Origin: Verrucomicrobiota bacterium
Lineage (GTDB): Bacteria; Verrucomicrobiota; Verrucomicrobiia; Limisphaerales; Palsa-1400
Direction: 5' to 3'
Assembly: GCA_049510745.1 (NCBI GenBank)
Contig: JBEKYR010000001.1
Location: 128,001 to 192,000, forward strand
Length of the DNA stretch: 64,000 bases
Notes under the pieces: model-generated
Told to the model about the DNA's origin: nothing
What the model saw: only the letters and a program-made list of their open reading frames with translations
Database searches by the model: none
Translations under genes and position numbers: made by a program
Part shown: positions 1-64,000 of the stretch, in pieces
Layout of the letters: every line of letters starts with the position of its first letter
Position numbering within the stretch: position 1 is the stretch's first letter

Positions 1-260
1 CGGCAGATAGACTCTTCGGTTTGACATAAATCTGGTGGGAATTTGCTTTTCGATTCTCCGCCCTTTCACTGAGGCTGCGCGGGCGGGGGAGGGTTGGTTC
101 TGGATCGCGCTCATCTTGAAAATTCTCTTTCCAATCATAATGGTCATCACGATGCAGAAAAGAAGTCAAGAGAAATCTTTTCACAGCCATCCCACAGAAA
201 ATCAAGAAAAGTGCCGGCTTGACCGTTTAAACCTGCCACACGGCAGGTATGAAAAAAAAA

Positions 261-310
261 GTACTCCGTTTCGCTCCGTTTTACTCCGTTTTAGTCCATC
301 TTGCTCCGTT
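261..310. repeat. Five tandem 10-bp repeats (consensus TTACTCCGTT)
   Basis: gtactccgtt tcgctccgtt ttactccgtt ttagtccatc ttgctccgtt read directly; exact 10-bp period. Confidence 0.85.
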
Positions 311-619
311 TTGGCCTCAAGCGAAACCAAAGAGGAGATTGCCGCAAAAGATCACAGAGATCACAAAGAAAAGAATATAAGTTACTGACTATGTGCGCTT
401 TACCTGTTCATTTGTGGCAAAAATCCTCTCAACGCGGCAAACCTTTTCGGGAGAGCCTCGCAAAGCGGCGTCCGCCTGCGCGTGAGGCAGGTTCCTTCCG
501 GCCTGGGGTGCCTGCGCCCGTGGTGAGGCGGCATGGGGCGTGGCCCTGCGGCGAGGGAAAGGACCAAGCCCCGGCAACTCCAGCCTTCGCTCAAGGCGAG
601 CTACGGCTGGCAGGCCAGT

Positions 620-700
620 TTATGTCAAACAGCGAGTCCTCGCCTTGGTTCATAGTCCCATGTTTTCCCATGATTGCAAGCATTTTTTACTGGATAACAG
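620..700 (-). promoter_or_regulatory. Putative extended -10 promoter with downstream boxA-like motif (copy 1 of 3)
   Basis: Minus strand: TTGCAA(679-674)-N16-GACTAT(657-652) with TG extension, then GCTGTTTGACATAA (633-620); same spacing as copies at 15419-15510 and 63672-63765. Confidence 0.55.
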
Positions 701-774
701 GCGTGAGGTAACGAGGGGGACGTCGCTGCGGCCCATGCAGAGGTCTCGTCGTCGTTTGTCGCCGCAGTCACAAG

Positions 775-847
775 GATCATAAGCAATTGTAGCGCAATCG
801 CTTGCACTTAAAGTTGGAGAAAACTACGGTTTGAGCCTGGTGACGAC
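775..847 (+). promoter_or_regulatory. Putative sigma70 promoter TTGCAC-N17-TACGGT (element C, copy 1 of 3)
   Basis: TTGCAC 802-807, TACGGT 825-830; homologous to 60093-60136 (+) and 63376-63446 (-); upstream GATCATAAGCAATTGTAG shared with the 63.4 kb copy. Confidence 0.6.
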
Positions 848-914
848 CTGTGAGATAAACGCAAAGGGCAAAAGACGCCAAGACTTAGCGCGGCAAGCCG
901 CAACCAAAGGAAGG

Positions 915-1075
915 CGACCACGGATCGCACGGATCGCAGAGATGAACAAATTATCGGGAAGACAAGTGAACAAATTGTCGGGCTGACGCTGGCGCGTGGG
1001 CTGGCGCGTGGGGATAAGAAGCGACGGGTTTTCCATCCGTGAAAATCCGCGGAATCCGTGGTAAGAAACTTTCCC
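915..1075. repeat. REP/MITE-like palindromic interspersed repeat (CCACGGAT...ATCCGTGG type)
   Basis: Imperfect inverted ends; inverted copy with internal deletion at about 15645-15750 and partial direct copy at about 15880-15948. Confidence 0.75.
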
Positions 1076-1113
1076 GAAAATGAATGATTCTGAGGCATGG
1101 CACTACCGCAAAA

Positions 1114-1282
1114 AAGCCAGCTTTGCTTTGCGACTTCGCGTCCTACGCCCCTTGCGTTTCGTCTGGTCCGTTCCGGGTGCCGCGGGATCGGGGGAGGTTA
1201 AGGAAACCGGGACAGACCGGCCCAACGCACCGATGCCGCAAACCACCCAGAAAATACAAATTTCCTAGGCCTGACCCTTTTC
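1114..1282 (+). repeat. Conserved ~165-170 bp non-coding element A ending CCTAGGCCTGACCCTTTT
   Basis: Near-identical inverted copy at 63191-63355; diverged partial copy at 63513-63600. Confidence 0.9.
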
Positions 1283-1392
1283 ACTTTCAAGAAACCTGAT
1301 ACGAATAAAGCACCTCAGAGTGGCTGGTTTTGATTCGACCCCAACTGGCTCGTTTTGAAGTGACCGGTGACAGGATTATTATGCAGGTTCGT

Positions 1393-2418
1393 TTATGCGC
1401 GAATCGCATACACAATAATGGAGATGATGAGGATGGCCACCACCGAAAACAACAAAATGGTGGCGACAACGTTGTCAGGGTTATTTTTTGATTTTTTCGC
1501 CAAACTTGGCTGCATCGGCCCGCTGGACGATTTGTCGGTTATAACTGCGCGACGTGTTGTCATATCTACAACAATATGCCCTTCAAGCTGCCATTGCAAT
1601 TTCCCATCTTTATCTTTTGTCATCTGCGGAAACGCGGTGAACGGTTCCGCTTGGTATCCAAATTGGACGGGCTGCAAACGCAAATCCCAAAGTTGCGCAT
1701 TTACCTCCTTTGGCGTCACACCGATAGCAGTACGCTGCCCCGTCATCCAATTCTCATCTACCACAAGATTAGGCACCGTTGCAAAATTACCGGGCAGCAT
1801 ATCTGGGATCGGGCAATCGCACGTTATCCAATCAGGAGAATCACTAAGCCTGTCCTCGAACCAAGGCGGGTTGAATTTGAGCTTGAGACTTTTTAAGACA
1901 GTTACCTTTATAGTCCCTTGTTTAATTTCGTTGGATGAGATGTTTTTTAATACAAATTCTGCTTTGATATTTGTGGTGCCTGGAACTACCGGCACTATCA
2001 CAAATCCCTTTACTTCCTCATCCTCAATCGCCACCCTGTTGAGCCTAGACGAAAAATCAAACCGTGGATCGGTGAGCATAAGCGGAAAGCCTTTGGATTC
2101 GGAGAGAGCAAAGCCTAGTTCTAAACTTGGACGGCTGGGTGAAGGCAGCGCGGATTTGCCCCACTCCAACCAACAAAGAAGCGAGCAGAAAAGTAATGCA
2201 AAGGCAATTATCGAGTCTCCCCACCTTTTTGCTGGTTTAGGCTCAGTGCCGGTGTTAATAAGCTCTGCCTCCAGTGCTTTTCCGCAGCAAAATAGTGCTC
2301 CAAACGCGAAGCATATCGCCAAAGGAATTGCTCTATGAAGATCATACAAAATACCACCGGCAAATCCGAAAGCAGCAAAAACCGAACCACACACAATAAT
2401 ATTTCTTGGATACTTCAT
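1393..2418 (-). CDS. Hypothetical membrane protein (AT-richer cargo gene)
   Basis: 341-aa ORF with ATG start, three N-terminal hydrophobic helices and one C-terminal helix; composition visibly lower in GC than neighbours; no recognised family. Confidence 0.6.
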   Translation of the reverse strand: MKYPRNIIVCGSVFAAFGFAGGILYDLHRAIPLAICFAFGALFCCGKALEAELINTGTEPKPAKRWGDSIIAFALLFCSLLCWLEWGKSALPSPSRPSLELGFALSESKGFPLMLTDPRFDFSSRLNRVAIEDEEVKGFVIVPVVPGTTNIKAEFVLKNISSNEIKQGTIKVTVLKSLKLKFNPPWFEDRLSDSPDWITCDCPIPDMLPGNFATVPNLVVDENWMTGQRTAIGVTPKEVNAQLWDLRLQPVQFGYQAEPFTAFPQMTKDKDGKLQWQLEGHIVVDMTTRRAVITDKSSSGPMQPSLAKKSKNNPDNVVATILLFSVVAILIISIIVYAIRA

Positions 2419-2593
2419 ATCGGGCCTTTTGGTTTCGGCATATTATTTTTCGCTGGGTTCCTGTGTGGATTTATTATTGGGTGCGCCGTTTCTCGTTAGA
2501 ATTTCAACTTTTTTTATAATGGCAACACGTTTTACAGGAAGTAAATTGCACGAGTTAAGGGTGCGTCAGTTAAGTGGAAAGCCCGTAGAAGAA

Positions 2594-2642
2594 AAAAGGG
2601 TCAGAGAAGAAAAAAAAGGGTCAGTCCTAGGATATTGGTATT
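2594..2642. repeat. Doubled AAAAGGGTCAG end motif, inverted relative to 1250-1282
   Basis: AAAAGGGTCAG (2594-2604) and AAAAGGGTCAGTCCTAGGATATTGGTATT (2614-2642); same doubled layout at 63163-63220. Confidence 0.8.
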
Positions 2643-2728
2643 CAATCATTTTGAGAAACCAGCCAGTCCAGCATAATCGCATATTATCGTTTTCTTTCCA
2701 GATCCCGCAGCGGGCCGGGGCGGCTGGC

Positions 2729-2760
2729 TTCCGCCGTCGCTAAAGCTATGGCGGACAGGT
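2729..2760. repeat. REP-like palindrome TCCGCCGTCGCTAAAGCTATGGCGGACAGG
   Basis: Imperfect hairpin; related sequence at about 581-615. Confidence 0.55.
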
Positions 2761-2832
2761 GGTTGCTCCTCGGTTGCAGATTTCTTTCGTGCTTTAAAAG
2801 GTCACCAACTTCAGGCCTATTGCGCTGGCTAA

Positions 2833-2845
2833 CCAGGTAGATCAT
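2833..2845 (-). pseudogene. Probable 4-codon stub (MIYL) of a deleted PIN/VapC toxin
   Basis: ATGA overlap with the antitoxin stop; reads M-I-Y-L like VapC 'MIYLD' starts, then the similarity ends. Confidence 0.4.
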
Positions 2846-3075
2846 CCCTCGCCTCCGCGCGCGTCCGCCACAATCTCGCTCAGGGATTTGCCGGGGGGAT
2901 TTTCGCCCCAAACAGCTTTGGCCCGGCGGACGAAGTCCGGTTGCGACGCGCCAGCGGGCACGAGTTTGGCAATCACCTTGTCGTGGTCAGTCATCTGAAC
3001 TTCTTCCCCAGACGCCACCCATTTCAAGATGTCCGGCCATCGCTCCGGCACTTGCTGAACGGTTGCTGTTTTCAC
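2842..3075 (-). CDS. Phd/YefM-family (prevent-host-death) antitoxin
   Basis: GTG start; KTATVQQV...ILKWVASGEEVQMTDHDKVIAKLVP pattern typical of Phd/VapB antitoxins; 77 aa. Confidence 0.8.
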   Translation of the reverse strand: MKTATVQQVPERWPDILKWVASGEEVQMTDHDKVIAKLVPAGASQPDFVRRAKAVWGENPPGKSLSEIVADARGGEG

Positions 3076-3163
3076 GAGGCCAAGATAGCTCCCCGCCGGT
3101 CGGCGGGCAAGAAAGCATTTCGGAAGCGGCGAAACCCGCATATCCGTTCCTAATCTTAACGCA

Positions 3164-3196
3164 CCGTCTTCCTCTCAGGAAGAGGAAAAAGGCCAA
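3164..3196 (+). repeat. 33-bp hairpin element B
   Basis: CCGTCTTCCTCTCAGGAAGAGGAAAAAGGCCAA; 29/33 identical to the reverse complement of 60148-60180; TCTTCCT-CTC-AGGAAGA stem. Confidence 0.8.
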
Positions 3197-3249
3197 TACC
3201 AATTCTCACAGAAAACCAGCAAATTCAGGATAAAGGCCAAAGAAGAGCA

Positions 3250-3294
3250 GTCGGCGGGGCGCCGACTGCAGCGGGCGGGGCGCCCGCGCTCCCC
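3250..3294. repeat. REP-like double hairpin ending GCGCTCCC
   Basis: Related copies at 15948-15980 and 17358-17402. Confidence 0.65.
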
Positions 3295-3316
3295 GAAAAC
3301 AGGGAATGGTTCAAGA

Positions 3317-4087
3317 TTAGCCGCCGTTGATGGGCGCGATCACTACTTCGCGTCCGCGCTCGCGCAGTTGGCGCACCAATTCCTCCGGCGCGCCCGGATC
3401 GGTCACGATGACGTGGAGGCTCTCAAGCGGACAGAGCATGGAAAGGGAGCGGCGCCCGAACTTGGTGCTGTCAAGACAAAATATCACCCGCTGCGCCGCC
3501 CGGATCATCGCCCGCTGGATTTCGATGAGCAGGCCGTGCGAATTGCTCACGCCTTCCAGCGTGATCCCGCCCGCGCTCATCACCGCCACGTCGGCGTGGA
3601 TTTTGGAGAAGGCTTCCACCGCCAGCGGCCCGACCAGCACCCCCAGCCGCGGATAGATCACGCCGCCGGAAACGATCAGTTCGACCCGGCTGGCCGCCGC
3701 GAAAAAATTCGCCACCGGCAGCGAATTGGTGATGATCTGCGGCATCTTCGGCTCAAGGTATTTTGCCGCGTGATAGGCGGTGGTGCCGGCGTCGATGATG
3801 ACCGTCTGGTTGGGACCAATCAATTCCGCGCAGGCGCGTCCAATGGCTTCTTTCTCGGGCAACTGATGGGTGTCGCGCGCGCTGAAGGCAAATTCATCCG
3901 ACGGCGGGTTGACCAGGCGCGCCCCGCCATGAGTGCGGCGCAAACTGCCGGTCGCCTCCAGCGCCGCAACGTCGCGGCGCACGGTCGAGACCGAGACTCC
4001 AACCTCCGCCGCAAGTTCCTCTAAAGAGGCAAATTCAACCTTGTTAAGGTAATCTTGAATCCGCTTTTGGCGCGCTTCTGGCTGCAT
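3317..4087 (-). CDS. DeoR/GlpR-family transcriptional regulator of the BMC locus
   Basis: HTH VSVSTVRRD..LE, RTHGGA, IDAGTT sensor domain; start taken at ATG 4087 (MQPEARQKRI). Confidence 0.95.
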   Translation of the reverse strand: MQPEARQKRIQDYLNKVEFASLEELAAEVGVSVSTVRRDVAALEATGSLRRTHGGARLVNPPSDEFAFSARDTHQLPEKEAIGRACAELIGPNQTVIIDAGTTAYHAAKYLEPKMPQIITNSLPVANFFAAASRVELIVSGGVIYPRLGVLVGPLAVEAFSKIHADVAVMSAGGITLEGVSNSHGLLIEIQRAMIRAAQRVIFCLDSTKFGRRSLSMLCPLESLHVIVTDPGAPEELVRQLRERGREVVIAPINGG

Positions 4088-4160
4088 TTGAAGGATTTTG
4101 GAACATTTTGGAAGTTTTTGCAAGAAATATATTGACGAATTCCATGTTTTTTGCCACATT
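4087..4160. promoter_or_regulatory. Divergent promoter region with four 10-bp-phased TTTG(G/C)AA-like repeats (candidate DeoR operator) and TTGACG-N17-CACATT
   Basis: catttgaagg attttggaac attttggaag tttttgcaag; TTGACG 4132-4137, CACATT 4155-4160. Confidence 0.5.
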
Positions 4161-4171
4161 TACCCAGAAAC

Positions 4172-4867
<696 letters not shown>

Positions 4868-4890
4868 TAACTTAACCACAGGAGAACCTA

Positions 4891-5184
4891 ATGAGTCAAG
4901 AAGCACTGGGCATGGTCGAAACCAAGGGGTACGTGGGCAGCGTCGAAGCCAGCGACGCCATGGTCAAGGCGGCCAATGTCACCCTGGTCAAAACAATACC
5001 CATCGGCGGCGGATTGATCACCGTCTTTGCCACCGGCGACGTCGGCAGCGTCAAAGCGGCCGTCGATGCCGGGGCCAAGGCGGCCGGCAAGGTGGGCGAA
5101 CTGGTCAGTTCCCACGTCCTGGCCCGCCCGCATGAAGACCTGATGAAGGTGTTCATCGGCGAACCGGCCAAAAAGCAATCCTGA
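4891..5184 (+). CDS. BMC-H shell hexamer protein
   Basis: ALGMVETKG...[10 protein letters not shown]...[13 protein letters not shown]...RPH; GGAG RBS. Confidence 0.97.
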
Positions 5185-5204
5185 ACCTTTAACCCACATT
5201 TGAT

Positions 5205-5483
5205 ATGGCACAACAAGCAATCGGCATGATCGAAACAAAGGGCCTCTGCGCGCTGATGGAAGCGACGGACGCCGCGCTCAAGGCGGCCAACGTCCAGTTT
5301 GTCGGCTGGGAAAAAATCGGCAGCGGCTATGTCACCGTCTTTTTCCGCGGGGACGTGGCCGCCGTCAAGGCCGCGACCGACGTGGGAGTGGCGGCGGCGG
5401 CGCAAGTCGGCAGCGTGGTCAGCGTGCAGGTCATTCCCCGTCCGCACGAGGGCCTGGCCGGCCTGGGCAAGTGGCTGCAATAG
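5205..5483 (+). CDS. BMC-H shell hexamer protein
   Basis: AIGMIETKG...KAANV...[10 protein letters not shown]...IPRPH. Confidence 0.97.
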
Positions 5484-5488
5484 GGTGA

Positions 5489-6673
5489 ATGAAGATACTC
5501 GTCGCCAACCTTGGCTCGACGTCGCTGAAATTTCGCCTGTTCGATTTTTCCGGCGGCCAGGAGCGTCTGCTCACGCGTGGCGGCATCGAGCGCGTGACGG
5601 ATTATGCCGGGGCCATCGATTCGTGTCTGGACCAACTGCGGCAGGGGGCGTGGATCGAGCGGGAAAGCGATTTGGCGGCAGTGGGCTTCAAAACGATTAT
5701 GGCGCGCGGGATCAACGGCTGTGTCCGCCTGGAGGATGGCGTGGTGCGGGCCATGGAGGAGTACAACACAGTCGCGCCCGCGCACAATCCGCCCTATATC
5801 ACAGGCATTCGTCTGTTTGCCAAACGCATGCCCGGCGTGCCTTTGGTCGGCCTCTTTGAAACGGCGTTTTACCAGCGGGCGCCGGAGGCGGCGATGCGCT
5901 ATGCTGTGCCCGAAGCCTGGCATCAGGCCGGGGTGCGCCGGTGGGGTTTTCACGGCGCCAGCCATAAATTCATCGCCGAACGCTCGGCGGAATTGCTCGG
6001 GCGCGAAGACGTGGCCCAACGGGCGCGCCTGCTTTACGTGAAGGGCGGCGAAACCCCGGTGCGCTCCCCTGCCCTGCGCGTCATCTCCTGTCATCTGGGC
6101 GGCAGTTCGTCGGTCACCGGCATCCGCAACGGCGTGGCCATCGGCAACAGTATGGGATTCAGCCCGCAATCGGGATTGCCGCAGAACAATCGCGTGGGCG
6201 ACCTGGACGCTTTTGCACTGCCGTATGTGATGCGGGCGACCGACGTGACGCTGGCGGAGGCCGGGCGCCAACTGTGCGAGGAATCGGGCCTCAAGGCCCT
6301 TTCGGGCGGATACAACGACATTCGCGACATCGCGGCGCAGGCCGCCCAAGGCAACGCCCGCGCGCAATTGGCGCTGGATGTTTTTGTGGACAGCGCGCGC
6401 CATTGGATCGGCGCGTATTATCTGCAACTCAACGGCATCGACGCGCTGGTTTTCACCGCCGGCATCGGCGAAAACCGCGCCGAGTTGCGGGCGGCCATCT
6501 GCCGCGATCTGGACCAACTGGGCATCGTCTTGGACGCCGGCCTGAACGAGGGCGCGCGCGCCCAGGAGGCGGTGATCAGCGGGCCGGAATCGCGCGTCAA
6601 AGTCATGATCATTCCCGCCAACGAAGAATTGGTCGTCGCCCGCGAGGTGCGCCGCTTTCTTCAATCTAATTAA
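5489..6673 (+). CDS. ackA: Acetate/propionate-family kinase (BMC acyl-phosphate kinase)
   Basis: NLGSTSLK, APAHNP, GFHGASH, CHLGG, FTAGIGEN and IPANEEL motifs. Confidence 0.92.
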   Translation: MKILVANLGSTSLKFRLFDFSGGQERLLTRGGIERVTDYAGAIDSCLDQLRQGAWIERESDLAAVGFKTIMARGINGCVRLEDGVVRAMEEYNTVAPAHNPPYITGIRLFAKRMPGVPLVGLFETAFYQRAPEAAMRYAVPEAWHQAGVRRWGFHGASHKFIAERSAELLGREDVAQRARLLYVKGGETPVRSPALRVISCHLGGSSSVTGIRNGVAIGNSMGFSPQSGLPQNNRVGDLDAFALPYVMRATDVTLAEAGRQLCEESGLKALSGGYNDIRDIAAQAAQGNARAQLALDVFVDSARHWIGAYYLQLNGIDALVFTAGIGENRAELRAAICRDLDQLGIVLDAGLNEGARAQEAVISGPESRVKVMIIPANEELVVAREVRRFLQSN

Positions 6674-6715
6674 ACCCATCACCCCATTACCGAACCTGAA
6701 AGGAAAGAAAACATT

Positions 6716-7009
6716 ATGGCACATCAAGCAATCGGACTCATTGAAACGCGCGGATTGATCGCCCTGGTCGAGGGCACCGACGCCATGCTCAAGGCGGCCA
6801 ACGTCGAACTGGCCGGCCCGATGCAGCAAGTCGGCAACGCCCTGGTCACGGCCGTGGTCGTGGGCGACGTGGCGGCCGTCAAGGCCGCGACCGACGCCGG
6901 CGCGCAGGCGATCAAGGCGAACAAGGGCGAACTGGTCAGCGTCCATGTCATCGCCCGGCCGCACTCGGAGGTGGAAGCCGTGCTGCCGCACAAACCGCAA
7001 GGGAAATAG
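6716..7009 (+). CDS. BMC-H shell hexamer protein
   Basis: AIGLIETRG...KAANV...[13 protein letters not shown]...IARPH. Confidence 0.97.
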   Translation: MAHQAIGLIETRGLIALVEGTDAMLKAANVELAGPMQQVGNALVTAVVVGDVAAVKAATDAGAQAIKANKGELVSVHVIARPHSEVEAVLPHKPQGK

Positions 7010-7011
7010 TT

Positions 7012-7323
7012 ATGTTCCTGGCGCGAGTCGAAGGCGCGGTCGTGGCGACGAAGAAAGACCCGTCGATGAACGGGCGCACCCTGCTGTTGTTGCGGCCGCA
7101 ACTGGTGGATGAGAAGGACCCGACGCGGTTCCGGGCGGGGGTCAACACGATTGTTGCCGTGGACAGCATCGGGGCGGGCGTGGGCGAGATGGTGCTCTTT
7201 TGCCAGGGCAGCTCGGCGCGGCTGGCCCCCACCCTGAAGGACGCCCCCGTCGATGCAGTCATCATCGGCATCGTCGATGTGGTCGATGTCTTGGGGAAAC
7301 AAGTCTATAGCGCAAAGGCGTAA
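7012..7323 (+). CDS. EutN/CcmL BMC-P vertex protein
   Basis: MFLARVEGAVVATKK...VAVDSIGAGVGE...VDAVIIGIVD. Confidence 0.95.
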   Translation: MFLARVEGAVVATKKDPSMNGRTLLLLRPQLVDEKDPTRFRAGVNTIVAVDSIGAGVGEMVLFCQGSSARLAPTLKDAPVDAVIIGIVDVVDVLGKQVYSAKA

Positions 7324-7330
7324 TTTCATT

Positions 7331-8818
7331 ATGTCCGCCGCACTCAACGAACAACTCATCCGCGAGGTGGTCGAGGAAGTCCTGGGCGGCATCGGTTTGC
7401 CCGGCGCCAGCGCGCCAACGCCGCCCGCTCCCGCGCCCCAACCCGCCTGCAATTGCGACCAGCCGCCCGCCGGCTCCGGCTCCGGCCCGTGCGGGGTTTT
7501 CCAGGAGGCCGGCCAGGCGTGCGAGGCGGCCGCCGCGGCCTTTGAAAAACTGCGGCAAGGCGGCATCGCCGCGCGGCAGAAGGTCGTCAGCATTGTCAAG
7601 ACGTTGGCTGAGGCCCACGCGACCGAATGGGGCCGGCTGGAGTTGGAAGAAACCAAAATCGGCCGGCTCGACCATAAAATCGAAAAGCTGCAAATCCTCA
7701 AAAATGTTCCGGGCGTGGAGTGGCTGCGGCCCTTCGGGTTCAGCGGCGATCACGGCATCACGCTGGAGGAATACACGCCCTTCGGAGTCATCGGCGCGAT
7801 CACTCCCTCGACGCATTCGATCCCCACGATCAGCGGCAACATTATCAGCATGGTGGCGGCGGGCAATGCCGTGGTATTCAACGCGCATCCTTCCGGCGCG
7901 CGCTGCGCCGCGGTAGCCATTCGCGCTTACAACCAGGCCATTCAACGCGAGACCGGGATCGAAAACCTTTGCTGCATCATCGAACAGCCGACGTTGGAAT
8001 CGTTCAAGGCGCTGTGCGCCAACGAACAGGTGCGCTTGCTCTGCGTCACCGGCGGCCCCGGCCTGGTGGAAGCGGCCATGAAGGCCGGCAAACGCGCCAT
8101 TTGCGCCGGCCCCGGCAATCCCCCGGTGCTGGTCGATGACACCGCCTGCATGAAACGGGCCGCCCGCGCCATCGTCCAGGGCGCCGCCTACGACAACAAC
8201 CTGCTCTGCATCGGCGAAAAGGAAGTGTTTGCGCTGGACGGCATCGCCGGCGAACTCATGTCGGAAATGGAGAAACACGGGGCCGTCAGCCTCAATGCCG
8301 CCCAATTGGAGCGGCTGACCACGGCGGCCTTTGTTTTCAAAGAAGGGCGCGGCGGGGGCTGCGCGGAGCCGGTTGTCAATAGAGATTTCATCGGCAAAGA
8401 CCCGTCCGTCCTGGCGCAGGCCGCCGGCGTGAGTCTGCCGGACAAGACGCAACTGCTTTTCGCCGAAACCGACGCCCATCATCCCTTTGTGGTGGAGGAA
8501 CAGATGATGCCGTTCCTTCCCATCGTGCGCGTCAGGAGCGTGGAGGAGGGCATCGCGGCGGCCAAGGCGGCCGAGCACAATTACAAACACACCTCGATCA
8601 TTCATTCCCACGACGTCGAGCACATGACCGCCATGGCGCGCGCCCTGGACACGACCTTGTTCATCAAGAACGGGCCGTGCCTGGCCGGATTGGGGGCGGG
8701 CGGGGAAGGATACCTGAGCTTTTCCATTGCCACGCCGACGGGCGAAGGAGTGACCAACCCGAGGACCTTCACGCGCGTGCGCCGCTGCGTGATGGTCGAT
8801 AACCTGAGGATTTACTGA
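7331..8818 (+). CDS. CoA-acylating aldehyde dehydrogenase (EutE/PduP family) with N-terminal encapsulation peptide
   Basis: PFGVIGAITPSTH, TGGPG, GPGNPP, catalytic LLCIGEKE, TPTGEG; N-terminal LNEQLIREVVEEVL; start at ATG 7331. Confidence 0.95.
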   Translation: MSAALNEQLIREVVEEVLGGIGLPGASAPTPPAPAPQPACNCDQPPAGSGSGPCGVFQEAGQACEAAAAAFEKLRQGGIAARQKVVSIVKTLAEAHATEWGRLELEETKIGRLDHKIEKLQILKNVPGVEWLRPFGFSGDHGITLEEYTPFGVIGAITPSTHSIPTISGNIISMVAAGNAVVFNAHPSGARCAAVAIRAYNQAIQRETGIENLCCIIEQPTLESFKALCANEQVRLLCVTGGPGLVEAAMKAGKRAICAGPGNPPVLVDDTACMKRAARAIVQGAAYDNNLLCIGEKEVFALDGIAGELMSEMEKHGAVSLNAAQLERLTTAAFVFKEGRGGGCAEPVVNRDFIGKDPSVLAQAAGVSLPDKTQLLFAETDAHHPFVVEEQMMPFLPIVRVRSVEEGIAAAKAAEHNYKHTSIIHSHDVEHMTAMARALDTTLFIKNGPCLAGLGAGGEGYLSFSIATPTGEGVTNPRTFTRVRRCVMVDNLRIY

Positions 8819-8820
8819 CC

Positions 8821-9099
8821 ATGCTACTCGCGCGCGTTGAAGGCAATGTGGTGGCGACCCGGAAACATCCGAGTTTGGAGGGCTGGCGCCTGGTACTCTG
8901 CCAGCCGGTCAACTCCGCCGGCCAACCGGAAGGTTCGCCCCAAGTGGCCATCGACGCCCACGGGGCCGGCCTGCACCAACAGGTGATCATCTCCTCCGAC
9001 GGCGCCGCCGCCCGCGCCGCCGTCGGCGACCCGAAAAGCCCGGCCCGCTGGATGGTCATCGGCATCGTGGATGAAAAGGAAGGCGGGGCGCCGCCATGA
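8821..9099 (+). CDS. EutN/CcmL BMC-P vertex protein
   Basis: MLLARVEGNVVATRKH...AIDAHGAG...IGIVD. Confidence 0.93.
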   Translation: MLLARVEGNVVATRKHPSLEGWRLVLCQPVNSAGQPEGSPQVAIDAHGAGLHQQVIISSDGAAARAAVGDPKSPARWMVIGIVDEKEGGAPP

Positions 9100-9395
9100 G
9101 AATTGGAACCGTCATCGGCAGAGTCACTCTGAGCAAAACGGTGGAGCCGTTGCGCGGCGCCCGCTGGCTGATCGTCAGCCCGTTTACGCGCGAACAATTT
9201 CAACACGCGGCCCACCGGCCGGCCGTGAGCCAGGAACCGAGCCTGGTGGTGTACGATGATTTGGGCGGCGGCGTGGGTCAAACCATCGGATTCATCGAAG
9301 GCCGCGAAGCCGCCATGCCGTTCTGTCAACCCACGCCCATCGACGCCATCGACGCGGCGCTGGTGGACGAGATATTTTACTCGCCATTTAAATGA
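9096..9395 (+). CDS. EutN/CcmL BMC-P vertex protein
   Basis: MRIGTVIGRVTLS...YDDLGGGVGQ...EGREAAMPF...PIDA. Confidence 0.9.
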   Translation: MRIGTVIGRVTLSKTVEPLRGARWLIVSPFTREQFQHAAHRPAVSQEPSLVVYDDLGGGVGQTIGFIEGREAAMPFCQPTPIDAIDAALVDEIFYSPFK

Positions 9396-10441
9396 GAGCC
9401 ATCATCAGCGCCAGGGAAGTCGAAGAGTTGCTGCGCAAGGGCGGCGACATCAAATCCATTCCGTCCGACGCGATCGTGACGCCGGCGGCGCGCGATTTGT
9501 TGCGCGAATTTGAGAACAGCGGTGCGCGCCCCTGGTCGTCCGGGTTGGAGAAGACCTCCGCCAAAGCGGCCCAGCCCGTCACCCCGGCCAGTTCGCCCGC
9601 CGAGTTGGAAGCTTTCTTCAATTCGCCGGAAATTCACGCCCTGAAACTCCAAATCTGCGAGGTGGGCCGCCGCCTCTGGACGCGCGCCTACGTCGATGGC
9701 AACGGCGGCAACATCGCCATTCGCGTGGGCCAGGGGCTGGCGCTCTGCACGCCGACGCTGGTATCCAAGGGTTTCATGAAGCCGGAAGATTTATGCCTGG
9801 TGGATTTGGATGGGAACCAGTTGGCCGGCGGGAAAAAGCGCACGAGCGAAATCCTGATGCACCTGCAAATCATGAAACGCCAGACGCGCGCTGTGGCGAC
9901 CGTCCACTGCCATCCGCCCCATGCGACCGCCTTTGCCGTGGCCGGGGTCGAGCCGCCGACATGCATGATACCGGAAATCGAGGTCTTCATTGGCAAGGTG
10001 CCCATCGCCCCCTACCGCACGCCGGGCACGATGGAAATGGGCAAGCTGGTGTCCGACCTGGCGGACCAGCACAACACCATTCTGATGGCCAATCATGGGG
10101 TGGTTTCCTGGAGCCACATCAACGTCGAGGACGCCTATTTCAAGATGGAGATCATCGAAGCCTATTGCCGCACGGTGGTGGTGGCCGCGCAATTGGGCAC
10201 GCCGCTCAAGACCTTTTCGCAGACGCATTTGCAGGACCTGCTCAAGATCAAGCAAACCCTCGGCATCCCCGATCCGCGCATCGGGCTGAAGGAATGCGAA
10301 CTTTGCAACAACGACGAATGGCGCCCGGGAGTGGCCTGCGCCGTTCCGCCCCAACCGTCCGGCGCGCCCGGACCGGATGAGCAGGCCGAGGCCCTGGTCC
10401 GGGCCATCACCGATCAAATCATGTCAAGACTCAAAACCTGA
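9392..10441 (+). CDS. Class II aldolase/adducin family (fuculose/rhamnulose-1-P aldolase-like) with C-terminal encapsulation peptide
   Basis: GNGGNI, TSEILMH, HCHPP, MANHG; C-terminal EALVRAITDQIMSRL. Confidence 0.93.
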   Translation: MRAIISAREVEELLRKGGDIKSIPSDAIVTPAARDLLREFENSGARPWSSGLEKTSAKAAQPVTPASSPAELEAFFNSPEIHALKLQICEVGRRLWTRAYVDGNGGNIAIRVGQGLALCTPTLVSKGFMKPEDLCLVDLDGNQLAGGKKRTSEILMHLQIMKRQTRAVATVHCHPPHATAFAVAGVEPPTCMIPEIEVFIGKVPIAPYRTPGTMEMGKLVSDLADQHNTILMANHGVVSWSHINVEDAYFKMEIIEAYCRTVVVAAQLGTPLKTFSQTHLQDLLKIKQTLGIPDPRIGLKECELCNNDEWRPGVACAVPPQPSGAPGPDEQAEALVRAITDQIMSRLKT

Positions 10442-11370
10442 TGAAAGTGACCATTATCGGCGGCGGCGGACGGGTCGGCTCCTGCGCGGCGTATGCGTTG
10501 CAATGCGGCGGGCTGGTTTCCGAGATTCAAATCCTCGACGCCAATCGCGACCTGGCCGAGGGGGAGGCGCTGGACCTGATGCACGGCAGCGCGCTGGCCG
10601 GCGATCAGCGGATTTACGCCGGCGATTACGCCCGCGCCGCCGACAGCGAGATGTTCCTCATCACCGCCGGCCTGCGGCGCAAGCCCGACGAATCGCGCCT
10701 GGATTTGATCGGGCGCAACGTGGCCTTGTTCGTCTCGATCATCGACGCGATCAAAACCGCCGGCCCGCGCAAAGACGCCCACATTTTCGTCGTCTCCAAT
10801 CCGGTCGATATTCTGACGCAACTGGCCTTGCGCCGCAGCGGAATGCCGTGGCGCCAGGTCTATGGCCTGGGCACCATGCTGGACACGGCGCGCTTCAGCT
10901 CGCTCATCGCGGCGGAACTCAACCTGGCGCCGACGCAGGTGAAGGCGCTGATCCTGGGCGAGCACGGGGATTCGATGGCGCCGATCTGGTCCGGCGCGGT
11001 CGTCAACGGCCTGCCGCTGGCCGGGTTGCCCGAATGCGGGCCGGCCTTCCAAAACGCGGTGTTCGAACGCACCAAAGGCAGCGGCGCCGAGGTCATCAAA
11101 CGCAAAGGCGGCGCGGGCTGGGCCGTCGGCCTCGCCATCCGGGAGGTGGTCCACGCGGTGCTGTTGAACAAAAAAACAATTTTGCCGGTTTCCTCCCTCA
11201 TTCAAGGCGCCTACGACATCCGGGATGTTTGCCTGAGCGTGCCTTCGGTCGTCGGACGCCAGGGGATCGAAGCGCACGTCAACATCAAATTGTGGCCGAA
11301 GGAATTGATGGCCCTGCAAGCGTCGGCCAAGGCGCTCAAAGACACGCTGGCAAAAGTCCGCCTGGAGTGA
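10441..11370 (+). CDS. Lactate/malate dehydrogenase family protein (BMC-associated)
   Basis: IIGGGGRVG, TAGLRRKPDESR, VSNPVD, GTMLDTAR, LGEHGDS. Confidence 0.93.
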   Translation: MKVTIIGGGGRVGSCAAYALQCGGLVSEIQILDANRDLAEGEALDLMHGSALAGDQRIYAGDYARAADSEMFLITAGLRRKPDESRLDLIGRNVALFVSIIDAIKTAGPRKDAHIFVVSNPVDILTQLALRRSGMPWRQVYGLGTMLDTARFSSLIAAELNLAPTQVKALILGEHGDSMAPIWSGAVVNGLPLAGLPECGPAFQNAVFERTKGSGAEVIKRKGGAGWAVGLAIREVVHAVLLNKKTILPVSSLIQGAYDIRDVCLSVPSVVGRQGIEAHVNIKLWPKELMALQASAKALKDTLAKVRLE

Positions 11371-11410
11371 CGGCCATGAAATCGCCGGACGCGATTAAAT
11401 TCTGGCGCCG

Positions 11411-12124
11411 TTACTCCAAAGGCTTGCGGCCATAGACTTCGATCTCGGTGTATTCGTTGAGGCGGCTCTCGGTGCTGCCTTTGGAGTAAGAGCGCACGTA
11501 GCGGGCCACGGCGCCCCTGGCCTCGATCAGTTTGCCCTCGTGGGATTCAAAGTATTCCCGGTTGGTCCCGGCTCCCAGGCCATCGAGATTCGCCTGGTCG
11601 TTGTTGAAGAGCGTGCGCACGTCCGTGGTGAACGCCGCGTCGTTGGCCACCTGCACCACCACGCCGTGATAGACCTTGGGCTTGTCATGCGCGTGCCAGA
11701 GGACGATGGCGTAAATCTCGCAGGGCGCGCCCAGATCGACCTGCACCCATTGCACGCCTTTGTGCAGGAGCACCACGCTTTGTTCGCTGGCTTCCTTGTC
11801 ACCATCGGTGATTTTGGCCAGGTTGACGGCCAATTGGTTGGTGTCGCTGGCCGTGACGGTCCTGCCCAGGGCGACGTTGCTGAGGCCGGGGGGCACCATC
11901 AACGGCGGGCGCGGTTTGCCGGTGGGTTTCTCCACCGTGGTGCCGACGGGCGTATCGGACGGAGTGCCGATGAAAGCCGCGGCCGGGAGCTTGATTTGGA
12001 GGGGGACGAGGTCTCCGAGCGCATGGCAGTTGAGCGCCAGCGCAAAACAAGGCGCGCCCAGCGCCAGCCAGCGCCACAACCGGCGTCGCGGCCCATCCTT
12101 TTTCAAAATCGTCATTCGAGACAT
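11411..12124 (-). CDS. Secreted discoidin/F5-8 type C (galactose-binding-like) domain protein
   Basis: Signal peptide; NVALGRTVTAS, ITDGD, WVQVDLG, ARYVR and EIEVYG motifs; start uncertain (12124 or 12115). Confidence 0.75.
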   Translation of the reverse strand: MSRMTILKKDGPRRRLWRWLALGAPCFALALNCHALGDLVPLQIKLPAAAFIGTPSDTPVGTTVEKPTGKPRPPLMVPPGLSNVALGRTVTASDTNQLAVNLAKITDGDKEASEQSVVLLHKGVQWVQVDLGAPCEIYAIVLWHAHDKPKVYHGVVVQVANDAAFTTDVRTLFNNDQANLDGLGAGTNREYFESHEGKLIEARGAVARYVRSYSKGSTESRLNEYTEIEVYGRKPLE

Positions 12125-12201
12125 GGTTCCATCATAAGAACGGCCCTGGCCGTCTGCCAAGAAGATAGAGGCGGGCGTTCCCCGGCGAAAATCACGAAGA
12201 G

Positions 12202-13737
12202 TCAACTTGGCGCCGCCACCTTTCCCAAGTGCCGGGTCTGGCGCTTTGGGCCGGGGTTGGCGCGGCGGGCCGTTCTGTCTTCCGCGTCCGCGATATAAGC
12301 GGCCAAGAACTCCGGTTTCTCCCGCCGCCCGCCCCGCCGCCAGTCGCGCCACAAACATTGCGCCACCTCCGCCGGCGGCCGGCCCGCTTCCACTGTCAAG
12401 TATTCAAAAAGCAGTTCCGCCAGCCGCGTCAGGGCGATGCCGTGCTGCCGCCCCACCCGCGCGTGAAGCCAGTCGCTCCACCGCATGAACGCCGCGAAGG
12501 GCGATGTCCGGCCGGCCCAGAGCAGAGGGGTCGTTTCCACAAAATTGCCGCTGTTGCCCGCCAGTTCCCAGTAACGCGAGAAGCGCCGCAAGCGTTGCAT
12601 GGCCGGAAAATCCAGCAGTTTGTTGCGCAACATCTCGTAGGGCGGATGCGCGCTGTAAACCATCTCCCAGGCCTGGTCGTGCCGCACGATGGGCGTGCCG
12701 CGCAGGCGCTTCAAGATCCCCACCTGAATCTCCTGCGGCCCCAAGGCCAGCAACCGGTCAAAGCCCGCCGCGAAACTCTCCAGCGTCTCCCCCGGCAGCC
12801 CCGCGATCAAATCGGCGTGGAGATGGACGCCGGTCTGGCGGCGCAGGAAACGGAAATTCTCCTCCAGGCGGGCGTCGTCCTGACGGCGGCTGATGTTGTT
12901 CAAGACGGATTGGTTGAAGGATTGCACGCCCACCTCGAATTGCAGCGTGCCCGGCGGGAATTTCGCGATCACCTCGCGCAACGCCTCCGGCAGGCGGTCC
13001 GGGATCATTTCAAAATGGAGGAACAGCCCGGGGCGGCATCGTTCGAGAAAGAACTCCAGGATCGCCCGGCTGGCCGCGAGGTTGAGATTGAACGTCCTGT
13101 CAACAAACTTGAATTGATTCACGCCCCGGTCCAGCAGCCGGCGCAATTCCCCCAGCAGGGCCGGCAGCGGAAACGGCCGCACCGGCACGTCCAGCGACGA
13201 GAGGCAAAACTCACAGGTGAACGGGCAGCCGCGCGACGCTTCCACGTAAATGATGCGGTGGGCCACGTCTTCGGCGGTATAAAACTCGTAGGGCAGCGCC
13301 AGTTTCGCCAAATCCGGCAAGTCCGCCGCGATGATTTTCTGGGCCGGCGGCGTCCCGGCCAGAATCAGCCGGCAGACTTCGGCGAATTTCAGGTCCGCCT
13401 CGCCCGTCACGACGTAATCGGCCAGGCGGACGATTTCCTGCCGCTCGACCTCGAAGCTGACCTCCGGCCCGCCGAGAATGACGGTCAGATCGGGCCGCAC
13501 CCGTTTGAGCGCCGCCACCACTTCGGTGGTTTGCGCGACATTCCATATATAGACGCCCAAGCCGACAATCCCGGGCGCCTGGGCCAGGATCGACTCCGCG
13601 ACATCGAGCGGGCGCTGTTGCAGATCGAATTCGAGAAGACAGGCCTGCGCCCGCAACGGGCCGAGGTTGGCCAGCAAATAGCGCAAACCAAAAGCGGCAT
13701 GAATATATTTGGCGTTTAATGTGGCAAGAACGATCAT
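12202..13737 (-). CDS. B12-binding radical SAM protein (DUF4080-type)
   Basis: LNAKYIH, GGPEVS B12-binding region; [11 protein letters not shown]xxxCxxC. Confidence 0.92.
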
Positions 13738-13783
13738 GCGAAGTATAAGTTTAACGTTTAACGTTTAAAGATGAAAGTCCAAT

Positions 13784-15124
13784 ATGATGCGTAACATTAT
13801 CTTGACAGCAATGGCGCTGGGCTGCGCGGCCGGCTTGCGGGCCGACGATTGGCCGCAGTGGCTTGGGCCGGAGCGGGACAGCATTTGGCGCGAGACCGGA
13901 ATAGTCAGCTCGTTTCCCGCCGGCGGACCGCCGGTGGTGTGGCGGGCGGAAATCGGCTCCGGTTATTCCGGCCCCGCCGTGGCCCAAGGGCGGGTATATG
14001 TCTTCGATCACCAGTTTGCCAAGCCGTCGGACAAACCGGCGGACCCGATGTCCCACGCGACCATCCCCGGCGCCGAGCGGATTCTTTGCCTGAACGCGGC
14101 CGACGGGAAAATCCTGTGGCGGCACGAATACGATTGCCCCTACACCACCAGCTTCCCGGCCGGCCCGCGCACCACGCCCCTGGTCAGCGGGGACAAAGTC
14201 TTCTCGCTCGGAGCCGAAGGCAATTTGTGCTGCCTGGAAGCGGCGACGGGAAACGTCGTGTGGTCGCGGGATTTCAAGGCGGACTATAAAATCAAGACGC
14301 CGCTGTGGGGCTTTGCAGGAAACCCGCTCCTGGACGGGAACAAGCTGATTTGCCTGGCCGGCGGCTCCAACTCGACGGTGGTCGCGTTGGATAAGAACAC
14401 CGGCAAGGAAATCTGGCGGGCGTTGAGCGCCAAGGAGCCGGGGTATTGTTCCCCCGTGATTTTTCAGGCGGGCGGCGTCCGGCAACTGATTGTCTGGCAT
14501 CCGGAATCGCTCAACTCGCTGGACCCGGAGACGGGCCGGGTTTATTGGACCTTGAAATCGTCGCAGCCCATTCGCGCCGGCATGACGATCCCGACGCCGC
14601 GCAAGATGGACGATTTGCTGTTTGTGACTTGCTTCTACAACGGCTCGTGGATGCTGCGGCTGGACGCCGCCAAGCCGGCGGCCGCCACGGTTTGGCAAAG
14701 CCAGCGCGTGAGCGAGCAGAACACCGACGCGCTGCATTCGACCTTGAGCACGCCGTTCCTCCAGGACGGATATATTTACGGTGTTTGCAGCTACGGACAA
14801 TTGCGCTGTCTCAACGCCGCCACCGGCGAGCGGGTTTGGGAGACGCTCAGCGCGACCACGGCCGACGGCAAGGAAACGCGCTGGGCCAACGCCTTCATTG
14901 TCAAGAATCAGGACCGTTTCTTCCTGTTCAATGAAAAGGGCGATTTGATCATCGCCAGGCTGACTCCGAAAGGCTGCGAGGAGATCAGCCGGGCGCACGT
15001 CATTGAGCCGGTCAACCGCGATGCGGGCCGTCTGGTGGTGTGGTCTCATCCCGCCTTTGCCAACCGCCGGATGTACGCGAGAAACGACAACGAGATCGTC
15101 TGCGTGGATTTGGCCCAAAAATGA
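13784..15124 (+). CDS. PQQ-binding-like beta-propeller repeat protein (BamB-like), secreted
   Basis: Signal peptide, DWPQWLGP, repeated CLxAxTGxxxW, C-terminal WSHPAFANRRMYARND. Confidence 0.9.
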   Translation: MMRNIILTAMALGCAAGLRADDWPQWLGPERDSIWRETGIVSSFPAGGPPVVWRAEIGSGYSGPAVAQGRVYVFDHQFAKPSDKPADPMSHATIPGAERILCLNAADGKILWRHEYDCPYTTSFPAGPRTTPLVSGDKVFSLGAEGNLCCLEAATGNVVWSRDFKADYKIKTPLWGFAGNPLLDGNKLICLAGGSNSTVVALDKNTGKEIWRALSAKEPGYCSPVIFQAGGVRQLIVWHPESLNSLDPETGRVYWTLKSSQPIRAGMTIPTPRKMDDLLFVTCFYNGSWMLRLDAAKPAAATVWQSQRVSEQNTDALHSTLSTPFLQDGYIYGVCSYGQLRCLNAATGERVWETLSATTADGKETRWANAFIVKNQDRFFLFNEKGDLIIARLTPKGCEEISRAHVIEPVNRDAGRLVVWSHPAFANRRMYARNDNEIVCVDLAQK

Positions 15125-15266
15125 GCGGCCGGCCTTGGGCAAGCCTGCTGATTTGGCGCCAAATGATTGCGCAACACGTTCAGAATCAGACCAAAGATGG
15201 GTTCGCCGTCGGGATCGGTTGCTGACGCCCGCACCTTCAGACACCCCCCTCCCCCCCCTGTTGTGG

Positions 15267-15306
15267 GGTTTGATTTAGTCTGATTTAGTCTGATTTGGTT
15301 TGATTT
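15267..15306. repeat. Four tandem 10-bp repeats (minus strand AAATCAGACT/AAATCAAACC)
   Basis: ggtttgattt agtctgattt agtctgattt ggtttgattt. Confidence 0.85.
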
Positions 15307-15418
15307 TCCTTGACGGAAACCTGCTGGAGGGGGCCGGACCGGCAAAATCTGCCGGTTAAGGCCGCCTGGAGTCTGGTCCCGCGGCGGACGGGCAGGAGAA
15401 CTCCCCGGCGACGCCGCG

Positions 15419-15510
15419 TTATGTCAAACAGCGCGTGTCCGCACGGCTGGAAAAATGACACAGTTTTGTGAAGTTTCAAGTATTTTGTTGCTTTTTTGGA
15501 TTTTTTTGCA
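15419..15510 (-). promoter_or_regulatory. Putative UP element + extended -10 promoter + boxA-like motif (copy 2 of 3)
   Basis: Minus strand: A-tracts, TTGAAA(15479-15474)-N16-CATTTT with TG extension, GCTGTTTGACATAA (15432-15419); clearly homologous to 63672-63765. Confidence 0.6.
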
Positions 15511-15519
15511 GAGTGCGGA

Positions 15520-15980
15520 ACAACGCAAAGAGCAAAAGACGCGAAGGCGCCAAGAGAAGCTGAGAACTTCTTGCGGTGCAATATCCCAAAATCGCTCATT
15601 TCTGAGAAAACCTTCTCACCACGAAGCACGCGAAGAGAAACCTAAAAGTTTCTTACCACGGATTTCGCGGATTTTCACGGATGGAAAACCCGTCGCTTCT
15701 TATCCCCACGCGCCAGCGTCTTCCCGATAATTTGTTCATCTCTGCAATCCGAAAAACGCCTTGTCATCAAGCCCGGAACGCGCGCGCGTGAGCGAATCCC
15801 GAATCATTAGCGATGTGGTTGCGGACTCACCCAATAGGTGGGCCAGTTTCGGACGAAAGATTCCGTCGGCGGGACAGCAGAACAAATCGTCGGGCTGACA
15901 AGTGAACAAATTGTTGGGCTGACGCTTGCGCGTGGGCTGGCGCGTGGGCCGACGGATGCGGTCGGGACGACCGCGCTCCC
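15520..15980. repeat. Cluster of REP/MITE-like modules
   Basis: CGCAAAGAGCAAAAGACGC (cf. 860-885); inverted copy of 933-1075 at about 15645-15750; direct partial copy at 15880-15948; GCGCTCCC hairpin. Confidence 0.75.
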
Positions 15981-16059
15981 GGAAAAGTCGCTAATGATCG
16001 GGGTGTCCTAGGGAATGGGGGGCTTGTCGTTTTCACGCGGTGCGGTTATGGTTGAAGAG

Positions 16060-16293
16060 ATGAACGAACTATTGTCCCGCATCACGATTGATCCGGAGAT
16101 TTGCCACGGCAAACCGGCCATCCGCCACTTGCGGTATCCGGTGGAGTCCATGTTGGAATATCTGGCGGCAGGCGACACGTTTGAGGATTTGCTGGGCGAA
16201 TTCCCTGATCTGGAACGCGACGATTTGCGAGCGTGTCTGGAATTCGCCGCGCAATCGCTCAAGCTTAAAAGCCAGCATCTGGCGCTGACATGA
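16060..16293 (+). CDS. DUF433-family antitoxin
   Basis: RITIDPEICHGKPAIRHLRYPV...EFPDLERDDLRACLEFAA. Confidence 0.92.
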   Translation: MNELLSRITIDPEICHGKPAIRHLRYPVESMLEYLAAGDTFEDLLGEFPDLERDDLRACLEFAAQSLKLKSQHLALT

Positions 16294-16643
16294 GATTCGT
16301 GGTGGACGCGCACTTGCCGCCCGGTTTGTGTGCCCTGCTCAAGGCGGCGGGGCACGATGCGATTCACACCAGCCGGTTGCCTGCGCAAAACCGGACGCCG
16401 GACGAAGTTCTCAATGAACTTTCGCTCCAGGAACAGCGCGTGGTCGTCACGAAAGATTTGGATTTTTATCATTCGCATTTGCTGCATGGCAGGCCTTGGA
16501 AACTGCTGCTCGTGCGCACGGGGAACATTCGCAGCCGCGATCTCAAAGCGCTGTTTCAAACCCATTTGTCCGCCATCCTCACCGCGCTGGAACAAAACTC
16601 GCTTGTCGAACTCGACCGCCAAAAGGTGCAGGTCATTGTGTGA
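16290..16643 (+). CDS. DUF5615 PIN-like toxin
   Basis: MRFVVDAHLP...GHDAIH...TPD...VVTKDLDF; ATGA overlap with DUF433. Confidence 0.9.
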   Translation: MRFVVDAHLPPGLCALLKAAGHDAIHTSRLPAQNRTPDEVLNELSLQEQRVVVTKDLDFYHSHLLHGRPWKLLLVRTGNIRSRDLKALFQTHLSAILTALEQNSLVELDRQKVQVIV

Positions 16644-16805
16644 CGCCGAGCAAAGCTGCAAACGAGTCCCACATATCCTCGCATGAAGGGTCAAGCCCGG
16701 AATGCGGAATTATAATTCCGGAAGTGCGGTGGTCTCACAAGGAGCGATCAATTTCGACAGAGGTTCAACCCAAAAATCGGCATGGCAATACGGTTTGGCG
16801 GAGGA

Positions 16806-16900
16806 GGACGAATGGGACCAATGGGACGGATATGGACAGGCAAGACGGGGATTACGATTACGATTACGATTGAGAAAAGGACGAACGGGACAGACGGGAA
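16806..16900. repeat. Low-complexity REP-like block (GGACnnATG 9-mers and GATTAC x3-4)
   Basis: ggacgaatgggaccaatgggacggatatgg...gattacgattacgattacgatt...ggacgaacgggacagacggg. Confidence 0.7.
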
Positions 16901-16945
16901 GGCGAGCCAGCCGTTGGTGTCCAGGAAAACGACGTTATCCGGCAT
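16901..16945 (-). pseudogene. Truncated VapC/PIN toxin (N-terminal 15 codons only)
   Basis: MPDNVVFLDTNGWLA is the first PIN motif; overlaps the antitoxin end and runs straight into the repeat block. Confidence 0.7.
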
Positions 16946-17171
16946 GGTTTACTTTCGGATGTCCGTAGAGGTAATGATCCGCATTGGTGGCCAGATCGGG
17001 AATGCCGGTCTCGACTGCTTGCTCGCCCATCCGAAAAGGACCGCATTCACCCGCCACTATGCCGTGGCCGCCAGGCTCCTCGGTTTGGACGTGAACGGGG
17101 GCGCCGTCCGGGAGGGTCGCTCCTGGTTCCAGCATCACCACATTGCCTTTGACTGTTCCGCGGTAAATCAT
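16935..17171 (-). CDS. Putative antitoxin (swapped-hairpin/DUF104-like), paralog of 50816-51037
   Basis: MIYRGTVKGNVVMLEPGATLPDG...DLATNADHYLYGHPK aligns by eye with MSVTGKVKNGVVVLPPGTKFPEG...DYALNHGHYISGEPK. Confidence 0.75.
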   Translation of the reverse strand: MIYRGTVKGNVVMLEPGATLPDGAPVHVQTEEPGGHGIVAGECGPFRMGEQAVETGIPDLATNADHYLYGHPKVNHAG

Positions 17172-17357
17172 GATGTCAGTATCCGCACCTTCATCTAATT
17201 TCGCTCCGAGGCATTCGGCGCAAACTGTCAATGCTCATGTTCGTAAAGCTGCCGTACTGCGTGGAAACAAGCAAGCTCGGAGCGGAATCCCAAATCCTAA
17301 CGCGGCCTTACCGCCGAGCGATGACCTGTACAATTTGGATGGGAGAGCGAAGAAGCG

Positions 17358-17402
17358 GTCGGCGAGGGCGCCGACCGCAGCACGCGGGGCGCGTGCGCTC
17401 CC
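17358..17402. repeat. REP-like double hairpin ending GCGCTCCC
   Basis: GTCGGCGAGGGCGCCGAC and GCACGCGGGGCGCGTGC stems; cf. 3250-3294. Confidence 0.7.
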
Positions 17403-17628
17403 GAAAGTCAGCGTTCAACGCGGAAGCGTAAAATGATCGCCCGCCTTGGACCCTGTGCCTCCAAACGCACAGGGGCAAGGGACCGCGAAGCGGGACAAAA
17501 GTTGAGTCTTTTGCCGCCTCCCCCTGTCTCAAAACCTGTCCAGCACTGTCGTAATAAGCCATTGCAAATGAGAAAAATCATCGTAACCTGTGCGTCGCTT
17601 CCGGCAGCCCAGTCTGCCTGAGAGCACC

Positions 17629-18591
17629 ATGCGACAATTTATTACAATCGCCGGAAATGCCTTTATGGAGCTGATCCGGCAGCCGGTTTTCCTGCTGCTG
17701 ATGACGGTTTCGTCGTTGTTTGAGGTGTTCCTGGCTTGCGTCAATTATTTCGGATTCGGGGACGAACCGAAGCTGGTCAAGAACAGCGCCCTAGCGGTGA
17801 TGCTCCTGGCCGGGCTGTTTGGGGCGGTGTTGAGCGCGTCGGCCTCGGTCGCGCGCGAAATCCGCAGCGGGACCGCCCTGGCCGTGCTGGCCAAACCGGT
17901 CAGCCGCGCCCAATTCCTGCTGGCCAAATACGCCGGTCTCGCTTTGGCGCTGGCTGTTCTGACTTTCGTCAACACCATCGCCGCCCTGCTGGCCACGCGC
18001 ATGGCTTTTGACGCATATGGCGACATCGATTATCCGGGGTTGAGTGTTTTTTGCGGCGCGCTGGTTTTGGGCTATGTCATCGCCGGGTTCAGCAATTTCT
18101 TCCTGCGGCGGCCGTTTGTTTCGGACGCGGTTTTCGCCGTGGTGGTGATGGCGGTGGTAGCCTTTGCGGTGTTGCAGTATATTCCGCGGGAAGCCGGGCG
18201 AATGGGGATGGATTACAAGGGAATCGATTGGCGGGTGATTCCCGCCTCGGCCTTGATCTGGATGGCGCTGCTGATCCTGGCGGCGCTGGCCCTGGCGTGC
18301 TCGACGCGGGTGGAAATGGTGCCGACGCTGGCGATATGTTCAGCCTTGTTTTTGATGGGGTTGGTGTCCGATTATTTCTGGGGGACGCGCGCCAAGGCCG
18401 GCACGTGGTGGGCTTCGGTGCTTTACGCCGTGACGCCGAATTGGCAATTGTTCTGGCTGGCGGACGCGCTGGAGGGGACCAACAAGATACCGTTGGGCTA
18501 TCTGGGCCGGGCGTTTGGCTATGCGTGCGCGTATATCGGGGCGATCCTGGCGCTGGCGCTGGCCTTGTTTGAGGATCGCGAACTGAGTTGA
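17629..18591 (+). CDS. ABC-2-type transporter permease
   Basis: Multiple TM helices; REIRSGTALAVLAKPVSRAQFLLAKYAG signature; start at ATG 17629. Confidence 0.88.
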   Translation: MRQFITIAGNAFMELIRQPVFLLLMTVSSLFEVFLACVNYFGFGDEPKLVKNSALAVMLLAGLFGAVLSASASVAREIRSGTALAVLAKPVSRAQFLLAKYAGLALALAVLTFVNTIAALLATRMAFDAYGDIDYPGLSVFCGALVLGYVIAGFSNFFLRRPFVSDAVFAVVVMAVVAFAVLQYIPREAGRMGMDYKGIDWRVIPASALIWMALLILAALALACSTRVEMVPTLAICSALFLMGLVSDYFWGTRAKAGTWWASVLYAVTPNWQLFWLADALEGTNKIPLGYLGRAFGYACAYIGAILALALALFEDRELS

Positions 18592-20471
18592 TGATAAGAA
18601 TGGAATCCAACGCCAAAAGAATTGGTTTGATGAACTGGATCGTCCTGCTGGGGGCGACGATCGGGATGCTGCTGGTGGCGCGCTTCGTCAGTTCGAGCGC
18701 GGCAGTGATGGCCACGGTGCTGACGGGATTCGGGCTGCTGGTGGGATTGTTGAGCTATTTCCACATGGGGTTGGTGGAGCGGGAACAGTTCGAGCGGATG
18801 GAAGTGGAGGAATTGAGCAAGGCACGCGGGAGCCAATCGCTCTTTGCGACCGCGGCGGCAGACACGTTTCCGGCCAAGCGCTCGCGGGAACAGTTCGAGC
18901 GGTTTATCGTCCCGGGTTTCACCGGGCTGCTGTTCCTGGCGCAAGGATGGGCCGCCTATTGGCCTTGGGAAAAGCTCCCGGCCATGCCCGCCCTGGCGGC
19001 TGATCGGGCGACGCTGGCCATGGCGTTGTTGGGGTTGTTCGGTCTGATCCTTTTTCTGCTGGGCAAATACTCCAGCGGGCTGGCCCGTCTGCAAAACCAG
19101 AAGTTGTTGCGTCCGGGCGCGGCCTATTTGCTGCTCAGCGCCTACGCCTGCTTTACCGCGACCTGCGCCATTGCCGCCGTCCTGGCGGGTTTTCCCAGGG
19201 CCGACCTTTTCGTCGGACGCGCCTTGTGCGTCATATCGGGATTGGCGGCGGTGGAAACGCTGCTGGCGTTGATCCTGGAGGTCTATCGCGTGCGGGTGCA
19301 GGGGCGGGACGCGCGATTGCTCTATGAAAGCCGGCTGGTGGGATTGCTGGGCCAGCCGGAAGCGATCATCACGACCGCCGCGCACGCGCTGGATTACCAA
19401 TTTGGCTTCAAGGTGTCCGAGACGTGGTTTTATCGTTTTCTGGAAAAGGCGCTGGGCTGGCTGGTGCTGGCGCAATTGGGCGCATTGGTGGCATCGACCT
19501 GCTTTGTCATCATCCAGCCGGGCGACCAGGCGTTGCTGGAGCGTTTTGGCCGGCCATTGGGCAACCAGGGCGTGATCGGACCCGGCTTGCATCTCAAACT
19601 GCCCTGGCCGATCGACCGCACCATCGTTTATCACACCGAGCAAATCCAAACTTTCATCGTCGGCGCCGAACCGGAAAGGAGCGAGACGATTGCCTGGGCT
19701 GTGAGCCACGCCAAAGAGGAGAATTTCCTGGTGGCGAGCAAGGAATTGAATCCGGAGATTCAATCCAACCAAATGACGGAGGCGAAAAGCCCGCCGGTCA
19801 ACCTGCTTTCGGTCAGCATCCCGGTGCAATATCAGATCACCAATCTGGCCACCTGGGCCTACACCAACGAAGACCCGCAAACGCTCCTCAAAGGCATCTC
19901 CGAGCGCGAGGTGGCCCGCTATCTGGCCAGCGCCGACCTGGATGATTTGATGTCGCGCGGACGGGCCGCCGCCGCCGAGAGCCTGCGCCGAAACATCCAG
20001 GGGCAGGTGGACACCCTGCAATTGGGGGCGCGCGTGACTTTTGTCGGCTTGGAAGACATCCATCCGCCGGTCAAGGTGGCGAAGATTTTTGAACAGGTGG
20101 TGGGGGCGGCGCAGACCCGGGATTCGAAGATATTGCAGGCGCAGGCCTATGCGGTCTCGACCAACGCTTTCGCCAGCGGAGAAAGTTTCAAGAGGGTGGC
20201 CACAGCCAACGCCGACGAGCACAGCGCGGTGACCAATTCCGCCGCCCGGGCCGTGCTCTTTGCCAGCCAGCAAATGGCTTACAGCGCCGCGCCAGGCCGC
20301 AACGGCGTCTATGAGCAGCGCGCCTACCTGGAAACCCTCGTCGAGGGCGGCAGCCAGTCGCGCAAGTACATCATTGCCACCACCAACACGCCGGACATCC
20401 TCATTTTCAATCTGGAGGACAAAATACGGACAGATTTGATCGACAAGCTCCCGTCGCCGACTCAAAAGTGA
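18591..20471 (+). CDS. SPFH (HflK-like) protein with large multi-pass N-terminal membrane domain
   Basis: About 7-8 TM helices, then IQPGDQALLERFG...PGLHLKLPWPID...LEDIHPPVKVA and a coiled coil; start 18591 or 18600. Confidence 0.85.
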   Translation: MIRMESNAKRIGLMNWIVLLGATIGMLLVARFVSSSAAVMATVLTGFGLLVGLLSYFHMGLVEREQFERMEVEELSKARGSQSLFATAAADTFPAKRSREQFERFIVPGFTGLLFLAQGWAAYWPWEKLPAMPALAADRATLAMALLGLFGLILFLLGKYSSGLARLQNQKLLRPGAAYLLLSAYACFTATCAIAAVLAGFPRADLFVGRALCVISGLAAVETLLALILEVYRVRVQGRDARLLYESRLVGLLGQPEAIITTAAHALDYQFGFKVSETWFYRFLEKALGWLVLAQLGALVASTCFVIIQPGDQALLERFGRPLGNQGVIGPGLHLKLPWPIDRTIVYHTEQIQTFIVGAEPERSETIAWAVSHAKEENFLVASKELNPEIQSNQMTEAKSPPVNLLSVSIPVQYQITNLATWAYTNEDPQTLLKGISEREVARYLASADLDDLMSRGRAAAAESLRRNIQGQVDTLQLGARVTFVGLEDIHPPVKVAKIFEQVVGAAQTRDSKILQAQAYAVSTNAFASGESFKRVATANADEHSAVTNSAARAVLFASQQMAYSAAPGRNGVYEQRAYLETLVEGGSQSRKYIIATTNTPDILIFNLEDKIRTDLIDKLPSPTQK

Positions 20472-20472
20472 T

Positions 20473-21432
20473 ATGAAACGAAATCCCCTTACCCTGTTAG
20501 TGGCCTTCATCTTGATCGTCATCTTCGGCTTGCTCCTGTTTATTTACCAGGTGCGCAAATCCGAGGCGGCGGTGGTGACACGATTCGGCAAGATCGACCG
20601 CGTCAAGACCGAGCCTGGCCCCGGCCTGCGCTGGCCCTGGCCGATCGAAGACGTCTATAAGCTGGACCAGCGCATCCAGAACTTCGAGGGCAAGTACGAG
20701 CAATTCAAGCTGCCCGACCAGAACATCATCCTCTTGTCGGTCTATGTCGGCTACCGCATCGAGGACCCGAAGGCGTTCTTCCCCAAGTTCGCCAAAGGGT
20801 CGATTCCCGAGGCGGAAAAGGTGCTGGAAGACTTGGTGCGCAGCGCCAAGAATGAAGTGGCCGGACAGCATCCCTTCTCGGATTTCGTGGCGACCGATGA
20901 ACGGCAGATGAAATTCACCCAGATCGAAAACGAAATCCTGCAAAAAGTGCGCAAACAAGTGACCGAGCTGAACTACGGGCTGGACATGAAGTTCATCCAG
21001 ATCAGGAAAATCGGGCTGCCCGACAGCGTGACGCAAAACGTCTTCGACCGCATGACATCCGAGCGGCAGTACTACATCTCCAAGGTCCAGTCGCAGGGCG
21101 AGGAGGCGGCGAAAAAGATCAAATCCGAAGCCGACAGCAAGGCCGCCATCCTGCTGGCCGACGCCGACGCCCAGGCCTTCAAAATCCGGGGCGAAGGCGA
21201 GGCGCAGATGATGAAATCGCTGGCGGTGTTGCAGGAGAATCCGGCGCTGGCCACGTTCAACATGCAGATTTCCGCGTTGCAGCAATTGCTCAGGGAAAAA
21301 TCGACCCTCGTGCTCGATGCCAGCAGTTCCCCGTTGCAGTGGCTCCAGATGCAGCAAGCGGGCAAATCCGCCCCGACCAATGCCGCTTCCCCGGCTGAGG
21401 CCGGCTCGCTGACGAATAAAGACCCGAAATGA
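20473..21432 (+). CDS. hflC: HflC-like SPFH protein
   Basis: One TM, VVTRFGK, PGLRWPWPI, IGLPDSVTQNVFDRMTSER, IRGEGEA. Confidence 0.88.
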   Translation: MKRNPLTLLVAFILIVIFGLLLFIYQVRKSEAAVVTRFGKIDRVKTEPGPGLRWPWPIEDVYKLDQRIQNFEGKYEQFKLPDQNIILLSVYVGYRIEDPKAFFPKFAKGSIPEAEKVLEDLVRSAKNEVAGQHPFSDFVATDERQMKFTQIENEILQKVRKQVTELNYGLDMKFIQIRKIGLPDSVTQNVFDRMTSERQYYISKVQSQGEEAAKKIKSEADSKAAILLADADAQAFKIRGEGEAQMMKSLAVLQENPALATFNMQISALQQLLREKSTLVLDASSSPLQWLQMQQAGKSAPTNAASPAEAGSLTNKDPK

Positions 21433-22538
21433 ACCCCCAGGACCCCATTCTGCCCTCGCCGCCGCCGAGCGCGCCGCCCCCGCCCCCGCCGGGTCCGCCG
21501 CCGGCTGTGGAAGACGCCGGAACGCAGGCGCTGGCCGAAGCCCTGCGCAGCAGCTTTTTCATTGTCAAGATCATTATGGTGGGGCTGGCGCTGGTCTTCC
21601 TTGGCTCGGGCTTTTTCACCGTCGGTCCGCAAGAGAAAGCGGTCATCCTGCGCCTGGGCAAGCCGATCGGGGAAGGCGAGGGCGCGCTGCTCAGTCCGGG
21701 TTTGCACTGGGCCTTTCCCCGGGGCATTTATGAAGTCGAACACATTCCGTTCACCTCCCTGCAAATGGCCGAGTCGTCCGTCGGCTGGTACCTGACGCCC
21801 GAAGAGCGCGCCAAAGGAGCCGCCCCGCCGCCCGGCTCGTCCTCGCTCAATCCGGCCACCACCACCTACGCATTGACGGCCGACACCAACATCATTCACG
21901 TCGTGGCGACCCTGAAATACCGGATCACCGACCCGATTACCTTCCATTTTGATTTTGCCAACGCGCCGTCTTTCATCACCAACGCCCTGAACAACGCCTT
22001 GCTGTTTGCCACCAGCCAGTTTCCAGTCGATGACATCCTGACGCGAAACCGGGCCGCCTTCCGGGAACGGGTCACGGAACGGGCCCGTCAATTGATTGAC
22101 TCGCAAAAAATCGGAGTGACGGTGGATCAATTGGATGTCGATGCCTCGCCCCCGCTCTATCTCAAGCCCAAGTTTGACGAAGTCGATACGGCCATGCTCA
22201 AACGCGACAAAGCCCGCAACGACGCGCAGAGCTACGCGACCACCACCGAGGCGGAAGCCCGCGGCGAGTCCGCCACGCGCGTCTTTGTCGCGGATGCCCA
22301 GCGCAAACGGCTGGTGGAAATGGTGACCGCGCAAGCCGACACCTTCCAGAAACTGCGGGGCCAATACGAGCATGACCCGGCGTTTTTCGAGCGCGTCCGC
22401 CAGATGACGGTGCTGGAGGAGGTTTATACCAATGCCCAGCAAAAGATCATCATGGCGCCGAACACGCATGAGTTGCGCCTGGAATTGAGCCGCGAGCCGG
22501 AGGCGCCTTCCACGAATAACATCATCATGTCGCAATAA
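21429..22538 (+). CDS. hflK: HflK-like SPFH protein
   Basis: Pro-rich N-terminus, one TM, SGFFTVGPQEKAVILRLGK, PGLHWAFP, ALTADTNII, A-x-x-Y coiled coil. Confidence 0.85.
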   Translation: MNPQDPILPSPPPSAPPPPPPGPPPAVEDAGTQALAEALRSSFFIVKIIMVGLALVFLGSGFFTVGPQEKAVILRLGKPIGEGEGALLSPGLHWAFPRGIYEVEHIPFTSLQMAESSVGWYLTPEERAKGAAPPPGSSSLNPATTTYALTADTNIIHVVATLKYRITDPITFHFDFANAPSFITNALNNALLFATSQFPVDDILTRNRAAFRERVTERARQLIDSQKIGVTVDQLDVDASPPLYLKPKFDEVDTAMLKRDKARNDAQSYATTTEAEARGESATRVFVADAQRKRLVEMVTAQADTFQKLRGQYEHDPAFFERVRQMTVLEEVYTNAQQKIIMAPNTHELRLELSREPEAPSTNNIIMSQ

Positions 22539-22542
22539 TTTT

Positions 22543-24609
22543 ATGCAAGTGACCTCTCTCCTGAGCCGCCGCGAAGACGAGCATGACCACGCGCACGGGG
22601 AATCGTGCGCCAATGGCGGCCACGACCACGACCACGCCGTGCTGCCGCTGGCGCAAACGTTGATTGGCCTGGTCTTTGTCCTCAATTCGTTTGTCGTCAA
22701 CTGGTTCTTTTCCGACAACGCCAACCCGATCGCGGACGGCAGCGCGATGATCGGGGCGATCATCCTCGGCTACCCGATTGTCTGGACGGCCATCAATGAT
22801 TTGCGCCGGGGTCTGCTCACGACCAACGAACTGGTGGCCCTGGCCGTGGTGGCTTCCTTTGGCTCGGCGAATCTCCTGGTGGTTTCCTTTGGCTCGGCGA
22901 ATGTCCAAGTGGGCGGCTACCAGCAGGCGGGCGTCATCGCCTTCTTCATGTTGATGGGCCAAATCATTGAAACGCGCACGGCCGAAGGCGCCCGCGCTTC
23001 CATCGAATCCCTCATCAAGCTCACTCCGCCCAAAGCCCGCCGCGTCACCAAAGACGGCGAAGAGGAGATCGAAACGAAGCTCCTCGCCGTGGGCGACGTT
23101 ATTCGAGTTCGTCCCGGAGACAATGTCGCGGCCGACGGGGTGATTGTGACCGGCCAGGGTTCCTTCAATCAGGCCACCATCACCGGCGAGTCCTTGCCGG
23201 TCGATAAAAAGCCCGGGGACGAAGTCTTTGCCGGGACGCAAAACCTGACGGGAGCGCTGGAAATCCGGGTGACGCGGGCGGGGCAGGACACGACGTTGGG
23301 CAAGGTGCGGGAACTGATCCTGGCGGCGGAGAAAACCAAGCTGCCGCTGATGCGGATCATCGACCAGTACATGGGCTATTATACGCCGCTGGTGCTGCTG
23401 ATCGGCGCATTGGTGTGGGCGTTCACCTCCGATATGAGCCGCGTGATCACGGTCCTTATTGTCTCGTGTCCGTGCGCTTTCATTCTCGCCACACCCAGCG
23501 CGATGGTCGCGGCCCTGTCGGCCGCCGCGCGGCTGGGCATCCTAATCAAAAACGTCGGCGACATCGAGTTGGCGGCGCGCATCAACGCATTTGTATTTGA
23601 CAAAACGGGCACTCTCACCACGGGACGGCTGGCCGTCAGCCGCCTTCAGCCCATGAACGGCGCGACGGCGGCGGAACTGCTCCGCGTGGCGGGTTCGGCC
23701 GAGAAATACAGCAACCATCCCACGGCCAAGGCGCTGGCCCAGTTGGCGGGCGAAGCCGGCGTGCCCCTTTGCGAGCCGAAGGATTTCGCCGAAGCCGCCG
23801 GCCGGGGCGTCAGCGCGCAGGTCGAAGGGGCCAGGGTGCTGGTGGGCCGCGCCCAGTGGCTCAAGGAACAAGGCATCGCGGAGGATTTTCTCAAATCCGT
23901 CGATCTCAATGAAACGGAGGGTTTCAGCCTGATCTTCGTGGCCCGCGACGGCAAATGCCTCGGGTGGGTCGGCCTGCAAGACCAAACCCGCTCCGAAGCC
24001 CGCGAGGCGCTGGCCGATCTGAAATCCACCGGCGTGCGCCGCATCGCCATGATTTCCGGCGACCGCCAGCCGGTGGCCACCCGCGTCGCGCGCGAAATCG
24101 GCTGCGAAGAAGTCATGGGCGAATGCCTCCCGCAGAACAAAGTGGATTTTGTCCGCCAAATAAAAGCCAAAGGCTACCGCGTGGCTGTCGTCGGCGACGG
24201 CGTCAACGACGCGCCCGCGCTGGCGGCCGGCGACCTGGGCATCGCCATGGGCGCGGCGGGCAGCGAAGTGGCCATCCACAGCGCCACCATCGCGCTGATG
24301 AACAACGATCTGCGCCGCCTGCCGTTCCTGGTCCGGCTCTCGCGCCAGACGCGGTCGGTCATCAACCAGAATTTCCTTGTCGGCATTGTGTTTGTCATCG
24401 GCGGCCTGGTTTTGGCCTCGCTCAAGTACATCAATCCGATCACCGCCGCCGTCCTCCACGTCATCGGTTCGCTCATTGTTGTCTTCAACAGCGCCCGGCT
24501 CGTGCGGCAGGGCGAGGAGTTGGAACCGCACCTGGCCGCCGCGCCGGAAGCGCCCGGCCCATCGGCGCCAACCCCGCCGTCTCTGACGCCCAAAGCTGTG
24601 CCTGCATGA
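22543..24609 (+). CDS. Heavy-metal P1B-type ATPase with His-rich N-terminus
   Basis: TGES, SCPC, FDKTGTLT, SNHP, GDGVNDAP; N-terminal EHDHAH...HDHDH. Confidence 0.95.
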   Translation: MQVTSLLSRREDEHDHAHGESCANGGHDHDHAVLPLAQTLIGLVFVLNSFVVNWFFSDNANPIADGSAMIGAIILGYPIVWTAINDLRRGLLTTNELVALAVVASFGSANLLVVSFGSANVQVGGYQQAGVIAFFMLMGQIIETRTAEGARASIESLIKLTPPKARRVTKDGEEEIETKLLAVGDVIRVRPGDNVAADGVIVTGQGSFNQATITGESLPVDKKPGDEVFAGTQNLTGALEIRVTRAGQDTTLGKVRELILAAEKTKLPLMRIIDQYMGYYTPLVLLIGALVWAFTSDMSRVITVLIVSCPCAFILATPSAMVAALSAAARLGILIKNVGDIELAARINAFVFDKTGTLTTGRLAVSRLQPMNGATAAELLRVAGSAEKYSNHPTAKALAQLAGEAGVPLCEPKDFAEAAGRGVSAQVEGARVLVGRAQWLKEQGIAEDFLKSVDLNETEGFSLIFVARDGKCLGWVGLQDQTRSEAREALADLKSTGVRRIAMISGDRQPVATRVAREIGCEEVMGECLPQNKVDFVRQIKAKGYRVAVVGDGVNDAPALAAGDLGIAMGAAGSEVAIHSATIALMNNDLRRLPFLVRLSRQTRSVINQNFLVGIVFVIGGLVLASLKYINPITAAVLHVIGSLIVVFNSARLVRQGEELEPHLAAAPEAPGPSAPTPPSLTPKAVPA

Positions 24610-25823
24610 GTGCTGTCGCTCAAATCCCCGCGACCGCCGCGCCCGCGCCCGAAATGCCCCGTTCCGGCGAGCCGGTGGTCGCCGTGCGCGGATTGACCAA
24701 AATTTTCAAGGACTTCTGGGGCCGCCCCAAGGCCAAAGCCGTCGATAACGTCGATTTTGAAGTGCGGCGCGGCGAGGTCTTCGGCCTGCTGGGCCCCAAC
24801 GGTTCCGGCAAATCGACCACGGTCAAGCTGCTGCTCGGATTGCTCTATCCGACCCGCGGCCACATCGAAGTCTTCGGCCATTCCCCGCGCCACGTGGCGA
24901 GCAAGGCGCACATCGGCTACTTGCCAGAGGAATCCTACCTTTATCGCTTTTTGGATTCGCGCGAAACGCTCGACTTTTTCGGCAACCTTTTTGATTTGCC
25001 CGCCGGGCAGCGCCGCCAGCGCAACGAACAGCTTTTGGAAATGGTCGGCTTGAGCCAGGTGCGCACGCGGGTGGTCGGCGAGTTTTCCAAGGGGATGCAG
25101 CGGCGCATCGGACTGGCCCAGGCGCTGATCAACGATCCCGACCTGGTCCTGCTGGACGAGCCGACCGCCGGCATGGACCCCATTGGCTGCCGCGAAGTCA
25201 AGGACCTGATCCTCGCCCTGGCGCGCCGGGGCAAAACGGTCATTCTCAGCAGCCATTTGCTCTCCGAAGTCGAGGATGTCTGCGACCGTGTCGTCATCTA
25301 TTATGGCGGACGCATTCACGCCATGGGCACCTTGAAGGAATTGCTCACCAAGCCGGACTCCGTGCGCATTACCACGCCGCTGCTGCCGCGCGAGAGCATG
25401 GAACAGGTCCTGAACATCATTCGCAAGGACGTGGGGGAGGAGAAAATTCAGATCGACAACCCGACGCAAAACCTGGAGAGCTATTTCCTGGATGTCGTGC
25501 GCCAGGCAAAGGAGCGTCTGGAGGAAACTTCCGGCGCCACTTCCGGCAGCCACGTCGCCGCCTACCTGCGCGGCGACGCGGAATCCGAGCCGACGACGGA
25601 CAAGGTCCTGGAACGGCTGACCCATGCGGCCGCGGCCAAGCCGGCGGAACCCGCGCCCGCACCCGAACCCCAGCAGAAGATCGACCAGGCCAAACTGGAA
25701 TCGTTGGCCAAGCCCGCCGAGCCTGCGGCCCCGCCGCCGCCGCCGCCGCCGGCGCCCCCGGTCGATTTGGACAAAGCCAACCAGAAGCTCTCCTCGCTGC
25801 TGGGCCATCCGGGCGAGAAATGA
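24606..25823 (+). CDS. ABC transporter ATP-binding protein with C-terminal Pro/Ala-rich extension
   Basis: GPNGSGKST, FSKGMQRR, LLDEP, SSH; start at ATG 24606 overlapping the ATPase stop. Confidence 0.93.
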   Translation: MSAVAQIPATAAPAPEMPRSGEPVVAVRGLTKIFKDFWGRPKAKAVDNVDFEVRRGEVFGLLGPNGSGKSTTVKLLLGLLYPTRGHIEVFGHSPRHVASKAHIGYLPEESYLYRFLDSRETLDFFGNLFDLPAGQRRQRNEQLLEMVGLSQVRTRVVGEFSKGMQRRIGLAQALINDPDLVLLDEPTAGMDPIGCREVKDLILALARRGKTVILSSHLLSEVEDVCDRVVIYYGGRIHAMGTLKELLTKPDSVRITTPLLPRESMEQVLNIIRKDVGEEKIQIDNPTQNLESYFLDVVRQAKERLEETSGATSGSHVAAYLRGDAESEPTTDKVLERLTHAAAAKPAEPAPAPEPQQKIDQAKLESLAKPAEPAAPPPPPPPAPPVDLDKANQKLSSLLGHPGEK

Positions 25824-27199
25824 AGAAAGTCCTGGCCATCGCGGGATTGACTTGGAAATCCGCCTTCCGCTACCGCCTCTTCTGGATCCTGGCCGCGCTG
25901 CTGCTCGGAGCGGTCGTGGGCCTGCCGCTGCTGCTCAGAGACGACGGCACAGCCAAGGGGCTGACCCAAATACTATTGACTTACACCTTGAGCGCGGTGG
26001 CAACGCTCCTGGGCATTGCCACCCTCTGGCTCTCCTGCGGCACCCTGGCCAAGGACGTCGAGGAATGCCAGATGCAGGTCGTCGCGGTCAAGCCCATCGC
26101 CCGCTGGCAAATCTGGCTCGGCAAGTGGCTCGGCCTGCTTTCCCTCAACGCCGTCCTGCTGGCCCTGGCCGGCGCCGCCATTTTTGCCCTGCTCAATTGG
26201 CGGGCCGGCCGCCTTCCCGCCGCCGAGCAAAAAATCCTCCGCGACGAGGTTTTTGTGGCGCGCGCCTCGGTGCGGGACCGTCCGCCGGACTTTTCCGCCG
26301 AAGTTGAAAAACTCATGCGAGAACGGGTCAAAGACCCCGCGGCGTTAAGCGCGTCCGACCTGGCGGAAATCCGCAAGCAAGTCAGCGAGGAACTCAAGTC
26401 CGCCTTGACGGAAGTGCCGCCGGGTTTCCGGCGGCGCTGGGGCGTCAACTTGCGGAGCGTGCGCGACCGCTTGCGGGATCAACCGCTGGAGTTGCGGGTC
26501 AAATTCCACACCGCCAACCCCAACGAGGACGCCCGCTACCTGACCGGCTGGATCGTCGGCCCGGCCAACTCTCCCCGGCAGGTGGCCATTGAGCAGACGT
26601 TGCCGCCGGATTCCTTCCAGGAATTCCAAGTGCCCGCCAATCTGCTGGACGACAAGGGCATCCTGTGGGTCGATGTGGTGAACCCCAATGAAACGTCCCT
26701 GACGTTTCCGTTGGAGGATGGATTCGAGCTGCTCTATCCGGAGAGCACATTCGAGATCAATTTTGTGCGCGGGATCGCGGTCATTTTCTGCTGGCTGGCC
26801 CTGCTGGCCTCGATTGGCCTGGCCATGGCCAGTTTCCTTTCCTTCCCCGTGGCGGCGTTTGCCTCGCTGGCGCTGCTGCTCATGGGCTTCTCCAGCGGCA
26901 CTATCGGCTCGGTGGTCGAGCAAGGCACGATCATGAGCTACGACTCGGCCAAGTCGGCTTACGGCCATTCGCCGATCGATGTGGTCATTGTGCCGGTGTT
27001 CCAGGGGGCGCTGAAAATCATCAAGCTGGTCGAGAGTTTTTCGCCGGTCGATTTTCTCAGCACGGGCCGGAGCATCACGTGGGGCCAATTGGGATTGGCG
27101 GTGGCGCAAATCATCCTGTTGCTGGGCGGGTTTTTCTGCGTCGTGGGCATTATCCTATTCACCCGGAGAGAATTGGCCACCGCGCAGGGCAATAGTTGA
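25820..27199 (+). CDS. ABC-2-type permease with large extracytoplasmic domain
   Basis: TM helices, VKPIARWQIWLGKWLG motif, C-terminal FTRRELA. Confidence 0.85.
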   Translation: MKKVLAIAGLTWKSAFRYRLFWILAALLLGAVVGLPLLLRDDGTAKGLTQILLTYTLSAVATLLGIATLWLSCGTLAKDVEECQMQVVAVKPIARWQIWLGKWLGLLSLNAVLLALAGAAIFALLNWRAGRLPAAEQKILRDEVFVARASVRDRPPDFSAEVEKLMRERVKDPAALSASDLAEIRKQVSEELKSALTEVPPGFRRRWGVNLRSVRDRLRDQPLELRVKFHTANPNEDARYLTGWIVGPANSPRQVAIEQTLPPDSFQEFQVPANLLDDKGILWVDVVNPNETSLTFPLEDGFELLYPESTFEINFVRGIAVIFCWLALLASIGLAMASFLSFPVAAFASLALLLMGFSSGTIGSVVEQGTIMSYDSAKSAYGHSPIDVVIVPVFQGALKIIKLVESFSPVDFLSTGRSITWGQLGLAVAQIILLLGGFFCVVGIILFTRRELATAQGNS

Positions 27200-27201
27200 G
27201 G

Positions 27202-27630
27202 TCATTCGGCGAACCGGGCCAGTTCGCGCCAGTTCCCGCGCAATCGATCCAGCAAGCGCGCGTCGGCGGCGGGGAATTCGTAGTTGAAAAGGTCCGCCGC
27301 GGTGACCCATGCCAGGTCCTGGCCCGCGGGCGTTTGTGGCTCGTGCCGCAGCCAGCGGCAACGGAAGAAGCGCAGATGCACCGAGCGGTCGGGATACTCA
27401 TGGGTGAGCGCTTCCACCAGATCGTGGACTTGCACCTCGATGCCCAATTCCTCGGCCAGTTCGCGCCGCAAACATTGCTCGTAGGATTCGCCGGGTTCGC
27501 GCTTGCCGCCGGGGAATTCCCACAAACCGCCCAGGTGCGCCCGGGGCGGACGGCGGGCAATGAGCAATTTTCCATCGCGGAAGACCAGAGCCGCCGCCAC
27601 TTCGATCGTGCTCCCGCCCGCGCCGGTCAC
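27202..27630 (-). CDS. mutT: MutT-like NUDIX (d)NTP pyrophosphohydrolase
   Basis: GGLWEFPGGKREPGESYEQCLRRELAEELG Nudix box; FPAAD. Confidence 0.9.
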   Translation of the reverse strand: MTGAGGSTIEVAAALVFRDGKLLIARRPPRAHLGGLWEFPGGKREPGESYEQCLRRELAEELGIEVQVHDLVEALTHEYPDRSVHLRFFRCRWLRHEPQTPAGQDLAWVTAADLFNYEFPAADARLLDRLRGNWRELARFAE

Positions 27631-28925
27631 GCCTTCCCCCGACCGATGCTCTTGTAGAGGAAGCCCAGACGCTCCATTTCCTCGAAGTCAAATAGATTTC
27701 GGCCGTCGAAGATAATGGGGTGGGTCAGGCCCTTTCTGGCCCGCTCCAGGTCCAGGCGCTTGAACTGGGGCCACTCGGTGGCGATGACCAGGGCGTCGCA
27801 GCCTTCCGCCACATCATCCATGTCCGCCACGTACTGCGCGTCCGGGAGCACGGGTTTGGCCTTTTCCATGGCCTGGGGATCATGGACGCGCAGGCGCGCC
27901 CCCTCTTTGAGCAGGCGCTGGCACAGTTCGATGGCGGGGGACATCCGCACGTCGTCCGTGTTCTGCTTGAAGGCCAGACCGAGGACGCCGATGGTCTTGC
28001 CCTTGAGGACCCAGAGGGTGTCGGAAATTTTCTTGACAAAGCGGTTCATCTGCTCGGCGTTGATGCGCTGCACCTCCTCCAGCAGGCCGAAGCGGCAGCC
28101 CAGCGCCTCGGAAATGCGGATGAAGGCGCTCAAGTCCTTGGGGAAGCAACTCCCGCCAAAGCCGAGCGAGGCGTCCAAAAACTTGCGGCCGATGCGGGCG
28201 TCCATCCCCATGCCGTTGGCCACCTCTTGGACGTTGGCGCCCGATTTTTCGCACAGGACGGAAATGGCGTTGATGTAGGAGATTTTCAGGGCCAGGAACG
28301 AGTTGGCGGCGTGCTTGATCAGCTCCGCCGAATTGATGTCGGTGACGATGACGGGGGCCTGGTAGGGGGCGTAAACCTCCTTCATCGCCGCCACCGGACG
28401 CGGCGACAAGACCCCGATGACGACGCGGTCCGGCTTCATGAAATCCTCGACGGCAAAGCCCTCGCGCAAGAACTCCGGGTTGCTCACGACGTCAAACTCC
28501 ACCTGGGCCTTGCGATAGCGTTTGATGGTCTCGGCCACCTTTTCCCCCGTCTTGACCGGGACGGTGCTTTTGTCAACTATAATCTTGTAGGCCGTCATGG
28601 CGCCGGCAATCTCGCGCGAGACGCCTTCGATGAAACTCAAATCCACCGAGCCGTCCGGCTGCGGGGGCGTGGGCACGGCGATGAAGACCACGTCGGACTG
28701 ATCGACCCCTTCCCGGGTGCTGGCGGTAAAACGCAAGCGGCCGGCGGCGGTGTTCTTTTTCACCAATTCGGGCAGGCCCGGTTCGTAAATGGGCATGCCG
28801 CCCGCCTGGAGGAGCTTGACCTTTTCGACGTCCTTGTCCACGCAGATGACATGATGGCCGGCCTCGGCGAAACAAGTGCCTGTGACCAGCCCCACATAGC
28901 CGGTTCCAATAATGGTCAGGTTCAT
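27627..28925 (-). CDS. ugd: UDP-glucose 6-dehydrogenase
   Basis: IGTGYVGL, KSTVP, SNPEFLREG, GFGGSCFPKD, DGRN; start at ATG 28925. Confidence 0.96.
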   Translation of the reverse strand: MNLTIIGTGYVGLVTGTCFAEAGHHVICVDKDVEKVKLLQAGGMPIYEPGLPELVKKNTAAGRLRFTASTREGVDQSDVVFIAVPTPPQPDGSVDLSFIEGVSREIAGAMTAYKIIVDKSTVPVKTGEKVAETIKRYRKAQVEFDVVSNPEFLREGFAVEDFMKPDRVVIGVLSPRPVAAMKEVYAPYQAPVIVTDINSAELIKHAANSFLALKISYINAISVLCEKSGANVQEVANGMGMDARIGRKFLDASLGFGGSCFPKDLSAFIRISEALGCRFGLLEEVQRINAEQMNRFVKKISDTLWVLKGKTIGVLGLAFKQNTDDVRMSPAIELCQRLLKEGARLRVHDPQAMEKAKPVLPDAQYVADMDDVAEGCDALVIATEWPQFKRLDLERARKGLTHPIIFDGRNLFDFEEMERLGFLYKSIGRGKA

Positions 28926-29800
28926 CGAGGCGCGGAATTGGACGAGACAGGCGGAATGGTCAGGAGATTGATGCCGGAATTGGGGGTGGCCGGGTTTGGC
29001 TTGGGCTGGGCAGGGGCAGGCCCCTTGGAAGCGGAGGCGGCGGGCGGCAAGGGCACCTTGACGGTGGGCTGGGAGAGGGAGAAAGGGGCCGGAGCGGGAG
29101 CGGCCTCCGCCTTGCGCAATTCGGGATGTTTGGCGACCAGAAGCTGGCCGCGCTCGCGGGCTTCGGCGGCCCAAGGGTCGTAGGGGTTTTGAATGCGGGC
29201 CAGCTCGGAGTAGAAGGTCAGGGCCTGCTGCGGTTTGTTTTCCTCCTCAAAAAGGCGGGCGAGAGTCAATTTGGCCGGGGTCACGATGTTCAGATCGGAA
29301 GGAAAAGCCGAAATGAGTTCCTGGTATTTTTGAATGGCCTCGGAATTCCTGCCCTGCGCCTCGACGGAGGCCGCCACGCCCATTCTGGCTTGGGCAATCA
29401 GGGCGCTGTCGGGATGGTCGCTGAGGAACTTGGAGAACTGCTCCTGAGCCTCCGGGTATCTGCCCTCCGTGAACAAGGTTTCGGCCCCGAACAATTCGGC
29501 GTATTCGCCGGCGGGGGTATTGGGATACTGGCGGGCCAGATCGAGCAAAGGCCCCGGGGAAACCGGCGCGGAGCGCGCGGCCATCCCGACCGGGGTCGGG
29601 ACGGCAAAAAGCTGGGCATTGGCGCTGGCCTCATCGGCGGCCTTTTTCCAGGAAACCAGGCCCCACGCCAGGGCGATGACGGCGACAACGATGGCCCCGA
29701 TGATAACTCGCTTGCGGTTGGCGTGGACCCAGGCCACCAGTCTGAAAAACACATCCGCCGACTGCGCCGACGGCGTTGACTGCGTTGTTTGAACATCCAT
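28922..29800 (-). CDS. Membrane-anchored TPR protein (YfgM-like)
   Basis: N-terminal TM, TPR-like helices (YPNTPAG, YPEAQEQFSKF, EAIQKYQEL), Pro-rich tail; start estimated. Confidence 0.8.
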   Translation of the reverse strand: MDVQTTQSTPSAQSADVFFRLVAWVHANRKRVIIGAIVVAVIALAWGLVSWKKAADEASANAQLFAVPTPVGMAARSAPVSPGPLLDLARQYPNTPAGEYAELFGAETLFTEGRYPEAQEQFSKFLSDHPDSALIAQARMGVAASVEAQGRNSEAIQKYQELISAFPSDLNIVTPAKLTLARLFEEENKPQQALTFYSELARIQNPYDPWAAEARERGQLLVAKHPELRKAEAAPAPAPFSLSQPTVKVPLPPAASASKGPAPAQPKPNPATPNSGINLLTIPPVSSNSAPR

Positions 29801-29923
29801 ATAAAGGGCGGGCATTGTCATCGGAACCCCGGAAAACGCAAGCTTAAATCGCATGCAATTCAAAGCGGCATCCAAAGATTCGAGGGCTTCTGGTTTCGCG
29901 CAAAATCCGGAATATGTTTCAGA

Positions 29924-31177
29924 TTACGCGCGCGGATCGGCCAGGCGACCCACGAAAAGCAGGCTGCCGGAGCGGGTGTCGCGGATCAGGAAGAGAAAGG
30001 GATGGTCGGCGCGAAAAACCGGCGGTGGCGGAGGAGGGGGTGGCTTCGCAACAGACTCCGTGCTTCTTGTCATAACAACGGCGGTGGCGGCGGCGGATTC
30101 CGTGCCTCCTTCGGTGACCTCGACCCAAGCTTTGTGAAACACGCCGGAAATGAAGAGGTCATTGGCCCCATTGAGGCCGGAAAAATCGGCTTTCCGCCAG
30201 ATGAAGGCATCGGGCATGCCCATTTTTGCCAGGGTGTCGTTTAGCTTAAAGTCGGATTCCAGTTTGAACTTGGGCAGGAAGATTTCGACTTCCTGGATTG
30301 GCATTTGTGCGTCCAAGCGGGCAAGGAACGTGGGACTGAGTTGCTTTTCCAGTTGGCCAAGAGCATCAATCTGGCGCGGCAGCAAAATCATCATGGACAG
30401 TTCATAGCCATCGTAGGGCAATTCCACGGCTTGGAAGTCGTCGTTCCCGGTGTAACTGACGTCACCGACACGGTGCATGAGGAGCGCATCGGCATGGCTG
30501 CTCGCGGAAAGGTGGAATGGCTGGATGGAGGTGGCGGCCTTCTCAAAGGGGCTACCCCATAGGCCCTTGAAATAGATGGCGTTCGCCAGAACAAGAGCGG
30601 TTGCGCTGTCCACGCTGCCGGGCGGAAGGATGTCCTGGATTTTGTCCCTGGTCTTCTGCGCGACCCAACGGTTGATTTCGCGGCGGACGGCATCGGCGTC
30701 CGTCTGGAAGTCCGCTTGCTTGACGCTGGCCTGATAATCGTCTTTGGCGATTTTCAGGAAGGCCGGAAGGAAGGGTTCTCCTTGTTGGGCCCACAACGCG
30801 TTGGCGATGTCCAGTTGGATGCCCTTCTGTTTTTGCGCGTCGTTCAATTGGCGTTGCAGTTCGCCAAAAGAGGAATGAAGCCGCGCCTCGCCTTTGCTGA
30901 AGTGTAAAACCCGGCTCATTTGCGTTTCCGTCTCGCCGCGCGCTCCGGCATAAGTCATGGCCAGGGCGGTGGAAATGCTGTACGGGGAGAAAAAGAGGTT
31001 GCCCGGCGCGCCGCTGAGACGGGCGTAGAGATCGAGGGCAAAGGCGGTGTTGCCCTCGACCAGCGATTTGGTCTGGGCCGTTTGGGCACCGGCCGCCAGT
31101 CCGATGCCGAATGAAATCAAGAGACTGGTGAGAAAGCGCGGGCGGCGGTTCGTGTGCAGCGAATTGTTAGCCTTCAT
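29924..31177 (-). CDS. Secreted serpin (serine protease inhibitor)
   Basis: NLFFSPYSIS, NAIYFKGLW, LPKFK, hinge EGGTESAAAT, FRADHPFLFLI; signal peptide; start at ATG 31177. Confidence 0.96.
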   Translation of the reverse strand: MKANNSLHTNRRPRFLTSLLISFGIGLAAGAQTAQTKSLVEGNTAFALDLYARLSGAPGNLFFSPYSISTALAMTYAGARGETETQMSRVLHFSKGEARLHSSFGELQRQLNDAQKQKGIQLDIANALWAQQGEPFLPAFLKIAKDDYQASVKQADFQTDADAVRREINRWVAQKTRDKIQDILPPGSVDSATALVLANAIYFKGLWGSPFEKAATSIQPFHLSASSHADALLMHRVGDVSYTGNDDFQAVELPYDGYELSMMILLPRQIDALGQLEKQLSPTFLARLDAQMPIQEVEIFLPKFKLESDFKLNDTLAKMGMPDAFIWRKADFSGLNGANDLFISGVFHKAWVEVTEGGTESAAATAVVMTRSTESVAKPPPPPPPPVFRADHPFLFLIRDTRSGSLLFVGRLADPRA

Positions 31178-31662
31178 GTCAGGTTCTTTGTTTTTCTCGC
31201 CTTCCAGTCCTCCAAGACTATGAATCCCGAAATCGAACCGCGAACCGGACCACCAGTCAACGCCACCTGAGACTCGAATCGAATTGGAAAGACGCGGCTG
31301 GCATCTCGACCAAGTGATCGATAGTGCTGAGCCAATTGCTCGACTGACGGAGAAATGACACCGCACCAAAAACCAACCTGCCTGTCTGCGGTGATGATGA
31401 CGGGTTGTATTGTGCCGAGACTGTCATCGCCCTTGGCGGGTGGAGCAAGATAACCATGCATCTTCGAGCCATCAGCCAGTGTGAATGAGGCGCACACGAT
31501 AAACATGCCTTCCGAAGGGTCGAGTGAGCCGGATACCTTATACGGGCGGACGGTCGTCTCGTCCTGCCCGACCTCGCCCTCCTCATCCAATGCGAACTCC
31601 CACACCGGAAACCTGCTTAGGTCCTCTACCGTCAACTCATTCACTTGCTTTCGGATTTTCAT
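31174..31662 (-). CDS. Hypothetical protein
   Basis: 162-aa ORF whose stop overlaps the serpin ATG; protein-like sequence (FPVWEFALDEEG); somewhat lower GC. Confidence 0.75.
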   Translation of the reverse strand: MKIRKQVNELTVEDLSRFPVWEFALDEEGEVGQDETTVRPYKVSGSLDPSEGMFIVCASFTLADGSKMHGYLAPPAKGDDSLGTIQPVIITADRQVGFWCGVISPSVEQLAQHYRSLGRDASRVFPIRFESQVALTGGPVRGSISGFIVLEDWKARKTKNLT

Positions 31663-31714
31663 GGCGGCGTAAATCTATCACCGCCAGTTCGTTCATTAAA
31701 CAAAATCAATGGTT

Positions 31715-34700
31715 TTATGCGTGTTCCGTCCGTGCTGCGCGCAGGCCGGGGCCGAAAATCCCGAAGACGGCCAATGCTCCCGCCAGTATCAGCAGGCGCA
31801 GCGTCAGCGATGCCGTCCGCGCCACGGTCGCCTGCAAATTGACTTTCAAATCGGCCCACGGCTCGACGGCCACGGCGCGTTTGAAGGTCAGCACCCGGCC
31901 TTGTTCGGGGATGCTGGCGCGGATGCCCGCCGGGTTGCTCACGGCCGCGTCCTGCTGCTGGATGAGCTTCTCCGCCAGGCGCATGAAGGCGGCGTTTTCC
32001 TCGGCGGTGTTGATGTCAATTATATCCTTGGCGTCCTGCTGGGTGTAGTTCATCTCTTTGCGGCTGCGCAGGTCGCGCAGTTTGCCGCCCAGCGCGCCGG
32101 GGTCCCCGGCCGCCGCCGATTGGCGCGCGTTCAACCCGATGAGCGCCTGCTGCAGCTTGATGTTGTGCAGTTGCACGCGGGCGTCCTCGTTGAAGGCGGG
32201 GTCGTGCGTCGAAAGGTCAAAGGCGTTTTCGAAGGCGCGCCGGGCCTGCTGCGGGTCGCCGTTCGCCAGGGAATTGTTGCCGATGGCCAAAAATTGCTGG
32301 GCTTCCGCGATCCGCGCCTGTTGCAGGTTGTTTTCGTTTAGCAGGTAGGATTGCGCGTCCACCGCGACGGCGGGCGGAGTAACCTGCTGTTCCTGCAGTT
32401 GGAGCGAGCCGGTCCAATGCTTGACTCGCCACTTGTCGCTCAGGGAAAGTTTCCAGGTGATGTCTTCCAGGGGCAGATCGAATTTCGGCGCGAGCAAGGC
32501 CAGATCGAGCGAGCGCGCGTCCGCCTGGCCGGTGCGGCAACTGTGGAAAATTTCCACCGCCACCGGCTTGTCCCCGGCCGACTGCCGCTCCAGCGGGATG
32601 AGGATTTTGTCGCCGTCGCGCCAGGGCCAGACGCCGCTGTCGTTGACAAACGCAAACCAGAACCGGGCCTCCGGCGGGAGCGTCACGCCGAGCAGGCGCT
32701 TGTCGCCGGGGAGAATTTCCAGGCGCGTGCGCGTGAGCATGATGCCGTCGTCGGAGATGACGGATTGGAAAGTGATATTATTGACACGGGCGGGAAGCAG
32801 TTTGGCGGCCTCGTGGCGTTCGAGTTTGAGCGGGAGTTGGAACGACGGCTCGACCAGGCGGTAGGTGAAATTGGCGGCGACGGCTTGCAAGTCCTTTTGC
32901 AGGGCGCGCGGGATGCTCTGCCATTCGGTGGGCTGGAGGGCTGCCGGCGGGTGGTCCACGGCCACCTGGAGGCGCGGGTCGGATTGGACGGTGACAAAGC
33001 CCCGTTGCAGGTTGACATCGGCCGCTTCCACGCCGCGCAAAACGGTCTCCGTGGCCTGGCCGGGCAGGAGAATTTGATAAGCGGCCTGAAGCAAGTATGG
33101 GCCGATGAAGCGCCGGCGCAGTTTCACTTCCCATGCCCGCAACCCATTGGTGACAGCGCCCGGCGTTTGGAGAAAATCCGCCACCTGGTCGCCCTGGAAG
33201 CGCACGCCCTCGGCGTTGGTGGGGATGAGAACGCGAAAGGCTTTCAGCCCGGTGTTCTCGATCTGATACTGCAAATTGGCCGTGACCTTGATTTGCGCTT
33301 CGCTGATGACCGCATGTTGCAGGCTCGTCACCTGAATCCACGGGTCCACCTGCTCGATGTCCAGCGCGAGCGTGGCGGGAACCTGCAAGGCGCGAAAACC
33401 GAGCACTCCTTTCTGACGGACGCCCGATTTCTGCGGGTCCAACTGCGTGTAACCTTCGCGCGCCGCCACCTGCAAGCGCATGCCCTGCTCCGGCACAATG
33501 AGCAGGGCGCCCCGCTGTTTGCCCGCTTCGCGCAGCACGACTTGCGGCACCTTCCAGTCCCGCGCCGTTTTCACGCCGGGACCGGCGAGGGTCAGGGCGA
33601 AGGCGTGCGGCCCCAGCGTCTTGCCGGTCAGATGCAACGTGATGACGCGCCCCGCTTCCGTCTTCAAGTCCGTCCACTGGCTCAAGACGGGGCTGCTGAT
33701 GGATTCGACGTCGAACCCCGCCGGCATGAGAAAGCTCAACTCGAAGATGCCCGCGCGGGTGATGTCCACCGTGAAATTGTCCGCCAGCACGGTGCGGTCT
33801 TCACCGAGCGACAACGTATCGTCGGTTTCCACGCGCACATCCGGCTCGACCGCCGCGGCCCGCAAGGCCACGCTGGCGTTGGTGTCCGAATAACGGAAGG
33901 CGCGGCGCAGGGCCAGGTCCGGGATTTGCCCTTGCAGCGCCGCCACGGCGTCGCCGGGAAAATCCTCCAGGTTGATGGGCGAGAGCGCATGAGGGGTGAC
34001 AGTGTCGAGTTGCACTTCGCTGCCGGTGGCGATGCCCGTCAAACCGATCTGCCCCGCCGCGTTTTCCACCGTGACCAACCCGGCGGATTGTTCGAAGGGC
34101 AGCGGCCCGGCGGCGATTTGCGACCGGACGAGAACCACAAAGGGCCGCGACTGGGCGGGATTCAAGGTCACGCGCAATTTGCCGGTGTCCGGGTCGAAGC
34201 GCCAGAGGGAGACCAGTGAACCGGCGGAGTTTCCTTGTTTGGCCGGATCGATCACATCGGTGACCGTCGCGCCCGGCGGCACGTTGAGGATCAATTCGCC
34301 CAACTCGCCTTGGGCGGGGCGAATGGAAACGTAATGGGCTCCTTCGATGACGCCGGCCAGCGGCACATAAAGCTGCGCCACCTCGGCGTAAAAGACCGGC
34401 TTCTCGTGCGTGACATCGCGCCGGCGCGGACGCCAGGTGATCGAGGCCTCCGCCGGCGAGAGCACCAGCGCCGCCACCGTGTTGGAGCCGGGGTGGTCGC
34501 AGTGAATCGAGACGGCCTGCGCCGACAAGACATCGACATCGAGATCGACGACCGTGAGATGGAGTTGATTGATCAAGCCGTAGGGCACGGGCAGCGTGAA
34601 GCCGCTTTCGGTTTTGTCGTTCGCCACCGGCGCCTGGTATTGGACTTCGATGTCGAACACGCCGCCCGCCAGCGCGACCAATTGTTGCGAGTATCTTGAG

Positions 34701-37700
34701 CCGGCCGGCCCCGCCACGAGCTGGAGCGAGCGCGGCGGAAACGAGACCCGCGTCAACACCGCCGGCTCGGACAGAAGCGGAAGGGTCTGCCCTTTGACGG
34801 CCTGCCAGCGGATTTTGGCGGTGGCCAGCGCGAATTTGTCTTCGACGCGAATGGTCTGCGTCACGGAATCGGGCAGCGCCGCCGGTTCCGCCGCCCGCGT
34901 GATCGCCGCGCCGCAACCGAGCCACAAGAGACCGCCGACAATCAGGGCCGTCGCGGCGGGCGCGGCGCCAGTCGAACCGGGCGCGGGCACCGATTCCGTG
35001 CTGTGAGCCAGGCGCCAGAGTTGCGCCAACGCGGGCACGAGGACGTGCCACGCCAAAAACGCAAACAGAACCCAGAAAAACAGGGAAGCGCCGTTGGGGA
35101 ATCTCAGCGCCGCCCAGGCCAGCAGCGTCCAGCCGCCAAGCCAGCCGGCAACTCCCAGCCGCGGACGGTCCGCCAGCCATTCCGCCAGCCAGAGCGCCAG
35201 CGCGGCCAGCGCGGGCCAACCGCAACCAAGGAGCGTCCAGAAGGATGTTTTGTCCGCGACGTTCGAGACCGCCACGCTCAACGCCGTGCCCGCCTGTTGC
35301 ACTGGCGCCAGAAACGTCAAGCCTGCGGGCACAGTCGCGGTCACGGCTCCCGCCAGTTCTCCCAGTTGCACAACGCACACGACGATCAACGCGAACGCGA
35401 TGAGGACCGCTGCCGGGCCGCCCCGGTAAAAGCCGGCGCGCGCCGCCCAGCGCCACCCCGCCGCCGCTCCCGCCGCCAAACCCAACACCCCAAAAAGCCA
35501 CGCCAACGCGCGTTCCAATTCTTCCCCCGCGAAGAGGCGCGCCAATTGCGCAAAGCCGGAAACATCCGGCGCGCCGCCGACCGGCATGACTGAGCCGGCC
35601 TCATAAACCAGGCGCCGGCCGGTGTCCGGTTCAAGTTTCCATTCCGCCAGCATCACCGGGGCGTCGGCGGTGGGCGCGGCGATGCGGACCCGTTTTGGAT
35701 CGGGGGATTGGGAGGCCAGTTTCAAATCCAGCTCCAGCACGGCGTTTGGATCGCTGCTTTGCGGCAGGGGAATCAGGCTGGCGTTGCCGTCCTGGACGGG
35801 GACGGTGGCGGCGCCGTTAATGGAAGCGGACCACAATTGCGCGCCGTCGGGAATCGTCAGCCGGAAGTGAGGGTTGCCGCGGCTCTTGATGAAGTAGCGG
35901 ATGTCGGTGAGCACCTGTCCTTCCTTGGAAATGCGGGTGTCCAGCGAAGCGCGGTCCACGATCTGGTTGAGCGAATCCCCCTGGGCCAGCGGGCTGAGCG
36001 AGAGTTTCAAATTGAAGGGGCGCGAGGCGTAGCGATAGGCGGCCAGGACGGGAGCATCAAAGAAAAGCCGGTATTCCGGCGGCACTTCACCCGTTTCCAG
36101 CGGAAGCAGGCCGGGCGAAACGTCCGCGCGCTTTACCTCAAACTGATAGGCGCTGGTGACCAGCGTGTAGCCTTCCTCCGACTGGGCGTCCAGCGGACGG
36201 GCGCCGGTGAAGGCCAGCGTCTCGCCCTGCGGCTTGAAGGGCCGCTCGTAGGTCGCCAGCAGCGTGTAAGCGCCCGCCACCGGCGTGTGCAATTGCACCA
36301 GGTAACCGCCCTCGATCTTTTGCCAGTTGCGGAGGTCCTTGCCGGTGAACTCGACGTTGTAGTACTCGTCGGACAATTCGATCTTGAACGCCGCCACCGG
36401 CGCGCCCGACACCACGTAGTTGAGGACGCTGCTCCCGTAGGCGATGCCTTCGCCAATGGAGAACAGGTGCAGCGCGGAGGCCTGGACGGTTTGCGGCAAC
36501 CGTTCCACGCGCAAGGCGGCTTCCCACGCCGGTTCGCTCAGCCGGAACGCGGCCTGGATGCCTTCCAACTTTCCGGGGTAAAACGCCGTCGCCATTTCCG
36601 TCAGCGCCTTGGTCCGTTCCGGTGTCAAGCGAAAACCGGCATCCGCCGACACGCCGACAAACCCCCGCACGGACTTGGCCTGGGCGACCTCCAGCCGGGG
36701 CAGCGCCCAATTGGTGCCGCCGAGGCCCTGGTTGTGCTCGAGGCGAAGCTGGACCAATTGCCGCCCGGAGACCGGCTGGCCATAGACCAGGCGCAACTCC
36801 GCGCCTGGCGCTCCCGCCGGTTCGCTCAGGAAATAGTCGCTCAATCCCGCCGCATTGAGGCGGGCGACGGCGAATCCTTTGGGCACGTCAATCAACAATT
36901 CGCGCAGCGGCGCCTCGCGGATGTCCAGTTCGAGTTCCGCGTCCAGCGTCAATTCGTTTTCGCCCACGCGATACGCCAGCAATTCCGAGACGGCCAATTC
37001 GGGCAGGATTTGGTCGGCCTGGATGCGCAACGCGAAATCAGCGCCCGCAAACCGGTAGGCGAAGCGCTGGTTGCCCTCGACGCGAAACGCCGCCCGCGTC
37101 ACGTCGGATTCGGGAAATTGTTCGGGCGAGATTTGGGAGGTGCCGCCGGCCTGCACGACCTCCAGCCGCACCGCCCCTTCATTGACCAGGCGAAGGTAGC
37201 CGGCAAAGCGCGTGGCGTTCTCCGGGCGCAACTGCAAAATATCGGCCGTCTGGGGAAACGCCCCGAGCGGCGTTTGCGCCTGCACCTGGAAGGCGAATTG
37301 GTCCTTCTGCGGCTGGTTCAATTGAATGACCAGGCGGCGCTCGGAGGAATTGGACGCCGGCTCGACGCTCCAGGCCAGCACCTGGTCGCCTTGCACGCGC
37401 GTCACTTCGCCCGCCCCGCGCAGCCGCAGCGTAACCCGGTTCAACTCGCCTTGCATGACTTTGAAATTGAGCAGCGCCACCTGCCGCATCAGGCCCGGAC
37501 TGACGCTGATTTGCGAGAGCATCCCGGCTGAAAAGAATAATTTCCCTTCCGTTTCAGGCCGGACTTCCTTCCACGAGAACTTCACCGCGCCGTCCGCCGG
37601 CAGGTAGCTCAGGAAGTCGCCGCCCTGGCGATCGGGCCGCGCCGCGCCCGCGAACTGGAACTGCGTGTCGGCCGCCAGCCCGCGCAAAACGATGGGTTGC

Positions 37701-38068
37701 AGGACGCTCGGGGCGACGCGGAACTCGACGCTGTTCCAACCCTCGGTCTGGCGCACGGTGGCGCTGAATTTGACCTGGATGGGGAAGTCGCCGCCGTGAT
37801 CGAATGTCAGGAAGAATTTGTTCTGGCCGGCGCGGATATGTTCCCTGGGATGCGGCTCGAACGCGGTGAGCGCCACCGGGCCGGAAAGCAAGTCGAGCGA
37901 GCCGCCGCGCGGATTCCCGACGCGCGCCGTGGCGGAAAGAACAAACGCCGCGCCATCGCCGCTCAGATCGCCGGTGAGTTTAAAGTCTGTCAAAGTAACG
38001 GTGCTTTCCGCAGCCTGGACGGCGGCGGCCAGGAGCGAAACCCCGAGGAGAACGAGGGAACTTTTCAT
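31715..38068 (-). CDS. Giant (2117 aa) secreted/membrane protein with internal repeats
   Basis: Signal peptide MKSSLVLLG at 38068, repeated beta-rich modules, central multi-TM block, C-terminal TM; no named family recognised. Confidence 0.85.
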   Translation of the reverse strand: MKSSLVLLGVSLLAAAVQAAESTVTLTDFKLTGDLSGDGAAFVLSATARVGNPRGGSLDLLSGPVALTAFEPHPREHIRAGQNKFFLTFDHGGDFPIQVKFSATVRQTEGWNSVEFRVAPSVLQPIVLRGLAADTQFQFAGAARPDRQGGDFLSYLPADGAVKFSWKEVRPETEGKLFFSAGMLSQISVSPGLMRQVALLNFKVMQGELNRVTLRLRGAGEVTRVQGDQVLAWSVEPASNSSERRLVIQLNQPQKDQFAFQVQAQTPLGAFPQTADILQLRPENATRFAGYLRLVNEGAVRLEVVQAGGTSQISPEQFPESDVTRAAFRVEGNQRFAYRFAGADFALRIQADQILPELAVSELLAYRVGENELTLDAELELDIREAPLRELLIDVPKGFAVARLNAAGLSDYFLSEPAGAPGAELRLVYGQPVSGRQLVQLRLEHNQGLGGTNWALPRLEVAQAKSVRGFVGVSADAGFRLTPERTKALTEMATAFYPGKLEGIQAAFRLSEPAWEAALRVERLPQTVQASALHLFSIGEGIAYGSSVLNYVVSGAPVAAFKIELSDEYYNVEFTGKDLRNWQKIEGGYLVQLHTPVAGAYTLLATYERPFKPQGETLAFTGARPLDAQSEEGYTLVTSAYQFEVKRADVSPGLLPLETGEVPPEYRLFFDAPVLAAYRYASRPFNLKLSLSPLAQGDSLNQIVDRASLDTRISKEGQVLTDIRYFIKSRGNPHFRLTIPDGAQLWSASINGAATVPVQDGNASLIPLPQSSDPNAVLELDLKLASQSPDPKRVRIAAPTADAPVMLAEWKLEPDTGRRLVYEAGSVMPVGGAPDVSGFAQLARLFAGEELERALAWLFGVLGLAAGAAAGWRWAARAGFYRGGPAAVLIAFALIVVCVVQLGELAGAVTATVPAGLTFLAPVQQAGTALSVAVSNVADKTSFWTLLGCGWPALAALALWLAEWLADRPRLGVAGWLGGWTLLAWAALRFPNGASLFFWVLFAFLAWHVLVPALAQLWRLAHSTESVPAPGSTGAAPAATALIVGGLLWLGCGAAITRAAEPAALPDSVTQTIRVEDKFALATAKIRWQAVKGQTLPLLSEPAVLTRVSFPPRSLQLVAGPAGSRYSQQLVALAGGVFDIEVQYQAPVANDKTESGFTLPVPYGLINQLHLTVVDLDVDVLSAQAVSIHCDHPGSNTVAALVLSPAEASITWRPRRRDVTHEKPVFYAEVAQLYVPLAGVIEGAHYVSIRPAQGELGELILNVPPGATVTDVIDPAKQGNSAGSLVSLWRFDPDTGKLRVTLNPAQSRPFVVLVRSQIAAGPLPFEQSAGLVTVENAAGQIGLTGIATGSEVQLDTVTPHALSPINLEDFPGDAVAALQGQIPDLALRRAFRYSDTNASVALRAAAVEPDVRVETDDTLSLGEDRTVLADNFTVDITRAGIFELSFLMPAGFDVESISSPVLSQWTDLKTEAGRVITLHLTGKTLGPHAFALTLAGPGVKTARDWKVPQVVLREAGKQRGALLIVPEQGMRLQVAAREGYTQLDPQKSGVRQKGVLGFRALQVPATLALDIEQVDPWIQVTSLQHAVISEAQIKVTANLQYQIENTGLKAFRVLIPTNAEGVRFQGDQVADFLQTPGAVTNGLRAWEVKLRRRFIGPYLLQAAYQILLPGQATETVLRGVEAADVNLQRGFVTVQSDPRLQVAVDHPPAALQPTEWQSIPRALQKDLQAVAANFTYRLVEPSFQLPLKLERHEAAKLLPARVNNITFQSVISDDGIMLTRTRLEILPGDKRLLGVTLPPEARFWFAFVNDSGVWPWRDGDKILIPLERQSAGDKPVAVEIFHSCRTGQADARSLDLALLAPKFDLPLEDITWKLSLSDKWRVKHWTGSLQLQEQQVTPPAVAVDAQSYLLNENNLQQARIAEAQQFLAIGNNSLANGDPQQARRAFENAFDLSTHDPAFNEDARVQLHNIKLQQALIGLNARQSAAAGDPGALGGKLRDLRSRKEMNYTQQDAKDIIDINTAEENAAFMRLAEKLIQQQDAAVSNPAGIRASIPEQGRVLTFKRAVAVEPWADLKVNLQATVARTASLTLRLLILAGALAVFGIFGPGLRAARTEHA

Positions 38069-38082
38069 AAATGGTTCGTGAT

Positions 38083-40911
38083 TTACTTGCCCGAAATGCT
38101 CTTGGCCTGGCGGATCATCCATTCCAGCTTCGCCGGGCGGGCGTCGGCGCCGGAGACCTGCGGCACGCCGCTCAAATAAACCAGCAACCGGTCGGGCGTG
38201 ACCTCGCCGGCGTAGGGACTGGCCGCCAGCCATTCGGAAAACGCGGCGGCGGTGGCCGCCAGCCGCATGGCGGGACTGGCTTTTTCGAGCGAAACGGCGC
38301 TGCCGGTGTAGGGCACGGTCCACTCGTGCTCCTGGTAATCGGACGTGCCGGGAACGCGGAAGCGCACATGCACCGTGCAAAGCGGGCCGTCGCCCGACGG
38401 ATTGATTTCCACCGTGTAAAGCGCGTTGCCGGATTCCGCCGCGCCGATCTGCGCCGCGCTGACGCTGTTGTCGCGGAATTGTTCCTTGGTCAGTTGATCC
38501 TTGGCGTAGCCGATCTGCCGATACGAAGTGACGCGATTGGAGTTGAACTCGACCTGCACCTTCACGTCGGCGGCCGCGACGCGGAGCGCGCCGGCCAGAT
38601 TTCCGGCGAACTCCGTGGCGGCCTCCTCCGGCGTGTTGATGAATCCATAGCGGCCATTGCCGGCCCGCGAGAGCGTTTCGAGCAAAGTATCGTTGTAACC
38701 GTCCCAACCGACGCCAAAGCAATCGAAGGCGATGCCTTGTTTGTGGTTGGTTTCAACCCTCTGCTTGAGCGCGTCCGGCTCGACGTTGCCGAGATTGGCC
38801 GCGCCGTCGGTCAGGAGCACGACGCGGTTTTCGCCATTGGCCAGGTAATGGCGCAAGGCGGTGGCGTAAGCGAGCTTCATCGCCTCTTCGAGATTGGTGC
38901 CGCCTTCGGGCGTGAGACCGCGCAAATCCCGGGCCACCGCGCCCGCCTGGCTGCCGGGCACGCCGTCCACCCACAAACGGGCGGTGCGCGCAAACACCAC
39001 CACACTGATCGTGTCCTGCGGCTGCAATTGCGAAGCGAGCACGCCCAAGGCCTGGGCGATGATTTCGACGCGGTCGGCGCGTTCCATCGAGCCGGACTTG
39101 TCAAGAAGCAGAACCAGGTTGAGCGGGCGGCCGGCCTGGCGGCCTTGGGCGGCGGTCTTGATCGAGAACCGGAGCAGGTCGCGGTTGTGGGCGAACGGGT
39201 AGCCGGCGCGTTCCCAGGCAAAACCGATGGGCGCGCCGGGGGCCGGCTCCGGATCGCGATAATCGAATGCGTTGATGAATTCTTCGCTTCTCATGCTGGC
39301 GGCTTCCGGCATCGCGCCGTTTTGCAGGCTGGCCGCCGCCAGCTTGAAGGCGACATCGCTGACGTTGAGCGAGAAGGTGGTGAAAGCGTCGTCGCGCGTC
39401 TGGACTTCGGCTTGCGGAACCGGAGCGGGACGAGCGGGATGGGGCAGGGCCGCGTCGCTCTGATCGAGTTGTTTTCCGGCGGAAGGAATCGGCTGCAATG
39501 ATTCCCGGGCGGCTTCGATGCGGGCCATGTCGGCCTTAAAACTTTTGGGCGCCTCGGCAGGCGGAGAAGCCGGGGCCGTTAGATCGCCACTCACGACGGA
39601 CAACTGGCGGGAATCTTTATCGAAATACATTCCCGAAGTATCCGCCTTCGCGCGCTTATCTTTCTCCGCGCTGCCGAACTTCAGCGAATCAACTGTGGGA
39701 GCCGCCTCCTTGGCCAACAAACGGGAAAGTGTGACCATGTTTGACGCGGGGATAGGACTGATGGCAGCGGTGATTTCGCTCCCTCCAGTTCCAGTTTGCA
39801 CGCCGAACCCCCTCGTCTCCGTTGGTGGCCTGTAACGGAAAGCTGGAGCCGCGCCCATGGTGGGAGCCACGCCCATTCTGCCTTGGGCCATGGGCTGCGC
39901 GCTCTTTTCCTCCTCCGCCATCCGGCGTTGGATGAAATCCGTGGCGCGGGCGCGGGCGCCGCCAGCCTCCATCGTGGAGGCAACGGTCCCGGCGATTCCG
40001 CCCGGAGCGGGTGCTGCAACCGGAGCGGGCGTTACGGATGGCGGCGCTGGTTCGTTCCTGTTTACGTTCTGAATAGATTGAAAGGCGAAACGGCCACCGC
40101 CACCGCCACCGCCAACAGGGTTGTCGCCTAACTGGACGGAGCCGTTATTGACAAAACTGTTCGCTTGCGCGAACTGCTGGCCGTTGTTCTGAAGAACAGA
40201 ATTCTGTGCTGAATTCTGGTTTTGCAGAGCCTCCGTCTGCGCGGGGGCGATAAACTGACCGTTCGCATCCGCAAGCTGCTGTTCACCAGTCTGAGGAAGA
40301 AAAATCTGATTTGCCGAAGGGGCGGAAGCCGGCGGCGGTGGCGCTATGTTCACAGCGTAGGCGCCCGATGGTTGTGGTGGCGCGACCGATGCCGGGGCGG
40401 GCTGGTTCAGCCCAGCGTGGTCGTTGCCCACGGTTTCCATCAGGTGGAGCGACTTCGTTTTTGCCCTGGCGAGACTTTGGTGGAGGCTCAAATGCGAGCC
40501 CCACGTCGGCTCATGTACGCCTGCCAGTTCGGGCGTCAAGAGGGAATAAAGCATCAACGCCACGGCCGCAGCGGCGCCCAGCAGAACCACCCATGACGTC
40601 TTGCGGCGCGGCGGCGGGGCAAACTCTTTCGGCCTGATCGTCTTGAAATAGGCCAGCAACTTTTCGCGCCGCGCCGGGCTGAGCTTGAGGGGCGCGGGCT
40701 GGGCGGGCGTCTCGCCGACGGGCGTGGCGGCCGTTTCGCGCAGCAGGTCCAGGGTCAGGCTGAGCCGGTCCCGCAACCGGGCCAGTTCGGCGTCCTTTGC
40801 GATGATTTCCCGCACGCTGGCGGCTTCCTCGGCGGACAATTCGCCCAGCAACAGGGCCGTCACCTTGGCTTCGAGTTCTTCCCGGGGATTGGGCGGTAAA
40901 TCGGGGTTCAT
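38083..40911 (-). CDS. Anti-sigma-like N-terminus fused to YfbK-type von Willebrand factor A domain
   Basis: ALLLGELSAEE anti-sigma-like helix, TM, low-complexity linker, TFSLNVSD, EEFINAFDY, MIDAS DKSGSM, GGTNL, LLTDG, YRQIGY. Confidence 0.88.
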   Translation of the reverse strand: MNPDLPPNPREELEAKVTALLLGELSAEEAASVREIIAKDAELARLRDRLSLTLDLLRETAATPVGETPAQPAPLKLSPARREKLLAYFKTIRPKEFAPPPRRKTSWVVLLGAAAAVALMLYSLLTPELAGVHEPTWGSHLSLHQSLARAKTKSLHLMETVGNDHAGLNQPAPASVAPPQPSGAYAVNIAPPPPASAPSANQIFLPQTGEQQLADANGQFIAPAQTEALQNQNSAQNSVLQNNGQQFAQANSFVNNGSVQLGDNPVGGGGGGGRFAFQSIQNVNRNEPAPPSVTPAPVAAPAPGGIAGTVASTMEAGGARARATDFIQRRMAEEEKSAQPMAQGRMGVAPTMGAAPAFRYRPPTETRGFGVQTGTGGSEITAAISPIPASNMVTLSRLLAKEAAPTVDSLKFGSAEKDKRAKADTSGMYFDKDSRQLSVVSGDLTAPASPPAEAPKSFKADMARIEAARESLQPIPSAGKQLDQSDAALPHPARPAPVPQAEVQTRDDAFTTFSLNVSDVAFKLAAASLQNGAMPEAASMRSEEFINAFDYRDPEPAPGAPIGFAWERAGYPFAHNRDLLRFSIKTAAQGRQAGRPLNLVLLLDKSGSMERADRVEIIAQALGVLASQLQPQDTISVVVFARTARLWVDGVPGSQAGAVARDLRGLTPEGGTNLEEAMKLAYATALRHYLANGENRVVLLTDGAANLGNVEPDALKQRVETNHKQGIAFDCFGVGWDGYNDTLLETLSRAGNGRYGFINTPEEAATEFAGNLAGALRVAAADVKVQVEFNSNRVTSYRQIGYAKDQLTKEQFRDNSVSAAQIGAAESGNALYTVEINPSGDGPLCTVHVRFRVPGTSDYQEHEWTVPYTGSAVSLEKASPAMRLAATAAAFSEWLAASPYAGEVTPDRLLVYLSGVPQVSGADARPAKLEWMIRQAKSISGK

Positions 40912-41495
40912 GGGACAACTCCGTTTCTGGCCAGTTCCTCGGCCATGGTTTTGAGCGCGTGATGCAGCAGATAGCCGACGTGGCCGGTCTTCAGGCCGGT
41001 GCGCTCGCCGATTTGCTTGTAGGAAAGGTTCTCGTTGAACTTGAGGCGGATCAGTTCGCGGCTGCGCGCGTCCAGCGTTTCCAGGCTCAACCGCACCAGG
41101 CCGATGCCCTCGGAGCGGACAATTTGCTCATCGGGCAAGGGCTGGGGATCGGGGGGATCGCCGGCCGGCAGCGAGGTGTCGCGGGCGTTGACTTCGAGCG
41201 CGACAATTTTTCCGGCCTGACGCCGGTGGTTCAAGGCGAGGTTATGCACGGTTCGGTAGAGCCAGCGCCTGGGTTCGCGCACCTCTTTGAACTGGGCCTG
41301 CAATTTCATAAACGCTTCCTGAACCGAGTCCTCCGCCGCGCCCAATTCGCCGGCCAGGCGCAAGGCGTAATTCAAAAGGGGCGACTCCAGAGCCGCGAAC
41401 AGCTCTTCCATCGTTTCGCCTCCGGGCACTGCTCTGGCCTGGTCTGGTTGCATTGCAGCCGCGCTGGGCGGAATCCGCTGATCCGGCGGGATCAT
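40908..41495 (-). CDS. ECF RNA polymerase sigma factor
   Basis: AEDSVQEAF, WLYRTVHN, LSYKQIG region 4; start uncertain. Confidence 0.93.
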   Translation of the reverse strand: MIPPDQRIPPSAAAMQPDQARAVPGGETMEELFAALESPLLNYALRLAGELGAAEDSVQEAFMKLQAQFKEVREPRRWLYRTVHNLALNHRRQAGKIVALEVNARDTSLPAGDPPDPQPLPDEQIVRSEGIGLVRLSLETLDARSRELIRLKFNENLSYKQIGERTGLKTGHVGYLLHHALKTMAEELARNGVVP

Positions 41496-41746
41496 GCGGC
41501 AAGCCCGGCGTCCTTTTGGTCGTGAGCGGACACCATGTTCACCCTGTTTGACACCGGAGGGCGGACTTTCTTAGAGAAAAAAATGGGAATTCCTGCTCCG
41601 CGTCTTCCGCCCTCCCCATCCGCCGACTTGTCCGGGATGGTTTTAACGAAGGCGGATGCTTTATTTTTCTCCCGCTCCCCCGTTCAGCCCGCGGTTGCAG
41701 CCGGGAGCCGGGCCGTCGCGGAATCTGTCCGGCCGGGAAATCCGCC

Positions 41747-42241
41747 TCAGGGCGCGCGCCGCCGGATTTTGTCTTCGAGGAATAGGCGGTCTTCCGCGTC
41801 CCTTGGCCGAACGGTGCGTTTGGTGCGCAACAAGAGCTCGGGAGAAGCGAAGGGAATGGAGACTCCGTCAATTATAAATGTCTGAATGTCAGGGGCCGCC
41901 TCGGCATAGGTGATTCCGCAGGCGGACAGCATCAAATCCACCACGACTTCGTCACAAACGCGGACGACAAGATAATTGCGGAGGTCGTCCTCTCCCAATT
42001 CGCGCACGGCTTTGTCGGGCAGAACCTCCAACGCTTTCTTGACTCTGGCCTGGTTTTCCGGGGAGCCGTCCACGAGGAGGTCGATGTCCATTGTGGCGCG
42101 GCCCATGCCGTGCTGGTTGACGGCGAAGCCGCCCACGACAAGATAACGGGCGTCCGCCTGGTTCAAACTCCGGCACAGCAGCAGCAAATCCGTCAGAGTG
42201 GGCGGCCGGCTTTCGGCCGGTTGAGCATTTTCAGGGTCCAT
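41747..42241 (-). CDS. Nucleotidyltransferase-family protein
   Basis: YLVVGGFAV...RATMDIDLLV...K...RPRDAED. Confidence 0.85.
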   Translation of the reverse strand: MDPENAQPAESRPPTLTDLLLLCRSLNQADARYLVVGGFAVNQHGMGRATMDIDLLVDGSPENQARVKKALEVLPDKAVRELGEDDLRNYLVVRVCDEVVVDLMLSACGITYAEAAPDIQTFIIDGVSIPFASPELLLRTKRTVRPRDAEDRLFLEDKIRRRAP

Positions 42242-42405
42242 TTGGCTGCCTCTTCGTGAGACTTGAAGCGATAAACACCGCGCGGCATAAACGGTTGGTT
42301 TCCCCGCAAACGGATCATCATTTCAAAAAAACCTTGCATCGCCTCCAAACCACCGGAATAAGGCTTTCGCTTTCCCAAAATCTTCATGCGCGGCTTCTCT
42401 TCCAT
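42193..42405 (-). CDS. Small hypothetical partner of the nucleotidyltransferase
   Basis: 70 aa, PRGVYRFKSHEEA motif, overlaps the NTase start. Confidence 0.7.
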   Translation of the reverse strand: MEEKPRMKILGKRKPYSGGLEAMQGFFEMMIRLRGNQPFMPRGVYRFKSHEEAAKWTLKMLNRPKAGRPL

Positions 42406-42465
42406 GAACACACCATAACAGCACGGCCCGGTTTCCGCGAGTCCAATTCCGCCCGGTCGCAATGG

Positions 42466-44472
42466 TCAGAATTGCTCCGACACTTCCATCCCGACCAGGC
42501 AGACATCGTCGGAAAACTCGTGGCTGGCGGAGAAGAGCTGGATTTCTCCCAGCATGGCGGCGAACATTTCCGCGCCGTGCAGCGCGGCGTGCTTGCGCAC
42601 CGCTTCCAACAAAAGGTCCTGGCTGAATTGCGCCCCGTCCTTCCCCTCCACCTCGTAAAGGCCGTCGGTGAACAACATCACCAGGTCGCCCGCCGCCAAT
42701 TCGCAGGAGGCCGTCGGATAGATCGATTCGGCGAACAATCCCAGGGCGGGGCGGGCCTTGCCGTCGGCGTTTCTGAGCACTTCCACCGTGCCCTTGAGCC
42801 GATGGATCAAAAAAGGCTTGGGATGCCCGGCGTTGGAAAAGAGAATCTGCCGCCGCTCCAGGTCTGCCACCAGGTAAAGGGCGGTGGTGAACAACGGGGT
42901 GCCGGTCTGCTGCAGGATGGCGCGCAGATCGGAATTGATGCGTGTCAATAATTGCCCCGGGTCCAGGGCGATGGGGCGCAACTCCTCCACCAGGCCCCGC
43001 ACCATGGCCGTGACCAGCGCCGAGCGCACCCCGTGCCCCATGACGTCGCAGATAAAGAGGCCGGCCTTGGTGTCGGACAAGGCCAGCACATTGAAGAAAT
43101 CGCCCCCCACCTGGCCGGTGGGATGATAGCGGTGCGAGAAGCGCAGCAGGCTCGACTCCTCGGCCACCCCCGGGGGGAAGGTGGGATATTGCTGCGGCAG
43201 GATGGCTTGCTGGATGTCGCGCGCCATTTTGAGATCGTCCTCGAGAATCTCGTTTTTCTTGCGCAACTCGGCCTGGCTGCGGGCCAGTTCGGCGTTGACC
43301 TTGCGCTCGCGCTCCTCCGCCTGTCGGCGCACGGTGATGTCCCGCACCACGCTGAGGAGCAACGTGCGCCCCTCCTCCGCCTCGATAAACGAATTGGACA
43401 GCTCGACATCGACCGTCTTGCCGGAGCGGAAAGAGAGGTGGCGCTCAAGCTGGCTGTCAATTTTCCTTTCCGCAAACCGCTGCTGGTACTTCTGCATCAT
43501 TTCGGCCAAATCCTCCCTCTCGGAATAGATGGCGGTGTAGGGGCGTCCCACCAACTCCTCCGCCGGCAGGCCCACGATCTGGCAGAAGGCCGGGTTGACG
43601 GCGATCATGGTCCCCTGTTCGTCGGTCAGGCGCATGCCGTCGAAGGACTTTTGCCAGATCGAACGGAAGCGCACTTCCGAGAAGCGCAGTTTCTCCTCCG
43701 CCTCCTTGCGGGCGGTGATGTCCTCGACCATGCCCTCGAAGTACTGGATGCGCCCCTGGCTGTCGCGCACCGCGCGGGCATTTTCCGAAATCCAGATGAT
43801 GGACCCGTCCTTGCGGAAGACTTGCGACTCAAAATCCTGCACCACCCCGCGCTCCTGCATCAATTTGACGAATTCCCCCCGGCGGTTCGGGTCCACGTAG
43901 ATCAATTTGGCAATGTCGCTGATCCTGGACATCATCTCCTCCGGGCTGCTGTAGCCGTAAATCCGGCTCAGGGCCGGATTGACATCCAGGTAGGTCCCCG
44001 CCGGCGAGGTCTGGAAGATGCCGGAGACGGAATTCTCAAAAATGCTCCGGTACTTCTCCTGCGCCGTCACCACCTCGCCCTTGAATTCCGTCCGCTCCAG
44101 CGCGTAAATGATTGCGCGCGTGATCAGTTGGCTGTCCACCCGGCCCTTGACCAGGTAATCCTCGGCCCCGGCGTGAACGGCACTGACGGCGACGGTTTCG
44201 TCGTCCACGCCGCTGAGCACAATGATCGGGCGGCCGTTGGCGCGCGCTTTGACGGCGTGAAACGTGTCCAACCCCGTGCTGTCCGGCAGGGTCAAGTCGA
44301 GCAAGATCACGTCGATGTTTCCCGCCTCCAGTCGGGTCAGGCCGGCCGCCAGGCTGTCAGCCGACTCGAGTTGGAAATGCGTGCTCGTGACCTTCTGCAG
44401 CGCCATCCGCAAAAACAGCACGTCGTCGGGGTTGTCCTCGATGAGCAGAATTTTAATGGTCTTGATTTCCAT
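42466..44472 (-). CDS. REC-PAS-PAS-SpoIIE (PP2C) signalling phosphatase
   Basis: LLIEDN...LLDL...YLVK receiver; two PAS domains; GGDFF, CDVMGHG, NAGHP, FTDG, SDDVC. Confidence 0.93.
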   Translation of the reverse strand: MEIKTIKILLIEDNPDDVLFLRMALQKVTSTHFQLESADSLAAGLTRLEAGNIDVILLDLTLPDSTGLDTFHAVKARANGRPIIVLSGVDDETVAVSAVHAGAEDYLVKGRVDSQLITRAIIYALERTEFKGEVVTAQEKYRSIFENSVSGIFQTSPAGTYLDVNPALSRIYGYSSPEEMMSRISDIAKLIYVDPNRRGEFVKLMQERGVVQDFESQVFRKDGSIIWISENARAVRDSQGRIQYFEGMVEDITARKEAEEKLRFSEVRFRSIWQKSFDGMRLTDEQGTMIAVNPAFCQIVGLPAEELVGRPYTAIYSEREDLAEMMQKYQQRFAERKIDSQLERHLSFRSGKTVDVELSNSFIEAEEGRTLLLSVVRDITVRRQAEERERKVNAELARSQAELRKKNEILEDDLKMARDIQQAILPQQYPTFPPGVAEESSLLRFSHRYHPTGQVGGDFFNVLALSDTKAGLFICDVMGHGVRSALVTAMVRGLVEELRPIALDPGQLLTRINSDLRAILQQTGTPLFTTALYLVADLERRQILFSNAGHPKPFLIHRLKGTVEVLRNADGKARPALGLFAESIYPTASCELAAGDLVMLFTDGLYEVEGKDGAQFSQDLLLEAVRKHAALHGAEMFAAMLGEIQLFSASHEFSDDVCLVGMEVSEQF

Positions 44473-44520
44473 GTGGTCGCAGTGCCCAGGCACTTGGCGC
44501 GGCGGCCTGGCAGGGCAAAG

Positions 44521-44871
44521 CTACCGCCACCCGCCCTGCACGAAGACATGGCGCCCGTTGCGATAGACGTACTGGTGGGCCACCCAACGCGCTCCCGGAT
44601 GCGGCGGCCGCGCCCAGCGTCCCGTTTCCCATCGCCAATGGCTTCCGCCCCAGACCCAACACCCGTTAATCCAAACAAAGGCCGGCCCGGGCATCGCGGG
44701 GACCACCTCGACAATCGGCGCCGGCGGCGGACCGCCGACGTACACCTCGCTCGGCGCCGCCGCCACGACAGTTGCCGTGGGCGGCCCGGCCACCTCCACC
44801 GTGCATCCGGCCCCCAAGAGCGCGCCCGTGGAAAGCAGCAAACCCAATTTTATCATCCTGGATTTCATCAT
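44521..44871 (-). CDS. YXWGXW-repeat lipoprotein
   Basis: Lipobox GAGC, FVWINGCWVW, WETGRW, WVAHQY, FVQGGW. Confidence 0.85.
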   Translation of the reverse strand: MMKSRMIKLGLLLSTGALLGAGCTVEVAGPPTATVVAAAPSEVYVGGPPPAPIVEVVPAMPGPAFVWINGCWVWGGSHWRWETGRWARPPHPGARWVAHQYVYRNGRHVFVQGGWR

Positions 44872-44982
44872 AATTAAGTTTGTTCCGAAAAAGCATCCGT
44901 CCCCCGCCGGCAATTGTCAAGGAATCGGACTGGCTGAGGCGCTTTGCTGCTGACGAAACGGGCCGATGGTCTTAGCATCCAG

Positions 44983-46113
44983 ATGGAACCTTTGAACGCA
45001 GCACAGTCATCTATCCCGAATTTGAAAAAATTCGCTCTCGATCTTCGGGCGCTCCTGCGCCAAAGCATCGGGGCGAACCTCCTGGCCGACGACGGGCAAT
45101 TCAATCGGCTGGCGCTGGCGCTTTTCGCCTGGCAACGCGAGGCGGTGCCCATTTACGGACAATTCTGCGAGCAGCGAAAGGTGCGCCCGGATGCGATCGG
45201 TCATTGGAGCCAGATTCCCGCGTTGCCCACCGGCGCGTTCAGGGAATTCGAGGTTTCGAGCCTCCCGCCGGGCGAACGCACGCGCGTGTTTGAATCCAGC
45301 GGCACGACCAGCCAGGCGCCGAGCCGCCATTTTCACCACGCCCAATCGCTGGCGGTTTATGAGGCGTCTCTCCTGCCGTGGTTTGAACGCCATTTTTTTG
45401 GCGCCCAATCCCCACCCATGAAACTGGTCTTCCTGACGCCGGAAGAGGCGCCGCATTCTTCATTGGTTCACATGTTCAAAACGGTGCGGCGCCATTGCGG
45501 CACGCCGGATTCAGTGTTTACAGGCTGGCTCCAGCCTGACGGCTCGTGGGGTCTCAACATCGAACAAACCCTGGCGATCGTGCGCGAAGCCATTGGGGCA
45601 AATCAACCCATCGGCCTGCTGGGAACGGCCTTTTCGTTCGTCCATTTGCTGGATGCTTTGCAGGCGGGGGAGAAAAGCTTCGCGCTGCCAAAAGGGTCGC
45701 GTGTCATGGAAACGGGCGGTTACAAAGGACGCTCGCGCGAGGTGCCCAAAGCCCGGTTGCGCGCCATGATCACACGCCTGTTGGGCGTCCCCGACCCGAA
45801 CATCGTCGCCGAATACGGCATGAGCGAGTTGAGTTCGCAGGCCTACGACCGGGTGGCGGCGGACGAGTTGCAGCCGTCGGGCTTTTTTGCGTTTCCGCCC
45901 TGGGCTCGCGCGCGGATCATATCCGTGGAGACGGGCGCGGAAGTCGAGAGCGGCAGAAGAGGATTGCTTCGCGTTTTCGATCTGGCGAATATCTGGTCCG
46001 TCATGGCTGTGCAAACGGAAGATTTGGCCGTGGGTTATCCTCACGGATTCGACCTGCTCGGCCGGGCCGAGCGCGCCGCGCCGCGCGGTTGCTCGCTCCT
46101 GCCCGGCCCCTAG
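44983..46113 (+). CDS. LuxE/PaaK-family acyl-protein synthetase-like protein
   Basis: IPALPTGAFR, FESSGTT, METGGYKGR, EYGMSELSSQ, QTEDL, RGCS. Confidence 0.85.
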   Translation: MEPLNAAQSSIPNLKKFALDLRALLRQSIGANLLADDGQFNRLALALFAWQREAVPIYGQFCEQRKVRPDAIGHWSQIPALPTGAFREFEVSSLPPGERTRVFESSGTTSQAPSRHFHHAQSLAVYEASLLPWFERHFFGAQSPPMKLVFLTPEEAPHSSLVHMFKTVRRHCGTPDSVFTGWLQPDGSWGLNIEQTLAIVREAIGANQPIGLLGTAFSFVHLLDALQAGEKSFALPKGSRVMETGGYKGRSREVPKARLRAMITRLLGVPDPNIVAEYGMSELSSQAYDRVAADELQPSGFFAFPPWARARIISVETGAEVESGRRGLLRVFDLANIWSVMAVQTEDLAVGYPHGFDLLGRAERAAPRGCSLLPGP

Positions 46114-46116
46114 CTC

Positions 46117-47514
46117 ATGAGCGATGCCACACCCATCACGGAGGCCGCCGCCCTTTCGCCTCTGCCCAACTACTTCCTGGCGGATTTGCCGCCCGAAGCC
46201 GAGTTGACCGGCGGGCTGATCACCGAGGCCTGCCAGACCCTCAAACGCAATCGCCGGCGTTTCCTGGAAGGACGTTCCACCGACAGCCTCGTCCGCCTCC
46301 TGGACGGCTTGGCGCGCGGCTGGCTGTCGGAAGATTCCTGCTTCCGCAGAATGGCTCTGGCAGCCGGCCCGGCGGCGACCGGCTTTTCCGCGCCGGTGCT
46401 CGCCAGCGGTCTGGATGCGTTTTTCAAAGAGTTGACAGCGGCGAACCTCGAATCCCTGCTCCGCCAGGAATTGGGGCACCCGCGGCGCCTGGACAATTTT
46501 TACTCCGGCGAAGACGAGCACGCCCCCCGGCGGGCGGCGCTGGCGCGGGGGCCGGAGCTGCTGGCGCAGGTTGCCCCGGGCAACGTGCCCAATCCGGTGT
46601 GGATGGAAATGATTCTGGGCCTGCTCACCCGCTCGGCGCAATTCGTCAAATGCGCCTCCGGCGCCGCCTTCCTGCCGCGTCTGTTCGCCCATTCCCTTTA
46701 TGACGCCGACCCGAAGTTGGGGGCCTGCCTGGAAATCGTCCAATGGAAAGGCGGCGACGACGCGCTTGAATCCGCCCTGTTCGCCGAAGCCGACTGTGTG
46801 GTCGCGACCGGCAGCGACGAAATGCTGGCGGCGCTGCGCCAAAAGATACCCGCCGGGGCGCGTTTTCTCTGCTACGGCACGCGGGTGAGTTTCGGCTATG
46901 TCACGCGGGAAGCGCTGGAGCGGCAGTCGCGGAACGTGGCGCAAGAGGCCGCCGCCGACGTGACCGCGTGGAACCAACTGGGCTGCCTTTCGCCGCATGT
47001 CATCTATGTTGAAGACGACGGCGGCGCGCAGGGGGAATGGTTCGCCACGCTGCTGGCGGAGGCATTGGAGGCGCGGGAAAAGACGCATCCGCGCGGAGTC
47101 GTGGGGGTGGAGGAAGCGGCCGGCATCGCCCGGCGGCGCTCCTTTTACGAAGTGCGGGCGGCCCACTCGCCGGAGACCAAGATGTGGGCCAGCCCCGCCT
47201 CGACGGCCTGGACGGTCGTTTTGGAGAACGACCCGCGTTTCCAGGCCTCGTGCCTGAATCGGTTCATTTACGTGAAACCCGTGGCGAATGTCACCGAGGC
47301 GCTGCAAGGCGCCGAGATGGCGCGCGAGAAAATTTCCACCGTGGGCCTGGCCTGCGAGGAGGCGCAAGCGCCCGATCTGGCCCGGCAGTTCGCACGCTGG
47401 GGCGCAAAAAGAGTCTGCCCGCTGGGCCGGATGCAGAACCCGCCCCTGGGCTGGCGCCACGACGGACGCCCGCCGCTGGGCGATTTAGTGACCTGGTGCG
47501 ATTGGGAAAAATAG
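46117..47514 (+). CDS. LuxC-family acyl-CoA reductase
   Basis: APGNVP, VATGSD, catalytic [14 protein letters not shown]...HDG. Confidence 0.88.
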
Positions 47515-47525
47515 ACGGCCGCAAC

Positions 47526-47900
47526 ATGGAACTGCGAAAGACATTTCAATTTGAAGCCGCCCACCTGCTGCCGCACCTGCCCAAGTCGCACAAGTGCCGC
47601 CGCCTGCACGGCCACAGTTTCAAGGTCGAGATCGCCGTCCAGGGCGAGTGCGACCCCAGGCTGGGCTGGGTCATGGATTACGCCGACATGGCCGAAGCCT
47701 TCAAACCGATCTGGGCCAAGCTCGATCATTTTTATCTGAACGAAATTCCCGGCCTGGAAAATCCGACGAGCGAGAACATCGCCGTCTGGATTTGGGAGCG
47801 GCTGAAACCCAGGCTGCCGCTGTTGACGGAAGTCATCGTGGCGGAAACCTGCACAGCGCGTTGCCTCTACCGGGGGCCGTCCGGCCGCGGGAAATCATAG
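47526..47900 (+). CDS. queD: 6-carboxy-5,6,7,8-tetrahydropterin synthase
   Basis: FEAAHLLP...KCRRLHGHS...LDHFYLN...NPTSEN...ET. Confidence 0.96.
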
Positions 47901-47902
47901 TT

Positions 47903-50764
47903 ATGCGCCGCCGCCTCGCCTTCGCTTTCCTGGCCGTCATGGCGGCCCTGGTCCTTGAAACCTCCGCGCGGGGCGCGGCCTCCCCGGCGCCTGCTGTCAA
48001 AATCATTTACTCCCTGCCCGCCGGGGACAGTCCCGCCGGCGCGCTGCTCCAGGGGCTCAACGGCAGTTTCTACGGCGCCACCGCCACGGGCGGCGCGGGC
48101 AATTTCGGAGCGATCTTCGAGGTCACGCCCGGCGGCATCCTGACCAATCTGTACTCGTTCAACGGCGCCAACGGGGCGGCGCCGCTGGCGGGGGTGATCC
48201 AGGACGGCGCCGGCAATCTCTACGGCACGGCTTCGGGGGGCGGTCCGACGAACAAAGGAACGGTTTTTAAAATCTCGCCCGGCGGCGGAATTTCCGTGCT
48301 GGCGGCGTTCTACGGGACCAACGGGGCCAATCCGCAGGCGCCGCTGGCGCGGGGCACCAACGGGTGGTTCTACGGCGCCACCTTCAATGGCGGGGCCAAT
48401 GGAAAGGGCTGCATTTTCCAGGTGAACGCTGCCGGAGTGTTGAGCAATGTCTATTCGTTCAGCGGCAGCGATGGCGCCAATCCCGGCGCGGGATTGATGG
48501 CCGGGACGGATGGCTATCTTTATGGCACGACTGTTTACGGCGGCGCCAATGGGCTGGGCACGGTTTTCCGCCTCACCTATGCCGGCGCGCTGACCAATCT
48601 GGCTTCTTTTTCCAGCAGCAGCGGCTTTTTTCCCGGCGGCTTGGCCGAAGACGCGGGCGGAAATCTTTATGGCGCGACCGTGGACGGCGGCGCGAATTCT
48701 GCCGGAACGATCTTCAAACTCACCCCGCGAAACACCATCCAGACGCTGCTGTCGTTCAACCTTGCCAACGGTTCCAATCCCAACTCCCCCCTCGTCCTGG
48801 GCAGCGACGGCAATTTGTATGGCACAGCCCTGCAAGGCGGCACGAAAGGTTTCGGAACCATTTTCACCGTCAGTCCGTCCGGCCTGTTGAGCGATCTGGT
48901 TTCATTTGCCGTCACCAACGGCGCCTATCCGCATTCACCCCTGATTTTGGGAACGGACGGAAACTTTTACGGAACAACGGCCAGCAGCGCCAACAACTCG
49001 GGAGAGATTTTCCAACTCACCGGCTTCGGCCCCCACATCATCAAGCAACCCGCCAATCAGAAATGGGTCACAAACGGGAGCGCGAGTTTCTCGGTCAAGG
49101 CGGGCGGTTCGGCGCCCTTGGCTTATCAATGGCTCTTTGACGGTTCCGCCATCGCGGGTGCGACCAACTCCAGCTATGGCATCAAGCCCGAACAACTGAC
49201 CAACGCCGGCACCTACGCGGTGATCGTCAGCAATGCCAATGGCTTCGTCACCAGTTCCGACGCAGTGCTGGCCCTTTCCGCGCCGACCATCACCATTAAA
49301 GCGCCGCCCGCCGTCGTCACCAGCAATTCGCTGACCCTCTCCGGCACGGCCGCGGACCGGTTTGGGCTGCAAATGGTCCAATGGCAGACCTACCAAACCA
49401 ACCTCGGCGGCACTTGGCTCACGGCGTCCAACAGCAATCCATGGTCCGCCCTTGTCACCTTGCAACCCGGAACCAATTTCTTTGCGGCCCGGAGCGTCGA
49501 TCTTTTCAACAACTACTCCGTCATCAAGAAGGCGACCGTGTTTTATTCCACGCTGAGTTGGCTGACGCTGCAAACCAACGGCGCCGGTTCGATCATTCCC
49601 GGTTTCAAAGGCTCCAATTTGGTCGTCGGCCGCGGCTATACAGTCCGGGCGGTTCCGGGCGCCGGCCAGTTATTTTCGAATTGGTCGGGCGCCATCTCAA
49701 GAACCAACAATCCGCTGGCTTTCACGATGCAATCCAACATGGTTTTGGCGGCCAACTTTGTGCCGAATCCGTTTCCCCCTGTCACCGGAATCTACAACGG
49801 CTTGTTCTATGACACCAACAACGGCGTGGCGGCGGAAAGCGCGGGGCTGCTGGCCGGCTTGGTCGTGGGCAAACTGGGCGGTTACAGCGGCACGCTCGTT
49901 CTGGCGGGCGTGCGCCACGGTTTGAGCGGCGGCTTTGGCGTGTCGGGCAACGCCAGCCACACCATCAATCGCTCCCGGACCCAGGGCGGACCGCTGGTGG
50001 TGGACCTGACGCTGAATTGGAGCGTCACGCCGCCCCAACTCACCGGCTCGGTTTCTCCGTCCAGCGGCGCGTGGACCGCCGCCCTGTTCGCCGAGCGCGC
50101 GAGCAACACTCTCAATTCGGCGGAATACACGATGCTCCTCCCGCCCGCCACAAACGCGCCGTCCAACTCGCCCCCCGGCTACGGTTACGCCCTCCTGACC
50201 AACCACGCCGGAACCGTCACTCTCAGCGGCAGCGTCGCCGACGGCGCCGCCTTCAGCCAGACCGTCGCCGTGGCGCCATCGGGCGACATTCCGCTCTACG
50301 CCAGTCTCTACGGCAACACCGGTCTGTTGTTTGGCTGGCTTAATCTCAGCAACGGCTTGAGCGGAACCAATCTCTGGTGGGTCCGGCCCGCCTCCTTTTT
50401 CAATTTACTTTACAGCGACGGCTTTACCAACGCGGTCTCGATCTATGGCTCGCCCTGGACCAATCCGCCCATTGCATCGACCAACGGCCAATTGACCATT
50501 GCCGGCGGGAACTTGCCGCAGACGTTGCCGTTCACCGTCGAAATCCTCAATGATCTCCTCCTGCCGCTCTCCGCCACCAACGCGCCGACCAACTCGTTGA
50601 CCGGCTCGATCAATACGAAAACCGGGTACTTGAAAGTGACCTTCGGCGACGGCAACGGCCGGGCCACGCTGGCGGGCAGAGGCGCCTTCCTGCAAAACTC
50701 CAATTTCGGCGGTGGATACTTCACCAACAAAACCAGCGCCGGAACAATCACCTTGCAGCCGTAG
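47903..50764 (+). CDS. Secreted GloVer-type tandem-repeat protein with Ig-like domains
   Basis: Signal peptide, about 7 repeats G(N/Y)LYGTxxxGGxxxxGT(I/V)F, LAYQW...NAGTYAVIVSN Ig domain, FSNWSG B-repeat-like segment. Confidence 0.88.
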   Translation: MRRRLAFAFLAVMAALVLETSARGAASPAPAVKIIYSLPAGDSPAGALLQGLNGSFYGATATGGAGNFGAIFEVTPGGILTNLYSFNGANGAAPLAGVIQDGAGNLYGTASGGGPTNKGTVFKISPGGGISVLAAFYGTNGANPQAPLARGTNGWFYGATFNGGANGKGCIFQVNAAGVLSNVYSFSGSDGANPGAGLMAGTDGYLYGTTVYGGANGLGTVFRLTYAGALTNLASFSSSSGFFPGGLAEDAGGNLYGATVDGGANSAGTIFKLTPRNTIQTLLSFNLANGSNPNSPLVLGSDGNLYGTALQGGTKGFGTIFTVSPSGLLSDLVSFAVTNGAYPHSPLILGTDGNFYGTTASSANNSGEIFQLTGFGPHIIKQPANQKWVTNGSASFSVKAGGSAPLAYQWLFDGSAIAGATNSSYGIKPEQLTNAGTYAVIVSNANGFVTSSDAVLALSAPTITIKAPPAVVTSNSLTLSGTAADRFGLQMVQWQTYQTNLGGTWLTASNSNPWSALVTLQPGTNFFAARSVDLFNNYSVIKKATVFYSTLSWLTLQTNGAGSIIPGFKGSNLVVGRGYTVRAVPGAGQLFSNWSGAISRTNNPLAFTMQSNMVLAANFVPNPFPPVTGIYNGLFYDTNNGVAAESAGLLAGLVVGKLGGYSGTLVLAGVRHGLSGGFGVSGNASHTINRSRTQGGPLVVDLTLNWSVTPPQLTGSVSPSSGAWTAALFAERASNTLNSAEYTMLLPPATNAPSNSPPGYGYALLTNHAGTVTLSGSVADGAAFSQTVAVAPSGDIPLYASLYGNTGLLFGWLNLSNGLSGTNLWWVRPASFFNLLYSDGFTNAVSIYGSPWTNPPIASTNGQLTIAGGNLPQTLPFTVEILNDLLLPLSATNAPTNSLTGSINTKTGYLKVTFGDGNGRATLAGRGAFLQNSNFGGGYFTNKTSAGTITLQP

Positions 50765-50815
50765 CGGCGGCGGCGGCGCCTTGCTTTTGCGGCGGGTTCG
50801 GGGTAAGGGTTAACC

Positions 50816-51037
50816 ATGAGCGTAACCGGAAAAGTCAAGAATGGCGTGGTTGTTCTGCCGCCGGGAACAAAGTTTCCGGAAGGCGCTGAGGTGAGAATAG
50901 AAACCGGTGAACCTGCGCCGCAAGACGATCCGTTCCTCGCCGCCGCGCTCAAAGCGGCCAAACCGCGCCCGCACTGGCCCAAAGACTACGCCCTCAACCA
51001 CGGCCACTACATCAGCGGAGAACCGAAGAAATCGTGA
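50816..51037 (+). CDS. Putative antitoxin
   Basis: 73 aa directly upstream of a PIN gene with GTGA overlap; paralog of 16935-17171. Confidence 0.8.
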   Translation: MSVTGKVKNGVVVLPPGTKFPEGAEVRIETGEPAPQDDPFLAAALKAAKPRPHWPKDYALNHGHYISGEPKKS

Positions 51038-51432
51038 GCGTCGCCTTCGCCGACACATTTTTCCACCTGGCCTTGCTGCGGGAAGATGACCCGGCTCACG
51101 CGCGCGCAATGGCCAATGTGATGCTCAACCAGCCCATCGTTACCACCGAGTTTGTTCTGTTGGAGTTGGGCAACGCCTGCGCCCGCGCCGCGGACCACGC
51201 GGACTTTCTGGCGCTTGTCGCGGGAATGCGCGCCAGCCCGCGCGTCCGCATCATCCCGCTTGACTCGCGCTTGTTGAACCGTGGGCTTGAGCGCATGGCC
51301 ACCCGTCCGGACAAGGATTGGTCGCTGACCGACTGCATTTCCTTTCTGGTCATGGAAGACGAGGACATCAAGGAAGCGCTAACGGCTGACCGGCATTTCG
51401 AGCAGGCGGGCTTCACTGCTCTGCTGAAATAG
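51034..51432 (+). CDS. vapC: VapC/PIN-domain toxin
   Basis: FADT, VLLE, SLTDCISF, LTADRHFEQAGF. Confidence 0.93.
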   Translation: MSVAFADTFFHLALLREDDPAHARAMANVMLNQPIVTTEFVLLELGNACARAADHADFLALVAGMRASPRVRIIPLDSRLLNRGLERMATRPDKDWSLTDCISFLVMEDEDIKEALTADRHFEQAGFTALLK

Positions 51433-51514
51433 AGCGGCCCAGGGGCATTTATTCAGCGTCCATATCAAGTCAAACTATCCAAGTCTTTGGAGGCGATACG
51501 CCGCTCGGGCCTGC

Positions 51515-52510
51515 TTACGCCGCCGCGCTTCCCAAAATCTTCCGCGCGGCCTGCGCGACGCTCTCGGCCAGTTCGGGCGGCTGCACAACACTCGCGTTGC
51601 CCGCCCACCCCAAGACCCACCGTTCCACTTCGGCCAGGCTGGAAAGTTTCAGGCGCAATTCCACGCCGCCCTCCGGCAACTCGCGCAATTGCTGGGACTC
51701 GTGCCAGCGCTTTTCCCGGATGTAGTCGGCGGCCAGTTCGTTGAAGCGCAACACCACCTCGAAATTTCCCTGGCCTGACTGCACGCCAAAACTGTCGCGC
51801 AACCGCTTCTCGAGCGAAAATTTTTGCGGACGGGCAAAGGTCCTGCCCGTCGGCTCCACTGCCAGAATGCGCGCCGGGACAAAGGTGCGGATGTCCCGCC
51901 GCAAATGGCACCAGGCGAAAAGGAACCATTCGCCGTTGATGTTGGCCAGGTGGTAGGGATCGACCACGCGCAATTCCGTGGCCCGCTGGCCGGGTTTGCG
52001 ATATGTCAACTGCAATTGCGTGCGCTGTGCCACCGCCTTGGCCAGCGCGTCAAAGGTCTCCAGCTTCACTATCGGCTCCGCCCGCATCCGAAACGAAATG
52101 GTCTGTTCCCAGTCGGCGATGTTCAAGGAAACGGTGTCGGGCAGCGAGGCGGCCATTTTTTTGAAGGCGCTGATCAGCGGCCGCTCGAAGGCCGTGCCGC
52201 GATATTGCTGCAGGGCCTTTTCCGCCACCAGCAGCGCGAACAATTCGCCCTCGGTGATTTGCAGGGTGGGAAAAGCGCCGACCTCCTGGGTGTAATGGTA
52301 GCCCTTGTGCGCCGCCTCGTAGGCCAGCGGCAGCTCCAGACGGTCGCGCATGAACTCCAGGTCGCGGTGAATGGATTTGGTGCTCACCTCCAGGCTGGCG
52401 GCCAGGGTGACGGCGTTGGGATGACGGCCCGATTGCAGGGCCTGATGAATCCGCAGCATCCGCTCCAGCGGCGGACGGGAGTGGAGCGTCTTTTCAGGTT
52501 TCGCTTTCAC
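51515..52510 (-). CDS. HTH-WYL-WCX transcriptional regulator (PafB/PafC/YafY-like)
   Basis: LEVSTKSIHRDLEFMR HTH; VDPYHL...WFLFAWCHLRRDIRTFVPARI; WHESQ; WVLGWA. Confidence 0.93.
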   Translation of the reverse strand: MKAKPEKTLHSRPPLERMLRIHQALQSGRHPNAVTLAASLEVSTKSIHRDLEFMRDRLELPLAYEAAHKGYHYTQEVGAFPTLQITEGELFALLVAEKALQQYRGTAFERPLISAFKKMAASLPDTVSLNIADWEQTISFRMRAEPIVKLETFDALAKAVAQRTQLQLTYRKPGQRATELRVVDPYHLANINGEWFLFAWCHLRRDIRTFVPARILAVEPTGRTFARPQKFSLEKRLRDSFGVQSGQGNFEVVLRFNELAADYIREKRWHESQQLRELPEGGVELRLKLSSLAEVERWVLGWAGNASVVQPPELAESVAQAARKILGSAAA

Positions 52511-52541
52511 ACCCGGTGAACGCTCGGAACGAAATCCGGGC

Positions 52542-53669
52542 TTAGACGATCTTGGAGAGCAACTCCTCGTTGGTCTTGTATTTCTTCAACGCCGTCAGCA
52601 ACGTCTCCATCGCCTCGATCGGGTTGAGATCGACCATCATGCGGCGCAGCTTGCGGATCGCCTCCATGTTCTTGGGCGGAAAGAGCTTCTCTTCCTTGCG
52701 CGTGCCGCTCTTGGGGATGTCCAGCGCGGGGAAGAGCCGGCGGTCGGAGAGCTTGCGCTCCAAAATCAACTCCATGTTCCCGGTGCCTTTGAATTCCTGA
52801 AAAATCAATTCGTCCATGCGCGATCCCGTATCGACCAGCGCGGTGGCAATGATGGTCAGCGAGCCGCCTTCCTCGATCTTGCGCGCCGAGGCGAACATCT
52901 TCCGCGGAATTTCCAGCGCGCGGGCATCGACGCCGCCCGTCATGGTGCGTCCGCTGCCCCCATGCACGCTGTTGTAGGCGCGCGCCACGCGGGTGATCGA
53001 ATCGAGCAGCACGAAAACGTCCCGCCCGCTCTCCACCATGCGGCGGCAGCGTTCGATCATGAACCGGGAGAGGCGGACGTGGGTTTCAAGGTCCTGATCG
53101 TTGGACGACGCCACCACCTCGGCTTTGACCGACCGCTGGAAGTCGGTGACTTCCTCCGGCCGCTCGTCGATCAACAGCACCATGGCGTAAATATCCGGGT
53201 GATTGGCGGAGACGGCGTTGGCGATCTGCTTGAGAATGGTGGTCTTGCCCGTGCGCGGGGGGGCGACGATCAACCCGCGGGTGCCCTTGCCGATGGGCGT
53301 GACCAGGTCGATAATGCGGGTTTCCAGCAAATCGGGCGCGGTTTCGAGGTTGATTTTCTCGATGGGATCGATGGTCGTCAGGTTCTCGAAACGGACGTTC
53401 TTGGTGTAGGCGTCGAAAGGCTGTTCGTTGACCTTGTCCACGGATTTGAGCTGGGGGCTGTTGCCGCGGTGGGGCGGCTGGGTTTCCCCGGCCACCAGGC
53501 AGCCCTCGCGCAGGAAGTTGCGCTTGATCGTATCGGGCGTGACAAAGATGTCGCTCGGCTTGGGATGGTAATTGTTTTCCTTGGTGCGAAGGAAGCCGAA
53601 GCCTTTTTCTGAAATTTCAAGGAAACCTGCTCCGTAGTCGGTTGCCGTGGCGCTGGGCGCTGTAGTCAT
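52542..53669 (-). CDS. rho: Transcription termination factor Rho (short form)
   Basis: GFGFLR, PIGKGTRGLIVAPPRTGKT, LIDERPEEVTD, LDSITR, EFKGTGNME, SGTRKEE. Confidence 0.96.
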   Translation of the reverse strand: MTTAPSATATDYGAGFLEISEKGFGFLRTKENNYHPKPSDIFVTPDTIKRNFLREGCLVAGETQPPHRGNSPQLKSVDKVNEQPFDAYTKNVRFENLTTIDPIEKINLETAPDLLETRIIDLVTPIGKGTRGLIVAPPRTGKTTILKQIANAVSANHPDIYAMVLLIDERPEEVTDFQRSVKAEVVASSNDQDLETHVRLSRFMIERCRRMVESGRDVFVLLDSITRVARAYNSVHGGSGRTMTGGVDARALEIPRKMFASARKIEEGGSLTIIATALVDTGSRMDELIFQEFKGTGNMELILERKLSDRRLFPALDIPKSGTRKEEKLFPPKNMEAIRKLRRMMVDLNPIEAMETLLTALKKYKTNEELLSKIV

Positions 53670-53860
53670 AGATTTTAAATGTAAATATGCCGAGGCCTTG
53701 CCTGAATCTGCCCCGAAAAATCACCTATCTTTGAACTTGGAATTTTTGGAGGACCATGGCGCCGCGCTCTCGGATTCTTCCGGCGCGCGCCCGGTCAGAC
53801 CTTCAACATCCCGATCATCGGCCCAAAAGCCGATTTATGCAACTATTTTTTTAACCCTGT

Positions 53861-54844
53861 TTACCCCCCCACTTCCGCCTTGGCTTCGGCGGCCAGCGGC
53901 GTGCTCAGGTAACGTTCCCCGGTCGAGCAGGCCAGCGTCACGATCATTTTCCCCTTGTTCTCGGGCCGTCTGGCCACCTGCAATGCCGCCGTCACGTTGG
54001 CCCCCGTCGAAATGCCCACCAGCAACCCCTCCTCCTTCGCCAGCCGCCGCGCCATGGCAAACGACTCGTCGTTGCTGACCTGCACGCACTCGACGATCTG
54101 CGGATTCCCCTTGCTGTCCTTCAAATGCAAGTTCTTGGGTATGAACCCCGCGCCCGTCCCTTGGATCTTGTGCGGCCCCGGCTTGAGCGGCTGTCCGGCC
54201 AGGCATTGCGAGATCACCGGCGAATCCTTCGGTTCCACTGCAATGGCCTGAAACGACGGTTTCCGCGCCTTGATGACCTCCACGCATCCGGTAATCGTCC
54301 CCCCGGTCCCGACCGCCGACACCAAAATATCGACTTTGCCGTCCGTATCGCTCCAAATCTCTTCCGCTGTCGTTTTGCGATGGATTTCCGGGTTGGCCGG
54401 ATTCTCGAATTGCTGTGGAATCCAGGAATTGGGCGTTTCGCGGGCCACTTGTTCGGCGCGGGCGATGGCCCCTTTCATCCCTTCGCTGCCCGGCGTCAGC
54501 ACCAGTTTGGCGCCCAACAGCGCCAGCAACGTCCGCCGCTCCAGCGACATCGTGTCGGGCATGGTCAAAATCAGTTTGTACCCCTTGGCGGCGGCGACAA
54601 AGGCCAGGGCGATGCCGGTATTGCCGCTGGTCGGCTCAATGATGACCGTGTCCTTCTTGACGATGCCGCGCCGTTCGGCGTCCTCGATCATCGCCATGCC
54701 GATGCGGTCCTTGACGCTGCCGAGCGGATTGAAAAACTCGCATTTGAGCAGGACGGTGGCATCAACCCCCTCGGTGACCCGGTTAAGGCGAACCAGGGGG
54801 GTGCGTCCGACCGTTTCGACGATATTCTTATAGATGTGTGCCAT
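53861..54844 (-). CDS. cysK: Cysteine synthase A
   Basis: [34 protein letters not shown]. Confidence 0.97.
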
Positions 54845-54944
54845 GAGAAAATGAACAGTTCGTGTTTTGTCACTTTACGCGGGGATATTGTCCGATTGGC
54901 CGCCAAGGGCAAGAACTTTTTACAATCGTAATCATATTATCATT

Positions 54945-57347
54945 TTAGGGGTCCGACGCATTTGCCCCCGGAATTGTCCCCCCGAATCCCCCTCTCCCTG
55001 CCAGAAACCAGCCGGCGGCCAGGACCAGCATTCCCCCCGCGCTCAGCATCACGCCAATCCGCAGACTCTCCGGACGATAGGAAAAGCCTATCGTGGATTT
55101 TCCCGCGGGAAGCGCGACCGCGCGGAAGTTGTAATCCGCCCGGAAGATCGGCGCCGGCTCGCCGTTCACGGTGGCGGACCAGCCGGGGAAGCAGGTGTCC
55201 AGCAACAGGAGATAACCGGGACGCGGGAGGGACGCGTCAATGCTGATGTCATCCGGCTCATAGGAGACGATGCGCACGGAGCCGGCGGCATTTGTCCCGG
55301 CGTAGTTGTCGGCGACCGGGTGCTTCGGCGGCGCCGGCTGATCTTCGAGGAGCAAAACCTGGCGCGGGTCAAATCCGGGCGCGGAGACGCGGGCAAGCAC
55401 GTCGGCGCGATCCGGCAACACTTGATAATCGTACACCAGCAGGGCGCGGTCGTGGCGCCGTTTGTAGCGGTAGATTGCAATCTCCTTTGAATAGACCAAC
55501 TCAAACATGTCCGGGTTGACGGTTTGGGCCGTGGGTGACAGCACGTATTTTACAGCCAGGAGCGGGAACGTCTTTGGCCAGTCCTTCACGTCCGCGTAGA
55601 AATAGTACTCGCCCGCCCGTCCGGTGATCAACTCCTCATAGCGTCGCACCGCCATGTAATCGCATCCTCGCGCGTCACTGAGGCCGAAAACTTCCGCGCA
55701 GTCCGGCTCCAACATCGTCCCGCCCCCGAAAATTCTAAAAAGCGAGTCGTCCTTTTGCAGCCATTCTATCGCCGGGGTCCGCGGATAGTAGCGGTCGCGG
55801 GTGATCGCCGGGTTGAAGCCAGTTCCGAACCAGAGCAGATCCGCCGCGGTCCAACTCAAACATACCAGCGTCGGCGCCCAGCCATTTCGAGGCGCGGACC
55901 ATAAGCCCAAAAGGACCGCGACCATCATTCCACCGGCCAGAATAAGAAACTGCCGGCGGAGAAAGGCCCAGTGGGAGGTATCCAACGTCGGAAGTTTCGC
56001 GCCCGTGGCCAGCCAAAGCCAAATCATCGCCGCTCCCACCACCGCGCAAAAACCAACCGTCACCATCAGCGTGCCTCGATCAGTCCTCCTTCGGCTCAAT
56101 TCATCCCAGCCCAACCCGGCCAGAACCGCCACGCTGAAGCCCACCATGAGAAGCAGGCGCATCTCGTCCACGTCGCGCAGAATGGGCAACTCCCTGACCA
56201 GGGCCGGAAAGGGCGGCGCGCCGCACATCACCAGGACGCAGCCCAGGGCGAGAAACGCATAGAATTTGGTCAATGCGCATCGCCGGAGCGCGATGCCGCA
56301 GGCCGCCAGAAACAGCGGCAGGATTCCCACGTATCCCGTTCTCTCATTGAAATTGCCCGGCTGTCTCCAGCCCAGCAGTTGGGGCAGGTCCTCAAATCCT
56401 TTGACCGGATTGCCCAACGCATTGGGCAGCAGAAAATGAATCAGCGACTTTGGGTTGAGGTGAAATGCCCATCGTTGCGCCAAGGCCGAGGCCTGAGCGG
56501 CCGAGCTTTCGCGGTAATACTCCAGAAAAGGCAGTATCTGGGGCGCTGCCAGGAGCAATCCAACCGCCACCGAACCGGCCAGCAATCCTGCCCGGAGAAA
56601 CCCCTGCTCGCGGCGATGCTCAATGAGCCGGAAAAGGAAATAGAGCACCACGACCATCGTGACATGGATGGCGGTCGACGGGTGGCCTCCCAGGATCATG
56701 CAGGCAAAGGCGAACGCAAAACCGCCCCAGGCGCGAAGAGCGGGCGCCGCCATCGCATTCGCCCGCCCGTCCCTGAATGATTTCTCCACGAAGTAGAGCA
56801 ACAGCGGCAGCCACATCGCCGCGTTGACGTGCGGATGCCCCAGCCAGACAATCATAAAACCCGACAGGCAAAAGACCAGCCCTGCCAGAAAGGCCGCCGC
56901 GTGCGACACCCCCAGCAGCCGGACGTAAAGCAGCGTGAACCATCCGGCCAGGCAAAGTTTTAGAAATGCGCCCGGTCCACTCGCCGAAAATGGGTCCAGC
57001 GGCGACAACAGCAGGCGAATCGGAAAGAGCAGCGCCCCTTGAATGGCGCCGAGATTGGGCGCGCCACAGCACAGGCTCGGGTTCCACAGGGGAAATCTCT
57101 TTTGCTGGTGAACGAACTCCTGGGTCGGAAGGAAAACCGAGTATTGATCGACCAGCAGAGGGTTCGACGGACGGATGCCCTCATGCCACGGCGGCCAGTT
57201 CAGGATTCCATCCGCCGGAACCAATCCTTTGCCGGAAAACAATGACTCGTGCAACAGGATGAGCACCACGCCCGCCAGCGCCGCAAACCAGCAAAGCTCG
57301 CGGGTTCTCGCGGACGCCAAAGCCTTTCGGGATAGTTCTGCAATCAT
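54945..57347 (-). CDS. YfhO-family (GT-C fold) membrane protein
   Basis: PLWNP...GAP, many TM helices, YVGILP, C-terminal PGWSATVNG...RA...YRP. Confidence 0.88.
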   Translation of the reverse strand: MIAELSRKALASARTRELCWFAALAGVVLILLHESLFSGKGLVPADGILNWPPWHEGIRPSNPLLVDQYSVFLPTQEFVHQQKRFPLWNPSLCCGAPNLGAIQGALLFPIRLLLSPLDPFSASGPGAFLKLCLAGWFTLLYVRLLGVSHAAAFLAGLVFCLSGFMIVWLGHPHVNAAMWLPLLLYFVEKSFRDGRANAMAAPALRAWGGFAFAFACMILGGHPSTAIHVTMVVVLYFLFRLIEHRREQGFLRAGLLAGSVAVGLLLAAPQILPFLEYYRESSAAQASALAQRWAFHLNPKSLIHFLLPNALGNPVKGFEDLPQLLGWRQPGNFNERTGYVGILPLFLAACGIALRRCALTKFYAFLALGCVLVMCGAPPFPALVRELPILRDVDEMRLLLMVGFSVAVLAGLGWDELSRRRTDRGTLMVTVGFCAVVGAAMIWLWLATGAKLPTLDTSHWAFLRRQFLILAGGMMVAVLLGLWSAPRNGWAPTLVCLSWTAADLLWFGTGFNPAITRDRYYPRTPAIEWLQKDDSLFRIFGGGTMLEPDCAEVFGLSDARGCDYMAVRRYEELITGRAGEYYFYADVKDWPKTFPLLAVKYVLSPTAQTVNPDMFELVYSKEIAIYRYKRRHDRALLVYDYQVLPDRADVLARVSAPGFDPRQVLLLEDQPAPPKHPVADNYAGTNAAGSVRIVSYEPDDISIDASLPRPGYLLLLDTCFPGWSATVNGEPAPIFRADYNFRAVALPAGKSTIGFSYRPESLRIGVMLSAGGMLVLAAGWFLAGRGGFGGTIPGANASDP

Positions 57348-57430
57348 TCTGCAATCATGGTTGCCCGGCGTATTCGGCGGTCACCGCCCTGAATTTGATT
57401 CGCCCGCCTCCCCCGCCATGCCAATCGCCT
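57345..57430. repeat. Direct repeat copy 1 (~87 bp) flanking the TA module
   Basis: Matches 57990-58076 with 5 substitutions and 1 indel. Confidence 0.92.
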
Positions 57431-57447
57431 TCCGCTTGTTCACAAAC

Positions 57448-57744
57448 TTAAAATAGTCTCCGGCGAATCGCCTTTGGATCCTGCCGCAGATCCAAGACCG
57501 CCGCGATGATGATTCGCGACGCTTGCACCTGGTAGAAAATACCGTACGGAAAGTCCCGGATCAGCATACGGCGATACGGACCACCATAAACTGGCGCAAT
57601 TTCAGGGTGCCGCCGCAGAAGACTCAACGCAGCATCCAATTGACCCATAAACAGTTCACCCCGGCCGGCCTGATAATCTTCGTAACGATTAAATGCCGCC
57701 TGAATGTCAAGATCGGCCTGCAGCAGCAGGAGAAGATCGATCAT
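57448..57744 (-). CDS. RelE/ParE-family toxin
   Basis: ADLDI...YE...G..F...P...RRMLIRDFPYGIFY...AVLDLRQDP. Confidence 0.9.
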   Translation of the reverse strand: MIDLLLLLQADLDIQAAFNRYEDYQAGRGELFMGQLDAALSLLRRHPEIAPVYGGPYRRMLIRDFPYGIFYQVQASRIIIAAVLDLRQDPKAIRRRLF

Positions 57745-57965
57745 GACCGTGGGCCGAGGATTCGCTCCTTGACCGCTTCCCAAGTGGTGAATTGATCTGG
57801 ATGCTGGCGAAAGTGCTCCATCCGACGGTCCAATCCCTCGATGATCTCGCGCGCGACGGGCACTTGCGAGGGATTGGCCTCGAGATCGTTCCACAGTTCC
57901 GACACAAACATCAGCTTTTCTGAAGCGGAAAGCCGCTGCACCTCCGGAAACTTCTCAAGAATCAT
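57741..57965 (-). CDS. Addiction-module antitoxin component
   Basis: LSASEKLMFVSELWNDL...LDRR...TWEAVKERI; ATGA overlap with the toxin. Confidence 0.9.
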   Translation of the reverse strand: MILEKFPEVQRLSASEKLMFVSELWNDLEANPSQVPVAREIIEGLDRRMEHFRQHPDQFTTWEAVKERILGPRS

Positions 57966-57989
57966 GGGCCTAATATAGCGGTTCGCGAC

Positions 57990-58076
57990 CATTCTGCAAT
58001 CATGGATTGCCCGGCGTAATTGGCGGTCACCGCCCTGAATTTGGTTCGCCCGCCTCCCCCGCCACCCCAATCGCCT
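57990..58076. repeat. Direct repeat copy 2, includes the 3' end of the dehydrogenase gene
   Basis: Matches 57345-57430. Confidence 0.92.
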
Positions 58077-59283
58077 CAATATGCCCGTCGCTGGTCAGCA
58101 CGTAAAGTTCCCCGTCCAGGTCTTGCGCGAAACTGGTGATGTTTTTCGGCTGGTCCAGCAGCGTGCCGTATTGGGTCACTTTGCCGTGCTTCCACCGAAA
58201 TCCCCAAATGGTGCCCAGGGCGTAGTCGCCATAAACATAAATCCCGCGCAAGGCCGGATGCTTTGCCCCCCGATAAACATACCCGCCTATCACGCAGGCC
58301 CCGATGCTGTGATGACGAAACTTCGTCTCCGCCAGAAGATTCGTCTTGTGCGGATACTCGATCACCGGCTCAACGTAGCGCGCCCCTTCGGGACCGGGTT
58401 TGAAATGGTGCGCCCCTTCCCGCACGCTCCAGCCGTAGTTGCCCCCTTTGACAATCAAGTCTATCTCCTCCCATTTGTCCTGGCCCACGTCCCCCGCCCA
58501 CATCTCCCCCGTCGCCCGGTCCCAACTGTAACGCCACGGATTGCGCAGCCCATAAGCCCAGATTTCCTTCCGCGCGCTGTTCTCCCAAAAATCCGGCTCG
58601 CGCATGAAGGGATTGTCCGCCGGCAGACCGTAAGGCAGCGTCTCCCGCGCCCCGCGCAGGCCGATGACCGACCGGCTGTCAACGTCGATGCGCAGGATTT
58701 TGCCCTGCAACGCCGAAGTGTTTTGGCCAGTCCCGAATTCATCATTCTGCCCCCCGCCGTCGCCCACGCCGAGGTAGAGAAAACCATCGGGGCCAAAACT
58801 CGCCAGGCCCCCCTTATGCACCTCGGACGGCTGCGGAATCTCCAGCAAAATGTGCTCCGAATTGGTGTCCGCGCGGTCGGGATTGCCGGCGGAAACTTTC
58901 ATTTCACTGACCACCGTGCGCCGCGGATTTTGCTGGCAGTAGAAAATGTAAAACAGCCCGTTGCTGCTGAAACGCGGATGAAACGCCAGGCTCAACAACC
59001 CCTGTTCCAGCGAAGCGTGCGGTTTGCGGTCCTCCAAGTTGAGAAACTCCCGCGCCTCCGCCCCATCGGTCCCCTTGCGCGCCAGCATCACGCGCCCGCC
59101 CTGCTCCACGATGGCGCAGCGCCCGGAGCCATCCGGCGCCTCCTCCATCCAAACCAGGTCACTGCATTGCAACCTGGGAAAAACCGGGCGCAGCGTAATT
59201 TTGGGAAGCGGCTGGGCCACGGCGGCAATGGCTGCCAGCAGCGCGAACAGCGCCTGGCCAAAGATGATTAACCGCCGGTTCAC
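58027..59283 (-). CDS. PQQ-dependent sugar dehydrogenase family protein (GSDH/YliI-like)
   Basis: EQGLLSLAFHP, FGPDGFLYLGVGDGG, GKILRID, YGLRNPWR, GGNYGW, GGYVYRG; signal peptide. Confidence 0.92.
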   Translation of the reverse strand: MNRRLIIFGQALFALLAAIAAVAQPLPKITLRPVFPRLQCSDLVWMEEAPDGSGRCAIVEQGGRVMLARKGTDGAEAREFLNLEDRKPHASLEQGLLSLAFHPRFSSNGLFYIFYCQQNPRRTVVSEMKVSAGNPDRADTNSEHILLEIPQPSEVHKGGLASFGPDGFLYLGVGDGGGQNDEFGTGQNTSALQGKILRIDVDSRSVIGLRGARETLPYGLPADNPFMREPDFWENSARKEIWAYGLRNPWRYSWDRATGEMWAGDVGQDKWEEIDLIVKGGNYGWSVREGAHHFKPGPEGARYVEPVIEYPHKTNLLAETKFRHHSIGACVIGGYVYRGAKHPALRGIYVYGDYALGTIWGFRWKHGKVTQYGTLLDQPKNITSFAQDLDGELYVLTSDGHIEAIGVAGEAGEPNSGR

Positions 59284-59350
59284 CGCGCCCAAGGTGGACT
59301 ATTCCACCCCAAAGTTCAACCCGTCTTCGGCGCAGAGTTTCCGACTCCCA

Positions 59351-59611
59351 TTACGCGGCGACAACTTGCACGCGGGGGGCAAAACCAAGCCTGCCGAGAA
59401 GCTCCTCACAATCTTCCCAGGCGAGCCCAAACGCGCGAACATCCGCAACTCCAAGCCGGGCAATCACGTGGGAAAGCGTCTCGGCGTCGCGCTCGGCCAA
59501 CTCGCCGTCCATTAAGGCGCGCTCCGCCCAATCCACCAACTGATCCAGCGTGATCTCGTGATGAAGGTACGCGGCAATCTGTTCGGCAACGATTTGTTTC
59601 GTGATCGTCAC
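59351..59611 (-). CDS. Small helical hypothetical protein (putative antitoxin-like)
   Basis: 86 aa, GTG start, YLHHEITLDQLVDWAE; follows a truncated upstream ORF. Confidence 0.7.
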   Translation of the reverse strand: MTITKQIVAEQIAAYLHHEITLDQLVDWAERALMDGELAERDAETLSHVIARLGVADVRAFGLAWEDCEELLGRLGFAPRVQVVAA

Positions 59612-59620
59612 GGCATCATC

Positions 59621-59725
59621 CTACACTTTCTGGTGGCCTTTATCCACCGGGAATTTTTCGTGCGTCTCGACCAACCGCCCCGCGTCATCATAAATCTCCT
59701 GCCAGAAGCGCAGCGTGGTTTCCTT
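59621..59725 (-). pseudogene. 3' remnant of an upstream partner gene
   Basis: My translation KETTLRFWQEIYDDAGRLVETHEKFPVDKGHQKV* is protein-like and stops 10 bp before the next gene; 5' part missing. Confidence 0.55.
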
Positions 59726-59830
59726 CCGGAGTTTGGCGGCCGGGTGTTGCGTGTGGTGGTAAACAAGACGGTTGTTCCCGAACGGGTCGTGACTGTATAT
59801 TTCGACCGCACAATGAAAGGCAAACTATGA
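59723..59830 (+). pseudogene. 3' remnant of DUF4258-like toxin
   Basis: LPEFGGRVLRVVVNKTVVPERVVTVYFDRTMKGKL* resembles DUF4258 C-termini; ATGA-coupled to DUF2283; N-terminus absent. Confidence 0.7.
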
Positions 59831-60027
59831 GATTGAAAGTTGACCGTGAAGCCGACGCGCTTTATCTCCGCTTGGACGACTCGCCAATCATCGAGTCCGA
59901 AGAGGTGTCGCCGGGCGTGGTGTTGGACTTCAACGGGCAAAATCAGGTGGTCGGCGTCGAGATGCTCAACCTCTCCAAACGCGCGCCGGGGCTTAATCTC
60001 AAGGAATTCCAGTTCCAAACGGCGTGA
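59827..60027 (+). CDS. DUF2283-family protein (putative antitoxin)
   Basis: DREADALYLRL...SEEVSPGVVLDFN...VVGVE. Confidence 0.92.
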   Translation: MRLKVDREADALYLRLDDSPIIESEEVSPGVVLDFNGQNQVVGVEMLNLSKRAPGLNLKEFQFQTA

Positions 60028-60092
60028 CACGTTCAGCTTCGGCGGCGGAAACCGTCCGGCCAGCTTCAAAGGGTTTTGTGCCGTAAAATCAC

Positions 60093-60136
60093 TTGCACTT
60101 AGAGCCGGACAATACTACGGTTTGACCCGGACGACG
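60093..60136 (+). promoter_or_regulatory. Putative promoter element C, copy 2
   Basis: TTGCAC 60093-60098, N17, TACGGT 60116-60121, TTGACCCGGACGACG. Confidence 0.6.
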
Positions 60137-60147
60137 CCCGCATAATT

Positions 60148-60180
60148 TTAGTCTTTATCCTCTTCCTGAGAGAAAGACGG
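60148..60180 (-). repeat. 33-bp hairpin element B, copy 2
   Basis: Reverse complement 29/33 identical to 3164-3196. Confidence 0.8.
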
Positions 60181-60212
60181 GGATTAAGGGCAAAACTGTA
60201 CCGTCAGCTACC

Positions 60213-62273
60213 TCAATAGACCAGCACCAGGGCCACGGCGCTTTCCGCCTCTCGCTCCACGTCCTCGAATTTCCGGTCTTTGATCGGATTCGGCTCCGGG
60301 AGTTTCGCCGATATTTCCGGCAGGCTTTCCAACAAAACGTTCAACACAGAGCTTTTCACGGCGTAATTGACGCTTTGCGGCAAAGAGCCGGTAGTTTGGA
60401 GTGTGGCCATGTCCGCAAGTTGCGCTGCCACAATGCCCACCACGTTTCCGTACTGGTTCACGAGCGGCCCGCCGGAATTGCCCGGTTGCACCGCCACGCT
60501 GATTTGAAACTCTCGCGGGTCATCCTGCACCCCGGCCAAACTGCTGATCTCGCCTTTGGTCAATTTGGGGGCGAAACCTTGCAATTCGATGTTCGGAAAA
60601 CCGATGGTAAAGACCGATTCGCCCAGCTTCACGCCACGACTCGAAGCGACAGGCAATGCGGGAAATTTGCCGATCACTTTCAGCAAAGCCACGTCGTTTG
60701 CCTTGTCCGCTTTCACGAGCGTTGCTGCGAATGTGCCCGCCGTCGTTCTTACGGCAATCCGGCCCGCATCCTCGACAACATGGTAACAGGTCAGCAGGCA
60801 ACCGTCATCAGTAACGAAAAAGCCGCTGCCGGTGAAGCGAGGCACGCTTCCAACCACAGCCGAATTTTGGCCATCGGCTCGATTTGAAGCAACGCCTTCC
60901 TTGCGAGCAACGAATTCGCGGGAAAGTCGCTGGCCTTCTGCAATCTGCGAAGGCGTCATGGAATCGGATATTCTATCGCGGTGGTGAATGGCGTTGGTCT
61001 GATTCTGTGCGGCAGCGAGGTTATACCACTTGTAAGCCTCGATATAATCCTGTGGTACGCCCTGGCCAACGTCATACATACTTCCAACAAGCAATTGTGC
61101 GTGGGCATTGCCTTGCTCAGCGGCCTTGCGGCACCACTTCACAGCTTCGGCGTCGTCTTGCGGGACGCCCTTCCCATAAATATACGCAAGGCCCAACTTC
61201 GTCTGTGCCGCTGCTTCGCCTTGTTCAGCGGCCTTGCGATACCACTTCACCGCGTCGGCGTCATCTTGCGTCACGCCCCACCCAAGCTCATACATCAGTC
61301 CCAGCTTGCCTTGCGCCTCGGCGAAGCCTTGTTCCGCCGCTTTGCGGAACCACTTCACGGCTTCGGTGTAATCTTGCGCGACACCCTGCCCTTTTTGGAA
61401 ACACACACCAAGGTTAAACTGTGCTGTCGCATTGCCTTGCTCCGCCGCTTTGCCGAACCACTTCACGGCTTCTGCCAAGTTGGTTGCTACACCCTGGCCC
61501 GTGGAATACGCATCGCCCAAAGCCGTCTGTGCCGTCGCGCTACCTGCCTCTGCCTTCGACTTGATTTCCTGAAACGAAATCGAATTGGACGACGGCGGAG
61601 TGGATGTCTGTTGGCCGTTCGTGTCGGTGCCAGCGGCTAGGGCGTGCTTAGGCTCAAGCCGGTCAAAATTCGTTGTGGGCTGGCTTGGCGTGTTCGTGTC
61701 CTGCCCCAGCGCCGGAAAGGAAATTCCTGTCCGGTCTTGTTTGATGCCGTACTTTGCCTTGAGCGACTGCCCAAGAAATCTAGCATCGAACGTGAAAAAA
61801 CCATCGGGCTTGGTCTGAAATCCCCTAATCAAAAGCCCTGTGCGCGGCCTGTAAATATGGTGGGTTATAGGCGGCATGTAGGTGGTACTCGAATTCACGA
61901 CTCCGCTCGAATTTCCAGAATAGCTGGCCCCGTGCGGGTTAAAATAGATGTCACCGGAAGTCGAGCCTGTTCCGCTTGATCTGGTCGTCGAGTACCCCGG
62001 TGTTGTAAAGCTGCTGACGGTCGTCGAATTGTTCTCGTCCACGATGGCGAAGAATGCGAAACCATGTTGGAGGGCAAGCTCAGATGCCCTCAACAGAGCA
62101 AAATCTTGTGCCCGCTCGCTTGAAGTATAACCATTGCCGCGAAACATCACCCTCACGGTGTCAGGCGCGTACCAAGTCTCTGAATACCCGCCCATCAATC
62201 CGTTTGATTTATAGGGCGTTTGGCAGCCTGTGAGGAGCGCAACTGCCATCAAGAGAGTCAGAGGAAGCTTCAT
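60213..62273 (-). CDS. Lipoprotein with SEL1-like repeats and C-terminal trypsin-like serine protease
   Basis: Lipobox LTGC; five A-Q-x-x-L-G...G-x-G-V...A-V-K-W repeats; triad LTCYHVV / NDVALL / PGNSGGP. Confidence 0.92.
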   Translation of the reverse strand: MKLPLTLLMAVALLTGCQTPYKSNGLMGGYSETWYAPDTVRVMFRGNGYTSSERAQDFALLRASELALQHGFAFFAIVDENNSTTVSSFTTPGYSTTRSSGTGSTSGDIYFNPHGASYSGNSSGVVNSSTTYMPPITHHIYRPRTGLLIRGFQTKPDGFFTFDARFLGQSLKAKYGIKQDRTGISFPALGQDTNTPSQPTTNFDRLEPKHALAAGTDTNGQQTSTPPSSNSISFQEIKSKAEAGSATAQTALGDAYSTGQGVATNLAEAVKWFGKAAEQGNATAQFNLGVCFQKGQGVAQDYTEAVKWFRKAAEQGFAEAQGKLGLMYELGWGVTQDDADAVKWYRKAAEQGEAAAQTKLGLAYIYGKGVPQDDAEAVKWCRKAAEQGNAHAQLLVGSMYDVGQGVPQDYIEAYKWYNLAAAQNQTNAIHHRDRISDSMTPSQIAEGQRLSREFVARKEGVASNRADGQNSAVVGSVPRFTGSGFFVTDDGCLLTCYHVVEDAGRIAVRTTAGTFAATLVKADKANDVALLKVIGKFPALPVASSRGVKLGESVFTIGFPNIELQGFAPKLTKGEISSLAGVQDDPREFQISVAVQPGNSGGPLVNQYGNVVGIVAAQLADMATLQTTGSLPQSVNYAVKSSVLNVLLESLPEISAKLPEPNPIKDRKFEDVEREAESAVALVLVY

Positions 62274-62291
62274 ATTTTTAATTTGTTAGTT

Positions 62292-63074
62292 TTAGTCTTC
62301 CGACGGCTCAGACCCGTCTCCCCGAAGTGATTGATATTCCATCTTCGTAAGGTTGACGATTTCTGAAAGCTGCTGTAGGCGGTGTCTATTCTCCATCGCA
62401 ACCATATTTGTGATTTGCAGTTCCATTGCGTTTGCCTGCTCGGCAGATATTTTTTCTGGCCGCTTGCCTTGGCTTACAACAGCAAGCGAGGTTCCACCTC
62501 CGCAATACGCCACGGAACCCTTTGCCTCTTTCACCACGTAAGAGGCAATCAGCGTAGCTTGGTGGGAGGAAATTTGACCAAAAGGAAAGTCCTTGAGCAA
62601 GTAATGCGCGAGATCGCTGCCTATGCCGCTTGTGGAGAACTCGGCTGCGATTGGTTGCGGCCACGCGGTCATCGGTCGGAATTTAAAAAGAAATGCCTTG
62701 CCTGAAAAATAATATCCCAAAGTCAACTCGAAATCGTTTTGCTCTTGATAAAAAAAATCTTCCCAGTTTGTTGGCGACAGGCCGGGATGAAGGCTCGTCA
62801 TGTGGTTTCGGAATTCCAGAACCGCGTCTTTTGCAGCATTAGCAATCGTCCTATCGTCAGTGATTTCCCTTCCGGCGGCCTTTCGCTTAAACGAATCAAC
62901 CGCGATATTCGAGTACGTTGCTGCCCCTGCCTCCCCAACCAGCGCATATCCATTAAGGAATTCAATAATGCTAATTTTCTCTGTGCCGTGCTGCTTGGCG
63001 CTTCCCCGCGTTGTTTCGCTCTCGGCTCCAAAGACAATCGCGTCTTTGCAAATTATTCCAACAATTAAAGTCAC
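62292..63074 (-). CDS. Proteasome beta/HslV-like Ntn-hydrolase
   Basis: GTG at 63074 yields (M)TLIVGIICKDAIVFGAES...EKI, SGIGS, YCGG; alternative ATG at 63113. Confidence 0.75.
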   Translation of the reverse strand: MTLIVGIICKDAIVFGAESETTRGSAKQHGTEKISIIEFLNGYALVGEAGAATYSNIAVDSFKRKAAGREITDDRTIANAAKDAVLEFRNHMTSLHPGLSPTNWEDFFYQEQNDFELTLGYYFSGKAFLFKFRPMTAWPQPIAAEFSTSGIGSDLAHYLLKDFPFGQISSHQATLIASYVVKEAKGSVAYCGGGTSLAVVSQGKRPEKISAEQANAMELQITNMVAMENRHRLQQLSEIVNLTKMEYQSLRGDGSEPSED

Positions 63075-63162
63075 AGACTTTGCCTTTCGCTTAATTTTTC
63101 GGAAACTTCGCATGGTTAAGCCTCCAGACGCAAGTATATTATTGCCCTCGACAGCGGAAAAA

Positions 63163-63355
63163 GAAAAGGGTCAGGTCTGAAAAAGAAAAGGAAAAGGGTC
63201 AGGCCTAGGAAATTGGTATTTTCTGGATGTTTTGCCGGCATCGGTGCGTTGCGCCGGTCTGTCCCGGTTTCCTTAACCTCCCCCGATCCCCCGGCACCCG
63301 GACCAGACGAAACGCAAAGGGCATAGGGCGCGAAGTCGCAAAGCAAAGCTGGCTT
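63163..63355 (-). repeat. Element A copy 2 with doubled AAAAGGGTCAG end
   Basis: 63191-63355 is the near-identical reverse complement of 1114-1282; extra GAAAAGGGTCAGGTCT at 63163-63178. Confidence 0.9.
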
Positions 63356-63375
63356 CCTTGCAGTAGTCCGTCGTC

Positions 63376-63446
63376 CGTCGTCCGGGTCAAACCATACTAT
63401 TGTATGAATTTACGTGCAAGTGTTTGCACTACAATTGCTTATGATC
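63376..63446 (-). promoter_or_regulatory. Putative promoter element C, copy 3
   Basis: Minus strand TTGCAC(63419-63414)-N17-TATGGT(63396-63391)-TTGACCCGGACGACG; reads into element A and the cargo genes. Confidence 0.65.
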
Positions 63447-63671
63447 GTCGTCGTTTCTCCAAAAGTCACCCCGCTTGGAGCTTCTGCAAGCGTCAGGCCC
63501 GTGAACTCGGTGTTTTTGGGTGGGTTCCAAGCGTCGGCCCGTTGCGCCGCCTTGTCCCTGCCTCTTTAACACCCCCGGCTTCCCCAGCACCGAACCGACA
63601 AGCCTTGGTCGCCAGACGTGCCGGGCTGGCCCTTTGACTCGCGTGTCCGTCCATGTCCGTCCATGTTCCTC

Positions 63672-63765
63672 CTAAAAAAACCTGCAAAAAAGTAACAAAA
63701 ATACTTGCTAAATCACCAAACTGTGTCAGATTCGCCAACAGACGAGCACCGGCTCTTTGACATAA
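63672..63765 (+). promoter_or_regulatory. UP element + extended -10 promoter + boxA-like motif (copy 3 of 3)
   Basis: A-tracts, TTGCTA 63705-63710, N16, TG-n-CAGATT 63727-63732, GCTCTTTGACATAA 63752-63765. Confidence 0.6.
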
Positions 63766-63855
63766 AGTGGAGTCGCCGGGCAGCGGTCCTGTTCGCTCGC
63801 CGCAGGACGGGCTCCAGGCCGCCAGCGATGCCGTCATTCACGGCCGCCGCATGGC

Positions 63856-63895
63856 CAATCGTGCTAAATCGTGCCAAATCGTGCCAAATCGTGCC
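63856..63895. repeat. Four tandem 10-bp repeats AAATCGTGCC
   Basis: caatcgtgct aaatcgtgcc aaatcgtgcc aaatcgtgcc. Confidence 0.9.
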
Positions 63896-64000
63896 AAAAA
63901 AAGAAAAATCCCAACCACGATTGATGATCCATCAGATCTCACTTTAGCCTTTAGCCTTCGAGCCTTTCCCCCGTCGCTCCGAGCAGATTCGACCAAATTC

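Follow-up and report, generated by a model that had tools for sequence, protein, structure and literature searches.

Orphan TIRtron ends facing AT-richer genes in a verrucomicrobial genome, and their possible use as joints for foreign DNA

Two repeats, A and C, that stand beside AT-richer genes near both edges of a 64,000-nucleotide stretch of verrucomicrobial DNA (the window; G000:C1:128001-192000) are orphan terminal inverted repeats (TIRs) of TIRtrons, a described class of elements, and we assign them as orphan TIRtron ends rather than as a MITE, a REP, an integron or an autonomous element. These ends face AT-richer genes and are accompanied by stacks of ends, stuttered tips and junction variants. 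The most likely explanation, to which we give an even chance, is that a TIRYT, the Y1 HUH enzyme of the class, is encoded elsewhere, cuts at the orphan ends and joins foreign DNA to their tips, leaving genes that are bracketed tip to tip. What appears to be new is the occurrence of AT-richer, probably foreign genes at the tips of known TIRtron ends; the ends themselves belong to a described class.

The assembly (G000) has 5.6 Mb of DNA at 60% GC and is 94% complete. Metagenome runs that contain the window's repeat come from peat or wetland, and the host of the island is likely to be a peat verrucomicrobium. On one side of the island, 2 kb to the left of the window, lies a gene whose sequence reads as glycosyltransferase-like; a DeoR gene lies on the other. 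In window coordinates, the left instance is made up as follows.

250..700, minus strand: boxA unit with a promoter-like site, a boxA-like motif and 9-nt tandem repeats; a separate, associated family, of which this is one of about 21.
775..837, plus strand: C (left), orphan TIRtron end of the GGGTCAAACC family; TIR at about 818-837, tip at 837 pointing right.
850..1100, no strand: palindromic repeat arms, multi-copy (3-20 copies per 50-nt tile), between C and A.
1102..1281, plus strand: A (left), species-specific repeat in 12 copies; TIR at 1254-1277, GGGTCAG-CCTAGG family, tip at 1277 pointing right.
1287..1372, minus strand: orphan IS21-family left end with its outer end facing the cargo gene; missed in the earlier note.
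1393..2418, minus strand: cargo ORFan of 341 aa with hydrophobic N- and C-terminal stretches, GC 0.46.
2598..2655, minus strand: facing TIRtron right end; TIR at 2618-2641, its tip directed leftward to the cargo, with a stuttered partial tip at 2598.
2794..2845, minus strand: toxin-gene remnant of a toxin-antitoxin pair, internally deleted.
2842..3075, minus strand: orphan antitoxin gene of 77 aa, Phd/VapB-like, outside the tip-to-tip pair.
3164..3196, plus strand: B (left), worn member of a (TAATCT)n-hairpin-(GATTAA)n palindrome family.

The right instance holds these features.

60069..60128, plus strand: another copy of C, the third, whose TIR tip (60128) points rightward into the right-hand cargo.
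60148..60180, minus strand: B (right), inside the tip-to-tip pair.
60213..63113, minus strand: right-hand cargo of two genes.
60213-62273, minus strand: Sel1-repeat trypsin-like protease gene of this cargo.
62292-63113, minus strand: proteasome-subunit-like gene of this cargo.
63168..63367, minus strand: A (right), TIR tip at 63196 and a stuttered second tip.
63376..63626, minus strand: C (right), including the preceding A copy; tip at 63384.

An earlier note on this DNA had described a container in which C, A, cargo and B follow one another; the parts are indeed found there and recur, inverted, at 60-63.5 kb. What the note had taken for a partial inverted A end carried as cargo is the true right boundary of the left cargo: at 2618 stands a right end of the element type to which A belongs, with the bases that follow the 3' part of the element's gene. 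The left cargo span thus lies between facing tips 1277 and 2618, with B outside it, and the right one between facing tips 60128 and 63196, with B inside. Their GC contents are 0.45 and 0.53 versus 0.60 for the genome. A further A copy (63487-63626) precedes the right C, making a stack of three ends that face the same way, and the counterpart of the left palindromic arms spans no more than about 30 nt in the right instance.

The two instances share ancestry, since their A copies (1102-1281 and, inverted, 63185-63367; about 88-90% identity) are mutual nearest neighbours among the 12 (88% versus 79% or less) and the subtype of B present here (88% identity between 3164-3196 and 60148-60180) has exactly two copies in 5.6 Mb, both at these instances. 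The rough chance that both would lie within 3.1 kb behind any A is 1e-5, and the co-occurrence of C, A and B that had been claimed does exceed chance; the C copies of the two instances have their nearest neighbours elsewhere. The fixed unit with B as its right end did not survive: A (12 copies), C (5 copies), the B-type palindromes (about 56 loci) and the boxA units (about 21) are each a dispersed family of their own, and just two of the 12 copies of A and two of the 5 copies of C stand in the order C-A..B. B was rejected as an element end; it belongs to a separate palindrome family whose flanks are at genome GC (0.60, n 110), and its own folding is weak (z -2.1 left, -0.8 right). The claimed association with boxA units holds, with a TIR end within 1 kb on the promoter side of 7 of 21 units, on the other side of none of the 21 and at 1.1% of random positions; the promoter side, where TIR ends are enriched, has the lower GC (0.56).

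The identity of A and C comes from intact elements in related genomes. The last 24 nt of A match both ends of two Y1 transposase elements (L006, L028) and the last 19 nt of C match both ends of a third (L107); the proteins enclosed by L028, L107 and L094 match Pfam Y1_Tnp over its cut-off. The link that the earlier note drew between the GGGTCAG end and HUH Y1 transposase genes is supported by these elements, and so is its view of non-autonomous DNA served in trans. Among 13 aligned intact elements, 12 have TIRs measuring about 21-28 nt and lack any target duplication longer than 4 nt, the remaining row being misplaced; each family keeps a short, family-specific outer linker of 3-8 nt that recurs at tips. 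The tip motif GGGG[AT][CG]A[CG] is complete in intact C-type elements and several other families. In the window, A and the facing tips read AGGGTCAG, with one mismatch to the motif that is usual in the family (84% A at -1), and the left C tip is degenerate. With one TIR each, A and C are not MITEs, which are short and have TIRs at both ends; true two-ended miniatures of 70-130 nt are found elsewhere in G000. Two of the end patterns were found in 14 and 22 of 30 family genomes.

TIRtrons are described in the text of Di Nocera et al. (2013; PMC3733652) as Y1 HUH TIRYT genes lying between TIRs with tips of the GGGG[AT][CG]A[CG] type, together with dispersed single, dimeric and clustered TIR families. 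Our ends agree with that description in the Y1 HUH gene between TIRs and in the dispersed TIR families, with tips that match the motif to a varying extent, and these exact TIR sequences may already stand in Figure 9 or the supplements of that paper. The earlier note had called its platform undescribed and had named a match to a described element as counting against it; A and C fall in a class already described, and so its own counter-case holds in part. The enzymes seen here are probably TnpA-Y1 subclass 2.1 in the text of Quentin et al. (2018; PMC6006769), where TIRYT is the second largest Y1 HUH subclass, found in about 15% of strains, without a known role and with its role left open. They have 315-347 aa and long C-terminal tails, in the place where subclass 2.1 enzymes carry an HTH extension, with no match to Bac_DnaA_C or an HTH family at E 0.05. 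The 64-kb window contains no match to a TIRYT gene, only orphan ends. Elsewhere in G000 there are full-length TIRYT frames on contigs C6, where the TIRs are of a different family, and C10, where no TIR is seen and the identity to the C-type enzyme is 53%, and one frame that runs off contig C8, while A- and C-type TIRYT genes are present as fragments only. Because the 94% complete assembly has no intact TIRYT gene with A-type or C-type TIRs, the model has to suppose that an enzyme acts across families or that the activity lies in the past.

Outside this species, no match to the inner 100 nt of A was obtained. The exact core pattern of A occurs in 8 metagenome stretches, none of them less than 99.9% identical to G000; a profile of the core detected none in 150 other genomes of the order, and relatives have short tip or arm matches only (3 of 40). 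An origin of the interior as a TIRYT gene fragment was discarded (no convincing match among the loci compared), as was A as a structured RNA, with compensatory change in 1 of 29 predicted pairs and nothing from Rfam in the window; no stable fold is predicted for the A tip or for C. Besides its TIR, the left C has about 45 nt of inner flank, also present in another genome (loci L068, L113 and L138). Two hexamers in C, TTGCAC (802-807) and TACGGT (825-830), are 17 nt apart, a spacing kept in 4 of 5 C copies; they receive no score in a sigma-70 scan. They make up a putative outward promoter that may read out through the tip.

We mapped eight TIR families across the genome and obtained 124 raw matches, versus 7 in a shuffled genome, representing 119 tips; the analysis used the 107 whose tip is nearly intact. 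At spacings of 250-6000 nt, neighbouring tips form 23 pairs: 4 tandem, 3 back-to-back and 16 tip-to-tip, the last spaced at 0.3-3.1 kb and including both window cases. Orientation alone is no evidence, because any two intact elements that flank a gene face it tip to tip; polarity, unlike orientation, does count. All 16 tip-to-tip intervals fall in the lowest GC quartile (mean 0.51), and among orphan ends with full flanks GC is lower outside the tip in 42 of 52 (p 1e-6), at 0.535 outside and 0.607, the genome mean, inside. These figures bear out the claim that variable low-GC cargo lies beside the ends, low GC being only a proxy for foreign origin. The bias is also seen at solitary ends alone (22 of 31, p 0.002), and six IS21 ends used as a control have no outward GC bias. 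Fifteen tip-to-tip intervals were scored by eye and are closely filled by reading frames: the main frame begins a median of 117 nt and ends a median of 73 nt from a tip, and in 4 of the 15 it runs into the tip. Stacked ends of different families and stuttered tips are present in the genome, and 60 of 82 end stacks are without a partner.

These features can be accommodated in a model in which a TIRYT would recognise the TIR of 23-28 nt, nick the DNA a few bases outside the GGGTCA tip and rejoin the single strands to another tip or to unrelated DNA, without target duplication. Over repeated rounds, genes and more end fragments would accumulate at the tip and the adjoining DNA would be trimmed; the stacked ends of mixed families and the stuttered tips fit repeated cutting and rejoining of this kind. 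A single copying of an ancestral C-A..B stretch is likely, after which additions at the tip of A would have pushed B, a passive marker, away from it. The sequences establish what the ends are, their polarity and the junction variants; we infer how the joining works chemically, in which direction events ran and which enzyme serves the ends.

The model is weakened by the absence of a container copy, the want of an intact A- or C-type enzyme, the IS21 and toxin-antitoxin debris and the variability of the site, and the rival explanations keep weight because of the missing container copy, this debris and the variation in relatives. Within the left cargo the ORFan had no homologue but itself among 2975 candidates, all of similar length; 2 of 300 genomes gave weak matches to its N-terminal part, and Atlas matches were all under 0.9. 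For one gene of the right cargo, 7 of 30 relatives have homologues, all of them distant (36% or less). The orphan antitoxin is without a Pfam or NCBIfam match and matches VapB46 weakly in the PDB (E 1.3); behind its homologues (82-87% identity) stands a toxin gene, and just 13 + 40 nt or so of that gene are left in the window, so the antitoxin is orphaned as had been proposed. We take the toxin remnant to be PIN-type from its N-terminal motif. The internal deletion of the toxin gene is away from any TIR, and the antitoxin is a separate module. The IS21 left end, identified because its 86 nt also precede an IS21 transposase gene in L166, sits between the tip of A and the ORFan; this end and the separately broken toxin-antitoxin module indicate that the site collects unrelated debris.

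Such debris, with several repeat families at one site, is what a passive hot spot would leave: foreign genes would arrive by other means where insertions are tolerated, for instance between convergent genes, TIRtrons, IS21 elements and palindromes would insert there and decay, and deletions bounded by ends would leave orphan ends behind, with no capture by TIRYT. In 4 of the 13 DeoR loci compared in relatives (from 16 matches) the glycosyltransferase gene lies near DeoR with different intervening genes in each, and the interval has no match to our TIR ends in any of the four; the island shares no DNA with the 13 loci beyond one 48-nt repeat. The interval thus varies without these ends, and the site is a hot spot in any case. 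The lack of a duplicated container (none of the 16 has a second whole copy in the genome) also favours this explanation. However, had the ends inserted into AT-rich islands, GC should be low on either side of them, and the inner side is at genome GC; the polarity is absent from B-family repeats and from IS21 ends (six only), and Rhs cassettes in a relative each begin with the same linker and TIR. On balance we think it rather unlikely that a hot spot alone accounts for the data.

The empty site that had been suggested as a check was not found, nor was a circle. Logan contigs of peat runs (five in all) reproduce pieces of both containers. No joint skipping the left cargo was seen in those of runs X3, X4, X6 and X8, and none skipping the right cargo in those of X3, X4, X6 and X7; since rare variants are lost from contigs, this does not show that such joints are absent. 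In X3 the left cargo contig has a depth of 10.1 versus about 16, a difference that carries no weight since depth is not copy number.

It is improbable that the cargo was moved as composite transposons, in which two TIRtrons or 70-130 nt miniatures would carry a gene by their outer ends, later eroded. An outer partner is kept at 7 of 32 cargo-facing ends, and miniature element-cargo-miniature element arrangements exist at L072 and on contigs C2 and C81 of G000; composite transposons likewise have cargo between facing ends. The outer end is absent, however, from 25 of the 32, including all four in the window, the TIR families (judged by their labels) are mixed in 9 of the 16 pairs, and tandem one-ended arrays outnumber pairs in relatives. 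The reading of C, A and B as three dedicated sites (promoter, recombination site and right end) of one new element served by another enzyme is very improbable and largely refuted: the sister A copies, the only two B-subtype copies in the same order and the kept hexamer spacing in C speak for it, and against it stand the rarity of that order, the TIRtron identity of the A and C tips, the position of B outside one pair and inside the other, the absence of the B subtype from the other 14 tip-to-tip pairs and the failure to find the A core in any of 150 other genomes of the order.

Arrays of ends and genes are found in relatives. Pooled tips number 359 among the matches listed, from 20 genomes with five lone rows left out, and at 250-6000 nt these listed tips form 14 tip-to-tip, 24 tandem and 13 back-to-back pairs; among the matches listed, 11 of the 13 back-to-back pairs are at about 1.1 kb, the size of an intact element. 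In 38 loci chosen mostly for closely spaced tips or an intact element, whole lower-GC genes commonly follow ends, with up to five between two tips (L069), and ends alternate with genes in L075, L077, L079 and L080, as on contig C62 of G000. In G017, modules of an Rhs C-terminal part and its immunity gene each start with one shared linker and TIR, which are fused to Rhs sequence. The end of one immunity gene adjoins this linker and TIR at two different positions, separated by 40 nt; this difference could be an end-bounded deletion instead of a new join. It is possible, though we lean against it, that TIRYT enzymes are gene-capture recombinases in general, that their tips are reusable joining sites for foreign genes and Rhs toxin-immunity modules, assembled in arrays, and that TIR families join one another, in an integron-like manner with an HUH enzyme in place of IntI.

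In integrons, whole genes are added successively behind a fixed end by the tyrosine recombinase IntI. Our arrays resemble them in the proposed successive addition of whole genes behind a fixed end and in a possible outward promoter, and differ in that the candidate enzyme is an HUH enzyme. No IntI reaches the cut-off: the best match to the integron integrase family TIGR02249 in the 94% complete assembly scores 83 bits against a cut-off of 265, which does not bear out the integron-like site of the earlier note. A derivation of the cargo from integron cassettes gained no support, a first motif scan being mostly noise and a second finding nothing at tips; the latter, a rough scan for an attC-like motif, gave 5 matches versus 2 in shuffled sequence, none within 250 nt of a catalogued tip. 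IS91 and ISCR elements have a Y2-type HUH enzyme, one-ended transposition and ori and ter ends that are unlike. They share with the proposed model an HUH enzyme that mobilises DNA next to one end without target duplication; here the candidate enzyme is Y1, the TIRs are symmetric and most ends have lost the element body. REPtrons, or RAYT genes with their REP and BIME repeats, have in common the enzyme superfamily and non-autonomous repeats thought to spread in trans; a GTAG- or CGTC-tagged hairpin is characteristic there, whereas our TIRs are linear, have no such tag and include an A tip that is unfolded.

We found no description of cargo at tips, stacks of mixed families or Rhs arrays in the TIRtron and subclass 2.1 texts, and the words 'cargo', 'passenger', 'capture' and 'genomic island' do not occur in the text of PMC3733652. 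The literature searched, which includes the texts of PMC3733652 and PMC6006769 and covers subscription papers thinly, contains no report of cargo at TIR ends and no TIRYT biochemistry. If the hot-spot explanation holds, the ends are only markers of variable DNA. If they are joints for foreign genes, the TIRYT subclass gains a function, and Verrucomicrobia-type bacteria of soil and peat would gain a route to arrays of genes and Rhs cassettes that dispenses with an integron integrase. A short TIR and one small enzyme would then constitute a simple system for joining single strands, for which the loci described here give matched pairs of enzyme and TIR.

In the genome that holds the window (G000), TIRtrons, elements that carry a Y1 HUH transposase gene between TIRs, were found nested and internally deleted. 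At C6:131171-133000 an intact TIRtron of one family is enclosed by the ends of another, followed by the end of a third family and then by a 90-aa gene between facing tips (the outer extremities of the TIRs). The TIRtron at C62:22335-22491 (L040), part of an end-gene-end-gene array, has an internal deletion that fuses the promoter and first codons of its gene to the last codons. A Y1_Tnp domain lies in frame within a 1228-aa open frame at C16:70700-72300, which, from reading its sequence, we take to be an alanyl-tRNA ligase gene.

Two further features of the window are as follows.
4151-11400: DeoR gene and bacterial microcompartment-type operon, with a PTAC match and repeated shell-like genes
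250-700, 15260-15500 and 63700-63900: boxA unit, with approximately 21 copies in G000

DeoR was detected in 16 of 30 family genomes. The boxA unit consists of a promoter-like site, a motif that we presume to be boxA-like and a conserved stretch of approximately 250 nt, after which come 9-10-nt tandem repeats; these repeats vary from copy to copy. TIR ends lie behind its promoter side in 7 of the 21 copies and behind the opposite side in none (0/21). The unit is possibly a non-coding transcript; an Rfam search of the window returned no match.

Element C, an orphan TIRtron end with a putative outward promoter, contains the palindrome GTGCAA-N4-TTGCAC, which could be an operator. Behind the copy on contig C2 lies a low-GC operon (C2:148100-149240) whose first gene is presumably XRE/ImmA-like. 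Just past the third copy, window 59350-60060 holds small genes and a truncated gene that we take to be antitoxin-like and toxin-like, respectively; a Pfam search of frames from this interval gave no match. The antitoxin gene at window 2842-3075 (-) also occurs at L143 in genome G014, where its toxin was truncated after approximately 40 nt, independently of the window.

Orphan IS21 left ends without a transposase are common, with six copies in G000, one of them at window 1287-1372 (-), and 2-8 copies in four of five relatives. Several (e.g. C5:50245, L156 and L168) come after half sites that we assume to be attC-like.

Arrays of Rhs toxin-immunity cassettes were seen in genome G017 (L086, L088, L089, L096, L097) and at L021, L085, L098, L135 and L137. 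Each orphan Rhs module in these arrays has a TIRtron end at its start, joined to the Rhs sequence at a fixed point, and TIR tips likewise adjoin Rhs fragments in further genomes.

Follow-up and report, generated by a model that had tools for sequence, protein, structure and literature searches.

In E. coli, SPFH proteins of the HflK and HflC families form a cage with the protease FtsH. In the window, a 64,000-nucleotide stretch of DNA from a Verrucomicrobiota bacterium, three such proteins are encoded side by side with a P1B ATPase and an ABC-2 exporter, which raises the question of what this scaffold holds. A sequence-only reading of the same DNA had proposed a heterotrimeric SPFH cage enclosing both the pump and the exporter. 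Here we report that the locus consists of two separable modules, a four-gene cassette (B-C-D-E) set inside an ABC-2 operon (A-F-G, plus an eighth gene, H), and evaluate which of the encoded partners the trio is likely to serve.

The locus is a four-gene cassette within an ABC-2 operon

As described by the sequence-only reading, the cluster comprises seven packed ORFs for membrane machinery, all on the plus strand between 17629 and 27199, with intergenic gaps of −4, +1, −4, +4, −4 and −4 bp (Table 1). The order ABCDEFG is kept complete in 52 of 80 related Verrucomicrobiota loci, indicating that the cluster is more than chance. Among the 28 incomplete loci, 24 stop within ~1 kb of a contig end and four break after E with more than 5 kb of further sequence. 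In some Verrucomicrobiota families the locus is near-universal (47/48 and 21/21 genomes, including genomes of 1.8–2.5 Mb), which points to a core envelope function. The pump E is the most conserved protein, with a median identity of 75% versus 47–50% for the SPFH proteins. A Rfam scan of 16500–28000 at E-values up to 1 yielded no match.

Table 1 Features of the locus (positions in the window)
Feature	Position	Strand	Description
Motif TGTGC-NNN-CARAC-GCACA	17454–17471	+	18 bp, near-palindromic, conserved
Promoter candidate, sigma70-like	17562–17589	+	TTGCAA, 16 nt, TAACCT; conserved in aligned upstream regions
A	17629–18591	+	320 aa, 8 predicted TM (hydropathy); ABC-2 permease; PF12730 E 3e-7
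B	18588–20471	+	627 aa; multi-TM and Band_7; HflK-clade SPFH with N-terminal 6-TM CDF-fold domain, ~residues 1–235
C	20473–21432	+	319 aa, one TM; HflC-clade SPFH (tree); TIGR01932 115.4 bits, cut-off 134.4
D	21429–22538	+	369 aa, one TM; HflK-clade SPFH (tree); TIGR01933 127.3 bits, cut-off 159.4
E	22543–24609	+	688 aa; P1B ATPase; TIGR01525 542.6 bits, cut-off 346
F	24606–25823	+	405 aa; ABC ATPase; PF00005 E 2e-32
G	25820–27199	+	459 aa; type V (ABC-2) permease; inserted extracytoplasmic beta-sandwich, ~residues 146–310; AlphaFold pLDDT 83

The two modules come apart outside this arrangement. Of 20 distant phylum stretches, 18 contain B-C-D-E as a group; F lies next to it in 11 and A in 7, and one stretch has B-C-D with no pump nearby. 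Plasmids of Rhizobium, Paraburkholderia and Klebsiella carry B-C-D-E without any ABC gene, as does a Burkholderia plasmid in which the pump frame is split, and the cassette order of long HflK, HflC, HflK and P1B ATPase is common to the window and the plasmid loci L081–L084. A-F-G are contiguous without the cassette in 7 of the 17 stretches fetched to look for such cases, and no full-length B was found in 18 of the 75 genomes with A and G. These occurrences count against the exporter as an integral cargo of the scaffold, and the case for a cage around the ABC proteins is weak. A and G were present in every one of the 57 sampled genomes that have a full-length B, which leaves room for a tighter link between cassette and ABC module than our best explanation assumes; in G070, a 2-Mb genome, B, A and G each occur twice.

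The trio comprises two HflK-type and one HflC-type protein

In the tree, B and D fall within the HflK clade and C within that of HflC (SH-aLRT 99 each), and each of the three forms one group across phyla. The SPFH fold, the clades and the predicted periplasmic topology are common to B-C-D and the E. coli HflK/HflC-FtsH cage (PDB 7vhp, 7wi3, 9cz2). The window differs from E. coli in having two K paralogues, one with a six-TM CDF-fold domain, in its linkage to a pump without an hfq-hflX context, and in its scores, which for B, C and D all lie below the HflK/HflC equivalog cut-offs (B, 114.6 bits against the TIGR01933 cut-off of 159.4; C and D, Table 1). With two HflK-clade members and one HflC-clade member, the heterotrimer does not stand as proposed; an alternating K-C ring (B-C-D-C) would be at least as likely. 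By tblastn, B, C and D are the sole HflK/C-like proteins of this genome, so they could also serve FtsH. No metal-rich motifs were found in the three proteins, and a search for longer forms of D found none among 8000 candidates.

The membrane part of B was characterized by AlphaFold. Instead of the 7–8 extra TM helices counted from the sequence, the model has six plus the anchor helix, seven in all (residues 2–34, 37–79, 95–132, 138–169, 172–199, 205–233 and 280–305), and the protein runs from the CDF-fold domain through a conserved cytoplasmic linker (DYQFGFKVS) and the anchor helix to the SPFH domain. The N-domain matched the zinc transporter-family structures ZnT3 (9jj1; Z 15.1) and SLC30A10 (9kvx; Z 14.9, rmsd 2.5 over 172 residues), the next hit being an unrelated helical bundle at 10.1, and its profile aligned with CDF at 91% in hhalign, versus <0.5% for four control membrane families. 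B residues 1–240 thus have the six helices and helix order of CDF/ZnT transporters, whereas B lacks site A and has the linker and the SPFH domain in place of the cytoplasmic metal-binding domain. Among 152 homologues, Asp occurs at 49 and 184 in none, and the site A histidines are found in 22 (His45) and 4 (His180); PF01545 matched none of 73 members. The N-domain of B is therefore a six-TM CDF fold without metal site A. Four proteobacterial B N-domains also have six hydrophobic segments, with an alignment too weak to establish a CDF origin for them (hhalign 6% to the Verrucomicrobiota profile, 1% to CDF). Foldseek did not recover the CDF match of B, and ESM Atlas on B 1–290 gave an uninformative score of 0.79.

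The linked pumps form a clade of their own

By the established topology of P1B ATPases, the His-rich tail and the CPC site lie on the cytoplasmic side, which is the exporter arrangement. E has a His-rich N-tail, CPC (309–311), DKTGT (353), TGES and an M6 histidine (His639), and lacks an M5 Lys/Asn ligand at 618; the P1B signature (DKTGT, TGES, HP and the Cys-Pro motif) is invariant in 59/59 close homologues. We aligned E with E. coli CopA and ZntA, taking M5 Tyr-Asn with M6 Met as P1B-1 and M5 Lys with M6 Asp as P1B-2. Neither class fits E, as all 59 homologues have Ile or Val at 618 and His at 639. Assignments to P1B-4 and P1B-6, marked by SPC and by N-X18-H-N-X-S/T, respectively (PMC13460109), were also rejected, because E carries CPC rather than SPC and has no M5 Asn at 618, and because Asn640, present in 23/59, is Val in the window.

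In the pump phylogeny, built with FastTree only, all 23 trio-linked pumps group in a single clade (support 1.0) with two close homologues whose context is unknown; ZntA, CopA and 20 other pumps fall outside it. E, a candidate orthologue of HmtA (PA2435), falls in this clade together with the proteobacterial trio-linked pumps. CPC is intact in only 14 of the 23 linked pumps and His639 is replaced by Gln in four, so the usual mode of metal transport may not hold for all members. Pumps fused to SPFH domains were found as well: a 1004-aa P1B-SPFH fusion followed by C- and D-type genes (L182) and a 1226-aa fusion (P0005). Of the 120 listed proteins in a search for longer forms of E, one was an SPFH fusion. 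Both fused pumps fall outside the trio-linked clade (FastTree), indicating a parallel case rather than the lineage of the window pump. A further candidate, a 716-aa fusion (L185), was in fact an ordinary HflK with an over-long frame.

The cassette has the gene order of the PA2439-hmtA locus of P. aeruginosa

The sequence-only reading knew of no characterized system with this make-up. This holds for the mechanism, but the four-gene core is that of the published P. aeruginosa PA2439-PA2434 locus (PMC4542158, PMC11761036), in which three HflK/HflC-family genes precede a P1B ATPase (PMC4542158, Table 2). The locus includes PaFlo5/6/7 (PA14_33070/33080/33110; PA-to-PA14 mapping in PMC9431628), PA2436 and HmtA (PA2435). 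Its order of long HflK, HflC, HflK and P1B is the same as in the window, the PAO1 order being taken from the published description (PMC4542158), and in the trees the window's B, C, D and E cluster with their counterparts from proteobacterial plasmids that have this layout. The Pseudomonas locus is induced 5.6–14-fold on Zn depletion (PMC4542158), induction on Zn depletion being also found in PMC11761036, and its PA2439 promoter is bound by Zur (PMC8531726). Descriptions of that locus include no ABC module, and whereas it is Zur-bound and Zn-responsive, the lineage of the window carries a different motif and lacks a Zur box. Deletion of the SPFH trio caused only slight phenotypes (PMC13086221), in a paper whose text does not mention hmtA, ATPase or copper. 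In the literature covered, which includes few subscription journals, we found no description of the PVC operon, a CDF-SPFH fusion or an SPFH-P1B complex.

The ABC module and its upstream region

With the ATPase motifs of F (Walker A, signature, Walker B and H-loop, followed by a conserved C-terminal extension) and the type V membrane fold of G, the module is of the ABC-2 (type V) kind; its eighth gene, H, lies here on another contig. By fold, G comes closest to NosY (Z 19.7, rmsd 4.0 over 245 residues), a match only 3 Z units above unrelated ABC-2 exporters, and the beta-sandwich resembles CBM-like folds at Z 7–9 only. Foldseek on G gave no useful match. Myxococcus PilGHI and NosDFY-type modules likewise combine an ABC ATPase, ABC-2 permeases and a membrane-anchored accessory protein, the likeness to PilGHI being one of layout; G folds like NosY, and the window operon shares a motif with prepilin-like genes. 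It differs in having two different permeases and no pilin gene beside it. PilG/H/I are said to be needed for pilin movement across the inner membrane (PMC3724824). A, F, G and H probably make up an envelope-biogenesis machine of their own, laid out like PilGHI, that shares the promoter.

The shared motif is an 18-bp near-palindrome whose arms are perfect in 24/70 upstream regions and in 0/1400 shuffles. Its strict pattern gave 40 matches versus 0 for the control in 41 genomes; only this pattern is enriched, the loose palindrome TGTGC-N8-GCACA showing no genome-wide enrichment over control. Elsewhere the motif precedes prepilin-like and surface-protein genes, and it co-occurs with one response regulator (21/23 versus 9/34 genomes). 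It is likely the operator of this REC+HTH regulator, encoded on contig C5, and probably links the operon with genes for pilin-like and surface proteins. A search upstream of 32 more distant loci did not recover the motif (best, 12/15 matches), and the neighborhood of the operon shows no enrichment of prepilin genes. The best Zur/Fur box scores in 74 upstream regions equaled those of shuffles, in a scan with the Pseudomonas Zur site (PMC8456098) and with the Fur and general Zur consensus sequences. A consensus promoter scanner returned 0 sites, the sigma70-like candidate going uncalled. The motif offers a first testable regulon linking the operon with DUF1559-type prepilin-like proteins.

The trio probably holds the pump

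A cage around the pump is a prediction well supported by context: the pumps found with the trio make up a clade of their own, and pumps fused to SPFH domains exist, in line with the reading's claim of a scaffold dedicated to the P1B pump and not to FtsH. Its remark on the absence of FtsH applies to the cluster only, as a full FtsH is encoded on contig C3. With moderate confidence, we propose that, within the ABC-2 operon, the trio of the B-C-D-E cassette forms a periplasmic ring that holds and stabilizes the pump, which would export a divalent transition metal. By analogy with HflK/C, the K-type B and D would alternate with the C-type C, fencing a membrane patch. The dead CDF domain of B and the conserved linker would be the docking site of the pump, because the fusions put the pump where this domain sits. 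From general P1B chemistry and the CPC plus M6-His site, the substrate would be of the Zn/Mn/Co/Fe class, which the pump would export into the chamber for the metallation of envelope proteins. In roughly half of this order, control of the promoter probably falls to a two-component regulator whose targets also include prepilin-like and surface-protein genes.

Precedents for such scaffolding are stomatin, which forms an enclosure around transporters (PMC12407830), and PacL, a scaffold that gathers P1B pumps into clusters (PMC13460109). In the mycobacterial PacL-CtpC/G/V effluxosomes, a co-encoded membrane scaffold stabilizes and clusters the pumps, and CtpC pairs CPC with an M6 His (PMC13460109). 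However, PacL is a small DUF1490 protein that acts from the cytoplasm and is unrelated to SPFH; no DUF1490 domain occurs in the seven window proteins.

The position of the cassette inside the ABC operon, with overlapping genes and 52/80 complete loci, would also suit one integrated machine, in which the ring surrounds pump and ABC proteins, the pump feeds the chamber, and a NosDFY-like ABC motor loads exported or pilin-like proteins. The presence of A and G in 57/57 full-B genomes, the paired copies of B, A and G in G070, and NosY as the best match of G are consistent with it; we nevertheless consider it unlikely, given the cassette-free A-F-G (7/17 stretches), the 18/75 A+G genomes without full B, the proteobacterial cassettes without ABC, and a NosY match (Z 19.7) only 3 above unrelated exporters. 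Somewhat less likely again is a fuller version, in which the SPFH dome would be a periplasmic metallation chamber, the pseudo-CDF would dock the pump, the NosDFY-like motor with a helical partner would load metal onto pilin-like or surface proteins, and one two-component system, with its operator before the operon and the pilin-like genes, would switch all of them on.

The direction of transport is challenged by HmtA, which according to two reviews is reported as a Zn/Cu importer (PMC8456098; PMC10393844, which asks for this to be confirmed), contradicting the proposed outward movement. If so, the ring might gather periplasmic Zn/Cu for an HmtA-type importing pump, as the induction of the locus on Zn depletion would suggest (PMC4542158, PMC11761036, PMC8456098), along with a Paraburkholderia copy near a zinc ABC operon and a PCuAC gene. 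Yet hmtA mRNA was not repressed by Zn in one study (PMC8531726). The cytoplasm-facing His-rich tail and CPC site are exporter-like, no Zur box exceeds chance in this lineage, and the SPFH proteins have no metal-rich motifs, all of which makes the uptake device improbable. We rate as marginally more improbable that B, C and D are simply this lineage's HflK/HflC caging FtsH, with the pump and ABC proteins as co-regulated neighbors or FtsH substrates. FtsH is present, the genome has no other HflK/C-like pair, the clades agree, and PA2437-9 are annotated as FtsH modulators (PMC9431628); but P. aeruginosa has an ordinary hflK-hflC besides the trio (PMC13086221), two genomes (G004 and G023) carry a separate K/C pair besides theirs, and the pump clade, the fusions and the CDF domain would be left unexplained.

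For bacterial SPFH cages with roles beyond FtsH, a pump-holding ring would thus name a specific cargo, the P1B pump, and a specific docking part, the dead CDF domain. PA2439-hmtA in P. aeruginosa, for which the trio deletion exists, is a ready test bed, and the cassette may explain the odd behavior of HmtA when expressed alone.

Gene order and conservation

The cluster is real and deeply conserved. Seven co-directional, tightly packed ORFs had been claimed from sequence, and this was borne out, with intergenic gaps of -4, +1, -4, +4, -4 and -4 bp. Pfam and NCBIfam assigned A to the ABC-2 permeases, B, C and D to Band_7, E to the P1B ATPases, F to the ABC ATPases and G as a second permease, and the titled sequences closest to the operon were mostly from Verrucomicrobiota. 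The neighbourhood comparison that had been proposed as a check found ABCDEFG whole in 52/80 loci (the best 80 of 597 matches), while in 24/80 the contig itself stops no more than about 1 kb further on, and 4/80 are broken after E. In 20 distant stretches, the pump adjoins the trio in 18, F comes next in 11, A lies before in 7, and all seven genes stand together in 3.

The B profile matched 136/301 genomes of the phylum at E 1e-20, part of which are plain HflK. With our own presence thresholds (B 1e-60, A 1e-40, G 1e-35), scored in 150 of the phylum genomes, full B was found in 57 and A plus G in 75, counts that include non-independent kin and draft assemblies that may miss genes. All 57 full-B genomes fall within these 75; the other 18 carry A and G without full B.

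Cassette and ABC-2 module

A-F-G is contiguous, with A directly before F, in 7/17 stretches chosen for this question. The cassette B-C-D-E occurs without the ABC-2 module on plasmids of Rhizobium, Paraburkholderia, Burkholderia and Klebsiella, and in other Verrucomicrobiota stretches (L186-L189). Since each module occurs without the other, the simplest account would be that an A-F-G operon existed first and took up the cassette behind A. In 57 loci, ABC-only ones among them, G is followed by an eighth gene encoding some 500 aa; its protein has an N-terminal hydrophobic segment, with weak TPR matches in 6/33 members. The copy in the window's genome carries the automatic Atlas name 'IRE family protein'. 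The predicted structure of G is a type V membrane fold with an inserted beta-sandwich, nearest to NosY (Z 19.7), a match from which no transport substrate can be read. In two genomes (L194, L196), the stand-alone ABC operon is flanked by a rhomboid protease gene before A and an ECF sigma factor gene after it.

The dead CDF domain and the pump

B had been credited with 7-8 extra TM helices; the actual count was six plus the anchor. Structural alignment of its N-domain gave Z 15.1 with ZnT3 (rmsd 4.2, 201 residues) and Z 14.9 with SLC30A10 (rmsd 2.5, 172 residues), and lower scores with ferritin-like bundles (Z 10 or less). Against a profile of 32 CDF proteins the probability was 91%, versus under 0.5% for four control families. 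The CDF site-A aspartates are missing from 152/152 B homologues, and the TM2 histidine is retained in 22/152. The most conserved part of B is the linker after helix 6. With six helices ahead of it, CDF topology would place this linker in the cytoplasm and the SPFH domain in the periplasm, the same side as for HflK/C.

The pump fits no signature of CopA, ZntA, P1B-4 or P1B-6 in full. Among 59 close homologues, neither the catalytic motifs nor CPC nor His639 varies, and Ile or Val stands at the M5 ligand position. All 23 pumps linked to a trio fall into a single clade (FastTree support 1.0). Counting against a simple reading, CPC is changed in 9 of these 23 and His639 is replaced by Gln in 4. 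Eroded metal motifs in L107, L112, L190, L191 and L098 read TCPI, TCPV, ACPI, ACPM and AVPA, four with the His-to-Gln change, and may reflect a changed or lost substrate. Two P1B-SPFH fusions were found, L182 and P0005. In L182 the pump occupies the position of B's CDF domain, followed by C- and D-type genes; its genome also carries a standard A-B-C-D-E cluster (L183). Both fusion pumps were placed outside the trio-linked clade, so the fusions are a parallel solution.

An upstream motif and its candidate regulator

Fur/Zur patterns were at chance level in 74 upstream regions. A strict 18-bp pattern had 40 matches in 20/41 related genomes, with none in the control, many of the sites being orthologous and hence non-independent. 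At all 39 loci with such matches the gene 3' of the motif was classed, mostly by eye from the N-terminus: it was prepilin-like at 18, gene A of the operon at 6, a gene for a large secreted protein of glycine-rich, Calx-beta/Ig or FN3 type at 9, and of another or uncertain kind at 6. For random positions in the window's genome, a prepilin-like motif follows within 300 bp in just 0.16% of cases. Proteins similar to the glycine-rich one of L212 follow the motif at five other loci.

At L211, which may be the master locus of a hitherto undescribed regulon, one side of the motif has a run of a prepilin-like gene, an MlaE permease, an ABC ATPase and an MlaD/MCE gene, and the divergent side encodes a Reg_prop/Y_Y_Y sensor kinase and a REC+HTH response regulator. 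Across 41 genomes, regulator and strict motif were both present in 19, motif alone in 1, regulator alone in 3 and neither in 18. The regulator occurs in 21/23 genomes with a perfect operon motif versus 9/34 without, a comparison that leaves out 12 intermediate cases. From this co-occurrence, the regulator may bind the motif as a putative operator. The motif was not found at 32 more distant loci, and is therefore a lineage feature. It may be part of the promoter of the ABC operon, the cassette then simply being carried along.

Models of the machine and related systems

We lean towards a ring in which K-type (B, D) and C-type proteins would alternate. B's dead CDF domain and linker would be the docking site for the ring's dedicated P1B pump, which the ring would stabilise and whose metal it would receive in the periplasm. 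The ABC module would be a separate, co-regulated envelope machine. The sequence-only reading had enclosed pump and exporter together. A dedicated SPFH scaffold and pump set is indeed conserved, but the ABC part is separable, A-F-G and B-C-D-E each occurring alone. Genome G070, which has B, A and G in duplicate, hints at coupling of the modules; we nevertheless regard a single integrated cage around pump and ABC module as rather unlikely.

An ordinary FtsH cage would fit a quick tree of 38 rows, in which B and D cluster with the HflK of E. coli and C clusters with its HflC (SH-aLRT 99). In the same tree, B, C and D are each a single group across phyla; all three score under the HflK/HflC equivalog cut-offs, and the FtsH gene of the window's genome is on contig C3. 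We consider this cage very unlikely. Metal import by the cassette, which seems distinctly unlikely, would agree with the description of HmtA, the P1B ATPase of the P. aeruginosa locus, as an importer (PMC8456098, PMC10393844), for which the latter calls for confirmation.

The claim that no characterised system has this make-up holds in that the core is unexplained, but that core is already known as the PA2439-hmtA locus (mapped in PMC9431628). PA2434-PA2439 rose 5.6-14-fold in a znuA mutant, with a weak Zur site (PMC4542158), and Zn depletion raises proteins of the locus (PMC11761036). Zur shifted the PA2439 promoter, and hmtA mRNA was not Zn-repressed (PMC8531726). Deletion of the trio lowered biofilm by about 20% and attenuated Galleria virulence, with normal growth (PMC13086221). 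Related accounts cover effluxosomes and P1B subclass motifs (PMC13460109), PilGHI (PMC3724824) and, as a precedent, stomatin enclosing transporters (PMC12407830). Searches of article text gave no account of the seven-gene operon or of an SPFH-P1B complex.

Flanking features

The DUF5615 gene and small ORF upstream of the operon are probably toxin-antitoxin-type remnants. The NUDIX/dehydrogenase pair occupies the place 3' of G held by the eighth gene in relatives. The aldolase-like and dehydrogenase-like pair is arranged as in planctomycete-type microcompartment loci.

Locations of individual features (G000, genome of the window; C, its contigs; L, compared stretches)
Feature	Location	Details
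18-bp motif	window 17454-17471	perfect arms in 24/70 upstream regions vs 0/1400 shuffles
Motif site and flanking genes	G000:C5:182964-190548 (L211)	motif between divergent runs
Glycine-rich secreted protein	G000:C6:1-3115 (L212)	>1038 aa; no Pfam match; two motif copies upstream, one perfect, one degenerate
Eighth gene, window's genome	G000:C34:25010-26491 (L209:6011-7492)	493 aa; separated from operon
P1B-SPFH fusion, HflC-type and HflK-type genes	L182:6440-11336	
Paraburkholderia cassette	L082:112-7706	3' of GTP-binding protein, zinc ABC operon, DUF2946 and PCuAC chaperone gene
Pump of Burkholderia sp. plasmid cassette	L083:12308-14247	split across two frames
DUF5615 PIN-like gene; small divergent ORF	window 16290-16643; about 16940-17200 (-)	upstream of operon
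Short tandem repeats	window 16812-16875	3' of DUF5615 gene; GATTAC about four times; GAATGGGAC-like
NUDIX (MutT-like) gene and probable UDP-glucose dehydrogenase (by eye)	window 27202-29174 (-)	ends 2 bp from G
2335-aa ORF	window 31715-38722 (-)	repeated blocks; hydrophobic region in centre
Class II aldolase-like, then lactate/malate dehydrogenase-like gene (by eye)	window 9392-11370

Follow-up and report, generated by a model that had tools for sequence, protein, structure and literature searches.

The closest described counterparts of the arrangement examined here are the TIRtron (TIRYT) elements, named in 2013 by Di Nocera et al. (PMC3733652). In these, terminal inverted repeats (TIRs) with heads of the GGGGWSAS type flank a Y1 HUH gene with the motifs NH[YF]H and YxHLNP; TIR sequences are tabulated in Figure 9 and Additional files 4-5 of that paper, which may already include the families seen here. 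The group is equivalent, following bioRxiv 10.1101/2020.03.09.984088, to subclass 2.1 of TnpA_Y1 (Quentin et al. 2018, PMC6006769), which is recorded there in 14.9% of strains, and to group 1 of the RAYTs (Bertels et al. 2017, PMC5581495). The initial annotation of the present locus had seen in it a self-contained expression cassette, with copies of a promoter C and dedicated ends A and B enclosing interchangeable genes. Its observation of the sequence is confirmed, and its interpretation mostly fails.

Layout and contents of the locus

Coordinates and alignments were re-derived within the window (the whole stretch of 64,000 nt that was analysed), and modules C, B and A, a doubled GGGTCAG and two protease genes were all located where they had been placed. 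The left copy of C (60087..60136, minus strand) and the right copy (63369..63451, plus strand) are inverted relative to one another, with 82% complementarity across 50 nt between 60087-60136 and 63376-63425. B (60148..60180, minus strand), which lies 33 nt beyond the stop codon of the trypsin gene, matches positions 3164-3196 at 88%, and A (63196..63367, plus strand) forms part of a segment, 63185-63367, that is about 90% identical to 1102-1288. Outside the A tip lies a stutter (63152..63195, plus strand) composed of an A-rich run and a partial extra TIR head, GGGTCAG being found at 63168 and again at 63196. A further A copy, the third and a degenerate one, is absent from the initial annotation; it stands in tandem behind the right C at 63490..63600 (plus strand) and is 70% identical to A over 110 nt. 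The DNA between the tips is AT-richer, as had been claimed, with a GC content of 0.532 against 0.621 for window positions 3300-59500.

The larger of the two genes (60213..62273, minus strand) encodes a 686-aa lipoprotein with a lipobox LTGC at residues 14-17, a CC0125/CC1285-family domain, five Sel1 repeats and a trypsin-like protease part in which the His, Asp and Ser motifs are present. Pfam identifies Sel1 five times together with Trypsin_2, and NCBIfam NF047637 scores above its cut-off. A local fusion was rejected as the origin of this gene, since the same architecture recurs in two other proteins, P0015 and P0017; there is also a paralog at C51, where no match to A, B or C was found. One distant Sel1/trypsin hit was seen in the relative L138.

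The second gene (62292..63113, minus strand) encodes 273 aa from an ATG at 63113, preceded 7 nt upstream by GGAGG, or 260 aa from a GTG at 63074. Its product is, on the strength of modelling, a predicted threonine protease of the proteasome-beta/Anbu fold. Pfam Proteasome (PF00227) matches at 23.6 bits, barely above the cut-off, and Thr1, Glu17, a Lys33 equivalent and SG motifs are retained, the N-terminal Thr being found in 10 of 11 aligned homologue rows and replaced by Ser in one. An alignment-based model reached a pLDDT of 84.9, and Foldseek paired it with Anbu 5nyg (E 3.9e-11, TMq 0.67). Anbu and proteasome beta subunits (PDB 5nyg, 5nyj and 1pma) share the Ntn fold and the Thr1-type catalytic residues, although identity to Anbu is only 14-15%. 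The family is small and patchy (11 hits in one search; present in 6 of 31 family genomes), and at the eight other homologue loci neither a match to A, B or C nor a Sel1-trypsin gene was found within 1.5 kb.

Terminal repeats in the C and A modules

By sequence, the head of C (GGGTCAAACC..) and that of A (GGGTCAGGCC..) are TIRs of TIRYT/TIRtron elements of TnpA_Y1 subclass 2.1. Intact elements with such heads occur in relatives of the same family, seven of C-type (1031-1037 nt) whose TIRs agree at 18-24 of 25 nt and two of A-type (1124-1125 nt) whose TIRs agree at 23-24 of 25. All nine (1.03-1.13 kb) carry a Y1 HUH gene between inverted TIR copies, as TIRtrons do; in eight the protein is 312-338 aa long and has NHFH or NHYH together with Y[TVI]HLNP, in line with the NH[VYF]H, YxxxNP and long C-terminal extension of the subclass, the element L045 being frameshifted. 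Pfam Y1_Tnp (PF01797) scored above its cut-off in all three of these proteins that were scanned, and the same three trimmed translations gave no Pfam match for a C-terminal HTH at E 0.01.

The left C has its tip at 60128. Its TIR, at about 60110-60128, runs from the head along the minus strand, away from the cargo. It agrees with the TIRs of six of the seven intact C-type elements at 16-17 of 19 nt and with the seventh at 14. The right C begins with a CGTC stutter outside the tip (63369-63383), followed by a C-type TIR from 63384 (about 63384-63402) that matches those of the seven elements at 15-18 of 19 nt, and behind it a GTGCAA-N4-TTGCAC palindrome which holds the proposed -35. The same 8-mer, CGTCGTCC, stands immediately outside both C tips, at 60129-60136 on the left. 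In A, a TIR (63196-63220) that matches those of the intact A-type elements L033 and L045 at 17-18 of 19 nt is followed by a body of about 90 nt, for which 12 genomic copies were aligned (70-92% identity), and a REP-like tail. An A-type head also lies directly 5' of a truncated TIRYT at C7:25484. The possibility that the A body is the C-terminus of a TIRYT was considered and rejected, there being no resemblance by eye and no tblastn match to the TIRYT on C6.

The window heads, GGGTCAG and GGGTCAA, are close to the GGGGWSAS (GGGG[AT][CG]A[CG]) consensus but inexact, having three G's; in relatives the fourth G is present in 73 of 87 C-type heads, and the C-type has A where the consensus has its last base. 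The C head GGGTCAAACCRTA was matched 248 times in 24 of 31 family genomes, against 10 times for a reversed control. A search of 30 family genomes for the full 91-nt C sequence gave no hit, and an 18-nt C pattern gave seven chance-like hits in 400 genomes of the phylum, with no adjoining TIRYT. An Rfam scan of the window returned no match. The genome itself is full of TIRYT fragments: ten TIRYT starts (from 14 regex rows, four unrelated rows being excluded), seven of them preceded by a clear GGG[GT]C head, and a total of 94 TIR heads from several families. These copies are dispersed, with tandem stacks at C8, C76 and C38, much as published TIRtron families are described as occurring singly, as dimers and in clusters. 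The assembly, which is 94% complete, yielded no intact TIRYT of A-type or C-type, Y1_Tnp had no match on contig C1, and at the locus no TIRYT gene lies between inward-facing TIRs; here the tips are turned toward the cargo, with the element interiors pointing away from it.

Outside their tips the ends bear a recurrent signature, which was counted over 87 C-type ends of relatives. A stutter of the outside word occurs at 22 of the 87 ends against 2.8%, and a TIR head repeated outside the tip, as in the doubled GGGTCAG, at 17 against 2.0%. RTCR at position -7 is found at 29 ends, against 1-10 at other offsets, and is present at both C tips of the window. A stutter like that of A also lies outside the TIRs of L033 and L045. 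The doubled GGGTCAG is an instance of this stutter, which is found family-wide outside TIR tips.

Explanations for the bracketed protease genes

We consider it probable that the supposed container is a pile-up, around two protease genes gained by horizontal transfer, of orphan TIRYT ends of both A-type and C-type and of the REP-like remnant B. From HUH chemistry, the Y1 enzyme would nick single-stranded DNA at the TIR tip and rejoin the tip to a short tip-like motif. Repeated rounds would give stutters and stacked heads, internal deletions would leave ends without a gene, and local hops or duplications could produce near-identical neighbouring copies, the ends accumulating at recently acquired DNA of lower GC. 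Transcription of the protease genes probably starts in the DNA upstream of them, and C is dispensable as their promoter. It may be that the enzyme itself placed these genes between the tips. The foreign look of the cargo and its position between mobile-element ends, which also bracket other low-GC genes elsewhere, are supported; the promoter cassette with dedicated ends is not. Several observations count against the pile-up, namely the tight outward bracketing of ORFs, which is equally expected from capture, the relatedness of the two window loci, which are not independent scars, the retention in every full C copy of TTGCAC at 17 nt from TAyGGT, and the lack of an intact A-type or C-type element in this assembly.

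A more active role of the enzymes is a possible but distinctly less likely explanation. In TIRYT-driven capture the tips would be joined, at RTCR-type motifs, to single-stranded DNA of foreign origin, and exchangeable whole genes would come to lie between outward tips, in an integron-like manner without attC, the 3-kb stretch being one captured or stepwise-built cargo. Outward-facing tips often lie tightly around whole low-GC ORFs, all of them unvalidated calls: seven pairs do so in the genome, six with a GC of 0.45-0.56, a raw count uncorrected for independent insertions flanking a low-GC gene, and in relatives seven of eight hand-picked outward pairs hold an ORF. The 12-nt flank pairs of the intact elements show no direct repeat in nine of nine cases and several mirror the TIR head, as if the two ends had been joined separately, and the identical 8-mer outside both C tips is also consistent with capture. 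In this genome four TIR families have a lower GC outside their tips than inside (0.51-0.53 vs 0.55-0.60, n=6-22), whereas C-type tips of relatives hardly differ (0.534 vs 0.541, n=81). Against capture, the innermost tips are of unlike families, C-type at 60128 and A-type at 63168, both cargo families are found elsewhere without these ends, and no empty or swapped allele appeared in the metagenome runs and contigs described next.

The cargo at the locus had been thought interchangeable, and this is not borne out, no empty or alternative allele having been seen in a comparison confined to near-identical strains. None of the 15 listed of 61 joints in four of 24 metagenome runs skips the cargo, and a C-internal pattern retrieved six metagenome contigs (three aligned at 99.97-100%, three judged from partial sequence), all copies of the genome's own three loci. 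In 12 relatives the GSDH orthologs are not syntenic with the flanking genes, so no empty site can be defined there. The two window loci hold each other's closest A (92% vs 70-82% for others) and closest B (4 vs at least 7 mismatches), as well as three of the five C copies, and share the same A-then-C order; they are thus not independent scars. Slightly more doubtful than capture at this locus is a wider proposal, in which TIRYT (RAYT group 1) enzymes act generally as recombinases for gene capture, joining tips singly to short RTCR-type motifs in foreign single-stranded DNA, and orphan ends serve as portable capture sites that take up and swap whole genes, with an HUH nuclease driving an integron-like system. 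The present locus and the twin at 770-3196 would then be one duplicated A-C end filled in two ways. A literature search found no report of cargo capture by TIRYT or RAYT enzymes, most subscription papers and supplements lying outside its reach, and none of the biochemistry (binding or cleavage) of a TIRYT enzyme on its TIR.

That the two convergent C copies are sigma-70 promoters, with A and B as dedicated ends of a self-contained cassette and transcription in both sense and antisense, is quite improbable. The arrangement TTGCAC-17-TA[CT]GGT is conserved in all four full C copies although the spacer sequence varies, but a single ancestor for these copies means that their conservation is not independent. 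C also fits a relaxed pattern, TTG[AC]-17-[TC]AnnnT, found 5' of the genome's TIRYT genes; a relaxed promoter pattern that C fits occurs 1381 times in the genome. One copy, C2, is oriented in sense toward a gene about 150 nt away; such an orientation is seen in only two of the four. The TIR fixes the proposed -10 (TACGGT, 60116, plus strand), which is its reverse complement, and the -35 (TTGCAC, 60093, plus strand) is one half of a palindrome. A -35 at promoter spacing, directed outward, occurs at 4 of 87 C-type ends of relatives against a background of 3.9%, and a strict sigma-70 scan of 59300-64000 found no promoter-like site (shuffles, 2.5 +/- 1.6). A dedicated promoter at C is not supported, its head being a TIRYT terminal repeat. 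Nor is a constant sense relation, as the cargo of the left-hand locus (1393-2418, minus strand) reads toward its own C-A end and antisense to C. The C lineage seen here could still contain an IS-style outward promoter, which would not by itself turn the locus into a cassette.

B likewise argues against the cassette, as it is the worn core of a general family of REP-like hairpins with the palindromic motif CTTAATC..CCCGTCTT..GAAGAGGATTAAG. An nhmmer search of the genome gave 18 hits at 16 loci, three of the hits being seeds. On the mRNA strand B is predicted to form a weak hairpin (raw fold energy, -16.9 kcal/mol for 77 nt). No C copy was found near any of the 14 B loci outside the window, the nearest pair being 21 kb apart (C45), so that B and C do not travel together as ends; this is half of what the initial annotation had itself named as evidence against its reading.

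That the repeats are due to chance, or to mis-assembly of a repeat-rich metagenome bin, can be dismissed as scarcely credible, for although Logan contigs break within the Sel1 gene and at repeats, and one contig of run X7 continues from the left flank into a variant Sel1 array resembling the C51 paralog (and may be a chimera with it), the right half is reproduced by independent contigs (L018, 99.97% over 3274 nt), the 5205-nt contig L023 extends from the right C to the left flank as judged from about 700 nt of its sequence, and BLAST E-values of the repeats are 1e-7 to 1e-67.

Comparison with described systems

The pile-up of ends that we favour can be set beside several known arrangements. 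In integron cassettes and composite transposons, accessory genes of low GC lie between recombination-type sites, as they do here. The locus differs from an integron in having neither an integrase nor an attC-like site, and from a composite transposon, whose moving ends face inward, in that its tips face the cargo.

REPtrons, or RAYTs with REP-BIMEs or REPINs, belong to the same enzyme superfamily and are likewise described as having repeats dispersed from an enzyme gene (PMC3333891, PMC8266576). Their repeats are hairpin REPs, whereas the ends here are TIRs of about 20-25 nt and B is a separate REP-like family. The tnpA_REP genes associated with procA in picocyanobacteria (bioRxiv 10.1101/2020.03.09.984088) are of the same subclass, 2.1, and full and truncated copies adjoin variable accessory genes. 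The enzyme was proposed as the cause, and the authors later saw no strong causal evidence. That system has one partner gene family and no inverted repeats; here unrelated cargo is combined with TIRs.

The available portions of the TIRtron descriptions make no mention of cargo between outward tips, of stutters or of a target word outside the tip. Unlike the TIRtrons described there, the present locus has gene-less ends only, two stacked TIR families, and tips that face 3 kb of cargo. If the tips do capture genes, subclass 2.1 would constitute an unrecognised route of accessory-gene uptake. As it stands the locus adds a further case of TIRtron debris, and its by-product, nine enzyme-TIR pairs from two TIR families together with a measured stutter and outside-tip signature, allows the chemistry of the largest group of RAYTs to be tested.

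Layout of the locus and its cargo

The right-hand locus is a real feature built of known parts, and all of the parts named in the initial annotation were found there by sequence comparison, in an assembly of 5.63 Mb and 60.3% GC. The C modules, C(+) at 60087-60136 and C(-) at 63376-63425, form an inverted pair with an 82% match, B (60148-60180) matches 3164-3196 at 88%, A (63185-63367) and 1102-1288 match at about 90%, and GGGTCAG stands at 63168 and 63196. A third, worn copy of A, starting at 63490, had gone unmentioned. Between the repeats the minus strand carries two cargo genes of 686 and 273 codons, and the cargo is AT-richer as described, with a GC of 0.532 between the tips (the outer ends of the terminal inverted repeats, TIRs) and 0.621 in the rest of the window. 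The left container has an A tip at each side, and its B is a further 545 nt outside; there the cargo is read toward the C-A end, opposite to the right container. The two loci (770-3196 and 60087-63451) hold mutually closest A and B copies and three of the five C copies, in inverted orientation, with a 57-kb stretch of normal GC between them; a local duplication or one large, old unit may lie behind these shared copies.

In the 686-aa protein a lipobox is combined with a CC0125/CC1285-family domain (NF047637, scoring above cut-off), five copies of the Sel1 repeat and a trypsin domain that carries the His, Asp and Ser motifs; this architecture is found elsewhere too. Its paralog on contig C51, 89.6% identical in DNA over the protease domain, is free of A, B and C matches. 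The 273-aa protein is a member of a small family (11 matches) with conserved Thr1, Glu17, a Lys33-equivalent and SG, and its model (pLDDT 84.9) finds structural matches in Anbu and in beta subunits of the proteasome (5nyg, with E 3.9e-11 and TMq 0.67). At eight other loci of this family, neither a match to A, B or C nor a Sel1-trypsin gene was seen within 1.5 kb. The gap between the two cargo genes is 18 nt and they are probably co-transcribed. This genome has three further proteasome-beta-like genes, 28-34% identical to the cargo protein, in patches of low GC (C5:111749, C24:33234 and C12:88581).

The left flank carries toxin-antitoxin debris (57361-60027), with a ParE-like ORF (57448-57894) that has a copy of a 70-nt direct repeat on either side (57361 and 58007), and a DUF2283 gene (59827-60027) beside an apparently truncated partner. 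To the right of the locus, at 2.6 kb, lie a restriction enzyme of BsuBI/PstI type and its paired methylase (stretch L024:10044-12550). Positions 63690-63960 belong to a further repeat family (82 BLAST pieces on some 25 contigs) in which a promoter-like TTGC..17..(T/C)AnnnT is followed by GCTCTTTGACAT, which we take to resemble an antitermination boxA, and then by tandem 10-mers in variable number. This family often comes after an A or C module and runs in its direction (C13, C41, C2 and window 615-645).

The A and C heads are TIRYT terminal inverted repeats

Across the genome 12 copies of the A body could be aligned, with identities of 70-92%, and its 25-nt head is present at more places than the body. 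An A-type head at C7:25554 is followed 70 nt downstream by a truncated ORF whose start, MAGPLRIEYPGATYHIMA, is N-terminal sequence of a RAYT-like Y1 transposase. Scanning the genome collection with the A head gave one locus, L026, at which a gene of this kind lies between inverted heads matching over 24 nt; the gene matches the intact TIRYT copy of our genome with an E of 1.5e-36. L033, in another relative, is a second A-type element. The A head is a TIRYT TIR, the window copy being identical to those of A-type elements at 17-18 of 19 nt. The same is true of the C head. The C-tip 13-mer had 248 matches in 24 of the 31 family genomes (10 for the reversed control), and among 20 hand-picked stretches with plus and minus 13-mers about 1 kb apart, together with the stretch L083, we found seven complete C-type elements of 1031-1037 nt, with TIR agreement at 18-24 of 25 nt and proteins of 312-322 aa containing NHFH and Y[TV]HLNP. 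The two C heads of the window share 14-18 of 19 nt with the TIRs of these elements.

Stutters and a motif outside the tip are family traits. Among 87 C-type ends, which come from related and unevenly sampled genomes and are not independent, 17 have a further GGGTCA head no more than 45 nt outside the tip (random 2.0%) and in 22 the outside word is repeated (random 2.8%); the TIRs of L033 and of a further element, L045, have comparable stutters on their outer side. Doubling of the kind seen in GGGTCAG is general, not special to this container. In 29 of the 87 there is an RTCR word at 7 nt from the tip on the outside, against 1-10 at other offsets, and both window C tips carry such a word (CGTCGTCC). 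In one other TIR family 30 heads have an invariant G..TTG just outside the tip, which suggests that outside words are family-specific. A profile from three B copies gave 18 matches at 16 loci, all of them forms of a palindromic CTTAATC..CCCGTCTT..GAAGAGGATTAAG repeat, and the supposed linkage of B to C was absent elsewhere, none of 14 B loci outside the window lying near any of the five C copies.

The assembly has seven Y1_Tnp matches, none of them on contig C1, which contains the window. Ten TIRYT starts were obtained from 14 regex rows, four unrelated rows being left out, and seven have a clear head upstream. There are 94 TIR heads of several families; the intact TIRYT at C6 has a 24-nt TIR of its own, and no intact A-type or C-type TIRYT gene was found in the assembly. 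Seven outward-facing tip pairs are 300-8000 nt apart, six of which enclose DNA of 0.45-0.56 GC, some of them closely fitted round one ORF (called by length alone): 386 nt at C6, 481 nt at C31 and 1340 nt in the window (1277-2618). Such bracketing indicates that the true container boundaries are the TIR tips. Stacked or miniature TIRYT derivatives of other TIR families occur at C2:182697-182893, C4:262-362, C81:3085-3159, C3:114-600, C8:1088-1379 and C76:113-292. At C16:70076-73744 a 1222-aa ORF, putatively alanyl-tRNA-synthetase-like from its N-terminus, has an in-frame Y1_Tnp-like stretch.

Origin of the locus

The tips face the cargo, and we favour, with some reserve, a passive pile-up of ends beside acquired genes. 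The TIRYT enzyme may rejoin tips to tip-like motifs, producing stacked heads and stutters, and deletions would then remove the TIRYT gene; local duplication may also have contributed, as each of the two window loci finds its closest A (92%) and B in the other, and both have A followed by C. Active capture of genes between tips seems a good deal less probable. Tight bracketing by tips is in keeping with it, as is the finding that nine intact elements show no direct repeats in their 12-nt flanks; however, the two sides of the locus carry different TIR families, the cargo families exist without ends, C tips of relatives have no GC contrast and no swapped allele was seen. The metagenome scan returned copies of this genome's own loci alone, and in contigs from four of 24 runs no joint skips the cargo among 15 listed of 61. 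The GSDH loci of 12 relatives have no flanking gene in common with this locus, so an empty site could not be defined. Interchangeable cargo at this site, as the initial annotation has it, is a candidate reading that these alleles neither support nor refute. Contigs with a variant Sel1 array (L024:3957-5466, and record 25 of metagenome run X7 and record 10 of run X2) have a depth equal to the main copy; in X7 the array is joined to the left flank of the locus, which makes this contig a chimera involving the C51 paralog or else a recombinant allele.

A cassette driven by convergent promoters, as first proposed, is improbable. Since the C heads match C-type TIRs, the supposed -10 (TA[CT]GGT) is the invariant ACC[AG]TA of the TIR in reverse complement; TTG[AC] lies 16-18 nt from it in four of the 87 distinct C-type ends of relatives, at the 3.9% genome background, and a strict promoter scan found no site. 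In favour of a promoter, TTGCAC is kept in all four full copies of this genome's C lineage, where an outward promoter is possible. It is half of a palindrome, GTGCAA-N4-TTGCAC, which was found in none of the 87 ends, and the C copies have one common ancestor. The copies at 63384 and C2:149363 are in sense toward a gene and those at 60128 and 837 antisense, and between its ATG and the A tip the Ntn gene has a TATACT and a GGAGG of its own. The palindrome has TACAAT directly behind it at window 63414-63429, C1:128792, C2:149392 and C45:14959, and together they could be an operator or promoter part facing away from the cargo. That the locus is an artefact is hardly credible.

Comparison with published systems

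Gene capture by TIR tips is a testable question raised by the locus; in the main texts of openly available papers we found no study of cargo capture by, or the biochemistry of, subclass 2.1. Laurenceau tied the subclass to procA genes and later noted no strong evidence for causation (bioRxiv 10.1101/2020.03.09.984088). Y1 HUH enzymes cut and rejoin single-stranded DNA (PMC6006769), and group 1 is the most IS-like of the true RAYT groups (Bertels 2017, PMC5581495). Di Nocera 2013 (PMC3733652) gives the names TIRtron and TIRYT, the consensus GGGGWSAS and dispersed TIRs in dimers and clusters, and Quentin 2018 (PMC6006769) places TIRtrons and TIRYTs in subclass 2.1, with the motifs seen here.
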